64,000 nt of DNA. It comes from Novakomyces olei. Its lineage: Eukaryota. The notes below the pieces were generated by a model that was given only the letters and a program-made list of their open reading frames with translations, did no database searches and was not told where the DNA came from. Position 1 is the stretch's first letter. Each line of letters starts with the position of its first letter. Position numbers and translations under genes: made by a program. Below are positions 1-64,000 of the stretch, one piece after another. Location: positions 186,001 through 250,000 of the forward strand of contig JADEYG010000015.1 of the NCBI GenBank assembly GCA_016906335.1, written 5' to 3'.

Positions 1-2567
1 TCCGATTGGCCATGGAGAGGGCTAACCAGGTAGCCCTGGACACGCTAAATGTTTTGCCTGCCCACGCAAGAACTGCCGAGGACCCTGTCCGGCATGCACG
101 GGATATGATCCGTTATCTGCAACAAAAACGGGAATTCGCCCGCATTGAATCCCAGTTTGGTGTTTCAATTTTTCCACCCCGCAAGGAGGCGCTTTGGAAT
201 GCAAATGCGGAGGAAATGGTGGTTGAAATTACTGGCGAGTCACGTGACGCAGTACAAAAAGCAAGGCAGGAGCTTATCAATAGCTTTAATTTGCTTTACC
301 CCCCGCGTTTCTCCTACACGCAAATTGATCCGCTCCTTCATCAGCACGTGATCGGAGCCAAAGGCCGATCGGTGCAGAAGATCCGTGACTTGTTTAAAGT
401 GGAGCTTTTATTTGCCGATGAGTCAGCTCAGGATCCGATTGTGGGATTGGTTTATGATGAATTGCCTTTGCCTTCGATCCAGCAAGTGCAGCAGACTCTG
501 GCTCTGGTGGATGAAGAGTTGCAGACAACAGCGAGCCATGCAGCGTCCCTCATCACTGAAGAATTGAGTGTTCCCAGCAAGTATCATCGGCATATAATTG
601 GCCCACAGGGCACTACATTGAACGCTATTATAGGCGACGCTAAAAGCAGTGTTCACGTTCGGCTCGGCCACTCAAGCAATGCTGCCGATGCCGATCGTAA
701 AGGGTCAGAAGACTCCGTTATTGTACGTGGCCAAAAGCCCGAAGTTGACCGGGTAATTAAGGAAATTCAGGCACTTGTCAAGGAGGCAGCCGAGCACGAT
801 TCCCTTCATGGACACGAGGCTTCTCACACTTTTGATACTAAATTTTCCAAAAACATTATCGGCCGCGGAGGAGCAAACATTGGCCGTATCCGTGAGGAAT
901 TTGGAGTACAAATTGACGTGGGCGATGGAGTGATAAAAGTCAAAGGAATCAAGAAAAACGTGGAGGCAGCCATAAAGCAGATAAAGGAGCAATTACGTCG
1001 ATTGGCAGACGATACGATTGAGCGGCTGAGCATCCCACATTCTTTCCATGCTGCTCTTATCGGACAAAACGGAAAATTTGTGCGAAAACTGGAGGACAAG
1101 TATGACGTAAGGATCCATTTTTTCAAAGAGCAGACTGCGGAAAGTGGTGAGCAGCCGGATTTCCCTGATCGTCCTACAAACCCGGACGACGTAATCATCC
1201 ACGGACCGAAAAAAGGAGTCGCTGCAGCAAAGGCAGAACTGGTGGATCTGTGGAAGTATGAACGTGAAAATAGCAATACAGTCACGGTATCCGTGCCTCA
1301 GAGTACAATCCCGTCAATCGTGGGACGTGGCGGGTCTGTTATTGAAACGATACGTCAGGATTACGGGGTTCAAGTTGACGTGGGTGATGCCGTAAAGAGC
1401 GGAGATGGTATTGGCAGCAATGACGAAAAAGCCAATGAGTCTATTGTCAACGTGACGCTTCGCGGTACAAAGCAAGGCGTAAGTGAAGCTAAAGCCGCCA
1501 TTGACCAAATTGCGGCACAGGCAGAACGCGTAAGAACGCGTACCGTGCCCATCCCTCATTCCTTCCACCGCAATCTTATCGGATCAAGGGGTGCTAATCT
1601 TCGGGATATCGTGATCAGTGCGGGCGGCCCGGAAGATCCGACCCTGATTCACAGGATCGTCCGGTTTCCTCCGAGCGGCAGTGAGAGCGATGACGTATTG
1701 TTACGCGGAGACGGAGAGCTGATTGATGCGATTGCGCAACAGTTTGAACGGCTGTACGCAGAGCACGAAAGCCGGGTCACGTGTAGTGTGAACATTCCGG
1801 TTTCGCGGTTCGGCGCTTTGATTGGTCGAGGCGGGTCTGGACTTCGGCAGCTGATGGACAAGTACAATGTTAGCATTGAAGTGCCGAGATCAGCAAGTAA
1901 TAAAAAGAGTGGGCCGGACGGTAATATTGAGGAGCCCGTTTTGGTAAAAGGTGCGCGGGAGGATTGTGAAGCTGCGTGTGCCGAGATTGCAAAGGTGGGC
2001 CGTGCGGGATCAGAAACGGTAATTACAATCCCACGCAACCGGCACCATGCCTTAACCGCGCGTATTAATCGAGACTTTAGGAATGACGTCAGAGTGGGCA
2101 TTGAAGGAGAGCCGCCAAAGAAGCCGGTGCTGCGTGAAGTGAGTGGGGCCCAGCAAGCAAATGGGGGCGGTGAAGCAGGCGAAATTGCCCCGTCCCGTAT
2201 TGACGAAAGCATTGATGATTCTTCCAGTGGCTGGCAGTTGAGTAAACTTGAATCGCCTGAAGAAGGCGATCTGGTCTGGACTCTGCGGGGCAATGATACT
2301 AGTGTGCAAAAGGCCAAAGATCTAATAAGCTCGTTGCTGCAGCAACCACAGGAGCCTGTTTACACCGGGTTTCTCTCTGTCCCGAGGGAAAAGCATCGTT
2401 ACGTCATTGGAACAGGCGGCAATTCGATCAAGTCTATAAGGCAGAAGACGGGCTGTGATATTAATGTGCCCAAGACTCCGGGCGACGATGTTATCGTGGT
2501 TACCGGTTCAAGGGAGGGAGTTGAAAAGGCACGTGACCTGATTATCGCTGCAGCTAGTCCTCCTTGA
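1..2567 (+). CDS. vgl1: Vigilin / Scp160-like multi-KH-domain RNA-binding protein (probably 5'-truncated by the window edge)
   Basis: 853-aa ORF with about 8 KH GxxG motifs (IGAKG, IGPQG, IGRGG, IGQNG, VGRGG, IGSRG, IGTGG); vigilins are ~1200 aa, so the gene likely starts upstream. Confidence 0.9.
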   Translation, partial: RLAMERANQVALDTLNVLPAHARTAEDPVRHARDMIRYLQQKREFARIESQFGVSIFPPRKEALWNANAEEMVVEITGESRDAVQKARQELINSFNLLYPPRFSYTQIDPLLHQHVIGAKGRSVQKIRDLFKVELLFADESAQDPIVGLVYDELPLPSIQQVQQTLALVDEELQTTASHAASLITEELSVPSKYHRHIIGPQGTTLNAIIGDAKSSVHVRLGHSSNAADADRKGSEDSVIVRGQKPEVDRVIKEIQALVKEAAEHDSLHGHEASHTFDTKFSKNIIGRGGANIGRIREEFGVQIDVGDGVIKVKGIKKNVEAAIKQIKEQLRRLADDTIERLSIPHSFHAALIGQNGKFVRKLEDKYDVRIHFFKEQTAESGEQPDFPDRPTNPDDVIIHGPKKGVAAAKAELVDLWKYERENSNTVTVSVPQSTIPSIVGRGGSVIETIRQDYGVQVDVGDAVKSGDGIGSNDEKANESIVNVTLRGTKQGVSEAKAAIDQIAAQAERVRTRTVPIPHSFHRNLIGSRGANLRDIVISAGGPEDPTLIHRIVRFPPSGSESDDVLLRGDGELIDAIAQQFERLYAEHESRVTCSVNIPVSRFGALIGRGGSGLRQLMDKYNVSIEVPRSASNKKSGPDGNIEEPVLVKGAREDCEAACAEIAKVGRAGSETVITIPRNRHHALTARINRDFRNDVRVGIEGEPPKKPVLREVSGAQQANGGGEAGEIAPSRIDESIDDSSSGWQLSKLESPEEGDLVWTLRGNDTSVQKAKDLISSLLQQPQEPVYTGFLSVPREKHRYVIGTGGNSIKSIRQKTGCDINVPKTPGDDVIVVTGSREGVEKARDLIIAAASPP

Positions 2568-3549
2568 GGGGTAATTTAAAATAAATACGAGACAAGACAA
2601 GAATTAAATAAAGGAAAAAGAAGGAAAGAAAAAGAAAGCAAAGCAGCAAAGGCCTCTGCTTAAAGTCATCGTTGGATGAGTAATCTTACGTCAGATCGAA
2701 AAAGTAATCAATATAAAAATTCTGCAGTCAAAGGAAAACTGCCTTTGAGTTTAGACTGAGTAATTGGAAAAATAATTTTTAAATAAAATACTCAAAACAA
2801 AAACGATGAATGAATAAATAAATAAATCGTGGAAAAAAATAGAGCAATGACCTGTTGGCTCTGTTTTTTTGAATAGAAAGAGTCTGTCTGGTACCGTCAT
2901 GGTCATTAAATACTGCGATTTTACACTCCTCAAATATCAAATATAATTTTTCAAGAAAAATGTCTCTTTTGAGACTTTGTTTAATCAAATAATTTAAAGC
3001 CTAAAAAATTTTAACAGTATCTGTAGTTGTATGCTAATAAAATCCTACTACTCTTCGCATTAGAATACCATTGATATATGGAAAAGCCAAAATTAGCCTT
3101 CAATTTATGGGCGCCAACCTTGTTTTAGCACGAGAAATCGAACTCGATCTCTAGGTGGATAAATGAATTAATATAGAATTGAACTGTACCAATAGTGGGA
3201 GATAAAAAATATTTAGAAAAATGCTAATTTAAAAACAATAAAAGAAAAATAATAATAGAAACGTAATAAAATGAAGAAAAAAGAAGAGGAAAAGAAAAAT
3301 CAACATGCATGTACACAAAAAAGACCCCAAATGCTGTAATTATAATGATGCTGGAAACAATGTGCATAATTAGTCAGTTACCCCTTCATTCCATAAACCT
3401 TTCCCAGAGACAAACAAATAATATTTAGCTTCAACAGTAAATAAGGCGAGTTTACACCAAACCAAATGCAATCCAGCGTGAACCCCGTTTTAAATATGTA
3501 AACATAAAATAAACTAAACTAAACTAAATTTAAAAAGATAACCCACGCC

Positions 3550-4611
3550 TTAGCGGGCGACTTCAATGAGTGTATGATTATCGCCAGAAGGTGCGGCCAG
3601 CCCGCATTCGCCAATTTCTGGTGCAGTATAAAGCCTCGACCAACCAGTAATCGTAATGTCAGATAGCGCAAGTTCGTCTTCACTCATTGTATCAGAGTTG
3701 TAAGGCAGTAAAGCCTTTGGCTCTACCGGCCAATTTTCGTTACGCGACGCGTGTAACCTTTCAATTGACGATTGGCACAAGTCACGGTAGACCCGATCTA
3801 GTGGGAGTCGGCACCCATTTCTGTCCACAACCGCATTCATGTACCATACGTGTTCCGGATGCCTTTGCAAGTAATCAATCAGTAATGCCGATGGGCCCCG
3901 TCCCGACTGCTGTGCGGGCGGGGCCCGATGTATTTTGCTGTGCTGAAAGCTCAGCGGCGGTAGCTTGAAAAGATCGGCCCGATCTCGGAATTGCCGAACC
4001 CGTTCGGCAAGTAGCACTTGGCCTGCATTTGCCGAGCCCGCTTGATCGGCATTAGCGGCGGGCGCTGAGAATGATGGCTCACGTGCTCTGGACTCGGCCC
4101 GTCCGCCGTGCAGACTGTCCGACGGTAATCCCGATCGGCCCGAAAAAGTTCGGCCCGGGCCGGAAGCGTTCGCACTCGAGTCGGCGCTGTGATTCGGCTG
4201 CAAACTTGTGCCCGTCAAATCTTCAGCAGCGGCGGCAAAAGAGTCTACGTGCATAGAATCCGTCCCGTCCTCATCTGCCTGGGCTCTGGCTTCGTCACGG
4301 GTAAAGGAAAGACGGAACCCGTAATCTTGTACGGTCCCGAGCTCCTCAATCTGGCTTATCAGATCTGAAAAAGAACGAGCACGAGAGTCACGGGGGTTTA
4401 GTATGGCAGTCGTGTCCTCCGATGCCTCCATTGCCTGTGGATCGGCGTCCTGTAAGAACGGTGCTTCAATCGGGTCGAAGACGCGATGAAAAGAAGCCGC
4501 CTCACCGCTTTCGTTGCTCGCCATTTCTGTAAAGGATTGCAAATTTAGCTGTGAAAGAAGCGACCGTGTCCCGTTTGTGTCGGGTGTCATGTGCCACCGC
4601 GACACGGGCAT
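3550..4611 (-). CDS. Hypothetical protein (353 aa, mostly low-complexity, possibly folded C-terminal region)
   Basis: Long GC-rich ORF with an ATG start between AT-rich spacers; no family recognised. Confidence 0.65.
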   Translation of the reverse strand: MPVSRWHMTPDTNGTRSLLSQLNLQSFTEMASNESGEAASFHRVFDPIEAPFLQDADPQAMEASEDTTAILNPRDSRARSFSDLISQIEELGTVQDYGFRLSFTRDEARAQADEDGTDSMHVDSFAAAAEDLTGTSLQPNHSADSSANASGPGRTFSGRSGLPSDSLHGGRAESRAREPSFSAPAANADQAGSANAGQVLLAERVRQFRDRADLFKLPPLSFQHSKIHRAPPAQQSGRGPSALLIDYLQRHPEHVWYMNAVVDRNGCRLPLDRVYRDLCQSSIERLHASRNENWPVEPKALLPYNSDTMSEDELALSDITITGWSRLYTAPEIGECGLAAPSGDNHTLIEVAR

Positions 4612-4986
4612 TGGATTCGCACTCGATTAATTATTTGTATTCACCAATTCTAATTTATGGATAATTAAAGCTTTATCTTGTTTTGCTGGCATTATAATTT
4701 CTGACAGAATCTGTGGGGTAAATTTTGGGTTACAAGTAATCACGGAGAATGGATAGGAGAATCTTTATATATATATTGATTTATATTTTTTTATTTTTAT
4801 ATATGAGCAACTTTAATCGATGGCTGTAATTAACTTGTTACTAGTTGATACTTTTGCGATAATTACCTATATACTATATACTTATTAATTATTAATTATT
4901 TATTATTTATTATTTTCAAATTTGAGTTTTCAATTTTATTCTACCAACGATGCCTTTTGTTTCCGATCTTTTATGGTTAAATACAG

Positions 4987-6357
4987 CTAAAATCGTACCG
5001 TAATATCACCAATAGTAGTGTACTTTACTCCACGGTAGGGTTTCGCATCCAGAGCGGTAGCAATCCTTAAATTCTCCACATGCAACCCAGAAGGCAGCTT
5101 GCCATTGGCCGTGAATTTGACCTTTAAATGCTCTAATTGCGGGTACTCCTTGGTTGTCTCTTCCATAGCGTCCGCGATATGCGTAGGCGGCGATTGCCGT
5201 AGGGAAACATTGCCCTTCAACACCACACTGCCACTGTCAAGATCCAATTTTCGTATACTCCAGTGCAGTACCCCGTACATGGTTTCGCTTTGCTCAAGGT
5301 TAAAGGAGCCCCCACTCTGGTACACGTCGACACTGGACACGGCCCGCGGAATCGGAATCGTAATCAGCACGTTATCAAGTCTCTGCCGTATATTGTCCAG
5401 TCGAACTTCGAATTGGCCTCTAGCCGATATATTTTGGCACTGGACACGTAGCGGAGGACTGTAGCCTTGAGGAAAACCGACCTGGTAGCTTGCCAGTTGA
5501 AAACGGCTATCGGGCGGAACAAAACTGAACGTGCCAGGTGAGGCCTTGAGCCGTGCTGCTCTTACACAAGGATGGCAGGCTAATCGAGATTTCAACTGAG
5601 CTGCAGGCTGCAAGCTCAGCGTCAGGTCAGGGACCCCCGACAACTGAGACAGGCAGTTCACGTTGCCCTTGGCAACTGCGTGCAGGGTTCGGCCTGCCTT
5701 GCAAACAGCAGAGACAGTCTCTACAACGTCCACGTAAAACTCGTTTGATCCATGCTTGACATTGGCCCGGCGCCAAGGAATTGTAGACAGTCTTCCACCG
5801 CCAGCATTGCCGGAATTACTAACAGTATTTCCTCTATTACTGCCCGCGTTTCCTGCAGCATTGTTGTAGTTGTGCGTGTTTATCAGATTATTATTTATAT
5901 TGATGCCGGTGGAATTGAGAAATTTGTCAATCAGCGTGGGCTGCAGCACAATATCCTGCAGCTCGTTTGGCTCTGTAGTCACCGTGTACCCGGCATCGAC
6001 CATTTCTGCCACCAATTGAGCGATTAAATGAGGCGAGGCCTCTATAGAGGAAGCTCGAGTTGCCGCTTGTTCGCCATAATAAGCGCGTAAAACATCAGTC
6101 AGTCTCTTGAGAAAATCTACCATGAAAAGCGGACTGGCTTCGTCGCACGTGGTGGCCACAAAAATCAGCTCGTGGAAGCGATAACGATATATGCGCGTTG
6201 TACCGTCCAACGAAACGACGGGTCGTGGTTGCTGCCGCTCGAATATTGACTCTACAGACTTTAAATGCGCCGCCGTGGGCCTTTTTCCGTTACATTCCTG
6301 TTGGAACAGGACACGGCCTTTCCCGTCGAGGATATACACCGCCTCGATACGGTCCAT
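4987..6357 (-). CDS. apm3: AP-3 adaptor complex mu subunit
   Basis: Longin-like N-terminus (IEAVYILD), IPWRRANVKHGSNEFYVDVVE, LSGVPDL, HPCV, FSFVPPD, SGLHVENL..PYRGVKY; ATG at 6357. Confidence 0.88.
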   Translation of the reverse strand: MDRIEAVYILDGKGRVLFQQECNGKRPTAAHLKSVESIFERQQPRPVVSLDGTTRIYRYRFHELIFVATTCDEASPLFMVDFLKRLTDVLRAYYGEQAATRASSIEASPHLIAQLVAEMVDAGYTVTTEPNELQDIVLQPTLIDKFLNSTGININNNLINTHNYNNAAGNAGSNRGNTVSNSGNAGGGRLSTIPWRRANVKHGSNEFYVDVVETVSAVCKAGRTLHAVAKGNVNCLSQLSGVPDLTLSLQPAAQLKSRLACHPCVRAARLKASPGTFSFVPPDSRFQLASYQVGFPQGYSPPLRVQCQNISARGQFEVRLDNIRQRLDNVLITIPIPRAVSSVDVYQSGGSFNLEQSETMYGVLHWSIRKLDLDSGSVVLKGNVSLRQSPPTHIADAMEETTKEYPQLEHLKVKFTANGKLPSGLHVENLRIATALDAKPYRGVKYTTIGDITVRF

Positions 6358-6479
6358 AAGCGCCGCCGCCGCCACAACATAGACAGGAAATTAGGGCAAA
6401 TTGGGGAAATTGAATGGTAATTTGTATTGCTAAATCCTTTTATTATATATCGCTCAATGTGAGCTGTGACGCACTGCTT

Positions 6480-6580
6480 CTATTACTATTATTACTATTA
6501 TTATTATTATTATTATTTTATTTTATTTTATTTTATTTTATTTTATTTTATTTTATTTTATTTTATTTTATTTTATTTAT
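6480..6580. repeat. (TTA)n/(TTTTA)n simple repeats in the divergent apm3-erg6 promoter
   Basis: Directly visible tandem TTA then TTTTA units. Confidence 0.9.
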
Positions 6581-6853
6581 TTTACTTGTTACTTTTCTTT
6601 TACTTGTTACTTTTCTTGAATATACTTATTGTTCGATATTCAGTATTTTATAATGCAATCCCAATGAGCCATATAAAAGTCTAGACTTTGTCTCCCATAC
6701 AATCGCAAGACATCAAGAAAACCCTGACACTGCCACTAAAATAGCAGACCACAATTCGGACAGAATCGCTGTAGACGCGTCGAGGCAAAGAAGAATCGCG
6801 CTGCGCTGAATATCAATCGTCATACATCCATTTCTTACTGACCAATTTGCGCC

Positions 6854-8251
6854 ATGTCAGTTATTACGGTGGATCATCAACGGTACGTTTAAATTCGGTC
6901 GAACGCTGATATACTTTTCATTTTCTGTCGAATAAACTTTGAAACTAACGCAGACAGCGATCAGGACTTTTCCAATGCTCTGCACGGTAAAAATGTGACA
7001 AAGCGCACTGGATTCCAAGCAATGTTGAAGAAAGACCGCAATGCTCAACGCGAACATTCAAAGCAATATTTTGATCTTTGGGAGAATGGCGATGGTACGT
7101 TGTGGGTATTTTCACCTATTAATTTTAGATACTGCTGCGTCCCAGGAGCGCGTCGACTTTTACAAGAAACTGACAAACTCTTATTATAACTTGGTATGAT
7201 TGTGCAGAATCGCTGGTTACATGATTTGTTTTTTTTAATATTTTGGTTTATCCCTTTTGATTGCTAAATGTTCATTCATTGTTCATTCATTGTGCTTTTT
7301 CAGTATAATCCTTATTTCTTTTCTTCCAACGTTTCGTACAGCCATCATTCTAATTCTGCTTAGGCTACCGATTTGTATGAGTACGGCTGGGGCCAATCAT
7401 TCCATTTCTGCCGATATTACGCCGGCGAAGGCTTTTACCAGGCGCTCGCTCGTCATGAGCATTACTTGGCCCTGCGTATGAACATCCCACCTGGAGCACG
7501 AGTTCTCGATGTCGGCTGTGGTGTTGGCGGCCCTGCTCGGGAAATTGGTCAGTTCACTGGTGCCAGGATCACCGGAATCAACAACAACGACTATCAAATT
7601 GAGCGCGCTCGGCATTATACGGAGAAACGCAATCTCTCCAACTCGATTGATTATGTAAAAGGTGACTTTATGCATCTGCCCTTTGAAGATAATACGTTTG
7701 ATATGGTTTATGCCATTGAGGCTACAGTACATGCTCCAAATTTGGAAGCCGTTTACAAGGAAATTTCTCGGGTGCTCAAGCCAGGAGGCACTTTTGGTAT
7801 GTACGAATGGGTAATGACTGAAAAGTACGATAATTCCAATGCCGCACATCGCGAAATTAAGCGCAAGATCGAGATTGGTGATGGAATTGCCGAAATGCAA
7901 CCTATTTCTGTTGCCAATGATGCTCTCAAGGCTGCTGGATTCGATATCCAGTATGCTGAGGATTTGGCAGAGACGGATACCTCTGATTTTCCTTGGTATT
8001 ATCCCATTGAAGGCGATTTACGCAACTGCCAGACACTGTGGGACATGTTCACCTGCTTTAGAATGACAAAACTGGGCAGATTTTTCACTCAGTCTTCCAT
8101 TGGCATGCTGGAAAAAATTGGCCTCGCTGGCGAGGGAACAAAAAAGGTCGGCCAGAGTTTGGCCGATGCTGCAGACGCGCTTGTTGCTGGCGGCAAGCAA
8201 AAACTGTTCACGCCTATGTACATGGTCATCTCCAAGAAGCCAGTTGCATAG
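6854..8251 (+). CDS. erg6: Sterol 24-C-methyltransferase; exons 6854-6882, 6958-7094, 7129-7193, 7364-8251
   Basis: YYNLATDLYEYGWGQSFHF, VLDVGCGVGGP, YAIEATVHAP, LKPGG and GGKQKLFTPMY motifs; GT-AG introns give an open spliced frame. Confidence 0.95.
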
Positions 8252-8878
8252 TTTGGGTATTAATGCGTTAAAGCTAATTTATAATAGAAGCGCGGGTTTG
8301 AAAGATACAGGCGGCATAATCTTCGTTTAATAAACCCTGTTGTCCGACGTTTGAACAAATAAATAATATCATAATTACTATAATTATATATATTTCGTGT
8401 GCAGAGTTGTCGTAAAATTAAAGTGGGGGCGATATACAATATTTGCTATAGATAAAGATCATATAGATAAATACTAAATAGATAAATTATTATACAGAAA
8501 AAATATTATCTGAAGAAAATAATAAATGTAAAATGCACATATTTAGAGAATTAATTATAAAAAATTGGTTATTGCTATTGTGAACGAGAATTCCACATAG
8601 ATCAATCTGAAAATTAGCGTAATTTTTTATCTTAATATTTATTGTAATATTTATCATAATTTTTAAACACAAAGCATTGGCTGTCAAAGTCGCCGACAAG
8701 GGCAGATTTGATCGTGGCGGAGCGCCTCACGTGAACCGGGCGCTCATTGTTGTTCTTTGGCTGATCAATTTGTCCTCCTGGCTTAAAAGCTCTACGATCT
8801 AGCCATTCTTCTTCAATTTTTTTAACGGGTTAAAACGTCACACAGGGCACAGCTTGCTTACAGCAACACTCATTCAGA

Positions 8879-10500
8879 ATGTCGGCAAACTCTATAAAGA
8901 TCTTTACAGGTAAATTTTTGTTCTTGCTGCACCTCAGCTGACAAGTGTCTCAGGCAACAGCCATCCGAAACTAGCGGAAATGGTCGCAAAACGGTAAATA
9001 CTAAAAGCTTTCCTTTCCGTATTTGTGGAAGCTGAGGTTAACCCGTTCCAGGATTGGTTTAGAGATATCAAAGGTTTCCGTGATGAAGTTTTCCAATCAG
9101 GAAACATCGATAACTATCGGAGAGTCTGTCCGCGACGAAGATGTCTTTATTATTCAGACTGGATGCGGTTCCATAAACGATCATTTGATGGAACTGCTAA
9201 TTATGATTAACGCTTGTAAAACTGCCAGCGCTCGAAGGGTACGCAATTGGGTCTTGAAGTCGGCTACCTCAACACCCGTTTTATCAGTCGTGGATGCTAC
9301 TATTTTATTTTGTTTTTTTTAGACTGTTTATTTCGTCGGTCGTTGGGTCACTTTATTTCCTATAGTGTCCTATTTTTTTCATCTTTGTTATTTATTTTGT
9401 ATTTTACTCATTATCATGATGTTGCTAACTGTATAGATAACCGCAGTTATACCCTGCTTTCCCTACGCCCGACAAGACAAAAAGGACAAATCCCGTGCTC
9501 CTATAACCGCCCGTCTTGTGGCAAATATGTTACAAACAGCTGGATGTGATCATGTTATTGTATGGCTCAATACAAGCATTGGAATTTTTTATTTTTATTC
9601 TTTTTCATTTTATTTTTATTTTTTATTTTTTATTTTATTGTTTATTTCGGTGTTCAGGCAATTCGTTTCTTGATCTGCTTTTTCCATAATCAATTGAGGC
9701 TTTGTTAAGCTATATTGCCCTAATTCAATCTTTTTTGGCTCTTTTTTTGCTATGATTAATTTTGGCTAATATCATTTCTCTTCTCTTACTAACAATTTTT
9801 AGACTATGGATCTCCATGCTAGTCAAATTCAAGGTTTCTTCAATGTACCCGTGGATAATCTGTATGCTGAGCCTACAATGCTTCAATATATCAGGGAAAA
9901 CTTTAAATTAGAAGGTCGTGGTGCTGTTATTGTTTCTCCCGATGCCGGTGGTGCTAAACGGTATGGCTTTTCATATACTTCCAACTAGATAATTTTTTAT
10001 TAATAGACTTTTTTTTTGTGTTTAATTTGATTTTACAATTATATTCTATCCTTTCAATTATATTAATTTTCAGAGCTACAGCAATCGCGGATCGGTGTGA
10101 CCTTGATTTTGCACTTATTCACAAAGAACGACAGAAAGCAAATGAGGTCTCCCGTATGGTACTGGTGGGCGATGTACGCGGCAAAATTGCACTTTTAGTA
10201 GACGATATGGCGGATACTTGCGGTACGTTAGGTCTTGCGGCAAAGACGTTAAAACAGAATGGGGCTGCTAAAGTAGTTGCTATTGTGACTCACGGAATTC
10301 TTTCCGGGAAGGCTATAGATGTCCTCAATAACTCTGACTTGGAGCAAGTTGTTGTTACAAATACCGTCCCACATGAGGACAAGAAGGCTCTTTGTAAAAA
10401 GATTGAAACTCTCGATATTTCGCCTGTACTGGCTGAATGTATCCGAAGAATACATCACGGCGAAAGTGTTTCTGTCTTGTTTAGTCACGCGCCTTCATAA
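8879..10500 (+). CDS. prs: Ribose-phosphate pyrophosphokinase (PRS2/PRS4-like); exons 8879-8909, 8954-8993, 9052-9238, 9437-9559, 9803-9960, 10074-10500
   Basis: Spliced product [19 protein letters not shown]...[17 protein letters not shown]...[12 protein letters not shown]...[10 protein letters not shown]...[10 protein letters not shown]. Confidence 0.95.
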
Positions 10501-10781
10501 CCTTTCGCCTCCCTTCTTTTGGAAGGATCATGTTATTTTCCCACTTTAGAATTTGATGTTTTAGTGTCAGAAAGTTTTATAAATAAATAACATTATTAGC
10601 TAATGCTGTCTCTAGATTCTCATAGGTTTAAACACAAATTAATGTGACGACCGTATATTACATCACGCATAAGACTGTTAATGAATTCGAACACTTCCTG
10701 CAAAATAGGTGTCATATTTTCAAGTGAATATATTCTAACTTTCGCCGGGGATATTATTTTATTTCAACGCTTATCTTGAAT

Positions 10782-13298
10782 TCATTCAAAAGGATCATAT
10801 TCTCCAGTAAAGACATGCAATATACCAGGACGAAGGCCTCGGTTATCGAGAGCCGTTTGCAAATCCACCGCCCGAGCGAGATTGACGTCGATAATTCCGC
10901 GTTTGTAAATATAGCAAGAAATTGTATTGGACATTGTTGCAGCACGATACTCGAAGACACACGATCGATCTGGTAAAATTTCCGTATGATTATAGAGATC
11001 AGATTCCGGACCCGAATGATCTCTGCCTTCTTTTAAGATTGCACCGTTTTTATCCCCCTTCCTCTGCGTATTGTCCGTCGAAATTGCATGCAAATATCTG
11101 TGCCCTTCTACATTGTCAACGGCATCGATGCCCATTTGCTCTATTATTCGTTTGCGCTTCAAAACGTCATTCAGTTGGACTTTTAACCTTCCGCGCTCTT
11201 TGAAAAGAGCGTTTACTGACGTCTTTTTGAGAGCTCTTTTGTCTTGCGAATCACAAGGTCTCTTCAAACACGTTTGCGTATGAGCTGGGTCAGCGTTTTC
11301 TGGTACTGCTTTTGCAAAATAGACTCCAGTTTTGTCTCTGGATTTACTGTGTCCCGTCTTGTTAGCTGCTCCAGGGTCGATGTTCTTCTGCACCAAAGTC
11401 AGGGGCATATTTTCACCGTGCCTGACTCTAAAGTATCGAGGTCCAGTCTCGCCAGCGCTGCGAGGAGGTACCAGTCCACTAGTCGTATGATCAAATTCAA
11501 GTATTGTCTTCTTCGAAATCTGTCTGGGGGTTTCTGTAATCGAATTTGATAGTACACTTGGGTTTAATTCCATCGGTGGTTCTTTTGTAGAGCCGAGCAA
11601 AGTTCGGCCTTTGGTAGTGCCTCTTTCTTCTCCACTTGATTCTGTGTTTTTTTCCGCTAACTTCGGGGCCACCACACTGTCTTCATTATCGTTAATGACA
11701 TCAACACCTTTATTGTCAGTAATTTTTAATATATTTCAAATCCATTTAACTAGTTTTTAATTGATAAACTAGTTAATTGATTCTTCTTTTTCTTCTTCTT
11801 TTTTTCCCTCTTGTCAATCTCGACATACCCGTACTTTTCCTTGAAGATTCTGTAATCTCATAGTTTTGCAAAACTTTACTCTCATTGTTGTTGCTTTTCT
11901 CCTTTTCTGTCGGCCCATTTATACTATCATTTCTCTTTGGCTCTTTTTGTACTTTTACAACCCTCTGTACGTATTCTTTCCGAGCAGCAGCTTTTTCATT
12001 TGACAGATTATCGCTCTCATCTTCGTTAATGATGATATTTTCCCTACTGTCTCGTTCTTTGGACCTCCCTGTAGTTTCGATGGCAATTCTTTCCAAGCTG
12101 CTCTTACTCCCTGTCGTTTCCGAATTCTCCTTGTAAACTGCCTCAAACAATTCTTCAACTGCCTGCAAAACTGCCTCTGTGTCCTCGAAAAAAACCATAT
12201 CCTTTGCCGGTTCCACATTGGCATCATACGAGCCTTCTTCCGTCGTTAGAGACACATACACAAAAGGTCGCACACCAGCTAAAGGCGCAAACGACTGTTG
12301 AAATCGCCTCACTATAGCTTTTCCAAGCTCACGGCCAATAGTAATCGGCCGTGCATCCACACAAACGCACGACTCTTGCAAGGACGCAGTAGGCCAGTCC
12401 TTTGGCAGCAGAGTTTTACAGCTTGGTTTGGGTATAAAAGCTTTAATATATACATTATTGCTAGTATGCTGCTTCCAAAAGTGACTTGTACCAATAGCAG
12501 TTCCAAGGATTTGACAGAACCGGCTAGTCTCATCCTTGTTTGCCGGTATAGAAAGCTCAAGACGGCTGCCTTTTCCTGATTTGCAAGTCAAGGTGAACCT
12601 CGCATTATGTGATAGAGCATAAGATTGGATTAAAGACTTGACGCGCAAAGATATGCGATTTGCAGCTCGACGAAGAGCCTCGCGTCTAACTGGCAAACGC
12701 TCAAACGGTCCTGAAACCTGTACACTTGTTCCCTCTGGATGAGCTTCCGGCTTGCATCTAAAAAATTAGAAATGCTGGCAAAAAAATAATTTGAGAACAA
12801 AGAAATAAAATAAAATATTAAACAAAAACCAACGAAAACAAAATAAAAAAGGCATTAAATCAAGATTTTATTTCCAAATTTTCAAAACAAAACTTACGAT
12901 ATTAACGTACCTGCCGCGTCATAGACAGCAGTGTTTCCAATGGCATCGTCGTGTGTACGCGTTTCGACGCGTACACTCGCAGCAATTTCGCAAATACTCG
13001 CTAATGCTTCACCTCGAAATCCAAGAGTACGCACTGATTGCAGATCGCTAAATACACTAATTTTACTTGTACAATAACGCGAGCAGGCGCGCCAAAGGTC
13101 ATCATGGCTAATGCCGCTCCCATTGTCCTTCACCGTGATTCCAGAAACGCCATTAGCATCCAGAATTACTTGAATATTCGTGGCGTTCGCGTCAAGGGCA
13201 TTTTCCACAAGCTCTTTAACAATTGACACGGCATCTACAACGACTTGGCCCGATACAAGGGAGCGAACACACTCGGTATCAAGAACAGCAATCGGCAT
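10782..13298 (-). CDS. MutL-family protein (Mlh2/human PMS1-like); exons 13298-12898, 12757-11829, 11707-10782
   Basis: GHKL ATPase motifs VKELVENALDA, VKDNGSGI, TSKI, LGFRGEALASI; transducer YDANVEPAKD; in-frame splice junctions; 3' end less certain. Confidence 0.85.
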
Positions 13299-13327
13299 CT
13301 GATGTCACATTGAATAAATATTATTAA

Positions 13328-13648
<321 letters not shown>

Positions 13649-13700
13649 TATTACATTTTTTATATTTATTCTCGTGGTCATAAATGCTATGTAGCTATTG

Positions 13701-15832
13701 ATGCGAGCATCTGGCCTGTTTAGCCCACCGTTGCGTGTACCAATCAGTCATGCGCTCCGCAAGACAGCGTGTACATTGTCATTGTTGCAGTTACGCTTTA
13801 ATTCTTACTCTAACCCCTTAATATATGCACTGTCGACAGCGCCTGGTAAGAGTGCACTCTCAGTATTCAGAGTCTCCGGTCCAGATGCGATAAAGGTTGG
13901 ATGAATCATCGATATTTTACGACTTATTTCTTTCTTTTTATTTTAAAAAATGTTTTTTTTTTAATTTTTTTTTTTTTTTTGTCTATTGTTCGTGCTGATT
14001 CAACAGGTCTACGAGTTAATGTGCCCTGGGCAAAAACTGCCTCTTCCTCGAGTCGCAAATCTGCGCACAATAACGAACCCGGTCACTATGCAGATAATCG
14101 ATCAAGGTCTCGTTTTCCGTTTTGCTGCTCCTCATTCTTTTACTGGGGAAGATATGCTTGAGTTTCAGGTTCATGGTGGAACTGCTGTTGCACGTGCAAT
14201 GCTGCAAGGCTTCGCTGATACTGCAAAGGCAGGCGATTTGCCTTTACGAATGGCTGAGCCTGGCGAGTTTTCGTTCCGAGCAGTAGAAAATAACAAGCTA
14301 GGCCTTACACAGGCAGAAGGATTGGCTGATATCATAAATGCGCAAACGGAGTATCAGCGAGCGGCTGCTTATTCCCAATCTCAGGTGAGTATTTGGACTG
14401 TTTGCCATGGGAGCTATGCTTTCGTGTACCTTTTCACTATCATAAATGACAGTTTCTATTTAATTTTAATTTTAATTTTAATTTTAATTTTTTATTTGTT
14501 TCTCTTTTATTATTGTTGTTGCAAAATTAGTATACATTCAACCTTATTCTTGGAGTATATTACCATTCACACGTTTTCCATTCGAGAGTACTAATGGCCA
14601 GGGAGGTCTGCAAGCATTGTACACAGAATGGCGGCAGCAAATAATCCAAAGTCGTGGACTGGTGGAGGCGGTTATAGACTTTTCGGAGGAGGACCAAGTG
14701 GATGAAGGAATAATGCCACAGATTAAGGAGACCGTAGAGCGACTGAAAAACACGCTTTTAAAGCATATGCAATCTTCTTTGCGAGGAGAAATATTACGAC
14801 AGGGAGTTCGTGTCGTTATTGTTGGACCGCCCAACGCTGGAAAATCGTCACTGCTAAACGCGCTAGTTCAACGGTCTGCTAGTATCGTTTCACCCCAGCC
14901 AGGTATGAAGTTTATTCTTGACTTTTTACCCTCGCGTCACACATGTCTTTTTATTAAAAAGCATTTATTCTAGACCTATTTTAATTATTTCAATTATTTT
15001 AATTATTTTAATTATTTTAATTATTTTAATTATTTCAATTGTTTTATTTGTTTTATTTGTATATTTCTTTATTTTAATACAATACCATATTCAAGAATCA
15101 TAATCTCTTGATTAAAATTCCCCATGATCGGTTCTAACGGCAGGAACGACACGAGACGTGGTGCAAGTTTCCCTCGATATTGGAGGAATTCCCGTTGTAT
15201 TGAGCGATACGGCAGGAATACGCAGTGGTGCTTTGGACGTGGTTGAGCAAGAAGGAATAAGGAGAGCACAGGATCAGATTGAGCAGGCTCACGTAATCCT
15301 GTTTCTTGTTCCTGTTGCGTATACAGACACTGATCTCGGCGTGATAGCAGAGACCAATGCTCGACTAGATGAGCAGAAGACTGTTGCAGTACTCAACAAA
15401 ATTGATACTTTAACCGATAAAACCGCGGCTCAAGTTGCCCGTGAATTACGGCTAGAATTGCGGGAAAAGCTCGTGCAAATTACAGGAAATAATACGTTAA
15501 AAAATGAAGTGGTTGAAGCAAACTTCCCAGCGCTGTCGTGTACAACGCGTGAAAACTTGGACGCTTTCCTTTGTCAATTAGAAGGCATTATCAAATCTGT
15601 GGTCGGAAACGACTCGGGTCACATTAGTTTAGGAACAAATGCTCGGCATCGTCAACATACACAAGCGTGCATTGACGCACTAAACCGGTTTTCTGATGCA
15701 GTAGATTTTGATATCGTTGTTGCAGCGCAAGAATTACGATGTGCAAGCGATGAACTCGGCCGGGTTTGCGGCTATGTCGATATTGAAGATGTACTAGGCC
15801 AGATATTTTCCGATTTTTGTATCGGAAAATAA
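13701..15832 (+). CDS. mss1: Mitochondrial tRNA-modification GTPase MnmE/TrmE; exons 13701-13895, 14007-14384, 14602-14902, 15144-15832
   Basis: IYALSTAPGKSA, SFTGED..EFQVHGG, AEPGEF, GPPNAGKSS, GTTRD, DTAGIR, NKID, C-terminal FCIGK. Confidence 0.95.
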
Positions 15833-16112
15833 AGGCGCGTAGAAAATTTGGTATCGTTAGCGGAGTATAATGGCATAAATGGCCTTCTGGTCTGACTTTA
15901 TAGTTGAAAGATCATACTGAGATCTAGTTTGGTTCAAAACCTAGTAATATGAGGTATAGACATGAGTGAGTGAAGCTGAGAAGTAATAATGATCAATTGG
16001 CCATCGTCGTCATTGTCATCGTCATCGTCAATTTTCTGTAATTAATTGGAATATCAAACGGCCGAGCTCCTTTCCAAATCCTTAACCGTCGCGAAATCCA
16101 AACAATAATAAC

Positions 16113-16361
16113 TTAAACTTGGTCATGAAACTCTCTGTCGTCTCTGGGCGACTCTAAATCATTATCAGGAGGAATTGTTGCCTCCTCCTCTTCCAAACGG
16201 ATCCGACCTTCTCTTTGCGGGAAAAACTCGCGCAACGGGATTCGACGGATTAACTGAGGCACTCGTTGGAAGGATCGACGAAAGGCAAATACTATAATAC
16301 AAAATGCAATTGCTGAAAGCGCTAGCGTAAACCAACCCATAATCCTCGAGACTGTACCCAT
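16113..16361 (-). CDS. Small single-pass membrane protein (82 aa), unknown function
   Basis: ATG at 16361: MGTVSRIMGWFTLALSAIAFCIIVFAFRR...; hydrophobic helix, basic stop-transfer, acidic tail; coding-like GC content. Confidence 0.6.
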   Translation of the reverse strand: MGTVSRIMGWFTLALSAIAFCIIVFAFRRSFQRVPQLIRRIPLREFFPQREGRIRLEEEEATIPPDNDLESPRDDREFHDQV

Positions 16362-16459
16362 GTCGGCGGCGGTTCGGCGAGAGTGATTAGATAAATTATG
16401 TGGAGAAATGGCGATAATTAATTCTATCAAAGCTGGGAAATTTGCTTGTTTATATTTAC

Positions 16460-16744
<285 letters not shown>

Positions 16745-16750
16745 ATTCTA

Positions 16751-18853
16751 CTATACACAGGCAAACTCCACATTGTCCCAATCCGCAATGGGTCGTGTAC
16801 GCTCCAGCGCTAGCGAATACTCTAGATCCTTCTTCGCTTGCTCTCCGTACCCGAGTTCCTGATGAACTGTCCCCAAAAGCAGCCAGGCTTCTGCACAACT
16901 CCAGCCGTCCTGCCTTGTGGCAATATCCAGTAACTCATCGGCCCGATGAAGTGAAGCTGGTTCTGATGCCTTTGCCACTTCAATCAGCATGCCAGCGAGT
17001 GCTACTGCTACCGCACAGTTATCTGGCTCAAGAAAAAGCGCCCTCTCCAGCGTCTCAACAGCCTCATCGATTTTCCCAAGGGCGTAAAGAAAGCAGCTAT
17101 AGGCAACGCTATAGTCACTCTCGTCCGGAAGCAGCTCACTGGCCTCTGCCAAGGCTTGAGCACACAGCTCTGTGTCTGCATTTTCCAATGTCACGGAGGC
17201 ATAAGCCAGCCAGAGCGTCTGAATGGCTTTTTTCTGTCTATTCTCCGCCAGCTCGTTTGTATGAGAGAGCAATTGACCCGACTCGAGTGTCGACGGCCGC
17301 ACTGACAAACTTGCTGCCTTTTCCCCACGCGACTTGAACCTGAACAGCTTACGCGAGTCTTGACGCGCAACTTTAGACTCGATTGCCTTGTCAGCGGAGG
17401 CTGCTGCACTCACGTTACTCGTTATTGATCTGGCATCACTAGTAGCGAGAGCAGACAGGTCAAAGGCGGCCTTGAGAGCTGCCTCTGCCGCTTCCGGGCC
17501 ATTGATTACATTTTCCAGCTTTATCAGAGTAGCATGAACCCTTTGAATGGCAATATAATCATCAATAGCAAAGTACCAGGGCACATTGAGAGAAGTAGAG
17601 CGTTCAAACAGCTCAATTGCCACAATGCAAGTCTGGCGCGCCACTTGTAATTGGTGCGTTGCACTGTACAGTAAAGCCAGTAGATGGTAGGCCGAGTAAT
17701 TGTCGGGTTTAAGCCTTAGCGATTTCTTCACAGATCCCATTGCCGCCGCCAAGTCTAGATTTTTCGCCTTTAAAAACCCTCTGTGGAACCATACTTGCCA
17801 CTGCGTGTCGTCCAGGGCTAATGACTCGTCAAAATCGGATTCTGCCTGTGCCTGCAATGCACCACGTTCAACGTTATCCGCACTAAATGATTGAAGCGCA
17901 GTTATAAAGCCTCGAGCGTGTAGTATTTTAGGGGCAAGCTTAGCTGCCAAATTTTGCTGCTCTCGGCCTTTACTGGGGCCTTTATTGGGGTTTCCATCGT
18001 TCCTCAATTCTTTCTGCTTTCCTTGGCCACTCGGCTCTGCCGAGTCCATTTCGTTTCCTTCCTCTCCATCTACTTGCCCCTCTCCTTGCCCCTCTTCTCG
18101 CTCAATTTTTGTACATTTTTCATGCAGTCTAAACGACTCGGCAATGTACGCCCGTGCTCTACGCATCTCGCTATTCTGAGCAAGATAAATGGCCCCCTCG
18201 GCAAAAGCCTGGACGGCTACTGTTCCGTCTTCAGCCTCCTCCTCAGACTCTTCTGTTTCAATATGCGCAGTCTCGCGCATTGCCCTCTCTATTGTAGCCG
18301 CATCTGTTTCCTCGGCTTTAAGCACGACCATTCGGTAAGCGTCTAGAGCACGAATTGCCTCTGGCACCATGTGCAGGGTGCGGTAGCACTGGAAAAGGCC
18401 TCGTAGAACAACAGGCTGCTGGAAGGTTACAGTGGACGCCTCATACAGAAGGGGCACCAGCTGTGCGGCGGCCAGCGAGTCGCATCCACTCAGTTCCCAA
18501 TGCGCCAGCATTAGCTGGAGCACTATAGCGGCCGACACGTTTTTGGCTCCTGCCTGAGGGAACGAGGACTGCATAACAATATCCCTGTGGCAGACTTCCA
18601 AGACCAATGCCAATTCAGACTGGAGCCTTTGGCACTGCTCGTCCTGCACGCGCTCAAGCACTGAAAGGCTCTCCGCCCGCCTTTGGTTTTCCTGCACTAA
18701 CAGTCGGGCCAAGTGTAACAGATTTTGCGTCTCTTGCAAACTCGCTTTATGGGCGCCTTTTTGTAGTCGCACAGAACTGTACTTGGCATACTCGGCCCGC
18801 AGCCGAGTGAGGAGAGCGCTCGCCTCCTCTTGCGCGGCGTCATTGTAGGCCAT
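16751..18853 (-). CDS. ypp1: TPR-repeat protein, Ypp1/TTC7 family (PI4-kinase scaffold)
   Basis: Multiple TPR-like helices; AYHLLALLYSA and C-terminal GWSCAEAWLLLG...SLALERTRPI resemble TTC7/Ypp1. Confidence 0.7.
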   Translation of the reverse strand: MAYNDAAQEEASALLTRLRAEYAKYSSVRLQKGAHKASLQETQNLLHLARLLVQENQRRAESLSVLERVQDEQCQRLQSELALVLEVCHRDIVMQSSFPQAGAKNVSAAIVLQLMLAHWELSGCDSLAAAQLVPLLYEASTVTFQQPVVLRGLFQCYRTLHMVPEAIRALDAYRMVVLKAEETDAATIERAMRETAHIETEESEEEAEDGTVAVQAFAEGAIYLAQNSEMRRARAYIAESFRLHEKCTKIEREEGQGEGQVDGEEGNEMDSAEPSGQGKQKELRNDGNPNKGPSKGREQQNLAAKLAPKILHARGFITALQSFSADNVERGALQAQAESDFDESLALDDTQWQVWFHRGFLKAKNLDLAAAMGSVKKSLRLKPDNYSAYHLLALLYSATHQLQVARQTCIVAIELFERSTSLNVPWYFAIDDYIAIQRVHATLIKLENVINGPEAAEAALKAAFDLSALATSDARSITSNVSAAASADKAIESKVARQDSRKLFRFKSRGEKAASLSVRPSTLESGQLLSHTNELAENRQKKAIQTLWLAYASVTLENADTELCAQALAEASELLPDESDYSVAYSCFLYALGKIDEAVETLERALFLEPDNCAVAVALAGMLIEVAKASEPASLHRADELLDIATRQDGWSCAEAWLLLGTVHQELGYGEQAKKDLEYSLALERTRPIADWDNVEFACV

Positions 18854-19336
18854 TCGCCCTGGATTTGGAGGGTTTTAGTAAGGCCTCATTGCCAGAGTCG
18901 ACTGCTTTTTGTATTAAATATTGAAATAATACACAAGAGACTACTAAATGTATGTATATATTATAATATATATTAAATAAATAAATAAATAATATAAATA
19001 ATATAAATAATATAAATAATATAAATAATATAAATACTGTGGTTATTCTTATTTTCATTTTTATTATCGTTCTTCCAATAATTTCTAGCTGAAAACATAT
19101 ACAAATTTCCAGCCAATTATAAATCCGCTACGTGCACAGGAATCCATCAATTACATAAAAAGGTTTACAAACACGGTATATCTTTTGCACAAACTTAACC
19201 CAATTTTTTTTTATTTGATTCTCATTTATCAGATTTATCCATTTATCAGTTTTCATTTTTATTTTCATTTATCAGGTTTTATTTTCGATATTTTCAAGGC
19301 AGTCGGAACCTCTCGAGGCTTGGAAAGCTGGCGAAT

Positions 19337-20695
19337 ATGGCGTCCAGTAACGGCGACCTTGAGCCGTACAGTTTTTCGTGCCAAACTTGTGCCGTGATTT
19401 TCCGGTCGGCAGAGCAGCAGCGGCACCATTGGAAAAGCGACTGGCACCGCTACAATCTCAAGCGCAAGGTTGCACAGATGGCGCCAGTTACAGCACAAAC
19501 TTTTGCTGAAAAAGTACTGGAGGCAGCTGAGCCTGAACCCGCACCCAGCGAGCACTATTGTTCTACCTGTCAAAAGGACTTTGCGACTGAAAATGCCTAT
19601 GCCAATCATATTTCTTCAAAGAGGCACTCTATGGCGGTTCGGCAGGCGAAACGGAACGGAGAGGGTAAATTTAAGTCTGAACAAAACTTGAACGGACAAA
19701 ACTCGGCCGAGTCGGAGACCGATTTGCGAAATGAAGAGGCAGTGCACAGTAAACCCAGCGGGCAGAATAAAATAAACGGAAAAGCTGCGAAAGCTGCAGA
19801 GGGAGAAGCAGACGGAACTGACTCTAAGGGAGAAGCTGCGACCACACTGGACGAGTACGATTGTCTGTTTTGTACGGAAAGGAGCGTGGACGTTGGAGCA
19901 AATGTAATACACATGTTTAGTCGGCATAACCTTTCTATCCCTGAGCAGGATTACCTTACGGATTTGCGTGGATTGTTGCTCTACCTCGCCCGCAAAATGA
20001 GTGAGGGGTCTACATGTATAGCGTGCAATAGGCAAGCAAGGTCGCTCGAAGGTGTCCGCCAACACATCCAGCAAAAAGGGCATTTCCGGATCGCGTATGA
20101 CACGGAGGACGAAATGCTGGAGCTCGGTGACTACTATGATTTCCGGTCGTCTTACCCCGACGCTATAGACTCGGAAGCAAATAGGGTTAGGGTTAATGAT
20201 GATTCTGAGTCACAAGACGGAGATGAATCGGAAGATGCGGAAATTATCAGAGCAAGCGACTTGGATTCTGAAGATATGCAGGATTGGGAGAGTGCAGAAA
20301 GCAGTGATAACGGCACTGATTCCGATTCTGATAGCATTGCTTCAGAAGATATTGGTGCGCTTGAAATAGATCCGGAAAGTTTAGAGATGACATTGCCTTC
20401 AGGCGCTCGGGTCGGCCACCGTTCTCTGTCGCGATACTTTAGGCAGCACCTGCGAGACCGAGGATTTCAGGAAAACGCTAGCAATAGACGATACACTTCA
20501 ACTGCAACCGGTCTGAGTCGGAGGCAGCAAGCTTCAAACAGCGTCAAGGGCCTTTCAGCTGAGCAATTACAGTACGCCCAGGGCCGTAAATTACGGGTGG
20601 CCGAGCGCGCTCAGCAGGCTCAGCAGCGGTACGCTATGCGCATGGGCATGAAACACAATCATCAAAAGCATTACCGGGATCAGTTACTGCAGTAA
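19337..20695 (+). CDS. rei1: Cytoplasmic pre-60S maturation zinc-finger protein Rei1/Reh1 (ZNF622)
   Basis: CQTC..HWKSDWHRYNLKRKVA, C2H2 fingers, CLFC, YYDFRSSY, LPSGARVGHRSLSRYFRQ, KHYRDQLLQ end. Confidence 0.95.
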   Translation: MASSNGDLEPYSFSCQTCAVIFRSAEQQRHHWKSDWHRYNLKRKVAQMAPVTAQTFAEKVLEAAEPEPAPSEHYCSTCQKDFATENAYANHISSKRHSMAVRQAKRNGEGKFKSEQNLNGQNSAESETDLRNEEAVHSKPSGQNKINGKAAKAAEGEADGTDSKGEAATTLDEYDCLFCTERSVDVGANVIHMFSRHNLSIPEQDYLTDLRGLLLYLARKMSEGSTCIACNRQARSLEGVRQHIQQKGHFRIAYDTEDEMLELGDYYDFRSSYPDAIDSEANRVRVNDDSESQDGDESEDAEIIRASDLDSEDMQDWESAESSDNGTDSDSDSIASEDIGALEIDPESLEMTLPSGARVGHRSLSRYFRQHLRDRGFQENASNRRYTSTATGLSRRQQASNSVKGLSAEQLQYAQGRKLRVAERAQQAQQRYAMRMGMKHNHQKHYRDQLLQ

Positions 20696-20765
20696 TGGTA
20701 CCGATTTGCATGTTGGAAGAGACTGAGCGGGTGCACAGTACGATTATATGACGATTTTGTATGAT

Positions 20766-20796
<31 letters not shown>

Positions 20797-21093
20797 TATG
20801 TTTTTTCTTTTTCAACTTCAATTTTTTGTTTTTTTTTTAATTTTTTGTTTTTTTATTTTCTATTTTGTGTGTGTAGATTTATATCGAATTATTACATACA
20901 ATAGAGTGAGTTATGAGGATAGATCAATGTCAGGACTGCGTGTACTAAAAAATCTGTTTTTAATTGCCTTTATATATTATGCGTGTTTGTGTAGTAATGT
21001 TGACCCTGACCCTAATATTACTGTTGTATTATAATTTAGTTGTATTTAAAAATGGGTGTTTTTCTAACGATAAATACTTGGCGTGAGCGTGTC

Positions 21094-21340
21094 ACGCGAA
21101 TCTTACTTGGCATAATAACCTATTCCAGCCACGCGTTTCCTAGAGATTGCACACGAGAACCCGCAAGGATTGGTGTCCTTGATTCGGGTTTAAAGAGCAC
21201 TGCTTGTTTCCGAGTATACAATCAGCAGCTCAAAGCTGTATTATGTCTATCGGCCCAGACGCGTAAAACCAAGCTTAAAGCTTCGACAGAGACGCGGTCG
21301 TCGTCTATTGTTTTGAAGTAAACAAGTGAATCAGACGCGT
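21094..21340. promoter_or_regulatory. Cluster of MCB-like (ACGCGT) elements upstream of the Kch-family gene
   Basis: ACGCGT at 21131, 21259, 21335; ACGCGA at 21094; ACGCGG at 21292. Confidence 0.45.
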
Positions 21341-21537
21341 CAAATCTTTTGCTTAGACTAGAAGATTTGAAAACAAGAGACTTGGCTCAGCTCATCTGCC
21401 TGGATTGCCGTTGAGTGCTTGATTTAGTATCTTTACTCTATCAGCCCTTTGTTTACTATTTCAATTCTGCTTCAATTCTGCCTGAATTCTGCCTTTATTC
21501 TGCTTTTCCAAAACGCATTTTGATCAGTCAAGGTCCA

Positions 21538-22947
21538 ATGGGCTGTTGCAAAGCGTCACGGTGGCGCCGTGAACATATTCCAGACCACAAACTGCGGTAC
21601 ATTGATATTCATTCATACAGAAAAAAGACGTTTTCTAAAATTTTTGGGTACATCTTTGTTTATCTCGGAATCGGTCGTTCAGTGGCCATCTTGGGCTTTG
21701 ATATCTGGACGTGTATCTGTCTGATCGCGCTGAACCAATGGACTTCATCTGTTTCTACGGGAATATCCTTCAAAGTCATCCGTTGGCTGTTTTCCGCTTG
21801 CATTTTTCTCAGTATCCTTTTGCTCTTGTGGGACTGGTACGTGGCACGACGCGTAATTCGGTCCGGCGATGTTGCCTGTATTTACACAAACCTGATTGCC
21901 AATCGCTGGTACTGTTTGAAAAATTATTCTTATTTTTGCTTTTTCGATTCTCTTTCCAATGGCCGTGATTGCACGGACACTGTGGCCTTTTGGACTTTTC
22001 TCTCCTACACCGGGTACAAAAGGCTCATTCTCAGTGAAGGGCCCAGGCAGGTTATCAACGGCTATTCCCTTTACAAACTGCTGCTCGACCACCATTTCTC
22101 AACCAATATAAACGACTATACGAATCCGCCCCTCCGTTTTGTCGCTATTTGCTTCATGTGCCTTTCCATCCTGCTATGGCTCTTTTCAGCAGCACGAATA
22201 GTTATTGCCAGCGTGTTTTATTTGCCCTTGTTGTGTGCAATTCAAGGCAGCCTGGAGGATTACGTCTACCATAAAATCGACAAGCGAGTTGAGGCTCTGG
22301 CGGAAAAGAAACGAAGGCAACGCAAAGCTAAATTTGAAAACAACAAGTTTGCCGCTTCTCCTCTATCAGCCGCTGATCAAAAGCCGTTTGCCACAGCTGT
22401 AGTTAAGCCAACACTGCCAAAGATTGATTTCAACGAGTACGAAAAGGAGGAATTGGAATACGAAAAACTTGCGTTGGCTAAAGACGTGCAAAGACCTGCA
22501 CTTGCCACACAGCCTTCCTATGCTACACTGCCAGCGTATGAGCCCGTGCCTGCAATGGTCCAACCGGGTCTGCCTGTGCCTCCTTTGCCGAGCTATTCGT
22601 CCTCACAGAGGATGACTTCAAAGGCAATTGCCGAAGCACAAGCACCTAAATCTTATCGTGGAACTAGTGCTAAATATGGGCAAAATGACGCTCGTGATCG
22701 CGGCCGGGCGGTCGGCAACTACAGCAATTACCCGGACTCTTCAGGCCCAAGGTTTGAGAGAAATGCAGAAAGGCGTACAGGGGCACATGCGTTTAGCCAG
22801 GAAAACGATCCGGCAAGAAGGGCGGGAAATCTACCGCAAAATACGGTGGGCAATGCACAAAGGAGTACGGGACGTTTACCGACGCAGTCTCGCGGGTTCG
22901 AGTCTCGCCCGGTTCAACGGCAAGTGCAGAGAAAGTACCATGATTAG
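21538..22947 (+). CDS. Kch1/Prm6-family fungal potassium transporter-like membrane protein
   Basis: WRREHIPDHKLRYIDI N-terminus, TM segments, EGPRQVING, LEDYVYHKIDKR and KPTLP motifs; disordered C-tail; ATG at 21538. Confidence 0.75.
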   Translation: MGCCKASRWRREHIPDHKLRYIDIHSYRKKTFSKIFGYIFVYLGIGRSVAILGFDIWTCICLIALNQWTSSVSTGISFKVIRWLFSACIFLSILLLLWDWYVARRVIRSGDVACIYTNLIANRWYCLKNYSYFCFFDSLSNGRDCTDTVAFWTFLSYTGYKRLILSEGPRQVINGYSLYKLLLDHHFSTNINDYTNPPLRFVAICFMCLSILLWLFSAARIVIASVFYLPLLCAIQGSLEDYVYHKIDKRVEALAEKKRRQRKAKFENNKFAASPLSAADQKPFATAVVKPTLPKIDFNEYEKEELEYEKLALAKDVQRPALATQPSYATLPAYEPVPAMVQPGLPVPPLPSYSSSQRMTSKAIAEAQAPKSYRGTSAKYGQNDARDRGRAVGNYSNYPDSSGPRFERNAERRTGAHAFSQENDPARRAGNLPQNTVGNAQRSTGRLPTQSRGFESRPVQRQVQRKYHD

Positions 22948-23381
22948 TAGAGGAGACAAGAGGGATAAACGGAAATGGAGGATAATAGGAAACAAGGAAA
23001 ACAAAACTACAGAAGCGAAGCGTACGGCGGGCCGTGCACGCTTGATACCCAAGGTCGATTTTCTAAACATTTTTATTATACATATATCATACATCACATG
23101 TTGATCGCGTTCATATTTACTCTAGTGCAAGCCCCGCATTCCGGGTCGTTTAAACACTGGCAATAGTAACAATTCAGGACCCAATCAATTAACACTAAAA
23201 TATATTACACAATGTCAAGACGGGCCTTGTAACAAGTTTGAAACATTCGGGCTTTTCCATTGATCCACTGGCAAACTTCTACCGGTCCACCAGGCAACCG
23301 TAATCGTAAACAAAAACAAAGCAGGCTTTTAATAACGGAAAACAAAAGGCTAAACATAAACCAAACATGGTTTCAGCAGCG

Positions 23382-23999
23382 TCACCGCTGCAGTAAAGAT
23401 TTGAGCCATTTGTTCTCCATTTCCAGTTCCTTGATACGTCCCTCCAAATTAGCAGCCCGTTCAGCCATTTCCTTCACACTCCGCTCGAGCTCTTGCTCAC
23501 GCAGCTTCTTTTTAATACGGAACCGTGCAGAGGCCAGAGTATTACGTCGCCGCTTATCCTCCTCTGGCGAAATGCCACTGTCTCCCGGAGTCAAGGGCGT
23601 AGCAGCAGCAGCTGGCTCTTCCGCCTTGCGCTTATTGCTTCCAGTCCTGGGCTGCTGCATTGCAATTGTCTTGAACGTGGCCACTGGCGTATTGCTTTGA
23701 GAAAATGCAGAAGACTGCTGAGCCGGAGTTGAAGCTGGAGCAGGCGGCATAAAAGCCAAAAAGGCATTGTCGTCAGAATTAGATGGGGGAGCGGCCCCAG
23801 TAGCATTCGCAGCTGTAGTCGAAGCCTTGAGCGGCTTTTCCGGTTCACTGAACTGAGAAAGGCCTTCGTCAGCATCAAAATTGAGAAAGTTTGAGTTTGT
23901 AAACATCCGAAGCTGCTCCGCCAGTTCAGCCGCGTCCATCTCGGGTTCACCCGCCTGTGGGTTGAAAAGCGCTGCGTCCAGCGTCCACTGGTTCGCCAT
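23382..23999 (-). CDS. zip1: bZIP sulfur-regulatory transcription factor (Zip1/MetR/Cys-3 family)
   Basis: EEDKRRRNTLASARFRIKKKLREQELE...LEMENKWLKSLL basic zipper; N-terminal LRMFTNSNFLNFD motif; first in-frame ATG at 23999. Confidence 0.88.
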   Translation of the reverse strand: MANQWTLDAALFNPQAGEPEMDAAELAEQLRMFTNSNFLNFDADEGLSQFSEPEKPLKASTTAANATGAAPPSNSDDNAFLAFMPPAPASTPAQQSSAFSQSNTPVATFKTIAMQQPRTGSNKRKAEEPAAAATPLTPGDSGISPEEDKRRRNTLASARFRIKKKLREQELERSVKEMAERAANLEGRIKELEMENKWLKSLLQR

Positions 24000-24480
24000 T
24001 CCGCGTTTGCCGATGTGCGGAGAGTTTATGTCTATTTGCCGCTGATTTTTGTCGTTGTTTTTGAACAGAAACTGGGAGATTAGAAGGCCGACTGATTTCG
24101 ACGAGGCTTCGAGGGATCTGTCCTTAAATTCCCAAGCGTAATGCGCCAATAGAGAATGCAAAATTTTATGAGGTCAGGGTGTTTTGGCTCTGCTAATATA
24201 TGGAATTTGCTCATTATTACTAATTCACTCGGCACGATGCAAAGTAATCGATGGAGAAAGGATCGATTGAGCGTGTTTACATTAACGGATTCCCATGTAA
24301 GTAATGGTATGGGAGGGAAAACCCTTGGTGACGACAACGCACGGTACGCGTATTACTAATGCGGCTGCTTTCCCGCAAATTGACGAGTAGAGCTAAAACA
24401 ACAAAAGCCTGATACATTACTTGCTACCCTCTTTGCTCTACCTGTTGCTCGCCACACTGCTACCGTATAATTAGTGTCTA

Positions 24481-24636
24481 ATTATTGTATTATTTTGTAT
24501 TATTTTGTATTATTTTTGTATTATTTTTGTATTATTTTTGTATTATTTTTGTATTATTTTTGTATTATTTTTGTATTACTTTTGTATTATTTTTGTATTA
24601 CTTTTGTATTACTTTTAAACTATTTTTGTATTATTA
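24481..24636. repeat. Degenerate (TTTTTGTATTA)n 11-bp minisatellite in the divergent zip1-fim1 region
   Basis: Directly visible tandem units. Confidence 0.85.
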
Positions 24637-25106
24637 TTTGTGATACCCACTCGGCAGTTTTATTATGAAACATTACCAGCCATAGAACATAAACTGCTGG
24701 AAATATACGTCAAATTTTAATGGTATTATTCTGCGTTTACCGGGGATCGGCTAGTCAATTGCAACACCTGCGTTCTCCGCCCGAGTTTTTAGCATAAATG
24801 TCATTTGTTGAAACGATTGCTGTTTGTGAATTGCTTGTTTATCCCATAATATTCTCCTTGGATCGATTTCTTCCTTTACTTGTGGTAGTAGTGAAAGCGC
24901 GTTCCATTCCAATAAACACATTTATTTGCCCTATATTATTATCCTGTTTTCTTAATAGCTTAGGGTTATTCAGGGTTAATACGTCACGGGACTTTCCATA
25001 GACTACCTCGTTGCGGGACTAGAGCCAGCGGCGGCTCTGGGGAAAAGAAAGTTTGACGAATCAATTGAGTGTAGTAACTGCACTACTTTTGAAAGAGCGT
25101 TTCGCC

Positions 25107-25707
25107 ATGCAGGCGCTAAAGATCAGCAAGAAGTATCCTCAGCTGCCTCAGCAGGAAGTGTTTTCCCTCTTGGAACAGTTTCAAAAGCTCGATGTCGATG
25201 GTAAGGGATACATTGATCAAGCAACGACGATCAAGGCTGGCGAAGAGCTTGAGCATGTTCCGTACGACGCTTCACGGGCCGCTTTAAAGCGTGTTGAGCT
25301 CGATTCCTCAGGCCGCGTGGAGCAGGAGGATTTCGTAGATGTAAGCACAGATCTATTTGACTTTGCAATGGCTAACGCTTACAGTTTTTCTCTAAACTAC
25401 GTGAGGGCACAACACGAGCCGAAGCTGGCGAGGCAATTAAAGGCAAAATTACAATTCAAGGCAGTTCTGCGAGCGTGTCTCATACAATCAACGAGGAGGA
25501 GCGCCGCGAGTTTATTAAGCATGTCAACGCATCGCTTTTGGGCGATAAGGATCTTGGGAATCGTGTCCCCTTTGACACTGAATCTTTTCAGTTTTTTGAC
25601 GAGTGTACGGACGGACTTGTGCTGTCCAAGCTGATCAATGACTCTGTCCCTGATGTATGCATTTGAATTGTTTATTTATTTGTTTATTTGTTTATTTGTT
25701 TATTTGT

Positions 25708-25750
<43 letters not shown>

Positions 25751-27153
25751 TTTGTTAATTCACTCGTCTGCTTCCTTTCTTCTTTTTCTAATCGCAGACA
25801 ATCGACGAGCGAGTGTTGAACAAGCCCAAGGGCAAGAAAGCACTTTCGCCCTTCCAGATCACAGAGAACAACAATATCGTCATTAATTCCGCCAAATCTA
25901 TCGGTCTCAGTGTCGTCAATATCGGAGCCCAAGACCTGGCAGAGGGCAATGAGATCCTTATCCTGGGTCTGCTTTGGCAGATCATTAGGCGAGGCCTTCT
26001 TTCCAAAATTGATATTAAACTGCATCCTGAGCTTTACCGGCTGCTTGAAGAAGACGAGACTCTAGACCAGTTTCTCCGTCTCCCTCCAGAGCAGATCCTT
26101 CTTCGTTGGTTCAACTATCATCTCAAGGCAGCCAATTGGCATAGACGTGTGGCCAATTTTTCAAAGGACGTTGCCGACGGGGAGAATTATACAATCCTGC
26201 TCAACCAGCTGGAGCCCCAGCTCTGCTCTCGAGCGCCCCTGCAGACTCATGATCTCCTGCAGAGGGCGGAGCAAGTACTGACGAACGCGGAAAAGCTGGA
26301 CTGTCGCAAGTACTTGACGCCTACAGCAATGGTAGCAGGAAACCCTAAACTCAATTTGGCCTTTGTTGCCCATTTGTTCAATACTCACCCCGGTCTGGAC
26401 CCGTTGGAGGAGGAGGAGAAGCCAGAGATTGACATCTTTGACGCGGAGGGTGAAAGAGAGGCCCGTGTCTTCACTCTGTGGCTAAACTCTTTGGATGTTG
26501 AGCCGGCAGTGACGAATTTCTTTGAGGATTTGAAGGATGGCTGTGTGATTTTGCAGGCTTTTGACAAGATCGACCCGGGAAGTGTCTCGTGGCGCAGTGT
26601 TAATAAGCCGCCCGCTGATGGAAGCGAAATGATGAAGTTTAAAGCGATTGCAAACACAAACTACGCTGTTGACCTCGGCCTCAAGTCAGGATTTTCTCTG
26701 GTGGGTATTCAAGGCGCGGATATTACGGACGGGAACCGTTTGCTTTCCCTCGCTCTCGTCTGGCAAATGATGCGCAGGCATATTACAGTCACACTTAAAT
26801 CACTCGGCCAGGAAGGCAAAGAGCCCTCAGACCAGGATATGGTCAGATGGGCAAACGATACAGTCGCCCGCGGAGGGAAAAAGTCTCATATTCGAAGCTT
26901 CAAGGACGGCAATTTGCGGACGGGCGTCTTTGTGCTCGACGTGCTCCACGGCCTCAAGCCGGAATACGTCGATTACACCCTTGTTTCGCCTGGATCGACA
27001 GAGGACGATGCTACTGCTAATGCCCGTCTGGCTATTTCTATTGCTCGTAAACTGGGCGCTGTCATTTTCATTCTTCCCGACGATATTGTGCAGCTGAGAT
27101 CGCGGCTTATTCTTACTTTTTTCGGGTCTTTAATGGCTCTGCACCTTTACTGA
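25107..27153 (+). CDS. fim1: Fimbrin (actin-bundling protein); exons 25107-25340, 25385-25654, 25798-27153
   Basis: EF-hand-like N-terminus, HTINEEERREF, LSKLINDSVPDTIDERVLN, CH domains (LPPEQILLRWFNYHL, GEREARVFTLWLNSL). Confidence 0.97.
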
Positions 27154-28309
27154 TAAATGGAAATTATCAGTTGTTTTTCTGTTTGATTACTTTGATTATC
27201 CCTTTATTTTTTTTTTTTTTAAATTAATTTTTAAATATTTTAATTACTCCGAATTTACCAATTTGTTTTCTAGTGTGACTTGTTGATTTATTCCTAGCTT
27301 GAATAATTGTTAAAAGAAATCGATGCCCAACGCCAAAGTTGAATCAGTTTAAATCCATATTGAGTAGATATTGTACTATTCGAGCCGAATTTTTAATTTA
27401 TCTCCTTTTTTGTCTTATTGTTTAATACTTTAGTTTTCTCACAAACTTCTTCCGATGCTATCGACTCTTTATTTCAAGCTAAAATGCGTGTGCAAGTGTC
27501 TGGAAGCGCTCCTGGCTAGGCCAGCATCTTTTACTGGTCTTTTACGCATGTGTACGACTGCGGGAGGTGAGGACTTTAGTTAATTAATAACAATAATTTA
27601 TTTATAACTTAATATAACAATGATAAGTGCAATATAGAAATCATTAGCTTCTCAGTTAAGATTTAGACTATTAAGTGTATTTACGCTAATGGAATTAAAT
27701 ATAAATGCTTATATCCATTACATGTACCATCTAATTAAATGGGCTGAATGGGCAAATGCGTTTCAAAGTCATTTTGATCGAGGTCTTAATGAAAGTTATT
27801 ACGTCTGTTGTACTCACTGAAAAACGGTGTAAATAAAACAGGATAGTTAACATTGGTTTCGTTATTTAGATTTTATCACAATTAAATTAATCTTTGTTTC
27901 ATAACTTTTATGTTTCGTTCCATGCAAAGAGCTCCAAATGCCGCTCCAAATACCTTTAGATACTTTATATAGCTTTAAACTCGGGACTAAATAAAAACAA
28001 TGCCCTAGCTAAGTCTGTACTATGATAATTTGAAAATAATAATGATACAGAATAAGCTCTCCCTCTATTTCCGGATTTAAAGGGAGGTATAATTAATTCA
28101 ATTTGATCTTTATAGATATAGTTAATACAAATAATGTCTTGATCAATTCATTATTCACGTAAAGCTTGGGTGAGGATAGTTAAGTAGTTCAAAAGATCCC
28201 ACAATTTCGTTTAAAATTTCCAAATAATTCTGGCCTTGGTTTCAATCTTTGGTTCTATATTAAAACTTGTTCTCATACATAACCTGCTTTTCCCGTAGTC
28301 TAGTCGAGT

Positions 28310-30595
28310 CTAGTCTAGTCTCCGAAAACGTCCATTTTGTTTTCTTTCCAGCCTGTACACTCGCAGGTAAACACCGTTTAATGGCTTTTGGGTAATATAG
28401 TTTGTTCTTTTCACTTCACGACCCGGATCCGCTAATTCCCAATCAAAAAACATCACCAGCAATCCCAGAATTATGCGCCATTCAAGCTCGGCGAATCCTC
28501 GGCCGATACACGCATGAGGGCCCCATATAAACGTACTCAGCGCGGCCAATTCGCATGTAGGCCCACAATTACCGCGATAGGACTCCCATCGTTCTGGATT
28601 AAATTCAGCTGCATCTGATCCCCATAGTTCCGGCAAAAGATTCAAACACTGCATATTTATATAAACATTCGTGCCCGAAGGCAATGTACAGCCTGAAGGC
28701 AGAACAATGTCTTTTTTCGGCATCCTTAAGGTTCCGGGAACAGGCGGCTCGAGTCTGGCCGTTTCCCAAATAACACGAGAAAGAAAATAGCACTTGTCCA
28801 AGTCGCGAATAAACATTTCAGTATCCAGATCAGAATCAAAAACACTATGGGTGCCAGCACACTGGAAAATTTCCTCTCGAAGCCTTCCCAAATGCCGAGG
28901 ATTCCGTGCGAGATGGTAAACCGACCAGGAAAGGCCGTTCGATGTAGTCTCGTGGCCAGCGACAAGAAAACTCAGCAATTGCTCACAGATTTGCTTATCA
29001 TCAAGACCGGCATTCGTTCTTGTCAGAAGGTTTAAAAGGTTGTTGCCGTTATTCTTGATTTTATTCTGATTATTGGGGTTTTTGTTATTCATTTTCTTAT
29101 CATCTTTTGCCTGCCGAATCAAATCCATCACTTTCTGCTCAATTACGTGTCGAGACCGCCACCTTGTAAGTCTGAAATCCAGGGGCAAAAGAGAAAGTAC
29201 TGGCGATATGAACGATGCCACATCCCACGCTCTAGAATAAAAAGAAAATTCATATAAGCCCTTGTAAGCAACTACCAACTCGTTCTTTTCGTTATGAAGA
29301 CTGTCAAATTGGCAGCCAAATCCAGCTTCTCCTATAACGTCAAAAGCCGCACGATTCAACCAGCTTGTCGCTTCCACTACGTGTTTTTCTTTGGCTAATC
29401 CTTGCCAGCATTTAACGAGAACTTTGGCCTTGCTCAGGAATACTGGCGCCATGTTTCCAAGACTGGCTGAAGAAAAGGCAGTAGCTACCGCCTTCCGCAG
29501 CTTTTTATGATATTGGCCTTCTGCCACAACAAGGCCATCACCGACGAGAAACGAGAGGGGTACACGAATGATCTTTCTTATTAGAAATGAAACAAAACGA
29601 AAAGCGATTGTATAATGAATAATAAATTCGTAAAAAAAAAAAGATAAATAGAAACATTACTAAATGTTTAGAAACTTTCTAAATCAACAGCTAATTCGTA
29701 TGAATAAGGCAACATAATATAATATATATATTAATTTAAATAAAATTCACACAATCGAAACAACCAAAATTAAATAAAATCAATAGCACGATCAGCTGGT
29801 ACTATTATAGAGTTCAAATATGAATTCGGTCATAATCGTGTAGACCAACGGAGATGAAATTAAACCAATCGTAAAATCATCTTACATCAGGCTTAACAAA
29901 ATCGTACGCATGTTTCACTAGAATAAATCTAGCATCGTTTTTGTCGGCCACCATGACGCGACGCTCACCAAGGGCAAAAAAATAGTTTATCGTACGGCCG
30001 TATTTGTGCACGTAATTGAGCCAGGTGTCGCGGTGCTATAAAGTCAATTTACATTACGATTATAGCTGGATTAAATAAGGAATATGTCAAAACAAAAAAG
30101 GCAAATGAATATTGGGCGAATTAAAACGAAAAATAGAATAAAGCAAATAAAACAAACGGGTTGGCTTACTTCATTAACCCGGAGAACCAAATCCAGATTC
30201 CCAAGCAAAAAAGAGGAAGGAGGTACAGTTGGCGAACTCCACCAAAGAGGTGCTCCATAGTATCGCCAAAATAAAGCCGTCAGATTGATGAGTAAAGTAA
30301 ACCCAATCAGCGTAATGAAAACGGGCGTTTGCAACAAAACAACGAGAATTACTGCTGCAGCTATTGATGGTATCAAAAGAGGCAGAGCCAAACATGTTAG
30401 GAAAAGGCAAAAACTTGCCTTGAAGTGCAAGAACAAAAATGAGAAAACAAAAAGTCCGGCTGCACGATAAGCTGATTGTTTAATTGCCGTCGTTTCCAAG
30501 GCGTAAAAAACATGTCGCGAAGCCTCCATATACCATTCTCTCCAAGATTCTGAATTGAATTTTCTAGTCACAACCGCTGTGTAAAGTATATCCAT
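28310..30595 (-). CDS. Cytochrome P450 monooxygenase; exons 30595-30170, 30035-29886, 29572-28310
   Basis: AGHETT I-helix, ETAR (ExxR), FNPERW and FIWGPHACIG heme motif; PPSSFLLGNL, KYGR and GDGLVVAEG restored by splicing. Confidence 0.92.
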
Positions 30596-31366
30596 CTCGA
30601 GAAAATGGCTTCAAGGATTTCTGCTAGTTACACACAATATAGAAAGATATCCGGGCAATTTATACCTTTTGAACTGGGTTCTTGGAGGGAAATGGTAAAG
30701 GTTTTCAAGCTCTAGCAATATAGTATAAGCATTTAAGCCCTTATTTTTCCCACAAATACGCTTGACGTGGCCAATCCGAGTACCGATTTGGCCGGCCACG
30801 AATGTGCGTTGACACGTACGCAATGTATAATTTAAAGTTCAAAGTTTCATGATCAGGCTTTGCATTGATGAAAACTGACATGAAGATATGAGAATCGATC
30901 AATTAAGTTTTTCCCTTAAGCTTCTTCGTGCGCGAATATTTGCTGCAGCATAAGCTTGTCTTGATCTCCGATACTCTGCCGCAAGTCTTAATATACGGTG
31001 CCGGAACTTGTCGCTTTTTGCTTTCGATCAACAAGGAGAAAAGATAGGCACTCGAAAAGAAACAAAAAGCGCTCGGCAGCACACAGTTTAAATCGCTTAT
31101 TTTATCCCTTAACGATTGAAAAGATTTGCTATTCTTTCGTCATACAAAGGATCCGCGTCTCGCGTCTCACGTTTAGTGCATTTATTAATTAGTTTATTTA
31201 TTAATTAATTGGTTCATTTATTCATTGGTTCATTGGTTCATTTTGGTATTCCTCAATTTATTCATATTTCTATTTTATTATTATTTTGTGAATTACCCAA
31301 ACGGTAAACCCTTAACTCTATTTTATTTAGTATTAAGCTTCTCCAGAAAAGTCGCCGTCCGTAAGA

Positions 31367-32038
31367 ATGGCCACTCGGGAAATACTTTCACTATATCGGC
31401 ATTTATTGCGTGCTGCTCATGCCGCGTTTCACAGTAAGTTCTGTCAGTTTAGCTCTTTACCTTCAGCTTAGCTCTTATTCGGCTTTTGCCTGGTCTGTCG
31501 TGATTCTATACGATTTTTCCTTTTATTTTTTATTTTTTATTTTTTTTTATTTTCTGTTTTAGACTTTTGTAAAGCCGGCAATCCACCCTTTTCTTCATGC
31601 TTCAGCACGATTATCGTTGATCATCTCGGCTTCAAAGCCAAAACCTTCCGAGGCCAAACGTGCTTTTTCTCACATAGCACTTCCTTATTGATTCTCATAC
31701 CTTTGCATTGCCATCAGCACGTGATTCTGTTGGTCTTATATTTGCTTCCTGTACTCACGCGCGTAGGCGATAAGGCCGCTGTCGAAGCAGCAAATCGAGA
31801 GCTAAAATCCCAATTTTCACAGCCTTTAGCAAAAGGCACGATTGCTGAACGTGTAGAGCATGGACGGGGTGTGCTTCACGTGCTGAGGCACAATCTCGTA
31901 CAGGGCCGTTTAACGAACAAGGGCACATATAGTCTACGGTTCCACGAGGGTATTGAAATGGGTGATAATACTACCGTAAAAATGGGGAAAAACAAGACGG
32001 CTGAGCTATTACGCGAGACCCGCAAATGCAAATCATAA
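31367..32038 (+). CDS. mzm1: LYR-motif mitochondrial complex III assembly chaperone Mzm1 (LYRM7); exons 31367-31433, 31767-32038
   Basis: Spliced MATREILSLYRHLLRAAHAAFHSD...LRHNLVQG...YSLRFHEGIEMGDN; exon 1 is missed by the ORF track. Confidence 0.85.
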
Positions 32039-32629
32039 TAAATGAATATATTAACGTCGTCACATTGGGAATTGCTTTTGTCTGCTAAATCTACACGCTC
32101 GGTCGTCTTGTTTCAAAATTTATTGTACCAAATTTTAGTACATTCCCGGATCTGAGAATGCCCTTATTACTGGGCCTCTTTTCTTCTTGTTCCAGCTTTG
32201 TTTTTGCGTCTATTCTAAACCTTAAACTACGTACAGCAATATTAAGATTTGGTTAAAACTTGAAGGGAATAATTATGTCATTAATGTATACTCTGTGTAT
32301 TTACATGGCGTGCGTCTCTTTTTATCATTTTACAAGCAGAATCATCGAGTAGAAGGTTCAGCAACAGATAACAGGCATGAAGGCGTGCTTGTAAAGCGCC
32401 AGGCCGTAGGACAAACGTGTTTCCATCCGGTTTTTGAACAAAACTGTAACTATATTGCTACAGAAAAATGCATGTTTCCATAAACCCAACGAATCTTGTT
32501 ATCTGCAGACTCGAAACCCCTTTGATTTTGAACAAATACGTCCGCAACAAGAGCCGTAGTAAGATTATTTTGTCCTGATAAGCCAGAGCACAATGAAATC
32601 AAAAACAAAAAGATCAACCAACCAGCCAA

Positions 32630-33905
32630 CTAGTTCTTGTCGGCAGACAATTGTGATCTATATTTACGTGGCCCACCAGCACCCACGGGTAGAGGCACAC
32701 TATCTGCCCCAGTAGACGAATATTTCCCATGGCCAGCAGGCATACTACGAGCTCCACCATCCTCATCGTCTCCAGCATCTTGAGCTCTGCTCTTTTTCGG
32801 TCGTTTCAAAGCAGAATGTGAGGCTCTAGCCAGCATGGCCACTTTAGCATTGGCAGCCTCGCTTGTTCCACCCAGCTGTCGAGGCTTCCCCCATTGAACT
32901 TTGAGAGGGCAGCCTTTTACCACGCATTCAGCAAGCGGACACGCCTGGGCAGCTGCCTCGGCGCTCTCTCGTTTCTGAAAATTCACAAAGGCACATCGCG
33001 CCCTGTGTGAACAAATCACAGATTTAATAGGTCCAAATTTGCCGAAATGTTCCTTGATTGCCCACTCTGGCAGATCATCTTCGACACCCAGCAAAAACAG
33101 GGAGCAAATACTCCGATCAGCGGGTGGAGTTAGATCGCTATTTACGACTACGCGTTTACGTTTGTGAGCAGAAGATGATGAGGCAGTTGAAGATCTGACC
33201 AGGTCCAAGATAGGTTTGACCCCGGAATCATCCTCGTCCTCGTCGGCCTGGACAGATCTTAGAATCTCTCTGGCTTCTCCGTCTGTAAACTCATCGTCCA
33301 CCCCTCGTCTATAGTACGTTTCACTTTTAGCCAGTTTCTTCAAAAGCTGTCTCGCTGCTGACTCGGCTTTGCCCGCATCATAGGGCGTCTCTGCCCCCTT
33401 ATAGTTTTCCCCTTCATTACGTGATTGATACTCACGGTTGAGCTCTGTCGTCGCGCCTCTCACCATATTCAACGCAGCATCACGGATAGGTAAGGGCAGC
33501 CCAAACTGAAGATCGAGCATACAGCTTTGACAGCAGTTTTTAAGGCGAGCACATGACTGACAGATCTCTGTACGTTTGGCCTTTACGCCTTTAGCAGGCT
33601 GCCACCGGTAGACTGTCGAGTTAGTATTGGATTCTTTGGGTTTGGTTTGGTCTTCATTTGCTTAAGCTTTGTTTTAAATACTTTTCTTTTTCTTTCCTTG
33701 TTTTCGTAGAAAATGCTCCTGTACTCACCGGTGAAGGGCCGTGTGCATATTTTACACTCTGCGCCAAACGGCTCTTTTGTCATGCGCACATACGGGTTCG
33801 GGCCAAGGCACGTTTCGCACACGCTCGGAAACTCGGTTTCCTCTGGCTGAATGGGTTAGTGAGAACGTTCAAACGTCAACGACTTGCCTTGTGATTTTGC
33901 ATCAT
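32630..33905 (-). CDS. slt11: Pre-mRNA splicing factor Slt11/Ecm2/Cwf5 (RBM22 family); exons 33905-33888, 33846-33729, 33612-32630
   Basis: [57 protein letters not shown] zinc region and C-terminal RRM ([14 protein letters not shown]); first intron is GC-AG. Confidence 0.9.
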
Positions 33906-34378
33906 TGCTCAGGATTTTCGTGAATCAGGCATCAGCTTGATGTATTTTTATGATCTCTTATTAGGCAGACGGGGCCCGTCCGCATATTGTGGTTTGAGTA
34001 TTTTTAATAATTTATTTTGTCTGCATTTTATATTGTTTGTATTTTATATTGTTTGAATTTTATATTGTTTGTAATTTATATTGTTTGTATATTATAATGC
34101 TTGTAATAATCCTTATAATTGTCCGTATAAATGTCTTTTAACCAATATGGAAAAGACGAACGTATAGGTGCTGAGCTTCATTATAATCATTTGCTCGTCT
34201 TGACTATCCGTTTGTATATTTTTCCCTTTGCCTTTTGGATGAAACGGAACCATAAGCGCCACAAATCCTGACTAATTCTACAAAATTAATGGCGGCAGTC
34301 TTACTGGCTTTGGTGTGTTATTTTACAAGGCTAATTCGTATACTAGTCTCGTATATACAACCCTGAGGCCAACGGGTA

Positions 34379-36408
34379 TCATGACATGAGCATTTTTGTA
34401 GTCCAGGAAGCACTCAGTGTCCGCAAATCCGTATACATCTGGCCCGTCCCAACAAATACAACGGGCACTCCAGATACGTAAACCATACTGACAATTGTCC
34501 CCACGAGATCACCGACTGTATCGACCTTTGATATAATAAACCCATCGAGTTTTCGAGATCGGCCAAGTGCAGCTGAAAAATTACGGGCTTGTAGTATGGA
34601 ATCTGTGCCCACTAGAGCCTCTGCAACCTGGAAAATCTTGTCCAGCGGTACCGTTTGTGCAAATCTCTCCAATGATCCCATTAGAGTCTTGTCATTATGA
34701 CGTCTGCCAGCGGTATCGATAAGCACTACGTCAAATCCTTCTTTTTGTGCCTGTGAAATAGCATCGCGAGCTATGCCTGAAGCTTCTTTTCCATAGCCGC
34801 GTTCAAATAGGGCCACAGAATCTTCTCCGGCACCGGCTAAGGTCTTTAAATTACGTACATGGACCCTTAATTGCTCCACAGCTCCTGAACGAAAAGAATC
34901 GCAAGCTGCAATCATTACACGAAAATCATTGTTCAACAGAAAAAAGGCCAATTTGGAGAGAGAGGTAGATTTTCCCACGCCGTTTACTCCAACAAATGAA
35001 ATTGTATACGGTCGGCCTTGAGCTGCTTTGGTTTTACGTACCGCATTAATGAGATCGAGTGACGTTGCTGGCGTAAGAATTTTCTGTAGTGATGATTCAA
35101 CTGCTTTGTTGACGACACTTGATACGCCTAAAGGTTAGCAAATTTTTCGTTGATTAGTATGCGACCAATGCTTTTGAGGGCATTGTCCATTGCATAAACA
35201 TTAAACTAGTCAATCACGAAATTCATGAATTTTTCAATGATTAAATAATCAAATCTCGAAAACCTTTTTATTTTTAATTTAGTTTTTCTTTTTATCAATC
35301 GTCCTCATGTTATATGTCCACTTACGTTCAAACGTCGAAGTCTTTGTACCCACGAGCGAATTTTCTACACTTTCGCACAAATGTATAACGACTTCGCGAG
35401 CCACATTTTTTGCTAGTAAATGCTCCTGCATTTTCGCCAGTACAGGTTCCAGATCGCCCTTTGTCAGAGCTTTACCGCCCACAATGTTTGAAAAATATGA
35501 CATTGCTCCGGTAGCACGTTTTGTGTTAGCGGCAAGCATCTCGTCCATATCCTTTATAACTACAGCACCAGACTTTGTGTTTTCAAACGCGTTTTCCCCC
35601 ACAAGCGAGTCAGCATCGACACGCGCATCCTCTGCTCGACCTCGGCTAAAATCCAACTGCTCTTTACCGTCTTGAGCACCGTATTCATTGTCCCATTTAC
35701 GTCCAGACTTTTGTTTTTTCTGTGCAGAAACAGGCGAAGGAGAAGGAGAAGGCGAAGACTTCTTTCCCCTTCCACCTGATTTCCGCAGTTGTGCTAATCT
35801 ATGAGCTGCCGCTGCTGCATCAAATTGTTCGCCCTTTTCCTCGTGTTTTTTCACCTCTGCCTCGCTCTTCTCGGAAGCATTCGTACTCTTCTTTATCTCT
35901 TCCTGATCAATTTCATCTCGGCTCCGGTTAGCTGCTTCTTCCTTCTCTGCCAAAGTTGGCGCAGATATTCCCTTTGACTTAGAGAAATGCATAGATTCAA
36001 GCTCACGGATTCGCTGGTCATAGTACGCATCAAACCCTCCAACTTTTTCGTAAATGTCCACCGAAGTTAGTGTTCCTGCGTACAAAGACACAAACAGCGT
36101 TTTAACGTCCCGCAGCAAAGCATTTACAAACGCCGAAGGAGTCTGCTGAGGGCAAACGACCTTTTGGTATTGTCAGTTAACCTAGTCAATTTTTAATTCA
36201 GATTTCATACCACGAAAACGAGTCCCTGCTCGTTTGCTAGAGTCCATTTTAGCAGATGAGCACCCTGTACAAAACTTTCTTCGGCCGCTCGCTCTTCTAA
36301 AAAGACATCGCTTATAAGCGCATTGACTACTGAGGGATAAACAGTCGTCTGTACACGCTTCCACAGGACGAGGCCGCCGCGTGTAAATGCATAAATTGCA
36401 TCAATCAT
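34379..36408 (-). CDS. srp101: Signal recognition particle receptor alpha subunit; exons 36408-36211, 36160-35326, 35127-34379
   Basis: N-terminal FTRGGLVLW longin; FVGVNGVGKSTSLSK, AACDSFRSGAVEQL, DTAGR, SKVDT, GTGQMYTDL. Confidence 0.95.
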
Positions 36409-36837
36409 GGCGGAGGCTCTTGCTGCCGTGATTATAGTATTTAATATTTATTTAATAATTATATTTGTTCAACAATATTTATTTAACAATTGTTTATTCA
36501 ACAATTATTTATTTAATAATTATTTATTTAATAATTATTTATTTAATAATTATTTATTTACATATACAATAGATAAAGGACGACGAGGAAGAGAAATTAC
36601 CAGCGATGTTCAAAACGTCTCCCGCCAGTCATACTGTACCAATCGATCTTTTGGCGTCCAACATTTTAATTTTGTAATCAGAAACTGTGTGTGAAACTAG
36701 CGCTACAAAATTGCCTACAAGGTCGGTGATTATATAAATAAGATAAGTGGTATACTGATAGTATTTAATGTACGTATTTCACTATATCTCATTATTTATC
36801 GCTTTTATTTCGTAGACACGATCTTTGACAAGTCTAC

Positions 36838-37788
36838 ATGTCAGAGGACGAGACGCGAAAACGGAGGCGGGAATCGAAACCTGATGACGCGCCTCAAGCG
36901 GCGCCAGTACTCGGTGTCGCTTTTAACAATGAGACTCCAATTGACGATATAACATTCACAGTGACTGATATTGTATATAATCACCTTTTACGTTTAGGCG
37001 ATCAGCCAGTTGAAGTAAAGACACCCTTTTGTGGAGATAATCTCTTTTCTTACGCGCGTCTAGATTGAAGCCAAATTGGGTACGCTCAAAGACCGGCAAG
37101 CAGGCACAAGGATCTTTGTCCCTGGAGCCACTACGGAAACGGGTACGATATGCTTCGTTGCCATGAATACTGATATAGAGTGTTTGATGCATCGTCTTAT
37201 GGTGATGGCCGTGTATACTTTGAGAGCGATATGAGTAAAGAGTCTCATCGGCATTTCAATCAGATGCTGAATGCTGTCTTTGCCCGGTCACAAAAGGCGA
37301 ACGAGGCTCGGGCGCAGGATACAAGGCCACAGCAAAAAATGATCTATAAGCATACGCGTGAAGTCGATGCATTTTACAGATCGCCAGCGGGAAATGTACG
37401 CGTAACACGCGATCAGAATACAAAGGAGACCGTTTCCTGTGTGATTAAGAAACGGCTAATCAACGTGGACGTTTACTGTCCACGTAGCCGATTTGACTGG
37501 CGAGTAAGTATCAATTTGGAGGTTCCGACAGACGAAGCACTTGCTACTGGATCACCAGAGTACACGCGCAACAAGGACCGTATCAGCTACCAAACCCAGT
37601 TCTACCAGGTAGATCTTACAATGGTTTCTAGGGCTCCAGGCCGAGAGTCTTATGAATTGGAAGTTGAACTGTTGCAGATGAAACGGTTACAAGAATATGC
37701 GGAGCGGAGTGCGCGTGGAGAGCCGAGCCATTTTCGCGTTGTCCTTCAGGGGTTTGTCTACAGTGTGAGAGCACTGCTCCGAAGCTGA
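36838..37788 (+). CDS. pct1: mRNA-capping RNA 5'-triphosphatase (CYTH/TTM; Pct1/Cet1 family); exons 36838-37014, 37064-37142, 37181-37788
   Basis: Splicing restores motif A VEIEAKLG; FESDMS, RVTRD, DWRVSINLE, RNKDRISY and motif C YELEVE. Confidence 0.9.
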
Positions 37789-38226
37789 TCGTATTGGTTT
37801 TTTGGCTGCTTTTGTTTGGTGAGCGATTTGGTTCTGCTCATGTAATACTACGCTTACCCCGACATGTGGGGGTCATATGTGACCCCCACCTATTGATCAT
37901 TCTGGACCTTACAAACATTGGTGCCGATCCTGATCCTTGCAATCATAGATTTGCCTGTAAATGATAACGAAGTTTTTTCCCTCTTTTTTCAAATTATTGC
38001 ATACTGCCGTACTTGCATGGTACATTTAGGCTGATTTATGAGGCAGTCAAGACAGTATGGGCTTTTTGTCGGTAGACGTGGAGGACAGAGGACAAACATA
38101 TATGTCGATTACAATATAATTATCACGAGGAGAGCCGACCGATCGATCTGCTATTCCGTACTATATACAATACCGCTGACGGCGAATCAATAGAAAATAA
38201 AATAAAGAAAATATAAATTGTCACAG

Positions 38227-38892
38227 CTACCGCCGCATACGATCTAGTCGCGCCTGCAAGTCGTCGTCTTCCGCCGCGGCGCCCACTGGTTGGGCTACAC
38301 GATCAGGCGTTTCAGCTGTAGCGTCTGCACGGATAGTGCTGGGAGTCACACCAAGACTCTGAGCCAGGTCTACGCCCAATTCGTCCATTACTTGCTCAAC
38401 AATCTCGTCAGTCTCCTCCTCATCATCCTCCATAGTCTCGTCAACAGCGTCATCCATCATTTCTTGACGTTGGTCCATGACATCATTCTCCCGTTCAAAT
38501 TCCTGGGCAATACGCGTAAGAGCGGGAAGATTCATACGGCGATTCATGCCGCCTAAAAGTCTTGCGGCTCCCTTCATACTCTGCATCATTTGCTCGTTTG
38601 ATCTCACAGTCTGAATGCGTAGAGAAACCGCTTGTAATTGAGTTTTCATACTGTAAAATTTGCGTATATGCTTGCGCGTACGCACAAGATCGCGTGCTTT
38701 GACTTTTGCTGCGCCTGTTTGGCCTTCTTTTGCACTTCGTTTAATTTCAGCAATAAGCCGCTTCTCTTGTTGCTCTAATTTTACCCGTTCCCTGTCTAAC
38801 TCGCGCTGAGCTTTTTCCAATCCACGTTGATGCTGACGCAACCGTTCTTGAGGGGTTTTAGACCGGCCAAACGCCCATTCAAGGACGTTCAT
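38227..38892 (-). CDS. did4: ESCRT-III subunit Vps2/Did4 (CHMP2A)
   Basis: TPQERLRQHQRGLEKAQRELDRER, ARDLVRTR, LQAVSLRIQTVRSN, C-terminal MIM DDDLQARLDRMRR. Confidence 0.95.
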   Translation of the reverse strand: MNVLEWAFGRSKTPQERLRQHQRGLEKAQRELDRERVKLEQQEKRLIAEIKRSAKEGQTGAAKVKARDLVRTRKHIRKFYSMKTQLQAVSLRIQTVRSNEQMMQSMKGAARLLGGMNRRMNLPALTRIAQEFERENDVMDQRQEMMDDAVDETMEDDEEETDEIVEQVMDELGVDLAQSLGVTPSTIRADATAETPDRVAQPVGAAAEDDDLQARLDRMRR

Positions 38893-39113
38893 GGCGGATC
38901 AGGATGTGTGCTCTACCGTCCTGTAATAATCGTAAAATAAATGAAATGTAACTATGCGGTACTCTGTATATTTTTCATATTTATTGTTTTTATTATTATT
39001 TTTATTTATTAATTATATTTTCGCTATTATTATATTTTATTCATTTATTATAATATTTTTTATTAAATATATTGTTTAATAGACAGCGATTGATCTTGCT
39101 TCATATAAACGGC

Positions 39114-40271
39114 ATGTATCAGCCAGGCCAGCCTGGCCAGCCTGGCCAGTACGGCCAATATGGCGGACCAGACTCTTCGCTTCCTTATGCTGGCTCTCCA
39201 GGACCAATTCTTCATCATCCACAGCCAACACATCCTATTCCGCCAATGAGATCTCCATCAGCGGGCGCCAACCAGCCACAGTACTCCCTGCCCCAGCAAC
39301 AGCAATATGGCTTCTTTGGAATGGACACGGCCACGGCAAATATGGGATACCAAGTGGGCCGGCATGCTTTTACTGCTGGCCAAGAGTATATGGAGCAAAG
39401 CGTGGGGCGATGGCTTTCTATGCGGGTTTTACGGTACTACTTCAATGTGAGCAATCTGTACGTGGTCCAGAAACTGCGAATCATTCTATTTCCTTGGACT
39501 CATAAACCCTGGTCACGTGCAGTAAAGAGAAGCGAAATTAATGGTGCCGTTGAAGGGTTCAAGCCACCTCGCGAAGACGTCAATGCGCCTGATATGTATA
39601 TACCACTAATGGCGTTTGTTACGTATATCTTACTATCTGCGCTGCTTGCCGGGTTGCGTGGTGAATTTGCCCCGGAAATGCTGGGACTCACTGCGTCTAC
39701 TGCGTGTGGTGTTGTTGTGTTTGAGTTTTTGGCTATTAAACTGGGGTGCTACGTACTGGGGATTACCAGTGACTCGCAGTTGCTCGATCTACTGTCTTAT
39801 AGCGGCTACAAGTTTGTTGGGTGAGTTTGCCACCGTTCTTGCTTCTGCATTTATAGTTTGATTTTTTTTTTTGGTGTTGCCTTGTGCTCATAGAATTTGC
39901 CATGAGCCTGTTGACTGTTTATTGAGTGTTGTATAATTAATTATTTCATACTTTATTATGTTTTGTATTCTGTTCTTATGTATCCCCCACCTTGCGTCTT
40001 CAATATACTAATTTGCTACAGAATCATCGTCACAATGTTGTCGAAACTATTTGCTCGCAATTGGATTTATTATGCTGCGTTTGCTTATACGTTTTTGGCT
40101 ACAGCCTTTTTCTTGCTCCGTAGTTTGCGCTACGTCGTCATTCCTGATAGTGGTGCTGCAGCATCTGGAATGACAGCTTCTACGGGCTACACACGCAGCC
40201 GCAGCCTGCGCGTATATTTTCTTTTTGGCATCAGCGTATTCCAGATTGTGTTTATGTGGATGCTTTCGTAG
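39114..40271 (+). CDS. yif1: Yif1/Hrf1 ER-Golgi transport membrane protein; exons 39114-39820, 40022-40271
   Basis: LRYYFNVSNLYVVQKL..FPWTHKPW, PPREDVNAPDMYIPLMAFVTY, LSYSGYKFVG, FFLLRSLRY. Confidence 0.93.
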
Positions 40272-40610
40272 ACTATTAATCCACAAAAATGAACACATAT
40301 AAATTGTGCTGCATACGCTTTTATGGCGTTTTAAACGTTTTCCTATTTTAGGAGGGTCTTGCAGAAATGCCAGTATGGTTTCATCAGTGCCGAGGATCAA
40401 ACAGTCTTTCACAGTTGTTAAGATGTAATTACGCTAGTCTGTTAAATTTAAAAGTGTCATGTGATGTGTTGGATTAAATTACCGATATTCTGTTAAATCG
40501 GCGTGATATTCCCAAGTAGTGCTATTCAGCATTATACGGTATATATAAATATTAAATAACTATTTTATTCCAATATTCAGAGCGCTGATCTTTTCATACG
40601 TACCATATAA

Positions 40611-40709
40611 TAATATTCATAATATTCATAATATTCATAATATTCATAATATTCATAATATTCATAATATTCATAATATTCATAATATTCATAATATTCA
40701 TAATATTCA
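40611..40709. repeat. Perfect (TAATATTCA)11 tandem repeat
   Basis: Eleven exact 9-bp units just upstream of the DUF202 gene. Confidence 0.95.
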
Positions 40710-40773
40710 TAATACTTTGCGACATCGCTTATTGTTATCGGCAGACTGTTGCGAATGCATCGTGGCCAACACG

Positions 40774-41289
40774 ATGCGCATACTTAATACGTGGCGATTG
40801 AAAATAAATAACGAAACCACACAAGCTCGTGACTATTGCGGTGAGTTTTTAAAAGATTATTTTCTAATTTCCAGCGTTCGAGCGGACGTTTTTATCATGG
40901 ATCAAGTTTGCGTTTTATTTAACAATGGCGGCCGCTGCTATTGTTCCTATCGGCGTTACTCCTGATCAATACAAACGGCATCACACCAATTTAACTCGGC
41001 CTCTTGCAATTTCCAGCTCTGTCTTACTGCTTGGTGCCTCGGCTGCAGCAATAGCCGCTGGTCTCTTGCAGTATGTTTACACCGTGCGAAAGCTCGATAA
41101 TGGTCATGTCCACTTGCGTATTTCCCGTGTACAATATGGCGTTTGGGCGTTCTTAATTCTGCTCGTTATCGCCAGTTTTGTAAGTTCTTTATGACAATGG
41201 AACAATTATTAATTAGCTAATTGTAGATATTGGCTGTTGTGGCCGGTTGGCAACGTGTTACTCCCGGTTCAGTTGGAGGGTTCTACTAG
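40774..41289 (+). CDS. DUF202 (YidH/Vtc1-like) small 3-TM membrane protein, 144 aa; exons 40774-40840, 40875-41179, 41227-41289
   Basis: Removing a 34-nt intron creates QARDYCAFERTFLSWIK, matching the DUF202 signature ARDxxAxERTFLxW; three hydrophobic segments. Confidence 0.8.
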
Positions 41290-41994
41290 GGTCTGAACTT
41301 GTCATGGGATTGCAGTTGCATTTGTTTACAATTGCATTTATTTTATCTAATTCGATTTTCGCCTGTTGTTTATATTATTAGGCGATTCCTTTAGCGTGGA
41401 GTTACAGTCTGTTTGTCAGTAATTAGGTGGAGAATGAAGAGCATATGTTTCAACAGGTTTTTTCCGTTTCCAATCTCAATTGTTCTGATTCAAGAGTACC
41501 ACTGCATAATGATTACGTTTGTCAGTGGCGTAGTACGTGAAAAGAAAACAGTAATTATCAGTCGGCCGTACAACTGCAAGTCTGCTATTGTTTGTTTGTG
41601 ACTAATTTGGCTCTTGTACTATATTACTCCTGTACTGGCCCTGTATTGTCATTTGTGAATACCGTTTTGTATGATGAATTTTCCTATATAATCTTGAACC
41701 GTCAACTCAAAGGCTATACTTCGCTATCCGTAGAAATCAAGGCATGATATCAAATCAAAAAAGAACAAGTAAAACCCAACCCATATAAACCATCTCTTTT
41801 GTTCTAATCTGCATCGTTGACAGGCTACTTTTGTGTTGACCACGTAATCTACAATTTCCAAATTCAACCCCAATAATTGTTCTCTGCCAGCCTCCAGGTT
41901 CTATTCTCTTTATATTCCGTTTGAGTGTACGCTATTACAATCCCTTACTATAAGACAGTGTTTGCAAATCAATTTTTAAATCAAGTGTCTAGCA

Positions 41995-42682
41995 CTACAT
42001 GGTCAGGCTCATAATCGTGTTTACAATATCGCCATTGTTCTCCTTGAGAGCTTTGATAGCCTTGTTACGCGAGACACTCGTCTGCTGCTGGACGAGTTCA
42101 ATATCCTTTGCTTCAACGCCCGTAGCATCGACAGGCTCACCGTCATCCTCCTCAGCCTCTTTGCCCTTGGTGACAGCCTCACCCAAAGGTGCAGAGGGAG
42201 CAGAGCCGGCAGCGGCCTGTTGAGACTTGTCCGCGCCCTCTTGCTCTTCCTGAGCAGCGAGCTGCTGAGCAGCAGCAGCCTGCTGCTGCGTACCAAAGTC
42301 TCCCAAAGGTTCCGTCCGTACTTGACCAAAGATGACGTACGAGTCAGAGTGAGGGGACTTGTAAACCTCTGGGTTATTGATAGCAAACAAGCCTGCGCGA
42401 GTACGGCGGAAGGCAATTCGAGTAATTCCAGGTACCGGCTCGAGCTTCAGCTTGGAGATAAGCGAACGGGCCTTCTTTTCTGCCCGTGAATGGACAGCAA
42501 TTGATGCTCCCGGTGGGATTTCACCACCTGCCTCAGCTTCCTCCTCATGTGCCTCATTCTCAGAGCCAGACGACTCGTGCTCGGCCGGCGCAGAGACGGC
42601 TGCTGCCTGCTCGTCGGTGAGCTCTTCGATCTTGTTTGACACTGCATCGTTAATGGGTAATGCTTAAACATCCACGCTTACT
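41995..42682 (-). CDS. egd2: Nascent polypeptide-associated complex alpha subunit; start codon A|TG split by intron 42681-42642
   Basis: SRAEKKAR..LEPVPGITRI..INNPEVYKSP..YVIFG NAC domain and C-terminal UBA (KDIELVQQQ..SRNKAIKALKENNGDIVNTIM). Confidence 0.93.
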
Positions 42683-44755
42683 TTTCGATCACGTTTGCTT
42701 GCGGTTTGCAAGATCGTAATTACAATACAGGGTACGGTATACTAGCGAATACTATAAATACATAATTAAACATACGCAAATATTATTCAGTTTATTATTA
42801 TGCAGATTATTATTCAGAGTATTTTCCAGATTATATTAATCAGATAATAGTTACAGTATAATACTATGTGGATTTAAACTGATTGATTGAAGCAAGGCAA
42901 ATATTTGCCGGACTTTCAACTATTGCATGCGCCCATAGAGCATTTCTCTTCGTCTCCATACTGATAGACTTGAGGTCCTAATTGACGCTCACACCGTCAG
43001 GCAGGATGTCTCTGGTCATGTTGAGCACGTGTAGGGTAGGGTAGTGCCGTCACGTTTGTTTGTATATACTAAACAACTCTAGCTGCGATATAGAGCAGTA
43101 GGTTTAAGAAATATATATGTATATATCGTGAATTGTATGACGCACAGCTAGAACTGTTAATGTACTTTATATATGTAGTAAGTAGTCTTTTAGGATGAGC
43201 ACGGATTTAAGTTACAAGTAACGGTACCGTCACCGGTGCAGACGCTTAATCCTACAGGATTATGCTGATGTCGGCCAGCAAGTATTATGTAATACAACCA
43301 CGTGGCGATGACTGTGTAATTAAGGGCGCTCAGGTGTGCTGGCAAGTATGAATGATCGCGGGTACATGACGTCGTTCGGGCCAGGCCCTCGATTTAATGT
43401 TATATGATCAGTGCTTTTGTCTTCTATACTCGCAGTCATTGTTATGCATGAAGCGGATAACAAGTATGCTGTATCGGTGGAATACTCTTGTGCTTTTTGC
43501 TGTTTTATTTACAATTCAAAATTATCATAATGACACGGCAGCAATTCTGCAATTGTGATTCATTGTCAATATTATGTGCCGTAAAGGACGGTACAACCAA
43601 AGTTAGACATGTCAAATTCAATGTTGCCTACGTCATCAATGATCACAGAATAATAAATAGCGGTCAAATTTGGGTAAGATTTCTATGAATTTATCAATTT
43701 TATGTAGACGATATGACAAGCTTTAATTTGACAGCAATCTTTGGCCTCGATTCGCCAATAATTAGTAACTAAGATTCTTAGCCATTTGAGAATCTATTAA
43801 TTCTACTGTACTTTTGTATTGATTTTATTATATTTTTTAATTCCCATTTTTTCTTCTTTTATTTTCGTCTGCCAGTATTCTTCAGCTTCTTTAGTGATCT
43901 CCACGTTTGGTCGACGCAACTTTCAAGCACTCTTTTCATGCTCATGACTGCGCTTCCATCGGTCCTTGGTTTAACTAAATAACTATTTAATTAATTGTTT
44001 ATTTTGATAATCAGCTCGTTCATCCATTCAGATTCATCCGTTCAATTGGGTTACCGATAACGAAGGTGCTGTGAATGAGGAATGTAAACATCAAACCGAC
44101 AGCAATAGAAAGAAACTGTAGAACTATAGAAGAAAAGCAATAGAAAAATTCGTTTAGCATCTCCCGCATACGGAGATATAAGCGAGGCAAAGTGAGCAGG
44201 CCCTGAGGCGCTCTAGGGACGAAAGACAAAGCAAGAAGCGCAGAAATAAACTATGCGCCAGTCAATTAAACGCAAATAGGAAGGGTCGCACAACATACTG
44301 TCCACTAATTTAATATCTCCAGTCAACAATTGCACGATTGCGTAGACTATACACCTTTAAATTGCCCGCGCCAAGTACTTCTCGCCTTATCTAGTGATAG
44401 TCCGGAACAATCGTCTGTTTCGAGCTCGAAACCTCGGACTGGTCAAAATCAAAGCGATGGATAATCCACCGCCGCGACCCGATTGAGTAGTAATCAAACG
44501 GTAATTAAACAGAAATAAAAATAAGATTAATGTTTAATTAGACTGCACTAAAATGGTCGAGTAATGTGTAGTGATAGCCGTATGTAATTTAAAAGTATGT
44601 AATTTAGGCATATGTAATATACAAATATGTAATTTATTTCCATGTAATTAAACAATTGCAATATACGGTATGATTGCAATTAGACGTAATAAAACACTAG
44701 AATGATATCACAACAATCTTCGCTAGTACCAAACTAGGCAGTGTTCCGCAAGATT

Positions 44756-44950
44756 AGCCAATCACATTGGGCCTGTCACTCACGGGCCTTGACCTGATTG
44801 GTCAGACAGCCCGTAATAGTCCGCAGCGCCGGAGCGAAAGCGCGTGCGAGCTCATTACGTATGATGTCACGTTATTTAACGATAATTTCAGCATTGTTCT
44901 ACAGGGCAACAATTAGGCAAGGCGCCGGTGCCGGCCAACAATATAAATAA
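44756..44950 (+). promoter_or_regulatory. Promoter of the aldo-keto reductase gene: CCAAT boxes, CRE-like TTACGT/GTCACGT elements and TATA box
   Basis: GCCAATC at ~44757, CTGATTGG at ~44794, TTACGTATGATGTCACGT at ~44855, TATAAATA at 44942, followed by a CT-rich leader. Confidence 0.5.
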
Positions 44951-45051
44951 TGGACGAGCAGCCACCGGAAGATCTTCATCCTCAACCTTGATACAACTCG
45001 GACATTAACATTTGAGTTTATCCTTTTACTTTATCCTTATACAATTAAACT

Positions 45052-45978
45052 ATGTCGCAAGGAAAGTTTTTCACTTTGAACACTGGCGCCAAGATTCCGG
45101 CTGTTGGTATCGGCACTTACAAGTCAAAGCCCTCCGAGGTTAAAGAGGCTGTTGCGGTTGCCCTGGAAACAGGCTATCGTCATGTCGACTGCGCCTTCCG
45201 CTACATGAACGAGAAGGAAGCCGGTGAAGCTATCCAGGAATCAGGTGTGCCTCGCAACGAGCTCTTTGTGACTTCCAAGCTGTGGAACACTTACCACTCC
45301 CGCGTGGAGGAGGCACTCGACATGTCTCTGGAGAATTTGGGCTTGGAGTACCTCGACCTGTACTTGATGCACTACCCTGTACCCATGCAGCCAGGTGTCA
45401 ATGACAAGGATTATCCCAAAGACGAGCGCGGTGAGATTCTGCACCAAAAGAACTGGAGCATCAACAACACGTGGGCCCAGATGGAGAAGCTTTTGGATAC
45501 TGGTAAAGTCAAGGCCATTGGTGTCTCCAACTTTGACACAAAGCACTTGGAGCAATTGGCTTCTACTGCCCGTGTAACGCCTGCTGTCAACCAGGTCGAA
45601 TTGCACCCACTGCTCTCTCAGGAACGGCTCAAGAACTATTGCGATGATCACAACATCCACTTGACAGCCTACTCCCCACTGGGATCTGCCTCGAGCTCAT
45701 TGCACACTGAACCGATCATCCAGTCTATTGCCGACAAGAATGGGCTTTCTACCGCTCAGGTTATGGTCTCTTGGGGTATCGCCAAGGGCTGGTCTGTGCT
45801 GCCCAAGTCTGTAACGCCAGAGCGTATCCGCAGCAATTTCAAGACCGTCGATCTCTCTCCAGAGGACGTTGAGGCTATCGACGGCATTGGCAAGCGCGAC
45901 CGTAAGCGATACCTTGACTACAAGCTTGGTGTAGAGTTGTTTGGCGACGACAAGCACTGGAAGCCGGTTGAAGCTTAA
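45052..45978 (+). CDS. NADPH-dependent aldo/keto reductase (Gcy1/Ypr1-like), intronless
   Basis: LNTGAKIPAVGIGT, GYRHVDCA, FVTSKLWN, YLDLYLMHYP, KAIGVSNF, NQVELHP, AYSPLG, LPKSVTPERI. Confidence 0.95.
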   Translation: MSQGKFFTLNTGAKIPAVGIGTYKSKPSEVKEAVAVALETGYRHVDCAFRYMNEKEAGEAIQESGVPRNELFVTSKLWNTYHSRVEEALDMSLENLGLEYLDLYLMHYPVPMQPGVNDKDYPKDERGEILHQKNWSINNTWAQMEKLLDTGKVKAIGVSNFDTKHLEQLASTARVTPAVNQVELHPLLSQERLKNYCDDHNIHLTAYSPLGSASSSLHTEPIIQSIADKNGLSTAQVMVSWGIAKGWSVLPKSVTPERIRSNFKTVDLSPEDVEAIDGIGKRDRKRYLDYKLGVELFGDDKHWKPVEA

Positions 45979-46553
45979 ATGATTTATTGTACATAACGCA
46001 CTCTTGAGAGGTTGGTTGGATTACTGGGGATATGACTTTTACACGATTTAGACACACGTTGCCGCTGAGGCAGTCGGGTTATGATTTTTTTGCATATGAT
46101 AGATCTAGACTTTGAATCTAATTAGAATCAAATAATATACGCATTAACTAGACAAATTATCGATTCAAGTAAACTCGAATGCTTAAACATTTTATCATAT
46201 TATATTATATTTTATTATATTTTATTATATTTTATTATATATATATATTTTAATTTTCTTTACAATTGTAAATGCTCTGTATTACGCGCAAGGAACCTAT
46301 TTGCTCTAGCTGCCAATAATTTACCGGTTTGCAGTGGACTAAAGATACTGGCTAGAGTTGTCTAGAGACCGGACCATGCCACAATATTAACTTACTATTC
46401 AGGTTCTCAAAGAATCATATATTAATTACAAATGATTAGAGAAGAGTATGTACAAGCGCGCAAAAGACCGATATAAACCAGCTCGCGACTAGAAGCAGTT
46501 TAGAAGGCGAGACGAGTAGGGTACTCCTTTATTTACAAACAATGCTGGGCGGC

Positions 46554-47585
46554 TCACACGACTAGATAGTAAAGTACTGAGGCTAGCGCGCCAACAAGAA
46601 GCGTCTGACCAACCGGCCGCGTTGTCAGAAAAGCCCCGAACCCGATTGCTCTGTCTACAGCCACCATTTGCCAGGGCTGAGGCTCAGCGCAGTTACCGGC
46701 AGCCGTTGAGGCAACAGGCGACAGTGCAAGGTCCAAGTCAAATACAAGACTTACGGGCTTATGATCAGAGGAGTCAATGGCAGGGAGGGCAAAGTAGCCT
46801 CTGACTTGAATACCAGAATCCTTATGGAAAAGGATCCGATCACAGTAGCTCGGCGTCCTTTGCTGGTCCAATCGTAGCCCACTACCGAATAGGTATTTAA
46901 ACGTAGGGGCGAACACAAATTCGCTCTCTGAGAATGAGGTGAAGGCTTGACCCTTTTCGCGTGTCAGCACCAGTTGATCATGGCGTTGCATCTCTGTAAT
47001 TTCGCTGTCTGTAAACTGAGACGCTTCCAATTTATGCGGATTATCCATGGCCACACGGTAATTTAAATCTCCAAAAAACAATGCGCTGGATTCGAATTCG
47101 CGCTCGATCCTTTGAAAGTCCTTATTGCGCTGTGCAAAGTTGCCTGCGTGAGCCGTTAAATGAGCCGATACAAAGGTAAGCGTGTGCGCTCGTTTGCCTT
47201 CGTGGAGCACAGTCAGAGTACACGAAATAGCTCCCTTAACACCGGACCCAGCGACACCCAAAGGCAGGCACTGAAAGGCAATATCGACGACGATTCCTCC
47301 GTTTGCAAATATAAGAACCGCGTTTGTACCAAACCAATACTCGCCGGCCAGTCGGTACTCGCTGCCGTACGATGAAGAAAGCTTTGAAAAACTCTCAATG
47401 GCGGCATTTTTGTATTGGTTTTCGTTAAAGAGCAGAGCCTCTACATAAGGCGCATACTCTTGCAGCCCAACAATGAAAAGGTCGGGAGCGACCTCTGTAC
47501 TTTTGTGGCCATCCCGCCAGACTGGAATCAACGAGTCTGGAACTGCAGCAGATCCGCAGTTAAATGTAAGAACGGCGACGCGCAT
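46554..47585 (-). CDS. Inositol polyphosphate 5-phosphatase with a C-terminal tail anchor (Inp54-like)
   Basis: VLTFNC, VGLQE, GVKGA, FFGDLNYR, PTFKY, PSYCDRIL, SDHKPV; hydrophobic C-terminus. Confidence 0.88.
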   Translation of the reverse strand: MRVAVLTFNCGSAAVPDSLIPVWRDGHKSTEVAPDLFIVGLQEYAPYVEALLFNENQYKNAAIESFSKLSSSYGSEYRLAGEYWFGTNAVLIFANGGIVVDIAFQCLPLGVAGSGVKGAISCTLTVLHEGKRAHTLTFVSAHLTAHAGNFAQRNKDFQRIEREFESSALFFGDLNYRVAMDNPHKLEASQFTDSEITEMQRHDQLVLTREKGQAFTSFSESEFVFAPTFKYLFGSGLRLDQQRTPSYCDRILFHKDSGIQVRGYFALPAIDSSDHKPVSLVFDLDLALSPVASTAAGNCAEPQPWQMVAVDRAIGFGAFLTTRPVGQTLLVGALASVLYYLVV

Positions 47586-47986
47586 ATGCGTCAAACTGAA
47601 ATAGCACTCAACGCCAGTGGATCAGCTTGCTGCTATCAATAGCCGTTCATCAGCAGTGCGCTTTATAATCCAAATAATAATTGACTAGAATAATTGGAAA
47701 TAATTGAAAATAATTGGAAATTGTCAATTGATTATAATAATTGAGAATAACAATTTACTAAAATAATTGATTATAATAATTGATTATAATTGAGAATATT
47801 ATTGACAATATCATTATGGGTGACGATGCACGTAATCTTCCATAGTATTAAGAATATAGAGTGTAATAGTCCCACGGTGGAAGTACGCATCAATGAGAAA
47901 ATACCATTATAATACAGCGTAAATAACAAACAAATCTAGAGGGGCGTTCAAGCTGCGAGGGCTCAATACAAAATACGCCTGACAAA

Positions 47987-48469
47987 ATGTCGAATTCCGC
48001 TCCCTACGATCCATACATTCCCGGTGAAAGTGCCGCGGATGGCTCTAATGCTGCCGGCGCGGGTCGCTCAGGCAATGCCCGCACGCAAGCGATACAGCAG
48101 CAGATTGATGATACAGTTGGGATCATGCGCGATAATATAAACAAAGTGTCCGAGCGTGGAGAGCGTCTCGACAACCTTCAGGACAAGACGGGTATCCTAG
48201 TGCTTACTTGATTTTGATTTTGATTTTGTTCTCTCAATATGTCTGCCCCCAGCGAAGGCTAACTACCAGATAATTTGGCTGTATCTGCTCAAGGCTTTCG
48301 CCGAGGTGCTAATCGTGTACGGAAACAAATGTGGTGGAAAGACATGCGTATGCGGATTTGCCTTTTTGTTGCAGTTATCATTTTGCTTGTCGTTATCATT
48401 GGTAAGAAACTCATTGCCGCGTGTTGCTCATGACTTGTAGTACCCGTTGTAATCAAAGCGCGACACTAG
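47987..48469 (+). CDS. syb1: Synaptobrevin v-SNARE (Syb1/Snc1); exons 47987-48191, 48270-48401, 48441-48469
   Basis: [61 protein letters not shown] plus TM tail. Confidence 0.95.
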
Positions 48470-49014
48470 GCGTGGCCCGACTATACCTGTGGTTTGAGTT
48501 TTACAAATATCGAATTTTTGCCGTATAAGTTTGGCTTTGTCAATGGTTAAATGGTCTAGTAGGACAGAGATAGTCGTATGGGGTTATTGATTTAGTGTCC
48601 GTCCCAACTGCTATTGGCGGCCAAGTCCATTTGCTTCTCTTCTTTTACTCTATATTCCACGATTTTGTTTTGTTTAGTTGTAGCGCGCTTTGCTTGTGCG
48701 ATCAAGTTATCGTTCTTTGTATTGAATCATTTTACTCTGGCAATGTAGTGTAATTACTAGGGGACGGGACAGTTCCCAAGTGTCAAAGCCAATATTGCAC
48801 CTATGGCCTGTGATGCTTTGTAGACTTTTGAGAATTCGAGATGCTCTCATTCCTTTTTGACGTTTAGTTCAAAGCGAAACACCAATGCTTTAGCCCGTGA
48901 GCACTTTGCCGTGGAACTCTAAAGCGGGAAACGCAATTATTTGAAACTTGTATATATATATTAATTTATTGACTACTCTAGCACTTTCTCGTCTATAATG
49001 GTCGATTATGCGCA

Positions 49015-49097
49015 GCCGTTGTGGCGTAGTTGGCTAACGCGTGGCACTTGTACTACATGCAATGCCAAGATCGTCGGTTCGACTCCGATCAGCGGCA
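49015..49097 (+). tRNA. tRNA-Thr(TGT) with a 9-nt intron (49053-49061)
   Basis: Acceptor stem GCCGTTG/CAGCGGC, D arm GCGT/ACGC, anticodon stem TGGCA/TGCCA with loop CT-TGT-A-[intron]-A, T arm GTCGG-TTCGACT-CCGAT, downstream T-run Pol III terminator. Confidence 0.9.
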
Positions 49098-49712
49098 TTG
49101 TTTTTTTGTCTGCTATTTTTTATTACTATGACTTATTGCTTATAAAGAAAAGAGACAATAAGAAGTAGCAATAAAGTTTCGTTTTCCAGAATTGACAATT
49201 AAATATGTTGTTTGTAAGAAGTCTATAGGTTCTAACTGTAGCAACTACAACCCTAAAAGATTTTTTGAGCAAAAGATACTTTAGGAACCGTAGAATCGGC
49301 CGCCCGTAAACTTTTTTGTTGTGAAAACTCAAATTACAAGCAATATTGTAAGCGTTGGAAACGCTCTTTAATGTTTCCTGAACTAAAGCGACGGGCTCCG
49401 AGGAACAAATGAAACTTATAAAACAAAGTTTACAATTCTTTGATGAGACATACAGAAAAGATTCAAAGAAATCTGAAATTATCCTACAAGACACGAGTAT
49501 GAAAATGAGTGGTATGATACAATCTTCGCCTTCCCCAAAAATGCAAGCCAACTTTCAAGGCTAAAAATAAGCAACTATCAACACCTAGAGCACCTTTCCG
49601 CTTGGAATAATAAAAATATAGAGAAAAAGAGAAAAATCAAGAATTTAATAAGATAAAAACAACAGCAGAGATCATGAAATAAAACCAGACAATAATTTCA
49701 TCACATGCAAAT

Positions 49713-51131
49713 TTACATAATCACATCTAGAGCCTTTAACAATTGACTATGCTCTGCACGCCGGCTCCCACAGCCTTCACCTTGTCCAGCAGCGGCTTCA
49801 GATATTTTAGGGTCAGCAGCCACCATGGCAGAAACCGCTCGCCGCGTCTCTAAATTCGGCGTCCACAGCTGCAGGGCGCGATAATAAGCGCTGGTCTGCA
49901 CAAAATGCTGAGCCAAGGAAATAACAATCCCCTCATACTTTGCGGCTTCTGCTGACCGGCGAGATAAAGGAACAGCGTTTAAAGCAAGGCAGGCTGCATC
50001 AAATCGGCCCCGTGACAACAACCAGCGGATAATTCCGAGTTCTTGCCCGGAAATAGCCGATGCAAACCATGAGCAAGAGATGTAGCGTTCCACAATATCA
50101 TTACGGCCTTTGCGAACTGCCGATTTCAGCAGTAATCGACCACAGGCAATCACTGTCCTATTGAAATTGGCAGCCTTTTCATGCAAAAGCTGCAATGTCT
50201 GCAAATCTTGCAGGCCAATTTGCAAGCTACCCCGTCTAACGAGCGTATAATAAAACATGGAGACAATGCCTGGCGTGTTTAAAAGGCTAATCTGCGTAGA
50301 ATTAGGCGATTCAGGCAGCCAATATGGCCTTAAACCCGTGTAAAAGGCCTCGAGTTGCGCATCCAGCGCAGGGGAGTGGCCACAATTGCTCTGAACTATT
50401 ATTTGAAGTAACAAAGCAGCAGCGTTGCTCGCTAAAGCCGATCGGGAAAAGAGGCCGATAGACTCGGGAGAGATTCCGAGTTGAGTCTCGGCTGCCTGAA
50501 GTAGTTGCATTGCATCATCGACTGTTGCCACCGCGTTTGCAGATGGAGAAGAGTTTAAATTGGCTCTGGCTCTTGATTTGTCTGCAGTGCAAGAAAACTT
50601 TGCCGCCGAAGAAACGCGGCTGCGCTCCCCACTTGCAAGCTGAGCAGTAGCCCTGCCGACTTGGCCCCCACCTGGTCCCCCACCTGGTCCCCCACTCGTA
50701 CCCCCACTCGTACTACTGACCCCCACTTTTCTTGTAGTTGCCTGTATTAACGGTGGAATTGCTTTTAAAACTGCGTGAGCATAACTCTGCTGGTACCTGT
50801 CCTTGTTCATTATACTCGCCAGCGTCTTCAAGGGCCGATCACTGCTGCGTATAGCTTCCAAATCCTTTTCTGCCTGATCAGCAGCAAAGCTGTGACCGAG
50901 TTTGCTGCCACTGCTCGTTCCATGGCCACTAGCATGCAGCGGGTTACTGTTGAGGGCAATATTGAAATGGTAGTTTATTGCTCGTGAAGCAGGAGCGTCT
51001 AAATGCCGCGAGAAAGATTTCTGTAAATCTTCCATTAGCTTTTGAGTTTGCTTGGTACGGAGCGGGAAATGCCTCGTCCACCCGGAAAAATGGGCTCGCA
51101 TGGCCGTGCTGAACGAGCCCCGCCTGATCAT
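49713..51131 (-). CDS. Hypothetical protein, possibly mitochondrial and helical-repeat-like
   Basis: ~470-aa ORF; first ATG at 51131 gives an Arg/Ser-rich, acid-free presequence-like N-terminus; no family recognised. Confidence 0.65.
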   Translation of the reverse strand: MIRRGSFSTAMRAHFSGWTRHFPLRTKQTQKLMEDLQKSFSRHLDAPASRAINYHFNIALNSNPLHASGHGTSSGSKLGHSFAADQAEKDLEAIRSSDRPLKTLASIMNKDRYQQSYAHAVLKAIPPLIQATTRKVGVSSTSGGTSGGPGGGPGGGQVGRATAQLASGERSRVSSAAKFSCTADKSRARANLNSSPSANAVATVDDAMQLLQAAETQLGISPESIGLFSRSALASNAAALLLQIIVQSNCGHSPALDAQLEAFYTGLRPYWLPESPNSTQISLLNTPGIVSMFYYTLVRRGSLQIGLQDLQTLQLLHEKAANFNRTVIACGRLLLKSAVRKGRNDIVERYISCSWFASAISGQELGIIRWLLSRGRFDAACLALNAVPLSRRSAEAAKYEGIVISLAQHFVQTSAYYRALQLWTPNLETRRAVSAMVAADPKISEAAAGQGEGCGSRRAEHSQLLKALDVIM

Positions 51132-51564
51132 CTGGGCTGATTGACCTAATTTACACAATACTCTGCGTTTCTTGCTTGTAGATTTATTAGTGTTTTATAG
51201 CGTTAATCATATATATACACAATTATATACAATTAATTATATACAATTAATTTCTGTTATTTGCCGCGTTTAAATTATTAATAGTATACAGGCTCAATGT
51301 TGCAGTATTACAATATTGAAGTTACTGGTTATTTATTTATTTATCAGCTATTTTCTTCTCGACTGAATTCAATAAGCGAATGGCCAATTCGATTGACGGT
51401 ACAACCAGGATCGAGGAAAAAGCTTAAACACGAGGACAAACTATTCGTAAAAGACGGATTCAATTCAAGACCAGTTTGAGTTTTAAATAAATTAAAATAA
51501 TTAAATCAGATTCTAATCCAAATTCAATTTAGATCGAATCAAAGCAAAAGCAATCGACAACAAT

Positions 51565-54500
51565 TTACTGGCTGTAGCCCCAGCCGGTACCTGACCCATG
51601 CTGAGCACCCCCACGGCTCGCATAGTAAGGCGGCTGCCCACCGTAGCCTCCTCCAAAGCCATATGCCGGGTAGGCTCCGCCTCCTCCAGGAGCAGAACGG
51701 AACTGCGAAGTAGACGGAAAGGCTCCCGGAGTACTATTGCCTCCCTCACTAGACTGGCCGGGTGCTGTAGTCTCTTCCGCGGGCTGATAAGCCTTGTACT
51801 CCTCTGTAAAGGCGCTGTTCTCATTACCCTGAGGCATTTTTGTCTGTGAGTCTGGAGCATTAGCATTAGCACTTTGCTGGACCCTTTGATCCTGGGGAAA
51901 CCTCTGATCCTGTTGAAACTGGTAGCCCCCTCCATACTGCCCTGCTCTGTGAGAATAGTCTCCAGCACGGCCAGAGTACTGCTGCTGGTGGTCAAAGGGC
52001 TGACCATAATTAGGTACGGAAGTCGGTACCGATGTCGGAAGCGAAGCCGGTGGAGCCTGCTGTGAGTAAGGGGATTTTTGTTGGCCGGTATAGCCACCGG
52101 AATAGCCTCCCGTGTACCCATACTGGCCCATATAATAAGCAGTATAGGGATTATAATACGGATGCATCGGGTAATTACCCGCACCGCCAGACTGCTGAGC
52201 AGTTTGAGCTGAGGGCTGTTGCGGTTGAGGACTGGGGCCGGAATGAATTCCGCCTTGATCGGATAAGTTTGCCGATGAATAGTCGGCTGCAGTATAATGT
52301 GTCGGCAAGCCTCCCGTGGTGTCCCCTGAAGCCAGCTGAGCATTGCCTGAAGGCTGAGCAGCCTGATGTTGCTGAGCGTCGATTGCAGAAGGCTGCTGGT
52401 AAGAAGCAGCGGCTCCAGGATCGTAATAGGTATGATGAGAATAAGATCCTGAGCGGGGCTGCTGCTGTTGCTGTTGCTGCTGCTGCTGTTGCTGCTGCTG
52501 ACTATTATTATGATGAAGGTGATGCTGATCATAATATCCGGGGACATAAGAGTTTGCTGCGGGATCAAAGCTTGTCTGGTTGAATTGCTGTGGGTGAGTA
52601 TAGTCTCCAACATTGGTATCATAAATACTGCCTCCTCCAGGGGCGTTAGAAGCCTTGCTTCCCGGCTGGCCTCGAGCAGCAATATGCTGTTGAGGTTGTT
52701 GAGGCTGTTGAGGAACAGCATGGATTGGAGGAGTACTGCTCATAATCGGTGGAGTATGAATATGAACCGGCTGTGCTCTAGCAGCAAACGGAGACGCTTC
52801 CGTTCCAACAGCCGGGGCTTCAATAGCAGAAGGCCTGGGAGCAATTGAAGAAGGAGCCTCGGAGATTGAAAGGCTACCAAATTTCAGATTTGCAGACTCA
52901 GCAGAAGCATTGCCGTTCCCTCCAGCCGGACGCTGATCGTACAGGCCAGTAGGGCCCTTGTAGATAGGGAACATTTGCGGTCGGTACTCGTGGTGATGAT
53001 GGGAGGATGATACATTGTTAATTGCATCCAGATTATTCTCAGTCAGGGGGGCAGACTGGTCTTGCTGCCAGACAGAGGCATTAGCAGGCTCCACCGCCCG
53101 GAAATTATCCCTCCAAAACCCGGAGCCCGGTTGTTGAGTGGGCAGAGGAGAACTAGCGTTTGTAGAGGCGTTTGTATTAGTGTTTGTACTATTAGCATTG
53201 CCGCCTCGACGGGGAGCTGCCTCTTTATTTTCTCTAGCGACCATTGCCGCTGGACCCGTAGGAGGCGCAGGAGCAAAAGAAGTACCAGTGCCTTCATGCT
53301 TAGTTTCCGGTAGGGAGACTCTAGCCGCTGCTGGGCCAGACGGAACAGCAGCCGGTAACGCCTGTCTTCCTTGTCCTGATTGAGACTGAGACTGGCGTAA
53401 AGCAGCTGGCGCTGAGGGTACTTGAGCCGGCGTTGGCACTTCTGCCGGAGCTGCTGCCGGCTTTACAACATTGGCCCAAGACGCTTTTGTTCCCGGCGGG
53501 ATAGTTTTGGAAATGTTTGGCCGAGCTCCCGAAATCTCGCTCGTCTGTGCACCAGGAAATGTATTGGGTTCGAATCCCGTGACGCTGCTTGCTTTTGTAG
53601 CCGCATCGGACCAGCCAGAGATGGATCGTGTCTCAATGTTGTTGCTTACACTCGTAGCGATTGTATGGCCATCAAATGAGTTTGTATCCATAAATTTTGA
53701 TGTGCTGCTCGACGCAGCCTCAGTTGATTCGGGGACATTATTCGTATTTTGTCCTGCTGCTGCTGCTGCTGACCAGGAAGGTAAACCGGAACCTGCAAGC
53801 TGAGTGTGCTGAGTAGGGGCGGCTTCTGCTTTTCCGACTCTATTGTTCGCCCAAACGGAGTCTGTTCCTGCAGAGCCTGGGCCGGGCTCAGGTGCTAATG
53901 AGTCTTGCTCGGCAAGGCTGCCGTTAACAGCGGGCTGCTTACCGCCTTCCCGACGGTTTCGTGCAGGTTTTACTGCACTGCCACCCCGGGCCACATTCCG
54001 TGGGCCTTTGCTGCGTGTGTCTAATAGGTTAGCTCTGAAAACGTTGTATGCGCTTTGTAAAGGGAGAGGGAAGGCTAGAGGTGAAAATATAAGGTCAGAT
54101 AAGCATAGACACGGCTTCCATATTGAACAATATGAGCGTGAAGAAGACACGAGAGACATTCCCTGTCGGATAAAACGCAGTATTAAAATCAAAGAAAACA
54201 TGAGGCAATTGTGCAGAGTAGTGGAAAACTATGAATAGAAAGAAAGTTGAAATAAATGTCCAACTATAAATATGATTGCCGATCTATCATATGGCGTAAA
54301 ATAATAAAATAAAAAACAATCTAGAGCGTCATTACCATTACGCGCCTTATTCCGTTCACCAGCAGTTTTGACCGAGCCACGAGAAACGTCCGTAGCAGGC
54401 GAAGCCGTGTCTGCTGTGGCTGCACCTGTCCCCTTTCCAGGTTCGCCCACCCGGGTCCTAGGCTTTCGCTTTACTTGACCCCATTGTGAAACATGTCCTA

Positions 54501-55169
54501 TAATTCAGTCTTTGTTCCGTATAAACAATATAGAGCACGGCTGACAAAGAGCCAGATTTTCCGCCAAGAAGAAGAAAAAGAAGCAGCTATAAGACAGACA
54601 ATGTAGAGCCAAGGAAAGGGAGCAAGATAGTGATACAGAAGGAATCGGCATTAACTAAAACAAAATAAACGAGACTAGAGCAAGGTCGTTTGAAAAAAAA
54701 AACATGTTCAAAGACAGCCAGCTCCAAAAGATTTTTCCAGTAATGACCAGCGAAAAAAAAAAGATGGAAATTTGGAGGACGCAATACCTTCCGTGATCCG
54801 TGTAATAGTCAGATCAAGATCACCCTGAGCTTCGCTAAGTGCCATCACCAAATCGTCACCTGCCCAGTCCGGAAATAATTCTCTCAGCGTACTGATCTGA
54901 TCCGTCTTATTTTTTGCTTGATCGCGCAGCTCTGGCGACACGTCTGCCAATTGGTCTACAACGGCAAAAGAACCATGTTTTTGCTTGGCCTTTGACCCAT
55001 TTTGATGATTGTGATTATGATTGTGATTGTGACTGTGATGGCTGTGCCCATTCGCCGTCACTGCTGCGCTATCAGAATTCGTTCGTAAATTTGATGCATT
55101 GTTAGAAGGCCCTGTACGGTGTCCGCCGCCGCCGCGTCCACGTCGCGGTTTTGAAGCGACGTCCGACAT
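51565..55169 (-). CDS. def1: CUE-domain, Q/G/Y-rich RNA polymerase II degradation factor Def1-like; exons 55169-54788, 54497-54336 (or 54342), 54020-51565
   Basis: LRELFPDWAGDDLVMALSEAQGDLDLTITRITEG|HVSQWGQVKRK CUE domain; SWANVV motif; long poly-Q/Y/G low-complexity tail. Confidence 0.8.
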
Positions 55170-55890
55170 TGCCTGCTTGCTCTGCTGCACTAAACGAGGA
55201 AATTTTACACGTAGCCAGCCTCGTACTTGGTGCACTTCACACTTCAAGTAGGTCAATGTCTTGCGTCTAGTGCCTTGTAATTTTTAACTTTGAAGACGAA
55301 TAAGCCAGTGTGTGTACTATTATGTACGCGCATAATATATTTCCATTTTTTTTACTGGCAAGTATAGCGTTATCAATACTTGAAATTGCAATAATACATA
55401 CAATAATACGTACAATAATACGTAAATTAATACGTAAATTAATACACTATAGCACAGTTGGATGGAACAAGCAAAGGAATAAAAAATAATAAAACAAAAG
55501 AATTAAAATGAATTAAATTAAAATAGAATTTTCAATTTAAAACAGACAGGGCAAATCGTCTCGAGAATATTATAGCGTGAATATTTATCCAGTCCTTGTA
55601 ACAAGTCTGCCTTGTGGATTAAAGTCAGCCTTTCAGACAGCAAGCCAATTACACTGTCGTGGTGGGGCCCTATTTTCGACAAAACGATTAAATACCTCTC
55701 TACTCGTCGATTATAACTTTTTAATAATCCGTGCATGATTAAAAGACTGTGATATGCTCAAATTAATCTACAAACCCAAAATCTCGCACAATCCAATGTC
55801 CAGTGCTATTGTGCAAAAACAAACCAGATCCAAAAATCTCGAAAACTAAAAGTTCCCTTCACCAAAACTCAAATTCTATTCGTAACCTAT

Positions 55891-56768
55891 TTAATCTGTA
55901 CTTATAAAATCTTCAGATGTTGGAAACCGTAGACGCCGCCGTTCCGGAGTCGAAATTATTGAAGTTTCCGATTGCCTTCCAGTCTCTTGCGAGCTAGTGA
56001 AAAGCCTCCGTGGTGGACAAGCGTCGAATATACCTTTTTCTTTTGGTGCTTTACGTCGAATTTTCTTGCCCCGGCTGCGGCTGTTAGTTGGCAATTCTTG
56101 AATTAAATTTATTTAAAAAAAATGAAACAAAGATAAATTTAAATAACAAGGAAAGTATCTTATGGGAGAGCAACTTACAAGGTATAGATAATCGTTCCGT
56201 CTGCGTCCGGTGCCACATTGCTTTTCACAGACTTTGTAGTTGCTGATTTTGTGGATGAAGGTTCGTCCTCGAGAAACGGATTCTCCCCTTCCGCAGGGAG
56301 TGAAGACACGTCTTGTGGATCATGGAATAATGACTGTGGCTCTTTTTTTGGCGTTTCATTAAGCAATTCGTATAGCATTCGGCTTTTAGGCGGCCTAGAA
56401 ACTGTATTTCCCCGATCGTTTGAGACAATGTTTGACGCATTGGACGGGCTGCCTAAAAGTGCCTGTTCACGGCCATTTGATTGCTGCCGAAGCTCTTGTT
56501 TCTTTAAGCCAAGTTTATGATGTGGAGTTTTTACGGGCGTAATCGGCGCAAAAGACATTGGCCCAGAATGATGCTTTGCCGTCTCGGCTGATGCTGTCCG
56601 TTTCCCTGCTGAGATACCCTCATTGTACAATCTGTCTTCATTGTGATGCTTGTCAAGCTGCCGACGTTTTGTCCGCGGAGGACTATCAAAACGAGGGCCG
56701 TAGAGCGGCGTGGCGGGCGTTGGCGGCAGAGCGCTGCGTTTCGCTGGCGGCGTACGAGGCTCGTCCAT
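55891..56768 (-). CDS. rum1: CDK inhibitor Rum1/Sic1-like; exons 56768-56179, 56074-55891
   Basis: Many TP/SP CDK sites (PITPVKTP), ENPFL; splicing creates DGTIIYTFRGKKIRR followed by PRRLF, matching the Rum1 inhibitory region YVFRGKRIKK..KPKLLF. Confidence 0.8.
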
Positions 56769-57627
56769 TTCTGGCCGAGGAAGAGAAAGAGAATAGAAAA
56801 GCGATGTAGAAAAAGTCACAATTTAAGCACCAAACTTGACGTATTTGACTGCAACCGGTTTCGGGGCTTTTTAAGGATAAAATACGGAACGAGATATGCC
56901 TTGACAAGAGTCAGGAGAAGCAAAACTGGTACTTTGGCCTTTAGAACAAACAGTAGATCCGAGAAATAACAATGTGGGTTGAAAATAAACGCCGCTGAAT
57001 GCGATAAGATACGATTGCCTTGGCCTCTTTTGCTAATTCAGCCTGACCGACTCTTTGCGAACGGTTTGCAACAGAGTCCCACTTGGCCCGTTACTGCCTC
57101 ACTTTAGACGAAAACGTGCAAAAACACGATGAAAACTTTTGCAATTAGCTCCCTGGACTTTTAAACTTCGTTTCTTTGAGCTGTACTTGACGCTCGTTAT
57201 TCAAGATTGGGCCGAGCAACAATTGCAGGCTTCTTTGAATGACTCGAGAGGATCAGCTCGAGACTTGTTCTGCAATGGCTGGTTAGATCTAACGCGTCGC
57301 GTTGCATTAAACAAGTAAGCTATCTGGCACGCGCGCCGAGAGATTGATATTCTTGCGCATTAAAATGCTTACTTTTGAATGTAAGCAATAGTAGATGCCC
57401 ATAAACGGCTTAATAAATGCGCCAAGTCCGGTTTGTGATTTGTCCATTTCCAAGTAAAACTTATTACAGACACGGGGCCCGTCCACATAATGGCCAAGAC
57501 CCCTATATTACATAATACGCAAGGTTTTATTAAATACAAAATTGCGATTCAAACCATGGGTGCGAGGAACGCGTAGCGTAGCGACAATAACAAATCAATC
57601 AGCTCGTTAAGTCTCTTTCGTTCGGCA

Positions 57628-58678
57628 ATGGCCGAGCCAGCAGACGACTTGAGGCGGTTACGTTTAGACGATGAGAATGAAAATAAAAAAATTGACGACG
57701 AATTACACCGCGCTGCGCTTGAACGCGAACTCGTTGGTATCCGCGCTCTTAACGCGACAATTTCAAATATGACGGGGTCTCTGCGAGCAGGAGTCGACAA
57801 TTTGCAGGTAGCTTCTCAAGATCGTCTGGCTTTATTCTTTTGATTATGCGTGGACCCTTCTAATATCCCCAAGGTACTTCATACATCTGTGCAAAATGCA
57901 GAAAAATTATTAGATCTATGGACCAAAGTACTTTCACAGTCCTATCATACACAGCGGCTTTTATTAGATCCGCGCTGGCACGGACAAACTAATGTAAGGC
58001 CAATTTGGTGTATGCGTCAAACTTTTGCGCACTAGTATCTCTGCTTTTACTGTTTTTTTCTCTGCTCTTTTGTCTTTGTTGAAAGAAGACGGTGCATGAA
58101 TGTTTGTGGCCTCTGACAGCACTGCTATTTTAGTGCATTAATGCGTTTGATATAGTATTTTAATTATCTTTCATCACTCTGCGTTTTTCAGGTTTGGGGT
58201 TACTTTCATACAGTTGCAATATCTCTTTTATTGCCCTTTCACAATATCATTTGATCGCGGACCTTTATAGGTGTATATACCACTTTTAATTCTAACTTTC
58301 CAGGACGAGGAAGAGCAACAGCGTATACAACAAAAGGCTTTACAAGCAGCACAAGAGGCAGAAACCGCACGCTTGCGCCGAGAAGAAGAACTGGCTCTTC
58401 AAGAGAAGCGTCAAGCGACAGCAGCAGCAGCAAAAGCAGCAGCCAGCAGCACTGCCTCTACTACCCCATCGCGGCGTGGCATTTCTCGTCTCTCTCGGCC
58501 CGGCCACTCTATACGTGGAAGCACGAGGGGCAGTGGGTTAGTACGTGGAACAGTCCGTTCAATACCAGGTTCAAGTACTGAAAGAGGTCGTGCAACAACA
58601 GTACGACGCGTCGTGCGGAGAGTTCCGGCTGGAACTGCTCGAGGTGGTGTAATAAGAGGCGTTTCAAGGAATTCATAA
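57628..58678 (+). CDS. duo1: DASH/Dam1 kinetochore complex subunit Duo1; exons 57628-57807, 57874-57993, 58304-58678
   Basis: LERELVGIRALNATI..NLQVLHTSVQNAEKLLDLWTKVLSQSYHTQRLLLDPRWHG; Arg/Gly/Ser-rich basic tail. Confidence 0.85.
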
Positions 58679-59127
58679 GATTTTGGGTTTAGCTATTGCA
58701 TTTTATAATTAAATGTTATTTTTCCTCCTTTTTTAAAATTTGCTTAATTCACGTTTTGCGGGCAATATCAAAGTCATTATTTTTGGCAGTCAATCTCTGG
58801 CAAGAGTTCGTTAGGCCAATATCAGGCCTTAAACAAACCAAATCATTTCTTATAAAGGCAAAAATCTGAGCAAATAATGGATCGAATGAACCGATCTATA
58901 CAATCTCGTTTGGAGGTGATTATCATCACGCTTTAGTTGGAGTTCTACGCAATGATATACGGTGAAACAAACTCAAGCTTGAAGATATGAATTAACAAAG
59001 CAGTCCGAGCTCAGACGAAATCAGAAAAGAAAATGATCGGTATAAAGAGCCTTCAGGTGATGCGCCATCGAGTGCACAACGCTCCAAAGCCTTTGTGTTG
59101 ATCGCGCAAAGAACCGGAATTCAATAT

Positions 59128-59305
59128 TTAGGCGATAACGCTGCTATTAGTAAAAGAATAATAAAAATGATTGAAGCAAACACAAATTCTCAACTTACCA
59201 TCCATAGTAAGGATGGGCGCGTTCAAGGTTGTTGCTCTGAGCGCCAGAGAAAAGGTCATCGGCCTTGTTGCCAGAGTCGGCGATGTTCTGTGCGATGGGC
59301 TGCAT
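59128..59305 (-). CDS. CaaX-type (M-factor/a-factor class) lipopeptide mating pheromone precursor, 39 aa; exons 59305-59199 and 59140-59128
   Basis: Spliced MQPIAQNIADSGNKADDLFSGAQSNNLERAHPYYGCVIA*; canonical 58-nt intron GTAAGT...TACTAATAGCAG splits the Cys codon TG|C; upstream TATA. Confidence 0.85.
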
Positions 59306-59389
59306 GATGATTGAGAAGAGAGAGTGTTTGGTGTTTAAAGACCGTTTGTGATTGAAGAATGTGGATGCTGTTTGAAGGTGCAGAGCTGC

Positions 59390-59400
59390 TGTTTATATAG
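59390..59400 (-). promoter_or_regulatory. TATA box of the pheromone precursor gene
   Basis: Minus-strand CTATATAAAC about 90 bp upstream of ATG 59305, followed by a CA/CT-rich leader. Confidence 0.7.
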
Positions 59401-59442
59401 ACATTTCTCTGGGTGTGCGCATGATTGTATAAAGAGCCTTTG

Positions 59443-59673
59443 TCATTCACTAGCCATTCACAACGTAGCATAGTCTTTTCAAGGACTGGGTTTGCCTTGC
59501 ACCTTGTATTTTGCCATTCAGAACCATTCACAGAACGTGCGCCGGTGAAAGACAGCCCATTCACACTTTGTAGTAAGGTTCTTATCGGATTACCTTTGCC
59601 CATTCACGAGCCATTCACGAATTCTAACGTGTTTTCATTCTGCGACCTTGGCCATTCACAAATTGCATTCACA
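59443..59673. promoter_or_regulatory. Array of nine CATTCA (six exact CCATTCAC) motifs upstream of the pheromone gene
   Basis: CCATTCAC at 59454, 59524, 59557, 59600, 59611, 59652; variants at 59443, 59514, 59665; all in the same orientation. Confidence 0.7.
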
Positions 59674-59863
59674 AATTCTCTACTGTTCTTTTATTGCTTT
59701 CCCTTTTGCCATAAACAAAAAGACGTTTCTATTTTTCCTACATTGTTTTGAAGGCTTCCCTTCGAGTCCAAGTATCTTCCTTTGTATTTGTTAATCCAGC
59801 TGAAACACAAAGGCTTTTGTCATTGGCTGCAATATACAAATTGAAGTCTTTTCACCCACCCAC

Positions 59864-59900
59864 CCATTCATTCATTCATTTATTCATTCATTCATTCATT
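59864..59900. repeat. (CATT)n tetranucleotide repeat
   Basis: CCATTCATTCATTCATTTATTCATTCATTCATTCATT visible directly. Confidence 0.85.
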
Positions 59901-60592
59901 GACGAATGATATAGCATTATTGCTTTATTTTGCGCGTTCACAAATGCTTCTCCATGATATCCACCTTATCTCTTTCTGTTTATTCATGTGATTTTTATTC
60001 GAAGACTATTCGGCAAACAGCTCGGCGCAATAAAAAGAATCACACTGGCTCCTTTCGCCTTGTATTATTACTGTTTGACTACTCTTCAAGCTAATAGGAG
60101 AATGAGCAAGTTGAATAGCAGAAATTTCATAATCACAACCTGGTAGGATGCCTTGCAATCAATACTCGTTGGGAATTGTGAGTATAAGAAAAGATATCTG
60201 TTACGAGGCATATATCGATGAAATGTAGATCTTTTGAATTGAAGTAGACCGAAAAGGTTTCCAGACGCATAAACAAATGGTTGTAAAAGCAAACGGCAAT
60301 GTCTTTGATACAAGTTAAATTAGCCCATATCAGCTTTTCATAAATTCTGACGTTAGAAGGGCTGTCACACGATACATGTATATTGCGAATACTCAAAGCG
60401 CTATAATCAGTAGTCAATTTGGGTTTATTTCAAGGTGCGTCGATCACCTGAATAAATTTGGGCGTCATTGACCAATAGGTCGGACAAGACTCTAGTCTTG
60501 TTCAACGCCGATTATTGGATCGTTGATCCATTTCATTCAACGGCGGAGAAACACAGACTATTCATTAAAAAATAAGGCAAAATTCGGTTTAA

Positions 60593-62322
60593 ATGAATTC
60601 TGCATGGAAAACAACAGCGGCAGCAGTTGCCACTGCTACTGCTTTTATTCTATGGCGTTCATATCTGGCTCCATTCAGTGCGACGGAGAAAAAACTGCTG
60701 CAAAATAATGGTGAGTCCGCAAAAGAAGGAGAAGAGAGAAAGGATAATTATTTAATGAAAAATATACATTTAATGAGCAGTTCGTTCGCGGCAATTTTAT
60801 CACGTATAGTTACTGACTTTCAAAAGTAGAGTCCGAGTTTCTACGGAAGAATTCACGAAGGCTTATATTTGCGCTAGCCGATGTCGATGACAGCGGTACC
60901 TACGATGTACGCGTCTTTGCGCACAATGTGACGCGTCCAGTAACCGTTGTTTTCATACACGGGTTGGGCGGCAATGTGCAACAATGGGAGCCTCAATTAC
61001 GCGCTTTCTGCGACCAAGGCTATGGCGTAGTAGCCATAGATCTACCGGGCCACGGTGCGTCAGCTTTTGCTCCCAAACAGTGGGCAAGCTATGAGAGCAC
61101 ACGGCTCGTACGTGTAATAGAACACTGTCTACATACTCTAGGGCTGGCAAACAAGATTGTTTTGGTAGGACATTCTATGGGGTGCCAGTTGGTGGGCAGA
61201 CTGGCGTATCAGTCTGGCAAAACCAGCAAACAAGTCGCAGTTGACGGCAAACAGGTATTGAGCAATATTACTGGTGTAGCACTTCTCGCTGGCCGGGGCC
61301 CCGTGCCTGTAACCTCGGAGATGGCAGCCGTGCGAAGGATGGTTAATATACCGGATTTTTTGTTCAACGCGTTCCGTCGTCGCGATCGGGCGGAAGGTCC
61401 CGATTCTAAGAGCGTAAGGAGAATGGTATCAAGCACGGCTTCGCGGTCTGTACGCACGCAGCAACTCGTATGGAATTTGATGTCAAAGACTCCAGTATGG
61501 AAACGGACAGTGAGCGGTTTAAAGCCGGCTACTGCGGCTGAATGGCAGGAATTGCGAGTACCCGTGCTTGTAATTGCCGGTCAAGATGTAAGTTTATTTG
61601 CAATTACTTCTATAAAGGAGTGCCTGGACAAGTGTGGTCAACACAGCCCTGGTTTGTCCGGCTCTTGTGGTTTACACCTATCATTTGTATCCTTGTCGCG
61701 TCTCTTTAGTTGACACAACAGGACCGTGTTGCACCGCCTGAACAGTCCGAGCTAATAGCAAAGCTGGTCCCAAATTGTCGTGGATACGTTACAGTTCCCA
61801 ACGCCGGACACAGTCTTATGCTCGAAGCACCAGAAAAGGTTTGTTTTGTAGATTTTTATTGTCTTGAGGCCTGTAGTCTACGTATCCAAAAGCGCGGTAA
61901 CGCCATTCTATTCATTCTTCTCTCCTATGCTCTTAGTGTGTCTATACATTATTCTGGCGAGTTTGCTTTGATTGTTCACATTTTTTCATTTAAGCATATA
62001 AATTCAAATATTGTTTTACATTATATTTAATTATTATTATCGTCGCATTTAACATTTACTTGAATTTTACTTGTTTTTACACGTATTTTTAATTAATCTC
62101 TATTTTATTTCTATTTTATTTCCATTTTATTTCCATTTTATTTCTATTTTATTCCTATTTTATTTCTATTTCGCTTTTGTCCACCCGTATAGAATATATG
62201 CGCCTCGACAATTCTGCCTTGTGCGATGTCGGCGCAGCGCCTCCAAGCGTCTCTTTATTCCATTGGACAAAACTGACTTTCAGATCAATGAATTGCTACT
62301 CTCGTTCGTCGCGTCACTGTGA
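60593..62322 (+). CDS. Alpha/beta-fold hydrolase with an N-terminal membrane anchor; exons 60593-60710, 60830-61587, 61722-61838, 62284-62322
   Basis: FIHGLGG oxyanion motif, DLPGHG, GHSMG nucleophile, AGQD|D acid, GHSLMLEAPEK His; open spliced frame. Confidence 0.9.
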
Positions 62323-62410
62323 GCGAGTCAATTTGGCCTCGTCAATTGCAATGCGCTGAATGATAAATACGAGATTCGAGTGACGTCTTCACTGTAAAGC
62401 ATCCATCAGT

Positions 62411-64000
62411 ATGTGTGGTCCGCTCGAGGTGCTAACACTGGTGGTATTTCTATTGGTAATAAGACTGATTTAAAGAAAAAGATACAAGGTTACCAATAAA
62501 CTAAAGGAAATTTGTTTCTTCTTATTTTTGATACTTTTTTTTTATATTTTATATTTTTGAATGACGATTCTAATCTCAAGTCCTCAGCGTTCACTGTAGC
62601 CCCTCTGCGATTCAAGGCTCCCGTGCCCATATTTTCTCAGGGCGAATGGACACGGAAAAAAGCGCGCTTACGTATTGACAAGGCGACAGCACCAGTAGCA
62701 GCAGTTTTATTATTATGGGCTGCTCAGGCTATCGACGCGCGGACAGTGAGACGGGGACTCGCTGGTACCGATGGAGTCGAGCCATATAGCATAATGCTGC
62801 TCTTCCTGTCGCTAGCTTACTTGGCCACGTCTCTGGATATGTCTGGAGCTTTACAGGCTACTGCACTATGGATTTGCGACCGGTACCACACAAGCGATGG
62901 GCGAGTAACTTTTACAGCCTTTTATGCAATGGTACTTTTGCTCGCTGCCGTTGTGGGGAATGACGCAGTTATTCTTACAAGCACGGTTTTTCTCATTTAT
63001 TATACGCGTGTGGCCGAAGTTTCTTACTTGAGTTGGCTTTTCTCGGAATTTCTTGCGGGCAATACGGCATCTATGGTGCTTTTCACTGGCAATGTCACTA
63101 ATTTAGTTGTGTGCCAGGCGTTTGATATTAATTACGCTGCTTTTACTGCATATTCTATTGTGCCTTTTATTGCTTGCTCTATCCTTGGGTTTGTTGCGTG
63201 TTTTCTCCAGTTCGCTCAACCGCGATATATCCCCCGGGCGGCTAATCGGCCGGGAATGGATCCAAGAAGCGTTCTGATTGATCCATTAGCGGCCGTTGTG
63301 GGATTTGCCACTATTATTGTGTGCCTGGCAGTGGTGATTGCTTTGTCTTTTAAGGGTAAGATATGGTCTCATGATTGAACACAATAATAAAAATAAATAA
63401 AAAAGAAGAGCACAAAAGAAGAAACTTCAAGTTTTGAATCAATTCAATGACGTAAAATTTGGAAATTTTGATATACAATTTCATCTACAATTGTTCAACA
63501 TATACAAGAACGCGGCTTTGCATCAATGAAAGAATACTTTTGAAATAGAAAACAAAAGAGGAGAAACAGCTTTTATCTGCCAATTCAATACCTTTAGTAC
63601 CACCATAAATCTATTTTCAACGACTAATACCTCAGATGTGCCTGTATATGTGATCAGTGTACCTTTTATGGTCGGAAAAATGCTTTTTGACATATTTCGT
63701 GACGAACAACGTCATCAGCCTCGAGCTACTTCTACAACGAGTACGAGTCAATTCTTCCTGTCCCTTATCGATAGGTACCCGACTTTTATGACTTCCACAA
63801 GGCGGCTTCCCTTTTCGTTGCTTCTTTTCGCATTTTGCCAATTTATTCTGGTCGAGGCTTTAGACAAACGCGGATGGATAGTCATTTTTTCCACTTGGCT
63901 CGCTCGCATTTCGGGCACGTCAACCTCTCTAAATATTATAGTTGCTCTTGTGGGGACAGTGATATTGTGCAATTTTGCTGGTACAAATATAGGCGCCACT
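62411..64000 (+). CDS. ArsB/CitMHS (ion transporter superfamily) membrane transporter, 3'-truncated; exons 62411-62455, 62581-63355, 63636->64000
   Basis: LFLSLAYLATSLDMSG, GNDAVILT, NTASMVLFTGNVTNLV, RLPFSLLLFAFCQFILVEAL, LCNFAGTNIGAT. Confidence 0.85.

Follow-up and report, generated by a model that had tools for sequence, protein, structure and literature searches.

In Schizosaccharomyces pombe, a fission yeast, the precursors of M-factor are encoded by three genes, mfm1, mfm2 and mfm3. According to the published descriptions, these precursors comprise 41–44 amino acids, with a hydrophilic extension of 30–32 amino acids and a CaaX box. Mature M-factor, YTPKVPYMC(Far)-OCH3, is cut after Asn, farnesylated and methylated. 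The original prediction for the locus investigated here had named introns in the mfm genes and the end PYMC of mature M-factor, and both points agree with the published papers. The candidate described here was found in a window of 64 kb, which is the whole stretch of fungal DNA analyzed (64,000 nucleotides). It shares with M-factor a Pro-Tyr close to the Cys and with the mfm genes the presence of an intron, and in the promoters of both, paired short boxes occur together with an HMG CAAAG box. Beyond PY...C no similarity to Mfm was detected in the pro-region or the mature peptide, as far as the database searches with exon 1 reach, and one copy in the 64-kb window stands against three mfm genes in S. 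pombe. According to the original prediction, the intron of the mfm genes lies at the Cys codon, the Mfm precursors end in CVIA, and their pro-region contains GNK.

For Saccharomyces cerevisiae, MFA1 and MFA2 precursors of 36–40 amino acids with a CaaX box, cytosolic maturation and export by Ste6 are described (Heistinger et al., 2018; PMC5993090). The same paper places the Axl1-type cleavage after Asn, at KDN in S. cerevisiae and at EDN/ADN in K. phaffii (PMC5993090). The candidate resembles MFA1 and MFA2 as a short CaaX precursor with an Asn-X site, while the S. cerevisiae MFA genes are without intron and their mature peptides are unrelated in sequence to that of the candidate. The N-terminal MQP and the CVIA ending of MFA1 and MFA2 recur in the candidate.

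Precedents for intron-containing pheromone genes missed by ORF searches are the mfm genes of S. pombe and YlMFA4 of Yarrowia lipolytica (Srikant, Gaudet and Murray, 2021, bioRxiv; in the following Srikant et al., 2021). According to that preprint, the intron-interrupted a-factor ORF of YlMFA4 escaped an ORF-based pipeline, and its intron was recognized by the 5' splice site, branch-point and 3' splice site rules of the species itself (Srikant et al., 2021). The same argument from the splice rules of the own genome was used for the candidate. YlMFA4 was, however, found via paralogs that lack an intron, and a quadruple deletion served to validate it, whereas for the candidate no paralog was detected in the 64-kb window.

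Pheromone genes of basidiomycetes sit in pheromone/receptor mating-type loci, and around those of Ustilago there are pheromone response elements of HMG type, similar to ACAAAGG. Unlike these loci, the 64-kb window of the candidate showed no receptor gene among the scanned ORFs. The basidiomycete pheromones themselves (Ustilago mfa, Cryptococcus MF-alpha) have the CaaX box and the extension without signal sequence in common with the candidate and are described as farnesylated (PMC2134810).

Structure of the Candidate Gene

The candidate gene is located on the minus strand and consists of two exons. Joining the exons by script yielded a spliced coding sequence of 120 nt for a peptide of 39 amino acids, with MQPI at the N-terminus and CVIA at the C-terminus. 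Together with a reading of the minus strand, this reproduced the two-exon structure and every coordinate of the original prediction. The elements of the gene are as follows.

59199..59305, minus strand: exon 1, with the ATG at 59305-59303, 35 codons and the TG of the Cys codon
59141..59198, minus strand: intron of 58 nt, phase 2, 26% GC
59198-59193, 59152-59146 and 59143-59141, minus strand: intron signals, with donor GTAAGT, branch-point sequence TACTAAT (branch A at 59147) and acceptor CAG, respectively
59128..59140, minus strand: coding part of exon 2, C GTT ATC GCC TAA, which supplies the last base of the Cys36 codon, followed by V-I-A and the stop codon

The hydrophilic pro-region and the larger part of the predicted mature peptide come from exon 1. 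The Cys codon is split by the intron after TG, and the CaaX box CVIA spans the splice junction. The unspliced ORF closes directly past the donor (TGG TAA) after 36 amino acids. Since the ORF list contains nothing of the gene but this 36-aa unspliced frame, the gene was hidden from the ORF track, as had been claimed. Lipopeptide pheromone genes are often missed, being tiny and fast-evolving. Moreover, the authors of a CaaX-stop pipeline themselves concede its blindness to intron-split CaaX boxes (Srikant et al., 2021). A gene with an intron that splits its CaaX box is invisible to ORF tracks and to published CaaX-stop pipelines alike, and pheromone searches should model introns, using the species' own spacing of branch point and acceptor.

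The candidate sits in a divergent intergenic region of 1.3 kb. On its upstream side an alpha/beta-hydrolase gene starts on the plus strand with an ATG at about 60593, and a Duo1-like gene is located at 57628-57843 on the plus strand.

Coding Potential, Promoter and Homolog Searches

How often such a gene structure arises by chance was estimated with a loose pattern consisting of an ATG ORF of 15–100 codons, a GT[AG][ACT]GT donor, an intron of 38–300 nt, a YAG acceptor and Cys-aliphatic-aliphatic-X-stop. This pattern of a CaaX box generated by splicing occurred once in the real 64-kb window. In 200 first-order Markov simulations it occurred with a mean of 0.07 per window and was found in 7% of the simulated windows. 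When a CTRAY branch point within 12 nt of the acceptor was also required, none of the 200 simulations contained it. Chance copies of the loose pattern are thus to be expected genome-wide, and for this reason the independent features of the locus matter. Contiguous CaaX-stop ORFs of the 64-kb window were also inspected, and none of them resembles a pheromone precursor.

With a codon table derived from 20 of the window's long ORFs, 19 of which have Pfam support, a coding log-likelihood of 15.3 bits was obtained for exon 1 in the predicted frame, compared to at most 6.9 in the other five frames. No other of the 94 ATG-open stretches of 35 codons that lie outside long ORFs scored as high as exon 1, which also scored above 92% of 233 35-codon windows cut from genuine genes. 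Its GC3 was 0.66 versus a mean of 0.48 for the genes of the window. Several runners-up among the 94 stretches are probable true first exons in their own right, e.g., those at 57628 and 60593.

Upstream and downstream of the gene, the following short motifs were found.

59392..59399, minus strand: TATATAAA box at -94 to -87 relative to the ATG, with TATATAA at -94
59430..59680, minus strand: upstream array of four composite modules, starting at -366, -312, -225 and -155
59437..59443, minus strand: ACAAAGG at -138, a core of the HMG-box type that is fused to module 4
59804..59817, plus strand: AACACAAAGGCTTT, inverted and some 500 nt upstream of the ATG
59086..59099, minus strand: AACACAAAGGCTTT in the 3' flank, 29 nt past the stop codon, a second copy of the ACAAAGGCT element
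59040..59053, minus strand: AAGGCTCTTTATAC, an exact 14-nt direct repeat of the promoter sequence 59427-59440

The 95 nt before the ATG form an ATG-free leader with 6% G. Each composite module consists of GTGAATGG, 3–7 nt, (G)TGAATG and then (G)CAAAGG or a near variant. Aligning the modules gave 16 invariant columns, and a lone GTGAATGG box is found at -258. GTGAATG is concentrated in this region, with 8 of its 12 copies in the window at 59444-59672 (-139 to -367), all on the minus strand and hence in the orientation of the gene. The paired box TGAATGN{3,8}TGAATG had six matches in the window compared to 0.10 expected, and none of 100 shuffles reached six. Four of these matches lie in the promoter of the candidate, one in a nearby (AATG)n microsatellite and one at 7273. 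The elements at 59086-59099 and 59804-59817 form an exact 14-nt inverted pair. The core ACAAAGG occurs in 13 copies on both strands of the window, with three in the 730-bp locus of the candidate. A microsatellite of the (AATG)n type was observed at 59865-59900.

For mating genes of S. pombe, the Ste11-box is given as AACAAAGAAA (PMC1693924). In M-specific promoters of S. pombe, including those of mfm1-3, M-boxes (ACAATGGG/ACAATAGG, which occur as a pair in mfm2) stand together with a Ste11 box AACAAAG, as listed in Table 3 of that paper (PMC1693924). Comparing the two systems, the box GTGAATGG of the candidate contains GAATG and the S. pombe M-box ACAATGG contains CAATG. The box of the candidate abuts the CAAAG core, whereas in S. 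pombe the M-box is 1.5–2.5 helical turns away from it (PMC1693924). Promoter motifs were reported to be poor predictors of true pheromone genes (Srikant et al., 2021), and the architectural resemblance to the mfm promoters is to be taken as a lead, not as a test.

Homologs and paralogs were searched for with exon 1. In the 64-kb window no paralog was found, the next-best tblastn match having an E-value of 0.22. The search for homologous proteins, for which the exon 1 query was padded with 5 in-frame leader codons, returned no candidate, and Pfam gave no match at E-values up to 10. Running phmmer against 1.84 billion representatives yielded 3 matches at E-values up to 0.001, with no credible homolog among the two examined. 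These two were rejected as tandem-repeat proteins, in which a chance match of 13–19 residues had been multiplied; the third match, P0151, came without an aligned stretch. The ESM Atlas contained no usable match to exon 1. In metagenome contigs the peptide pattern matched 349 stretches, none confirmed at an E-value of at most 1e-3, a cutoff beyond the reach of a homolog sharing only the mature part of about 10 residues. A degenerate DNA pattern for A-H-P-Y-Y-G followed by TG and the donor GTRNGT had no match in these contigs.

These results bear on the possibility that there is no gene at all, i.e., that a chance ORF coincides with chance splice-like signals, and that the motifs belong to the alpha/beta-hydrolase gene or derive from the microsatellite. 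The empty searches of protein, family, atlas and metagenome data would fit such a view. So would the frequency of the loose pattern in the simulations, by which some copies are expected per genome, and the microsatellite shows that TGAATG can arise through slippage. Against it stand the coding score in the right frame, which was the best of the 94 null stretches, the TATA box with the ATG-free leader, and a branch-point geometry matched in none of the 200 simulations. The modules, furthermore, face the small gene at a distance of 140–370 nt from its ATG, compared to more than 900 nt from the ATG of the hydrolase gene. Several independent features of the sequence thus argue against a chance ORF, and we regard the absence of a gene as unlikely.

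Splice Signals and Choice of the Acceptor

The presence of a CaaX box in the product of the candidate gene depends on the acceptor. A second AG (TAG) ends at 59144, 3 nt upstream of the CAG, and its use would lead to ...GCSVIA with loss of the CaaX box. Reference introns of the same genome were rebuilt in two ways, by joining Pfam-supported ORF pairs in frame and by tblastn with homologs of fimbrin. In the following, the distance is that from the branch A to the G of the acceptor.

Fimbrin intron 1, 25341-25384: 44 nt, tail GCTAAC...CAG, distance 9
Fimbrin intron 2, 25655-25797: 143 nt, tail TCTAATCGCAG, distance 6
MnmE-type GTPase intron 1: tail ACTAATGGCCAG, distance 7
MnmE-type GTPase intron 2: tail TTCTAACGGCAG, distance 6
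SRP receptor alpha intron: tail GCTAACCTTTAG, distance 7
MutL-like intron: tail CTGACAATAAAG, distance 8
Intron of the adjoining alpha/beta-hydrolase gene, 60711-60826: 116 nt, distance 10

All seven introns, each supported by homology or frame, have the branch A 6–10 nt from the acceptor G, and in none of them does an AG lie in between. A strong CTAAY branch point 6–10 nt from the acceptor is therefore regarded as typical of this genome. Lengths of 44–241 nt were observed for the supported introns, and with the 44-nt intron of fimbrin at hand the 58 nt of the candidate intron are not too short. In the tail of the candidate, ACTAATAGCAG, the CAG is found at 6 from the branch A, the same spacing as in fimbrin intron 2, while the TAG is at 3, nearer than in any of the seven supported introns. 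AGs very near the branch point are generally skipped by the spliceosome. On the basis of these spacings the CaaX-producing CAG is favored as the acceptor used, without this being a proof.

The competing view is that the locus is transcribed but its product carries no CaaX box, either through use of the TAG (...GCSVIA) or through retention of the intron, which would give 36 amino acids ending in GW, with CVIA as a coincidence. The TAG is indeed the first AG past the branch A, and the closure of the unspliced ORF right past the donor could be seen in the same light. A distance of 3 nt is, however, at odds with the 6–10 nt of the supported introns (7 of 7), and an in-frame Cys-aliphatic-aliphatic-X-stop behind a genome-typical intron is rare by chance. 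A product without CaaX box consequently appears quite improbable to us.

Predicted Pheromone Precursor and Its Proposed Maturation

For a-factor genes a sieve was proposed which asks for CaaX-stop, fewer than 100 amino acids, and N-X located 5–20 residues before the Cys (Srikant et al., 2021). The predicted precursor has 39 amino acids after splicing, which is below 100 and inside the typical range of 20–45 amino acids. It ends with CVIA followed by TAA, given the predicted CAG acceptor. Asn residues are found at positions 7, 13, 25 and 26 and the Cys at 36; predicted cleavage at N25-N or N26-L would leave 11 or 10 residues, respectively, up to Cys36. The basidiomycete-like cleavage site at ER, also put forward in the original prediction, is to be taken as speculation. 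The leader is hydrophilic and without features of a signal sequence, with a GRAVY of -0.42 and a maximal 9-residue hydropathy of 0.27 within the first 25 residues. The class was described as an N-terminal extension without signal sequence combined with a CaaX box (Chen et al., 1997; PMC2134810), and the candidate fits this description as well as that of Heistinger et al. (2018; PMC5993090). A point against the assignment is that, with E, R and H, the predicted mature peptide has a higher polarity than a-factor. As the strongest predictor of a-factor genes, the preprint names a mature peptide that is conserved in relatives or in multiple copies (Srikant et al., 2021).

Taking these observations together, the locus is probably a real two-exon gene for the precursor of a farnesylated, carboxymethylated mating pheromone of the a-factor/M-factor class. 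A farnesylated precursor of the a/M-factor type had been proposed in the original prediction; to this proposal the present analysis added gene-likeness, promoter architecture and peptide features, all of them read from the DNA, and it is upheld as a probable assignment.

A path from gene to signal can be proposed as follows. Transcription would start from the TATA promoter, driven by an HMG-type factor on the CAAAG core together with a GAATG-binding factor, and the GTGAATGG/CAAAGG modules might serve as a cell-type-specific or pheromone/starvation-responsive enhancer. Removal of the 58-nt intron would then complete the Cys codon. By analogy to a-factor of S. cerevisiae and M-factor of S. pombe, Cys36 would be farnesylated by a Ram1/Ram2-type transferase, Rce1 or Ste24 would take off VIA, and an enzyme of the Ste14/Mam4 type would methylate the C-terminus thus exposed. 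An Axl1/Ste23-type protease may cut the leader after Asn26 (or Asn25), which would release the 10-mer L27-C36 (or an 11-mer). Export would run through a Ste6/Mam1-type ABC transporter, and the partner cell would sense the peptide with a Ste3/Map3-type receptor. The analogies for these processing steps were drawn from PMC5993090, PMC2134810 and Srikant et al. (2021).

Genomic Neighborhood

For a survey of the neighborhood, Pfam was run on 40 ORF translations, namely 39 of the 48 ORFs of the window with at least 150 amino acids and one of 71 amino acids; the nine ORFs of at least 150 amino acids that were left out overlap longer ORFs. Only housekeeping families were found, and these comprised a vigilin-like KH protein, AP mu, an Erg6-type sterol methyltransferase, PRPP synthetase, MutL, MnmE, a TPR protein, a zinc-finger protein, KCH, bZIP, fimbrin, a P450, an RRM splicing factor and the SRP receptor. 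Further families were mRNA triphosphatase, Snf7, Yif1, NAC, an aldo-keto reductase, an inositol-phosphatase-like protein, a Def1-like CUE protein, a hydrolase and a CitMHS transporter. Among the 40 scanned translations no pheromone receptor, HMG/MAT gene, ABC exporter, CaaX-processing gene or prenylation gene was detected. Ascomycete pheromone genes are not linked to MAT. A neighborhood free of mating genes is compatible with an ascomycete pheromone gene without giving it positive support.

The same neighborhood would also suit a prenylated micro-peptide that is real but does not act in mating, for instance a secreted or membrane-anchored signal of another kind, the link to mating being one of analogy. 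In the literature cited, peptides of about 40 amino acids with a hydrophilic leader, N-X and CaaX are, however, described in fungi as mating pheromones only (PMC2134810; Srikant et al., 2021), and the HMG-type CAAAG cores on both flanks of the gene also speak against this explanation, to which we assign very little probability.

Examining 173 AGs downstream of exon 1, continuations of more than 23 codons were found to need an intron of at least 743 nt in every case, and long continuations one of at least 2.1 kb that crosses a gene on the opposite strand. That exon 1 opens a larger gene and is spliced to a distant acceptor is very unlikely, since the acceptor at 56734, which opens onto a 186-codon frame, needs an intron of 2,465 nt across the plus-strand Duo1-like gene, as against 44–241 nt for the supported introns, and since the near acceptors all close within 23 codons; no longer gene model is attractive for exon 1.

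Host Lineage and Possible Relation to Fission Yeast

Returning to the pheromone precursor as the preferred reading, its origin may be considered. One scenario would be a common ancestral gene with the mfm genes of fission yeast, kept in a deep, otherwise unsampled lineage, with a CaaX box, an intron through the codon of the prenyl-acceptor Cys and an undescribed bipartite enhancer in four copies, in which a CAAAGG HMG core is fused to two GTGAATGG boxes. This scenario is rather unlikely in our judgment. In Taphrinomycotina other than fission yeast (Pneumocystis, Taphrina), the genes for pheromone precursors could reportedly not be assessed (Almeida et al., 2015; PMC4313921). If descent from the mfm ancestor held true, the candidate would be the first lipopeptide pheromone for a lineage with precursors called unassessable. 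If the lineage branched outside Dikarya, farnesylated peptide pheromones would predate Dikarya. In general, the candidate is of moderate interest, and of more if the lineage has no known lipopeptide pheromone. It offers a testable entry point to the sexual cycle of a poorly sampled fungus, with the four-fold upstream module as a search key for the rest of the mating regulon.

The source of the window is a compact, intron-poor fungus without close relative in the databases. Searching 5.8 billion proteins with the fimbrin exon, identity did not exceed 76% among the matches listed, with values of 76% for both S. japonicus and S. pombe, 75% for Lipomyces oligophaga, and 73% for Lichtheimia as well as Umbelopsis. 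These data point to a fungus that is probably an early-branching ascomycete and perhaps a member of the Taphrinomycotina, a single-gene placement being insecure. In the fimbrin tree of 36 rows the window was sister to four Schizosaccharomyces (SH-aLRT 97) on a long branch of 0.43, outside a set of 19 rows with 99% support that contains all 11 named budding yeasts and 8 others. By the AU test, a grouping with two Mucoromycota outside the ascomycetes was not rejected (p-value of 0.32). The best KCH-family matches were Mortierellomycota with 29–36% identity, in a family whose tree is dominated by long branches with possible paralogy.

Intron signals

The introns of the window were compared for their splice signals. 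A strong branch site, CTAAY (or CTGAC), was found just 6-10 nt ahead of the acceptor G in the following introns.

Introns showing the close branch site
25341-25384, fimbrin intron 1
25655-25797, fimbrin intron 2
60711-60826, intron of the alpha/beta hydrolase gene neighbouring the candidate gene
14601, intron
15143, intron
35128, intron
11708, intron

The donors of the same introns varied (GTAAGC, GTATGC, GTGAGT, GTATGA, GTAAGT), and intron sizes in the window ranged from 44 to about 240 nt. The short distance between branch site and acceptor provides a helpful rule for the prediction of genes in this organism. A long (ATTT)n microsatellite was observed within fimbrin intron 2 at 25670-25755.

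Repeats around the candidate pheromone gene

A repeat search was employed for the surroundings of the candidate pheromone precursor gene (59305-59128, minus strand). The first 20 nt past the donor of its intron (59176-59195, GAGAATTTGTG...) showed 85% identity to 59665-59684, the start of module 1, the farthest upstream of four composite promoter repeats. Judged by sequence, this likeness may be due to chance or may reflect a copy of the element within the intron. Furthermore, AAGGCTCTTTATAC (minus strand) was found as an exact 14-nt direct repeat at 59040-59053 and 59427-59440, with one copy in the 3' flank of the gene and the other in the promoter, adjoining the HMG-box-type ACAAAGG core.

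A second microsatellite, in which an (AATG)n run is followed by (GGGT)3, was observed at 59865-59900, roughly 560 nt upstream of this gene; it has the TGAATG hexamer in common with the promoter boxes. On the other side, a small ORF at 57628-57843 (plus strand), which matches DASH/Duo1 weakly (E 0.005), is convergent with the 3' end of the candidate gene, and the 3' ends of both may lie close to each other.

Further genes of the window

The KCH-family protein (fungal potassium channel) encoded at 21415-22947 (plus strand) had its best matches in Mortierellomycota and Neoconidiobolus, not in ascomycetes, with an identity of only 29-36%. These matches suggest either that the protein is a divergent paralog or that the phylogenetic position is odd. 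An 887-aa ORF at 51565-54228 (minus strand) lies on the downstream side of an exon encoding a CUE domain (54708-55283, minus strand). It yielded no Pfam matches, and in the ESM Atlas it grouped among CUE proteins that resemble Def1, the RNA polymerase II degradation factor 1 (score 0.92-0.93). A tRNA gene missing from the ARAGORN output in default mode was detected by Rfam at 49015-49097 (plus strand, 83 nt, 56.4 bits); it probably contains an intron.

Follow-up and report, generated by a model that had tools for sequence, protein, structure and literature searches.

Introduction

In S. cerevisiae the pheromone-response elements of the pheromone-induced genes are Ste12 sites with the sequence TGAAACA, and the mfa and pra genes of U. 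maydis carry sites (ACAAAGGGA) for the HMG protein Prf1 upstream as well as downstream. For Schizosaccharomyces pombe, work of Kjaerulff and colleagues from 1997 reportedly described modules consisting of an M-box and a weak Ste11 box in the M-specific genes mfm1-3, mam1 and sxa2. The CAAX pheromone of the fission yeasts is made by the M cells, and according to Xue-Franzen et al. 2006 (PMC1693924) the strictly M-specific genes of S. pombe contain imperfect Ste11 boxes (AACAAAG), which are bound by Ste11 only if Mat1-Mc is present. In the same text the M-box is placed 14-26 bp upstream of the Ste11 box, corresponding to about 1.5 or 2.5 helical turns.

The strings in Table 3 of PMC1693924 allow a count of these distances by hand. 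In mfm2, ACAATGG and ACAATAG are 12 bp apart and AACAAAG follows 14 bp past the second box. In mfm1 and mfm3, ACAATT and ACAATG or ACAATA are likewise 12 bp apart, with the Ste11 box of mfm1 located 15 bp past the second one, and sxa2 contains two ACAAT boxes at a distance of 10 bp. All mfm1-3 modules are in direct orientation and lie between -133 and -192. The assignment of the M-boxes in these strings is our own reading; the underlining is lost in the text copy of the table.

The mature M-factor of S. pombe is YTPKVPYMC (PMC6342294), and the S. octosporus form differs from it at three positions (PMC13099959). According to Seike et al. 2021 (PMC8146891) the M-factor gene of S. japonicus was not identified, and no later report of this gene was found in the literature searched. 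Here we describe a motif array upstream of a predicted pheromone gene within a stretch of 64,000 nucleotides, which is called the window throughout. The array is a well-documented candidate cis-element and appears to be a known kind of promoter module with a different sequence.

A predicted CAAX pheromone gene

The gene consists of two short exons on the minus strand and is preceded by a TATA box.

59199..59305 (-): exon 1 of the pheromone precursor, 35 codons starting with the ATG at 59305-59303 and the TG of a split Cys codon
59141..59198 (-): intron of 58 nt with 5' GTAAGT, a TACTAAT branch-like site and 3' CAG
59128..59140 (-): exon 2, the C completing the Cys codon, then Val-Ile-Ala-stop (CAAX box)
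59392..59399 (-): TATA box (TATATAAA); the ATG lies 87-94 bp downstream and the first array unit 44 bp upstream

The spliced product is a precursor of 39 residues with the C-terminal CAAX box Cys-Val-Ile-Ala. Short and ending in Cys-aliphatic-aliphatic-X-stop, it fits a predicted CAAX lipopeptide pheromone precursor of the M-factor or a-factor type. The residues preceding the Cys show no resemblance to the M-factor of S. pombe or S. octosporus. A phmmer search with exon 1 against 1.84 billion representatives yielded three hits, all of which were taken as chance matches; two of them are tandem-repeat proteins that match a stretch of 13-19 residues repeatedly.

A second gene of this kind, ending in VIA-stop, was not found in the 64-kb window, the remainder of which encodes ordinary housekeeping proteins and contains no mating-type genes. 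Some open frames could not be assigned to a family (3550-4611, 10782-11675, 49713-51158 and 56175-56819), and the minus-strand frame 51565-54201 encodes 878 residues; it is rich in Gln, Ser, Pro and Gly, contains a poly-Gln run and matches no Pfam family.

Probable relationship of the window to fission yeasts

In a search against solved structures the fimbrin ORF of the window matched the S. pombe fimbrin 1rt8 with 745 bits and, judged by eye, roughly 80% identity, the runner-up being the fimbrin-like protein 1pxy with 398 bits. For the capping triphosphatase ORF a single solved structure was matched, chain 4pn0, which we take to be Pct1 of S. pombe. From the similarity of the fimbrin, the single match of the capping enzyme and the GC content of the window (0.430) we infer that the DNA probably belongs to Schizosaccharomyces, most likely to S. 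japonicus or a close relative; this is a placement and not an identification. The chromosomes of S. japonicus have a GC content of 0.435-0.447 (PMC7619369, Table 1) and S. osmophilus has 0.383 (bioRxiv 10.1101/2022.12.06.519325). An affiliation with the early-diverging budding yeasts was dropped on the basis of the solved-structure matches of fimbrin and Pct1.

The aldo-keto reductase ORF has a best protein match of 72%, and of 56% among the named hits, and the AP-3 mu ORF reaches 38-43% at best with filamentous ascomycetes as named hits. In the collection of 5.8 billion proteins no near-identical entry was found for the ORFs 45052-45978 (best 72%) and 4987-6357 (38-43%). The source genome and its close relatives seem to be absent from this collection, although Schizosaccharomyces is well studied.

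Copy number, conservation and geometry of the array

8-mer and hexamer scans combined with an alignment of the units delimit the array as follows, the unit sequences being given for the plus strand.

59443..59672 (-, gene sense): nine-unit motif array
59443-59450: unit TCATTCAC
59454-59461: unit CCATTCAC
59514-59521: unit CCATTCAG
59524-59531: unit CCATTCAC
59557-59564: unit CCATTCAC
59600-59607: unit CCATTCAC
59611-59618: unit CCATTCAC
59652-59659: unit CCATTCAC
59665-59672: unit GCATTCAC
59865..59900 (no strand): (CATT)9 microsatellite called by TRF, the only such run in the window, 190 bp from the array and repeating the TGAATG core

In the sense of the gene the motif reads GTGAATGG, with the extended consensus TTGTGAATGGC. 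The preliminary description of this DNA had reported nine CATTCA cores of one orientation in about 230 bp upstream of the TATA box, most of them paired at 10-13 nt, together with a (CATT)n run, and all of this was borne out. The cores start on the plus strand at 59444, 59455, 59515, 59525, 59558, 59601, 59612, 59653 and 59666, thus extending from 59444 to 59671, and the identical orientation of 9/9 cores has, taken alone, a two-sided probability of 2 x 0.5^9 = 0.004. Four pairs are formed with start-to-start spacings of 11, 10, 11 and 13 nt. The run could be defined as (CATT)9 at 59865-59900; on the sense strand its proximal end (ATGAATGG) differs from the motif by a single mismatch. The location in the upstream region of a CAAX pheromone gene was also confirmed, as the array lies 138-367 bp upstream of the pheromone ATG, compared with 921 bp from the ATG (60593) of the divergent neighbour, an alpha/beta-hydrolase gene.

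Over the whole 64-kb window CATTCA is not enriched (51 matches versus 45.7 expected). Nine copies in 230 bp compare with a background of 0.13-0.18, which corresponds to a Poisson P of about 5e-13 per window of this size and of about 1.5e-10 after multiplication by the number of 230-bp windows. The next densest 230-bp windows contain six (the CATT microsatellite) and three copies, and this density scan revealed no second cluster elsewhere in the 64 kb. The 8-mer CCATTCAC occurs eight times in the 64 kb, with a mean of 1.65 in shuffled sequences and none of 100 shuffles reaching eight. Six of the eight copies are located in the array (59454-59659), and the other two are inside open frames, at 14563 (in 13986..14594) and at 42486 (in 41995..42642).

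Conservation between the units is confined to the motif: the mean pairwise identity of the nine units is 0.92 in the 8-base core versus 0.31 and 0.26 in the 12-nt flanks, and an alignment of five modules gave the same contrast between core and flank. The pairs are direct repeats in head-to-tail arrangement and not palindromes. The cooperative binding of a dimer that had been proposed at the outset is not favored by this geometry, into which two monomers in phase would fit better than a symmetric dimer. For the array as a whole we do not claim helical phasing (R = 0.71 at 10.5 bp; P = 0.05 for a fixed period and 0.25 when 10-11 bp are scanned).

TRF does not call the array as a tandem repeat, and copies running head to tail over the whole stretch, as in a micro- or minisatellite, were not found. 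Inside the array it detects just two exact mini-arrays of 1.9 copies each, with units of 11 and 13 nt, which coincide with two of the pairs (P3 and P4 below). Because these two pairs are exact short tandem duplications, their spacing may partly reflect how the copies arose. A coding explanation of the array was rejected; the overlapping frames 59425-59751 (+) and 59256-59603 (-) have no match to a Pfam family, and the spacings of 10, 11 and 13 nt break the reading frame. An RNA gene was also rejected, the sole hit being a chance match to SCARNA7 below the threshold (18.8 bits, cut-off 65, E = 0.095).

Tandem repeats are a general feature of this DNA, for the 64 kb of which TRF lists 55 rows; most of them are AT-rich intergenic arrays. 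Two (TAT)n microsatellites are very long (13319-13653, about 112 copies; 16463-16744, about 94 copies), and the second one yields a spurious poly-Leu open frame at 16408-17337. At 7269-7293, between ORFs matching sterol methyltransferase and probably in an intron, an exact 11-nt tandem repeat (TGTTCATTCAT x 2.3) carries CATTCA and an M-box-like CATTGT in each copy; it is probably a product of slippage.

Modules and adjoining HMG-type cores

If the sequences next to the boxes are included, the array can be divided into four paired modules and one single unit, and further HMG-type sites are found around the gene.

59435..59461 (-): module P1, sense GTGAATGG, 3 nt, then GTGAATGA and ACAAAGGCT sharing one base; 130-156 bp upstream of the ATG
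59509..59531 (-): module P2, sense GTGAATGG, 2 nt, CTGAATGG, followed by CAAAA as a weaker core
59557..59571 (-): S, an unpaired unit, sense ACAAAG, 1 nt, GTGAATGG, with the HMG core upstream of the unit
59593..59618 (-): module P3, sense GTGAATGG, 3 nt, GTGAATGG, then GCAAAGG; exact 11-nt tandem repeat (x 1.9)
59646..59677 (-): module P4, sense GTGAATGC, 5 nt, GTGAATGG, followed by CCAAGG as a weaker core; the pair repeats 13 nt exactly in tandem (x 1.9)
59088..59096 (-): ACAAAGGCT for the third time, about 30 bp past the stop codon
59741..59747 (-): AACAATG, one canonical core of the Sox/M-box type, located about 440 bp upstream of the ATG
59801..59828 (+): distal cluster of HMG-type sites, TGAAACACAAAGGCT then inverted CTTTTGTCATTGG

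A weak HMG-type core is located on the gene side of every pair from P1 to P4. The full ACAAAG is present in P1 and S alone, P3 has GCAAAG, and the cores of P2 (CAAAA) and P4 (CCAAGG) are poor. By hand count the distance from the distal box to the CAAAG-like core is 16-20 bp in P1-P4, and the proximal box abuts the core. With one mismatch allowed, the composite GTGAATG-11 nt-CAAAG matches module P2 only in the window, a number that is likewise reached by 29 of 100 shuffled sequences.

The CTTTGT cores that had been noted nearby were found again on the plus strand at 59091, 59438, 59566 and 59780, and ACAAAG is present on the same strand at 58995 and 59807. Counted on either strand, the 1.7 kb from 58900 to 60600 contain six ACAAAG cores, compared with 52 in the whole window. 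All three copies of ACAAAGGCT in the window (59088, 59435 and 59807) are within 728 bp around the pheromone gene; 0.62 copies are expected over the window, and 3 of 100 shuffles reach three. An inverted repeat aligns TGAATG-ACAAAGGCT (59435-59449) with TGAAAC-ACAAAGGCT (59801-59815). The sequence TGAAACA at 59801 is a perfect copy of the budding-yeast Ste12 element and abuts ACAAAGGCT (59801-59815); it may simply belong to an extended HMG site. Two exact 14-nt repeats bracket the gene, GTATAAAGAGCCTT in direct (59040-59053 and 59427-59440) and AAAGCCTTTGTGTT in inverted orientation (59086-59099 and 59804-59817). Together with the three copies of ACAAAGGCT they put HMG-type sites upstream as well as about 30-90 bp downstream of the coding region.

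As stated in the preliminary description, the motif is neither the Ste11 TR-box nor the TGAAAC element. TTCTTTGTTY (AACAAAGAAA on the other strand) is absent from 58900-60600 and occurs once in the window, and TGAAAC is found in 0/9 array units, with one TGAAACA at 59801. STREP and the FLEX core were not found in 58900-60600, and CRE occurs there once, at 60348. Sites of the MADS/Mcm1 type were rejected, with no match to CCWWWWWWGG or to a looser form in this region.

Comparison with described pheromone promoters

The arrangement resembles that of mfm1-3 of S. pombe in several respects. In both cases a CAAX pheromone gene of a fission yeast is served, provided that our placement is right, and sense-oriented boxes are separated by about one helical turn (12 bp in S. 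pombe, 10-13 bp here). The HMG core on the gene side is imperfect and ends in G, in contrast to the full AACAAAGAAA, and the distance to the ATG is similar (-133 to -192 there, -130 to -156 for P1). The AATGG half of GTGAATGG is shared with the ACAATGG boxes of mfm1/mfm2.

The box itself is different, reading GTGAATGG instead of ACAAT(G/A)G, so that GTG replaces the purine-AC half. The S. pombe type of M-box, ACAAT(G/A)G, does not occur in 58900-60600, compared with 21 copies in the window, so that the new motif occupies the place expected for M-boxes. Furthermore, the module is present four to five times here but once in the mfm genes, the proximal box abuts the HMG core instead of being separated from it by 14-15 bp, and six copies of the 8-mer are exact, whereas the boxes in Table 3 of PMC1693924 are degenerate.

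With S. cerevisiae and U. maydis the locus shares the presence of a short motif in many copies around a pheromone gene. The Prf1 site of U. maydis resembles ACAAAGGCT, which is present three times here, and in both cases the sites are located on both sides of the gene. Differences are that the repeated motif of the array is not the HMG consensus and that Ste12, the factor of S. cerevisiae, is absent from the Schizosaccharomyces species listed in PMC3998117.

In the literature searched no description of the motif was found, and its strings appeared only as primers or in unrelated contexts, in line with the earlier suggestion of a possibly undescribed element. No a2-site sequence is given in the text of the preprint by Britton et al. 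(10.1101/565234).

A putative Mat1-Mc/Ste11 module

The array probably switches the pheromone gene on, and a role in mating type or pheromone response, as proposed initially, would still be the most sensible reading. Our preferred but tentative reading is that the array acts as the principal upstream activating region for a gene of the M-factor type and is a lineage-specific counterpart of the M-box, used by Mat1-Mc together with Ste11. Each module would combine two boxes, the first being GTGAATGG and the second following one helical turn later, with a weak HMG core (ACAAAGG or GCAAAGG), and the array would comprise four modules plus one half copy. The GTGAATGG boxes would be bound by Mat1-Mc, the HMG protein of M cells, or with lower probability by another factor, and the bound protein would help Ste11, the general factor of sexual development, onto the adjoining weak CAAAG cores. 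Transcription of the pheromone gene would thereby be limited to M cells under starvation and pheromone stimulation. Two boxes one turn apart would bring two bends or two proteins to the same face of the DNA, and the repetition of the module would provide a high output. Activation of the gene by the array, Mat1-Mc and Ste11 as the factors and M-specific expression are all assumed from the precedent of S. pombe.

The presence of the array beyond chance, its restriction to one strand, the conservation of the motif only, the proximity to the pheromone ATG and the enrichment of HMG cores argue for the Mat1-Mc/Ste11 reading. Further arguments are the probable placement in Schizosaccharomyces, whose CAAX pheromone is a product of the M cells, and the likeness in layout to mfm1-3. 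CCATTGT and CCATTCA differ by two base-pair flips (G.C to C.G and T.A to A.T), and we count this difference in its favor because readers of the minor groove, e.g. an HMG box, discriminate such flips least. On the other side, we know of no HMG box that prefers G in place of the core C (ACAAT/ACAAA). Further counter-arguments are the unusually tight 8-mer, the proximal box abutting CAAAG and the poor cores in modules P2 and P4. The pattern may also be mutational in part, with P3 and P4 as exact tandem duplications and AT-rich tandem repeats being very common in this DNA (55 TRF rows).

A more far-reaching version, which we consider rather doubtful, is that GTGAATGG is the site of a mating-type HMG protein with changed specificity. 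Mat1-Mc of the S. japonicus lineage and its targets would have co-evolved from the ACAATG M-box with the central C.G flipped, and the motif would mark the whole regulon of M cells, including the M-factor gene or genes.

Alternative readings of the array

It is conceivable, at a likelihood clearly below even, that the boxes form a homotypic cluster for another activator, e.g. of the C2H2 or Myb type, which would drive strong transcription upon starvation or pheromone stimulation, with the cell-type specificity coming from the HMG cores or from elsewhere. A near-invariant site of 8-11 bp is more typical of zinc-finger or Myb proteins than of HMG proteins, the boxes contain G at the position where HMG sites carry C, the literature searches gave no match to a known motif, and S. 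japonicus is listed in PMC3998117 with 11 C2H2 and 11 Myb proteins. This explanation comes without a candidate factor, however, and it would make a coincidence of the CAAAG abutment and of the layout resembling the mfm genes (PMC1693924); moreover, M-specificity in S. pombe is described in that paper as dependent on Mat1-Mc with Ste11. On balance an unrelated sequence-specific activator, although not the reading we would choose, is nearly as likely as Mat1-Mc. Much less probable is that the array arose through slippage and small tandem duplications starting from the neighbouring (CATT)n and has little or no regulatory role. The TGAATG core recurs in the microsatellite at 59865-59900, in two of the pairs 11 and 13 nt are repeated exactly, and the 55 TRF rows of the window are mostly in AT-rich intergenic DNA. 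Yet the five separate sites have unrelated flanks (0.26-0.31) and a core identity of 0.92, a contrast that neutral decay would not give, TRF does not detect the whole array as a tandem repeat, and slippage leaves the strict orientation, the place just upstream of the TATA box and the pairing of the units with HMG cores to be accounted for.

Known elements with a similar sequence explain the array even less well. HomolD (CAGTCACA) replaces the TATA box as a single copy in TATA-less ribosomal-protein genes of S. pombe, and five units of the array read CATTCACA, one mismatch from this consensus. With no exact box in 58900-60600, nine copies over 230 bp instead of one at a fixed distance, and a gene that has its own TATA box at 59392-59399 and does not encode a ribosomal protein, we regard a HomolD-like core-promoter element as very unlikely. 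The same low probability applies to sites of the TEA/ATTS type (Tec1 or AbaA). TEA proteins (Tec1, AbaA, TEAD) bind tandem sites cooperatively and recognize CATTCY with a pyrimidine at position 6; the array shares the tandem direct repeats and, with CATTC, the first five bases of this consensus, but position 6 is A in 9/9 units, and the resemblance to TEA sites pointed out in the preliminary description is not supported. The least probable of all is that the boxes are variant Ste12 pheromone-response elements with TGAATG for TGAAAC. TGAATG (59435-59449) and TGAAAC (59801-59815) do hold the same place beside ACAAAGGCT, but TGAAACA is not enriched, with 14 copies in the window and two near the gene. 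For both factor families Additional file 3 of Todd et al. 2014 (PMC3998117) gives a count of 0 in S. pombe, S. japonicus, S. octosporus and S. cryophilus and of 1 in S. cerevisiae (TEA/ATTS, PF01285; STE-like, PF02200). Because the genus to which we assign the window is tabulated without these factors, the TEA and Ste12 readings lack a binding protein, an argument that is valid only if the placement is right.

Significance

If the window is from S. japonicus, the gene at 59128-59305 (-) is a strong candidate for the M-factor gene that had not been identified in this species (PMC8146891), and the 8-base motif would be a handle on further M-factor genes and on the regulon of M cells by a genome scan. 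Under the Mat1-Mc/Ste11 reading the array would offer a tractable case of a cell-type switch in two species of one genus in which the layout, a weak Ste11 site beside two boxes separated by one helical turn, was kept while the recognized sequence changed.
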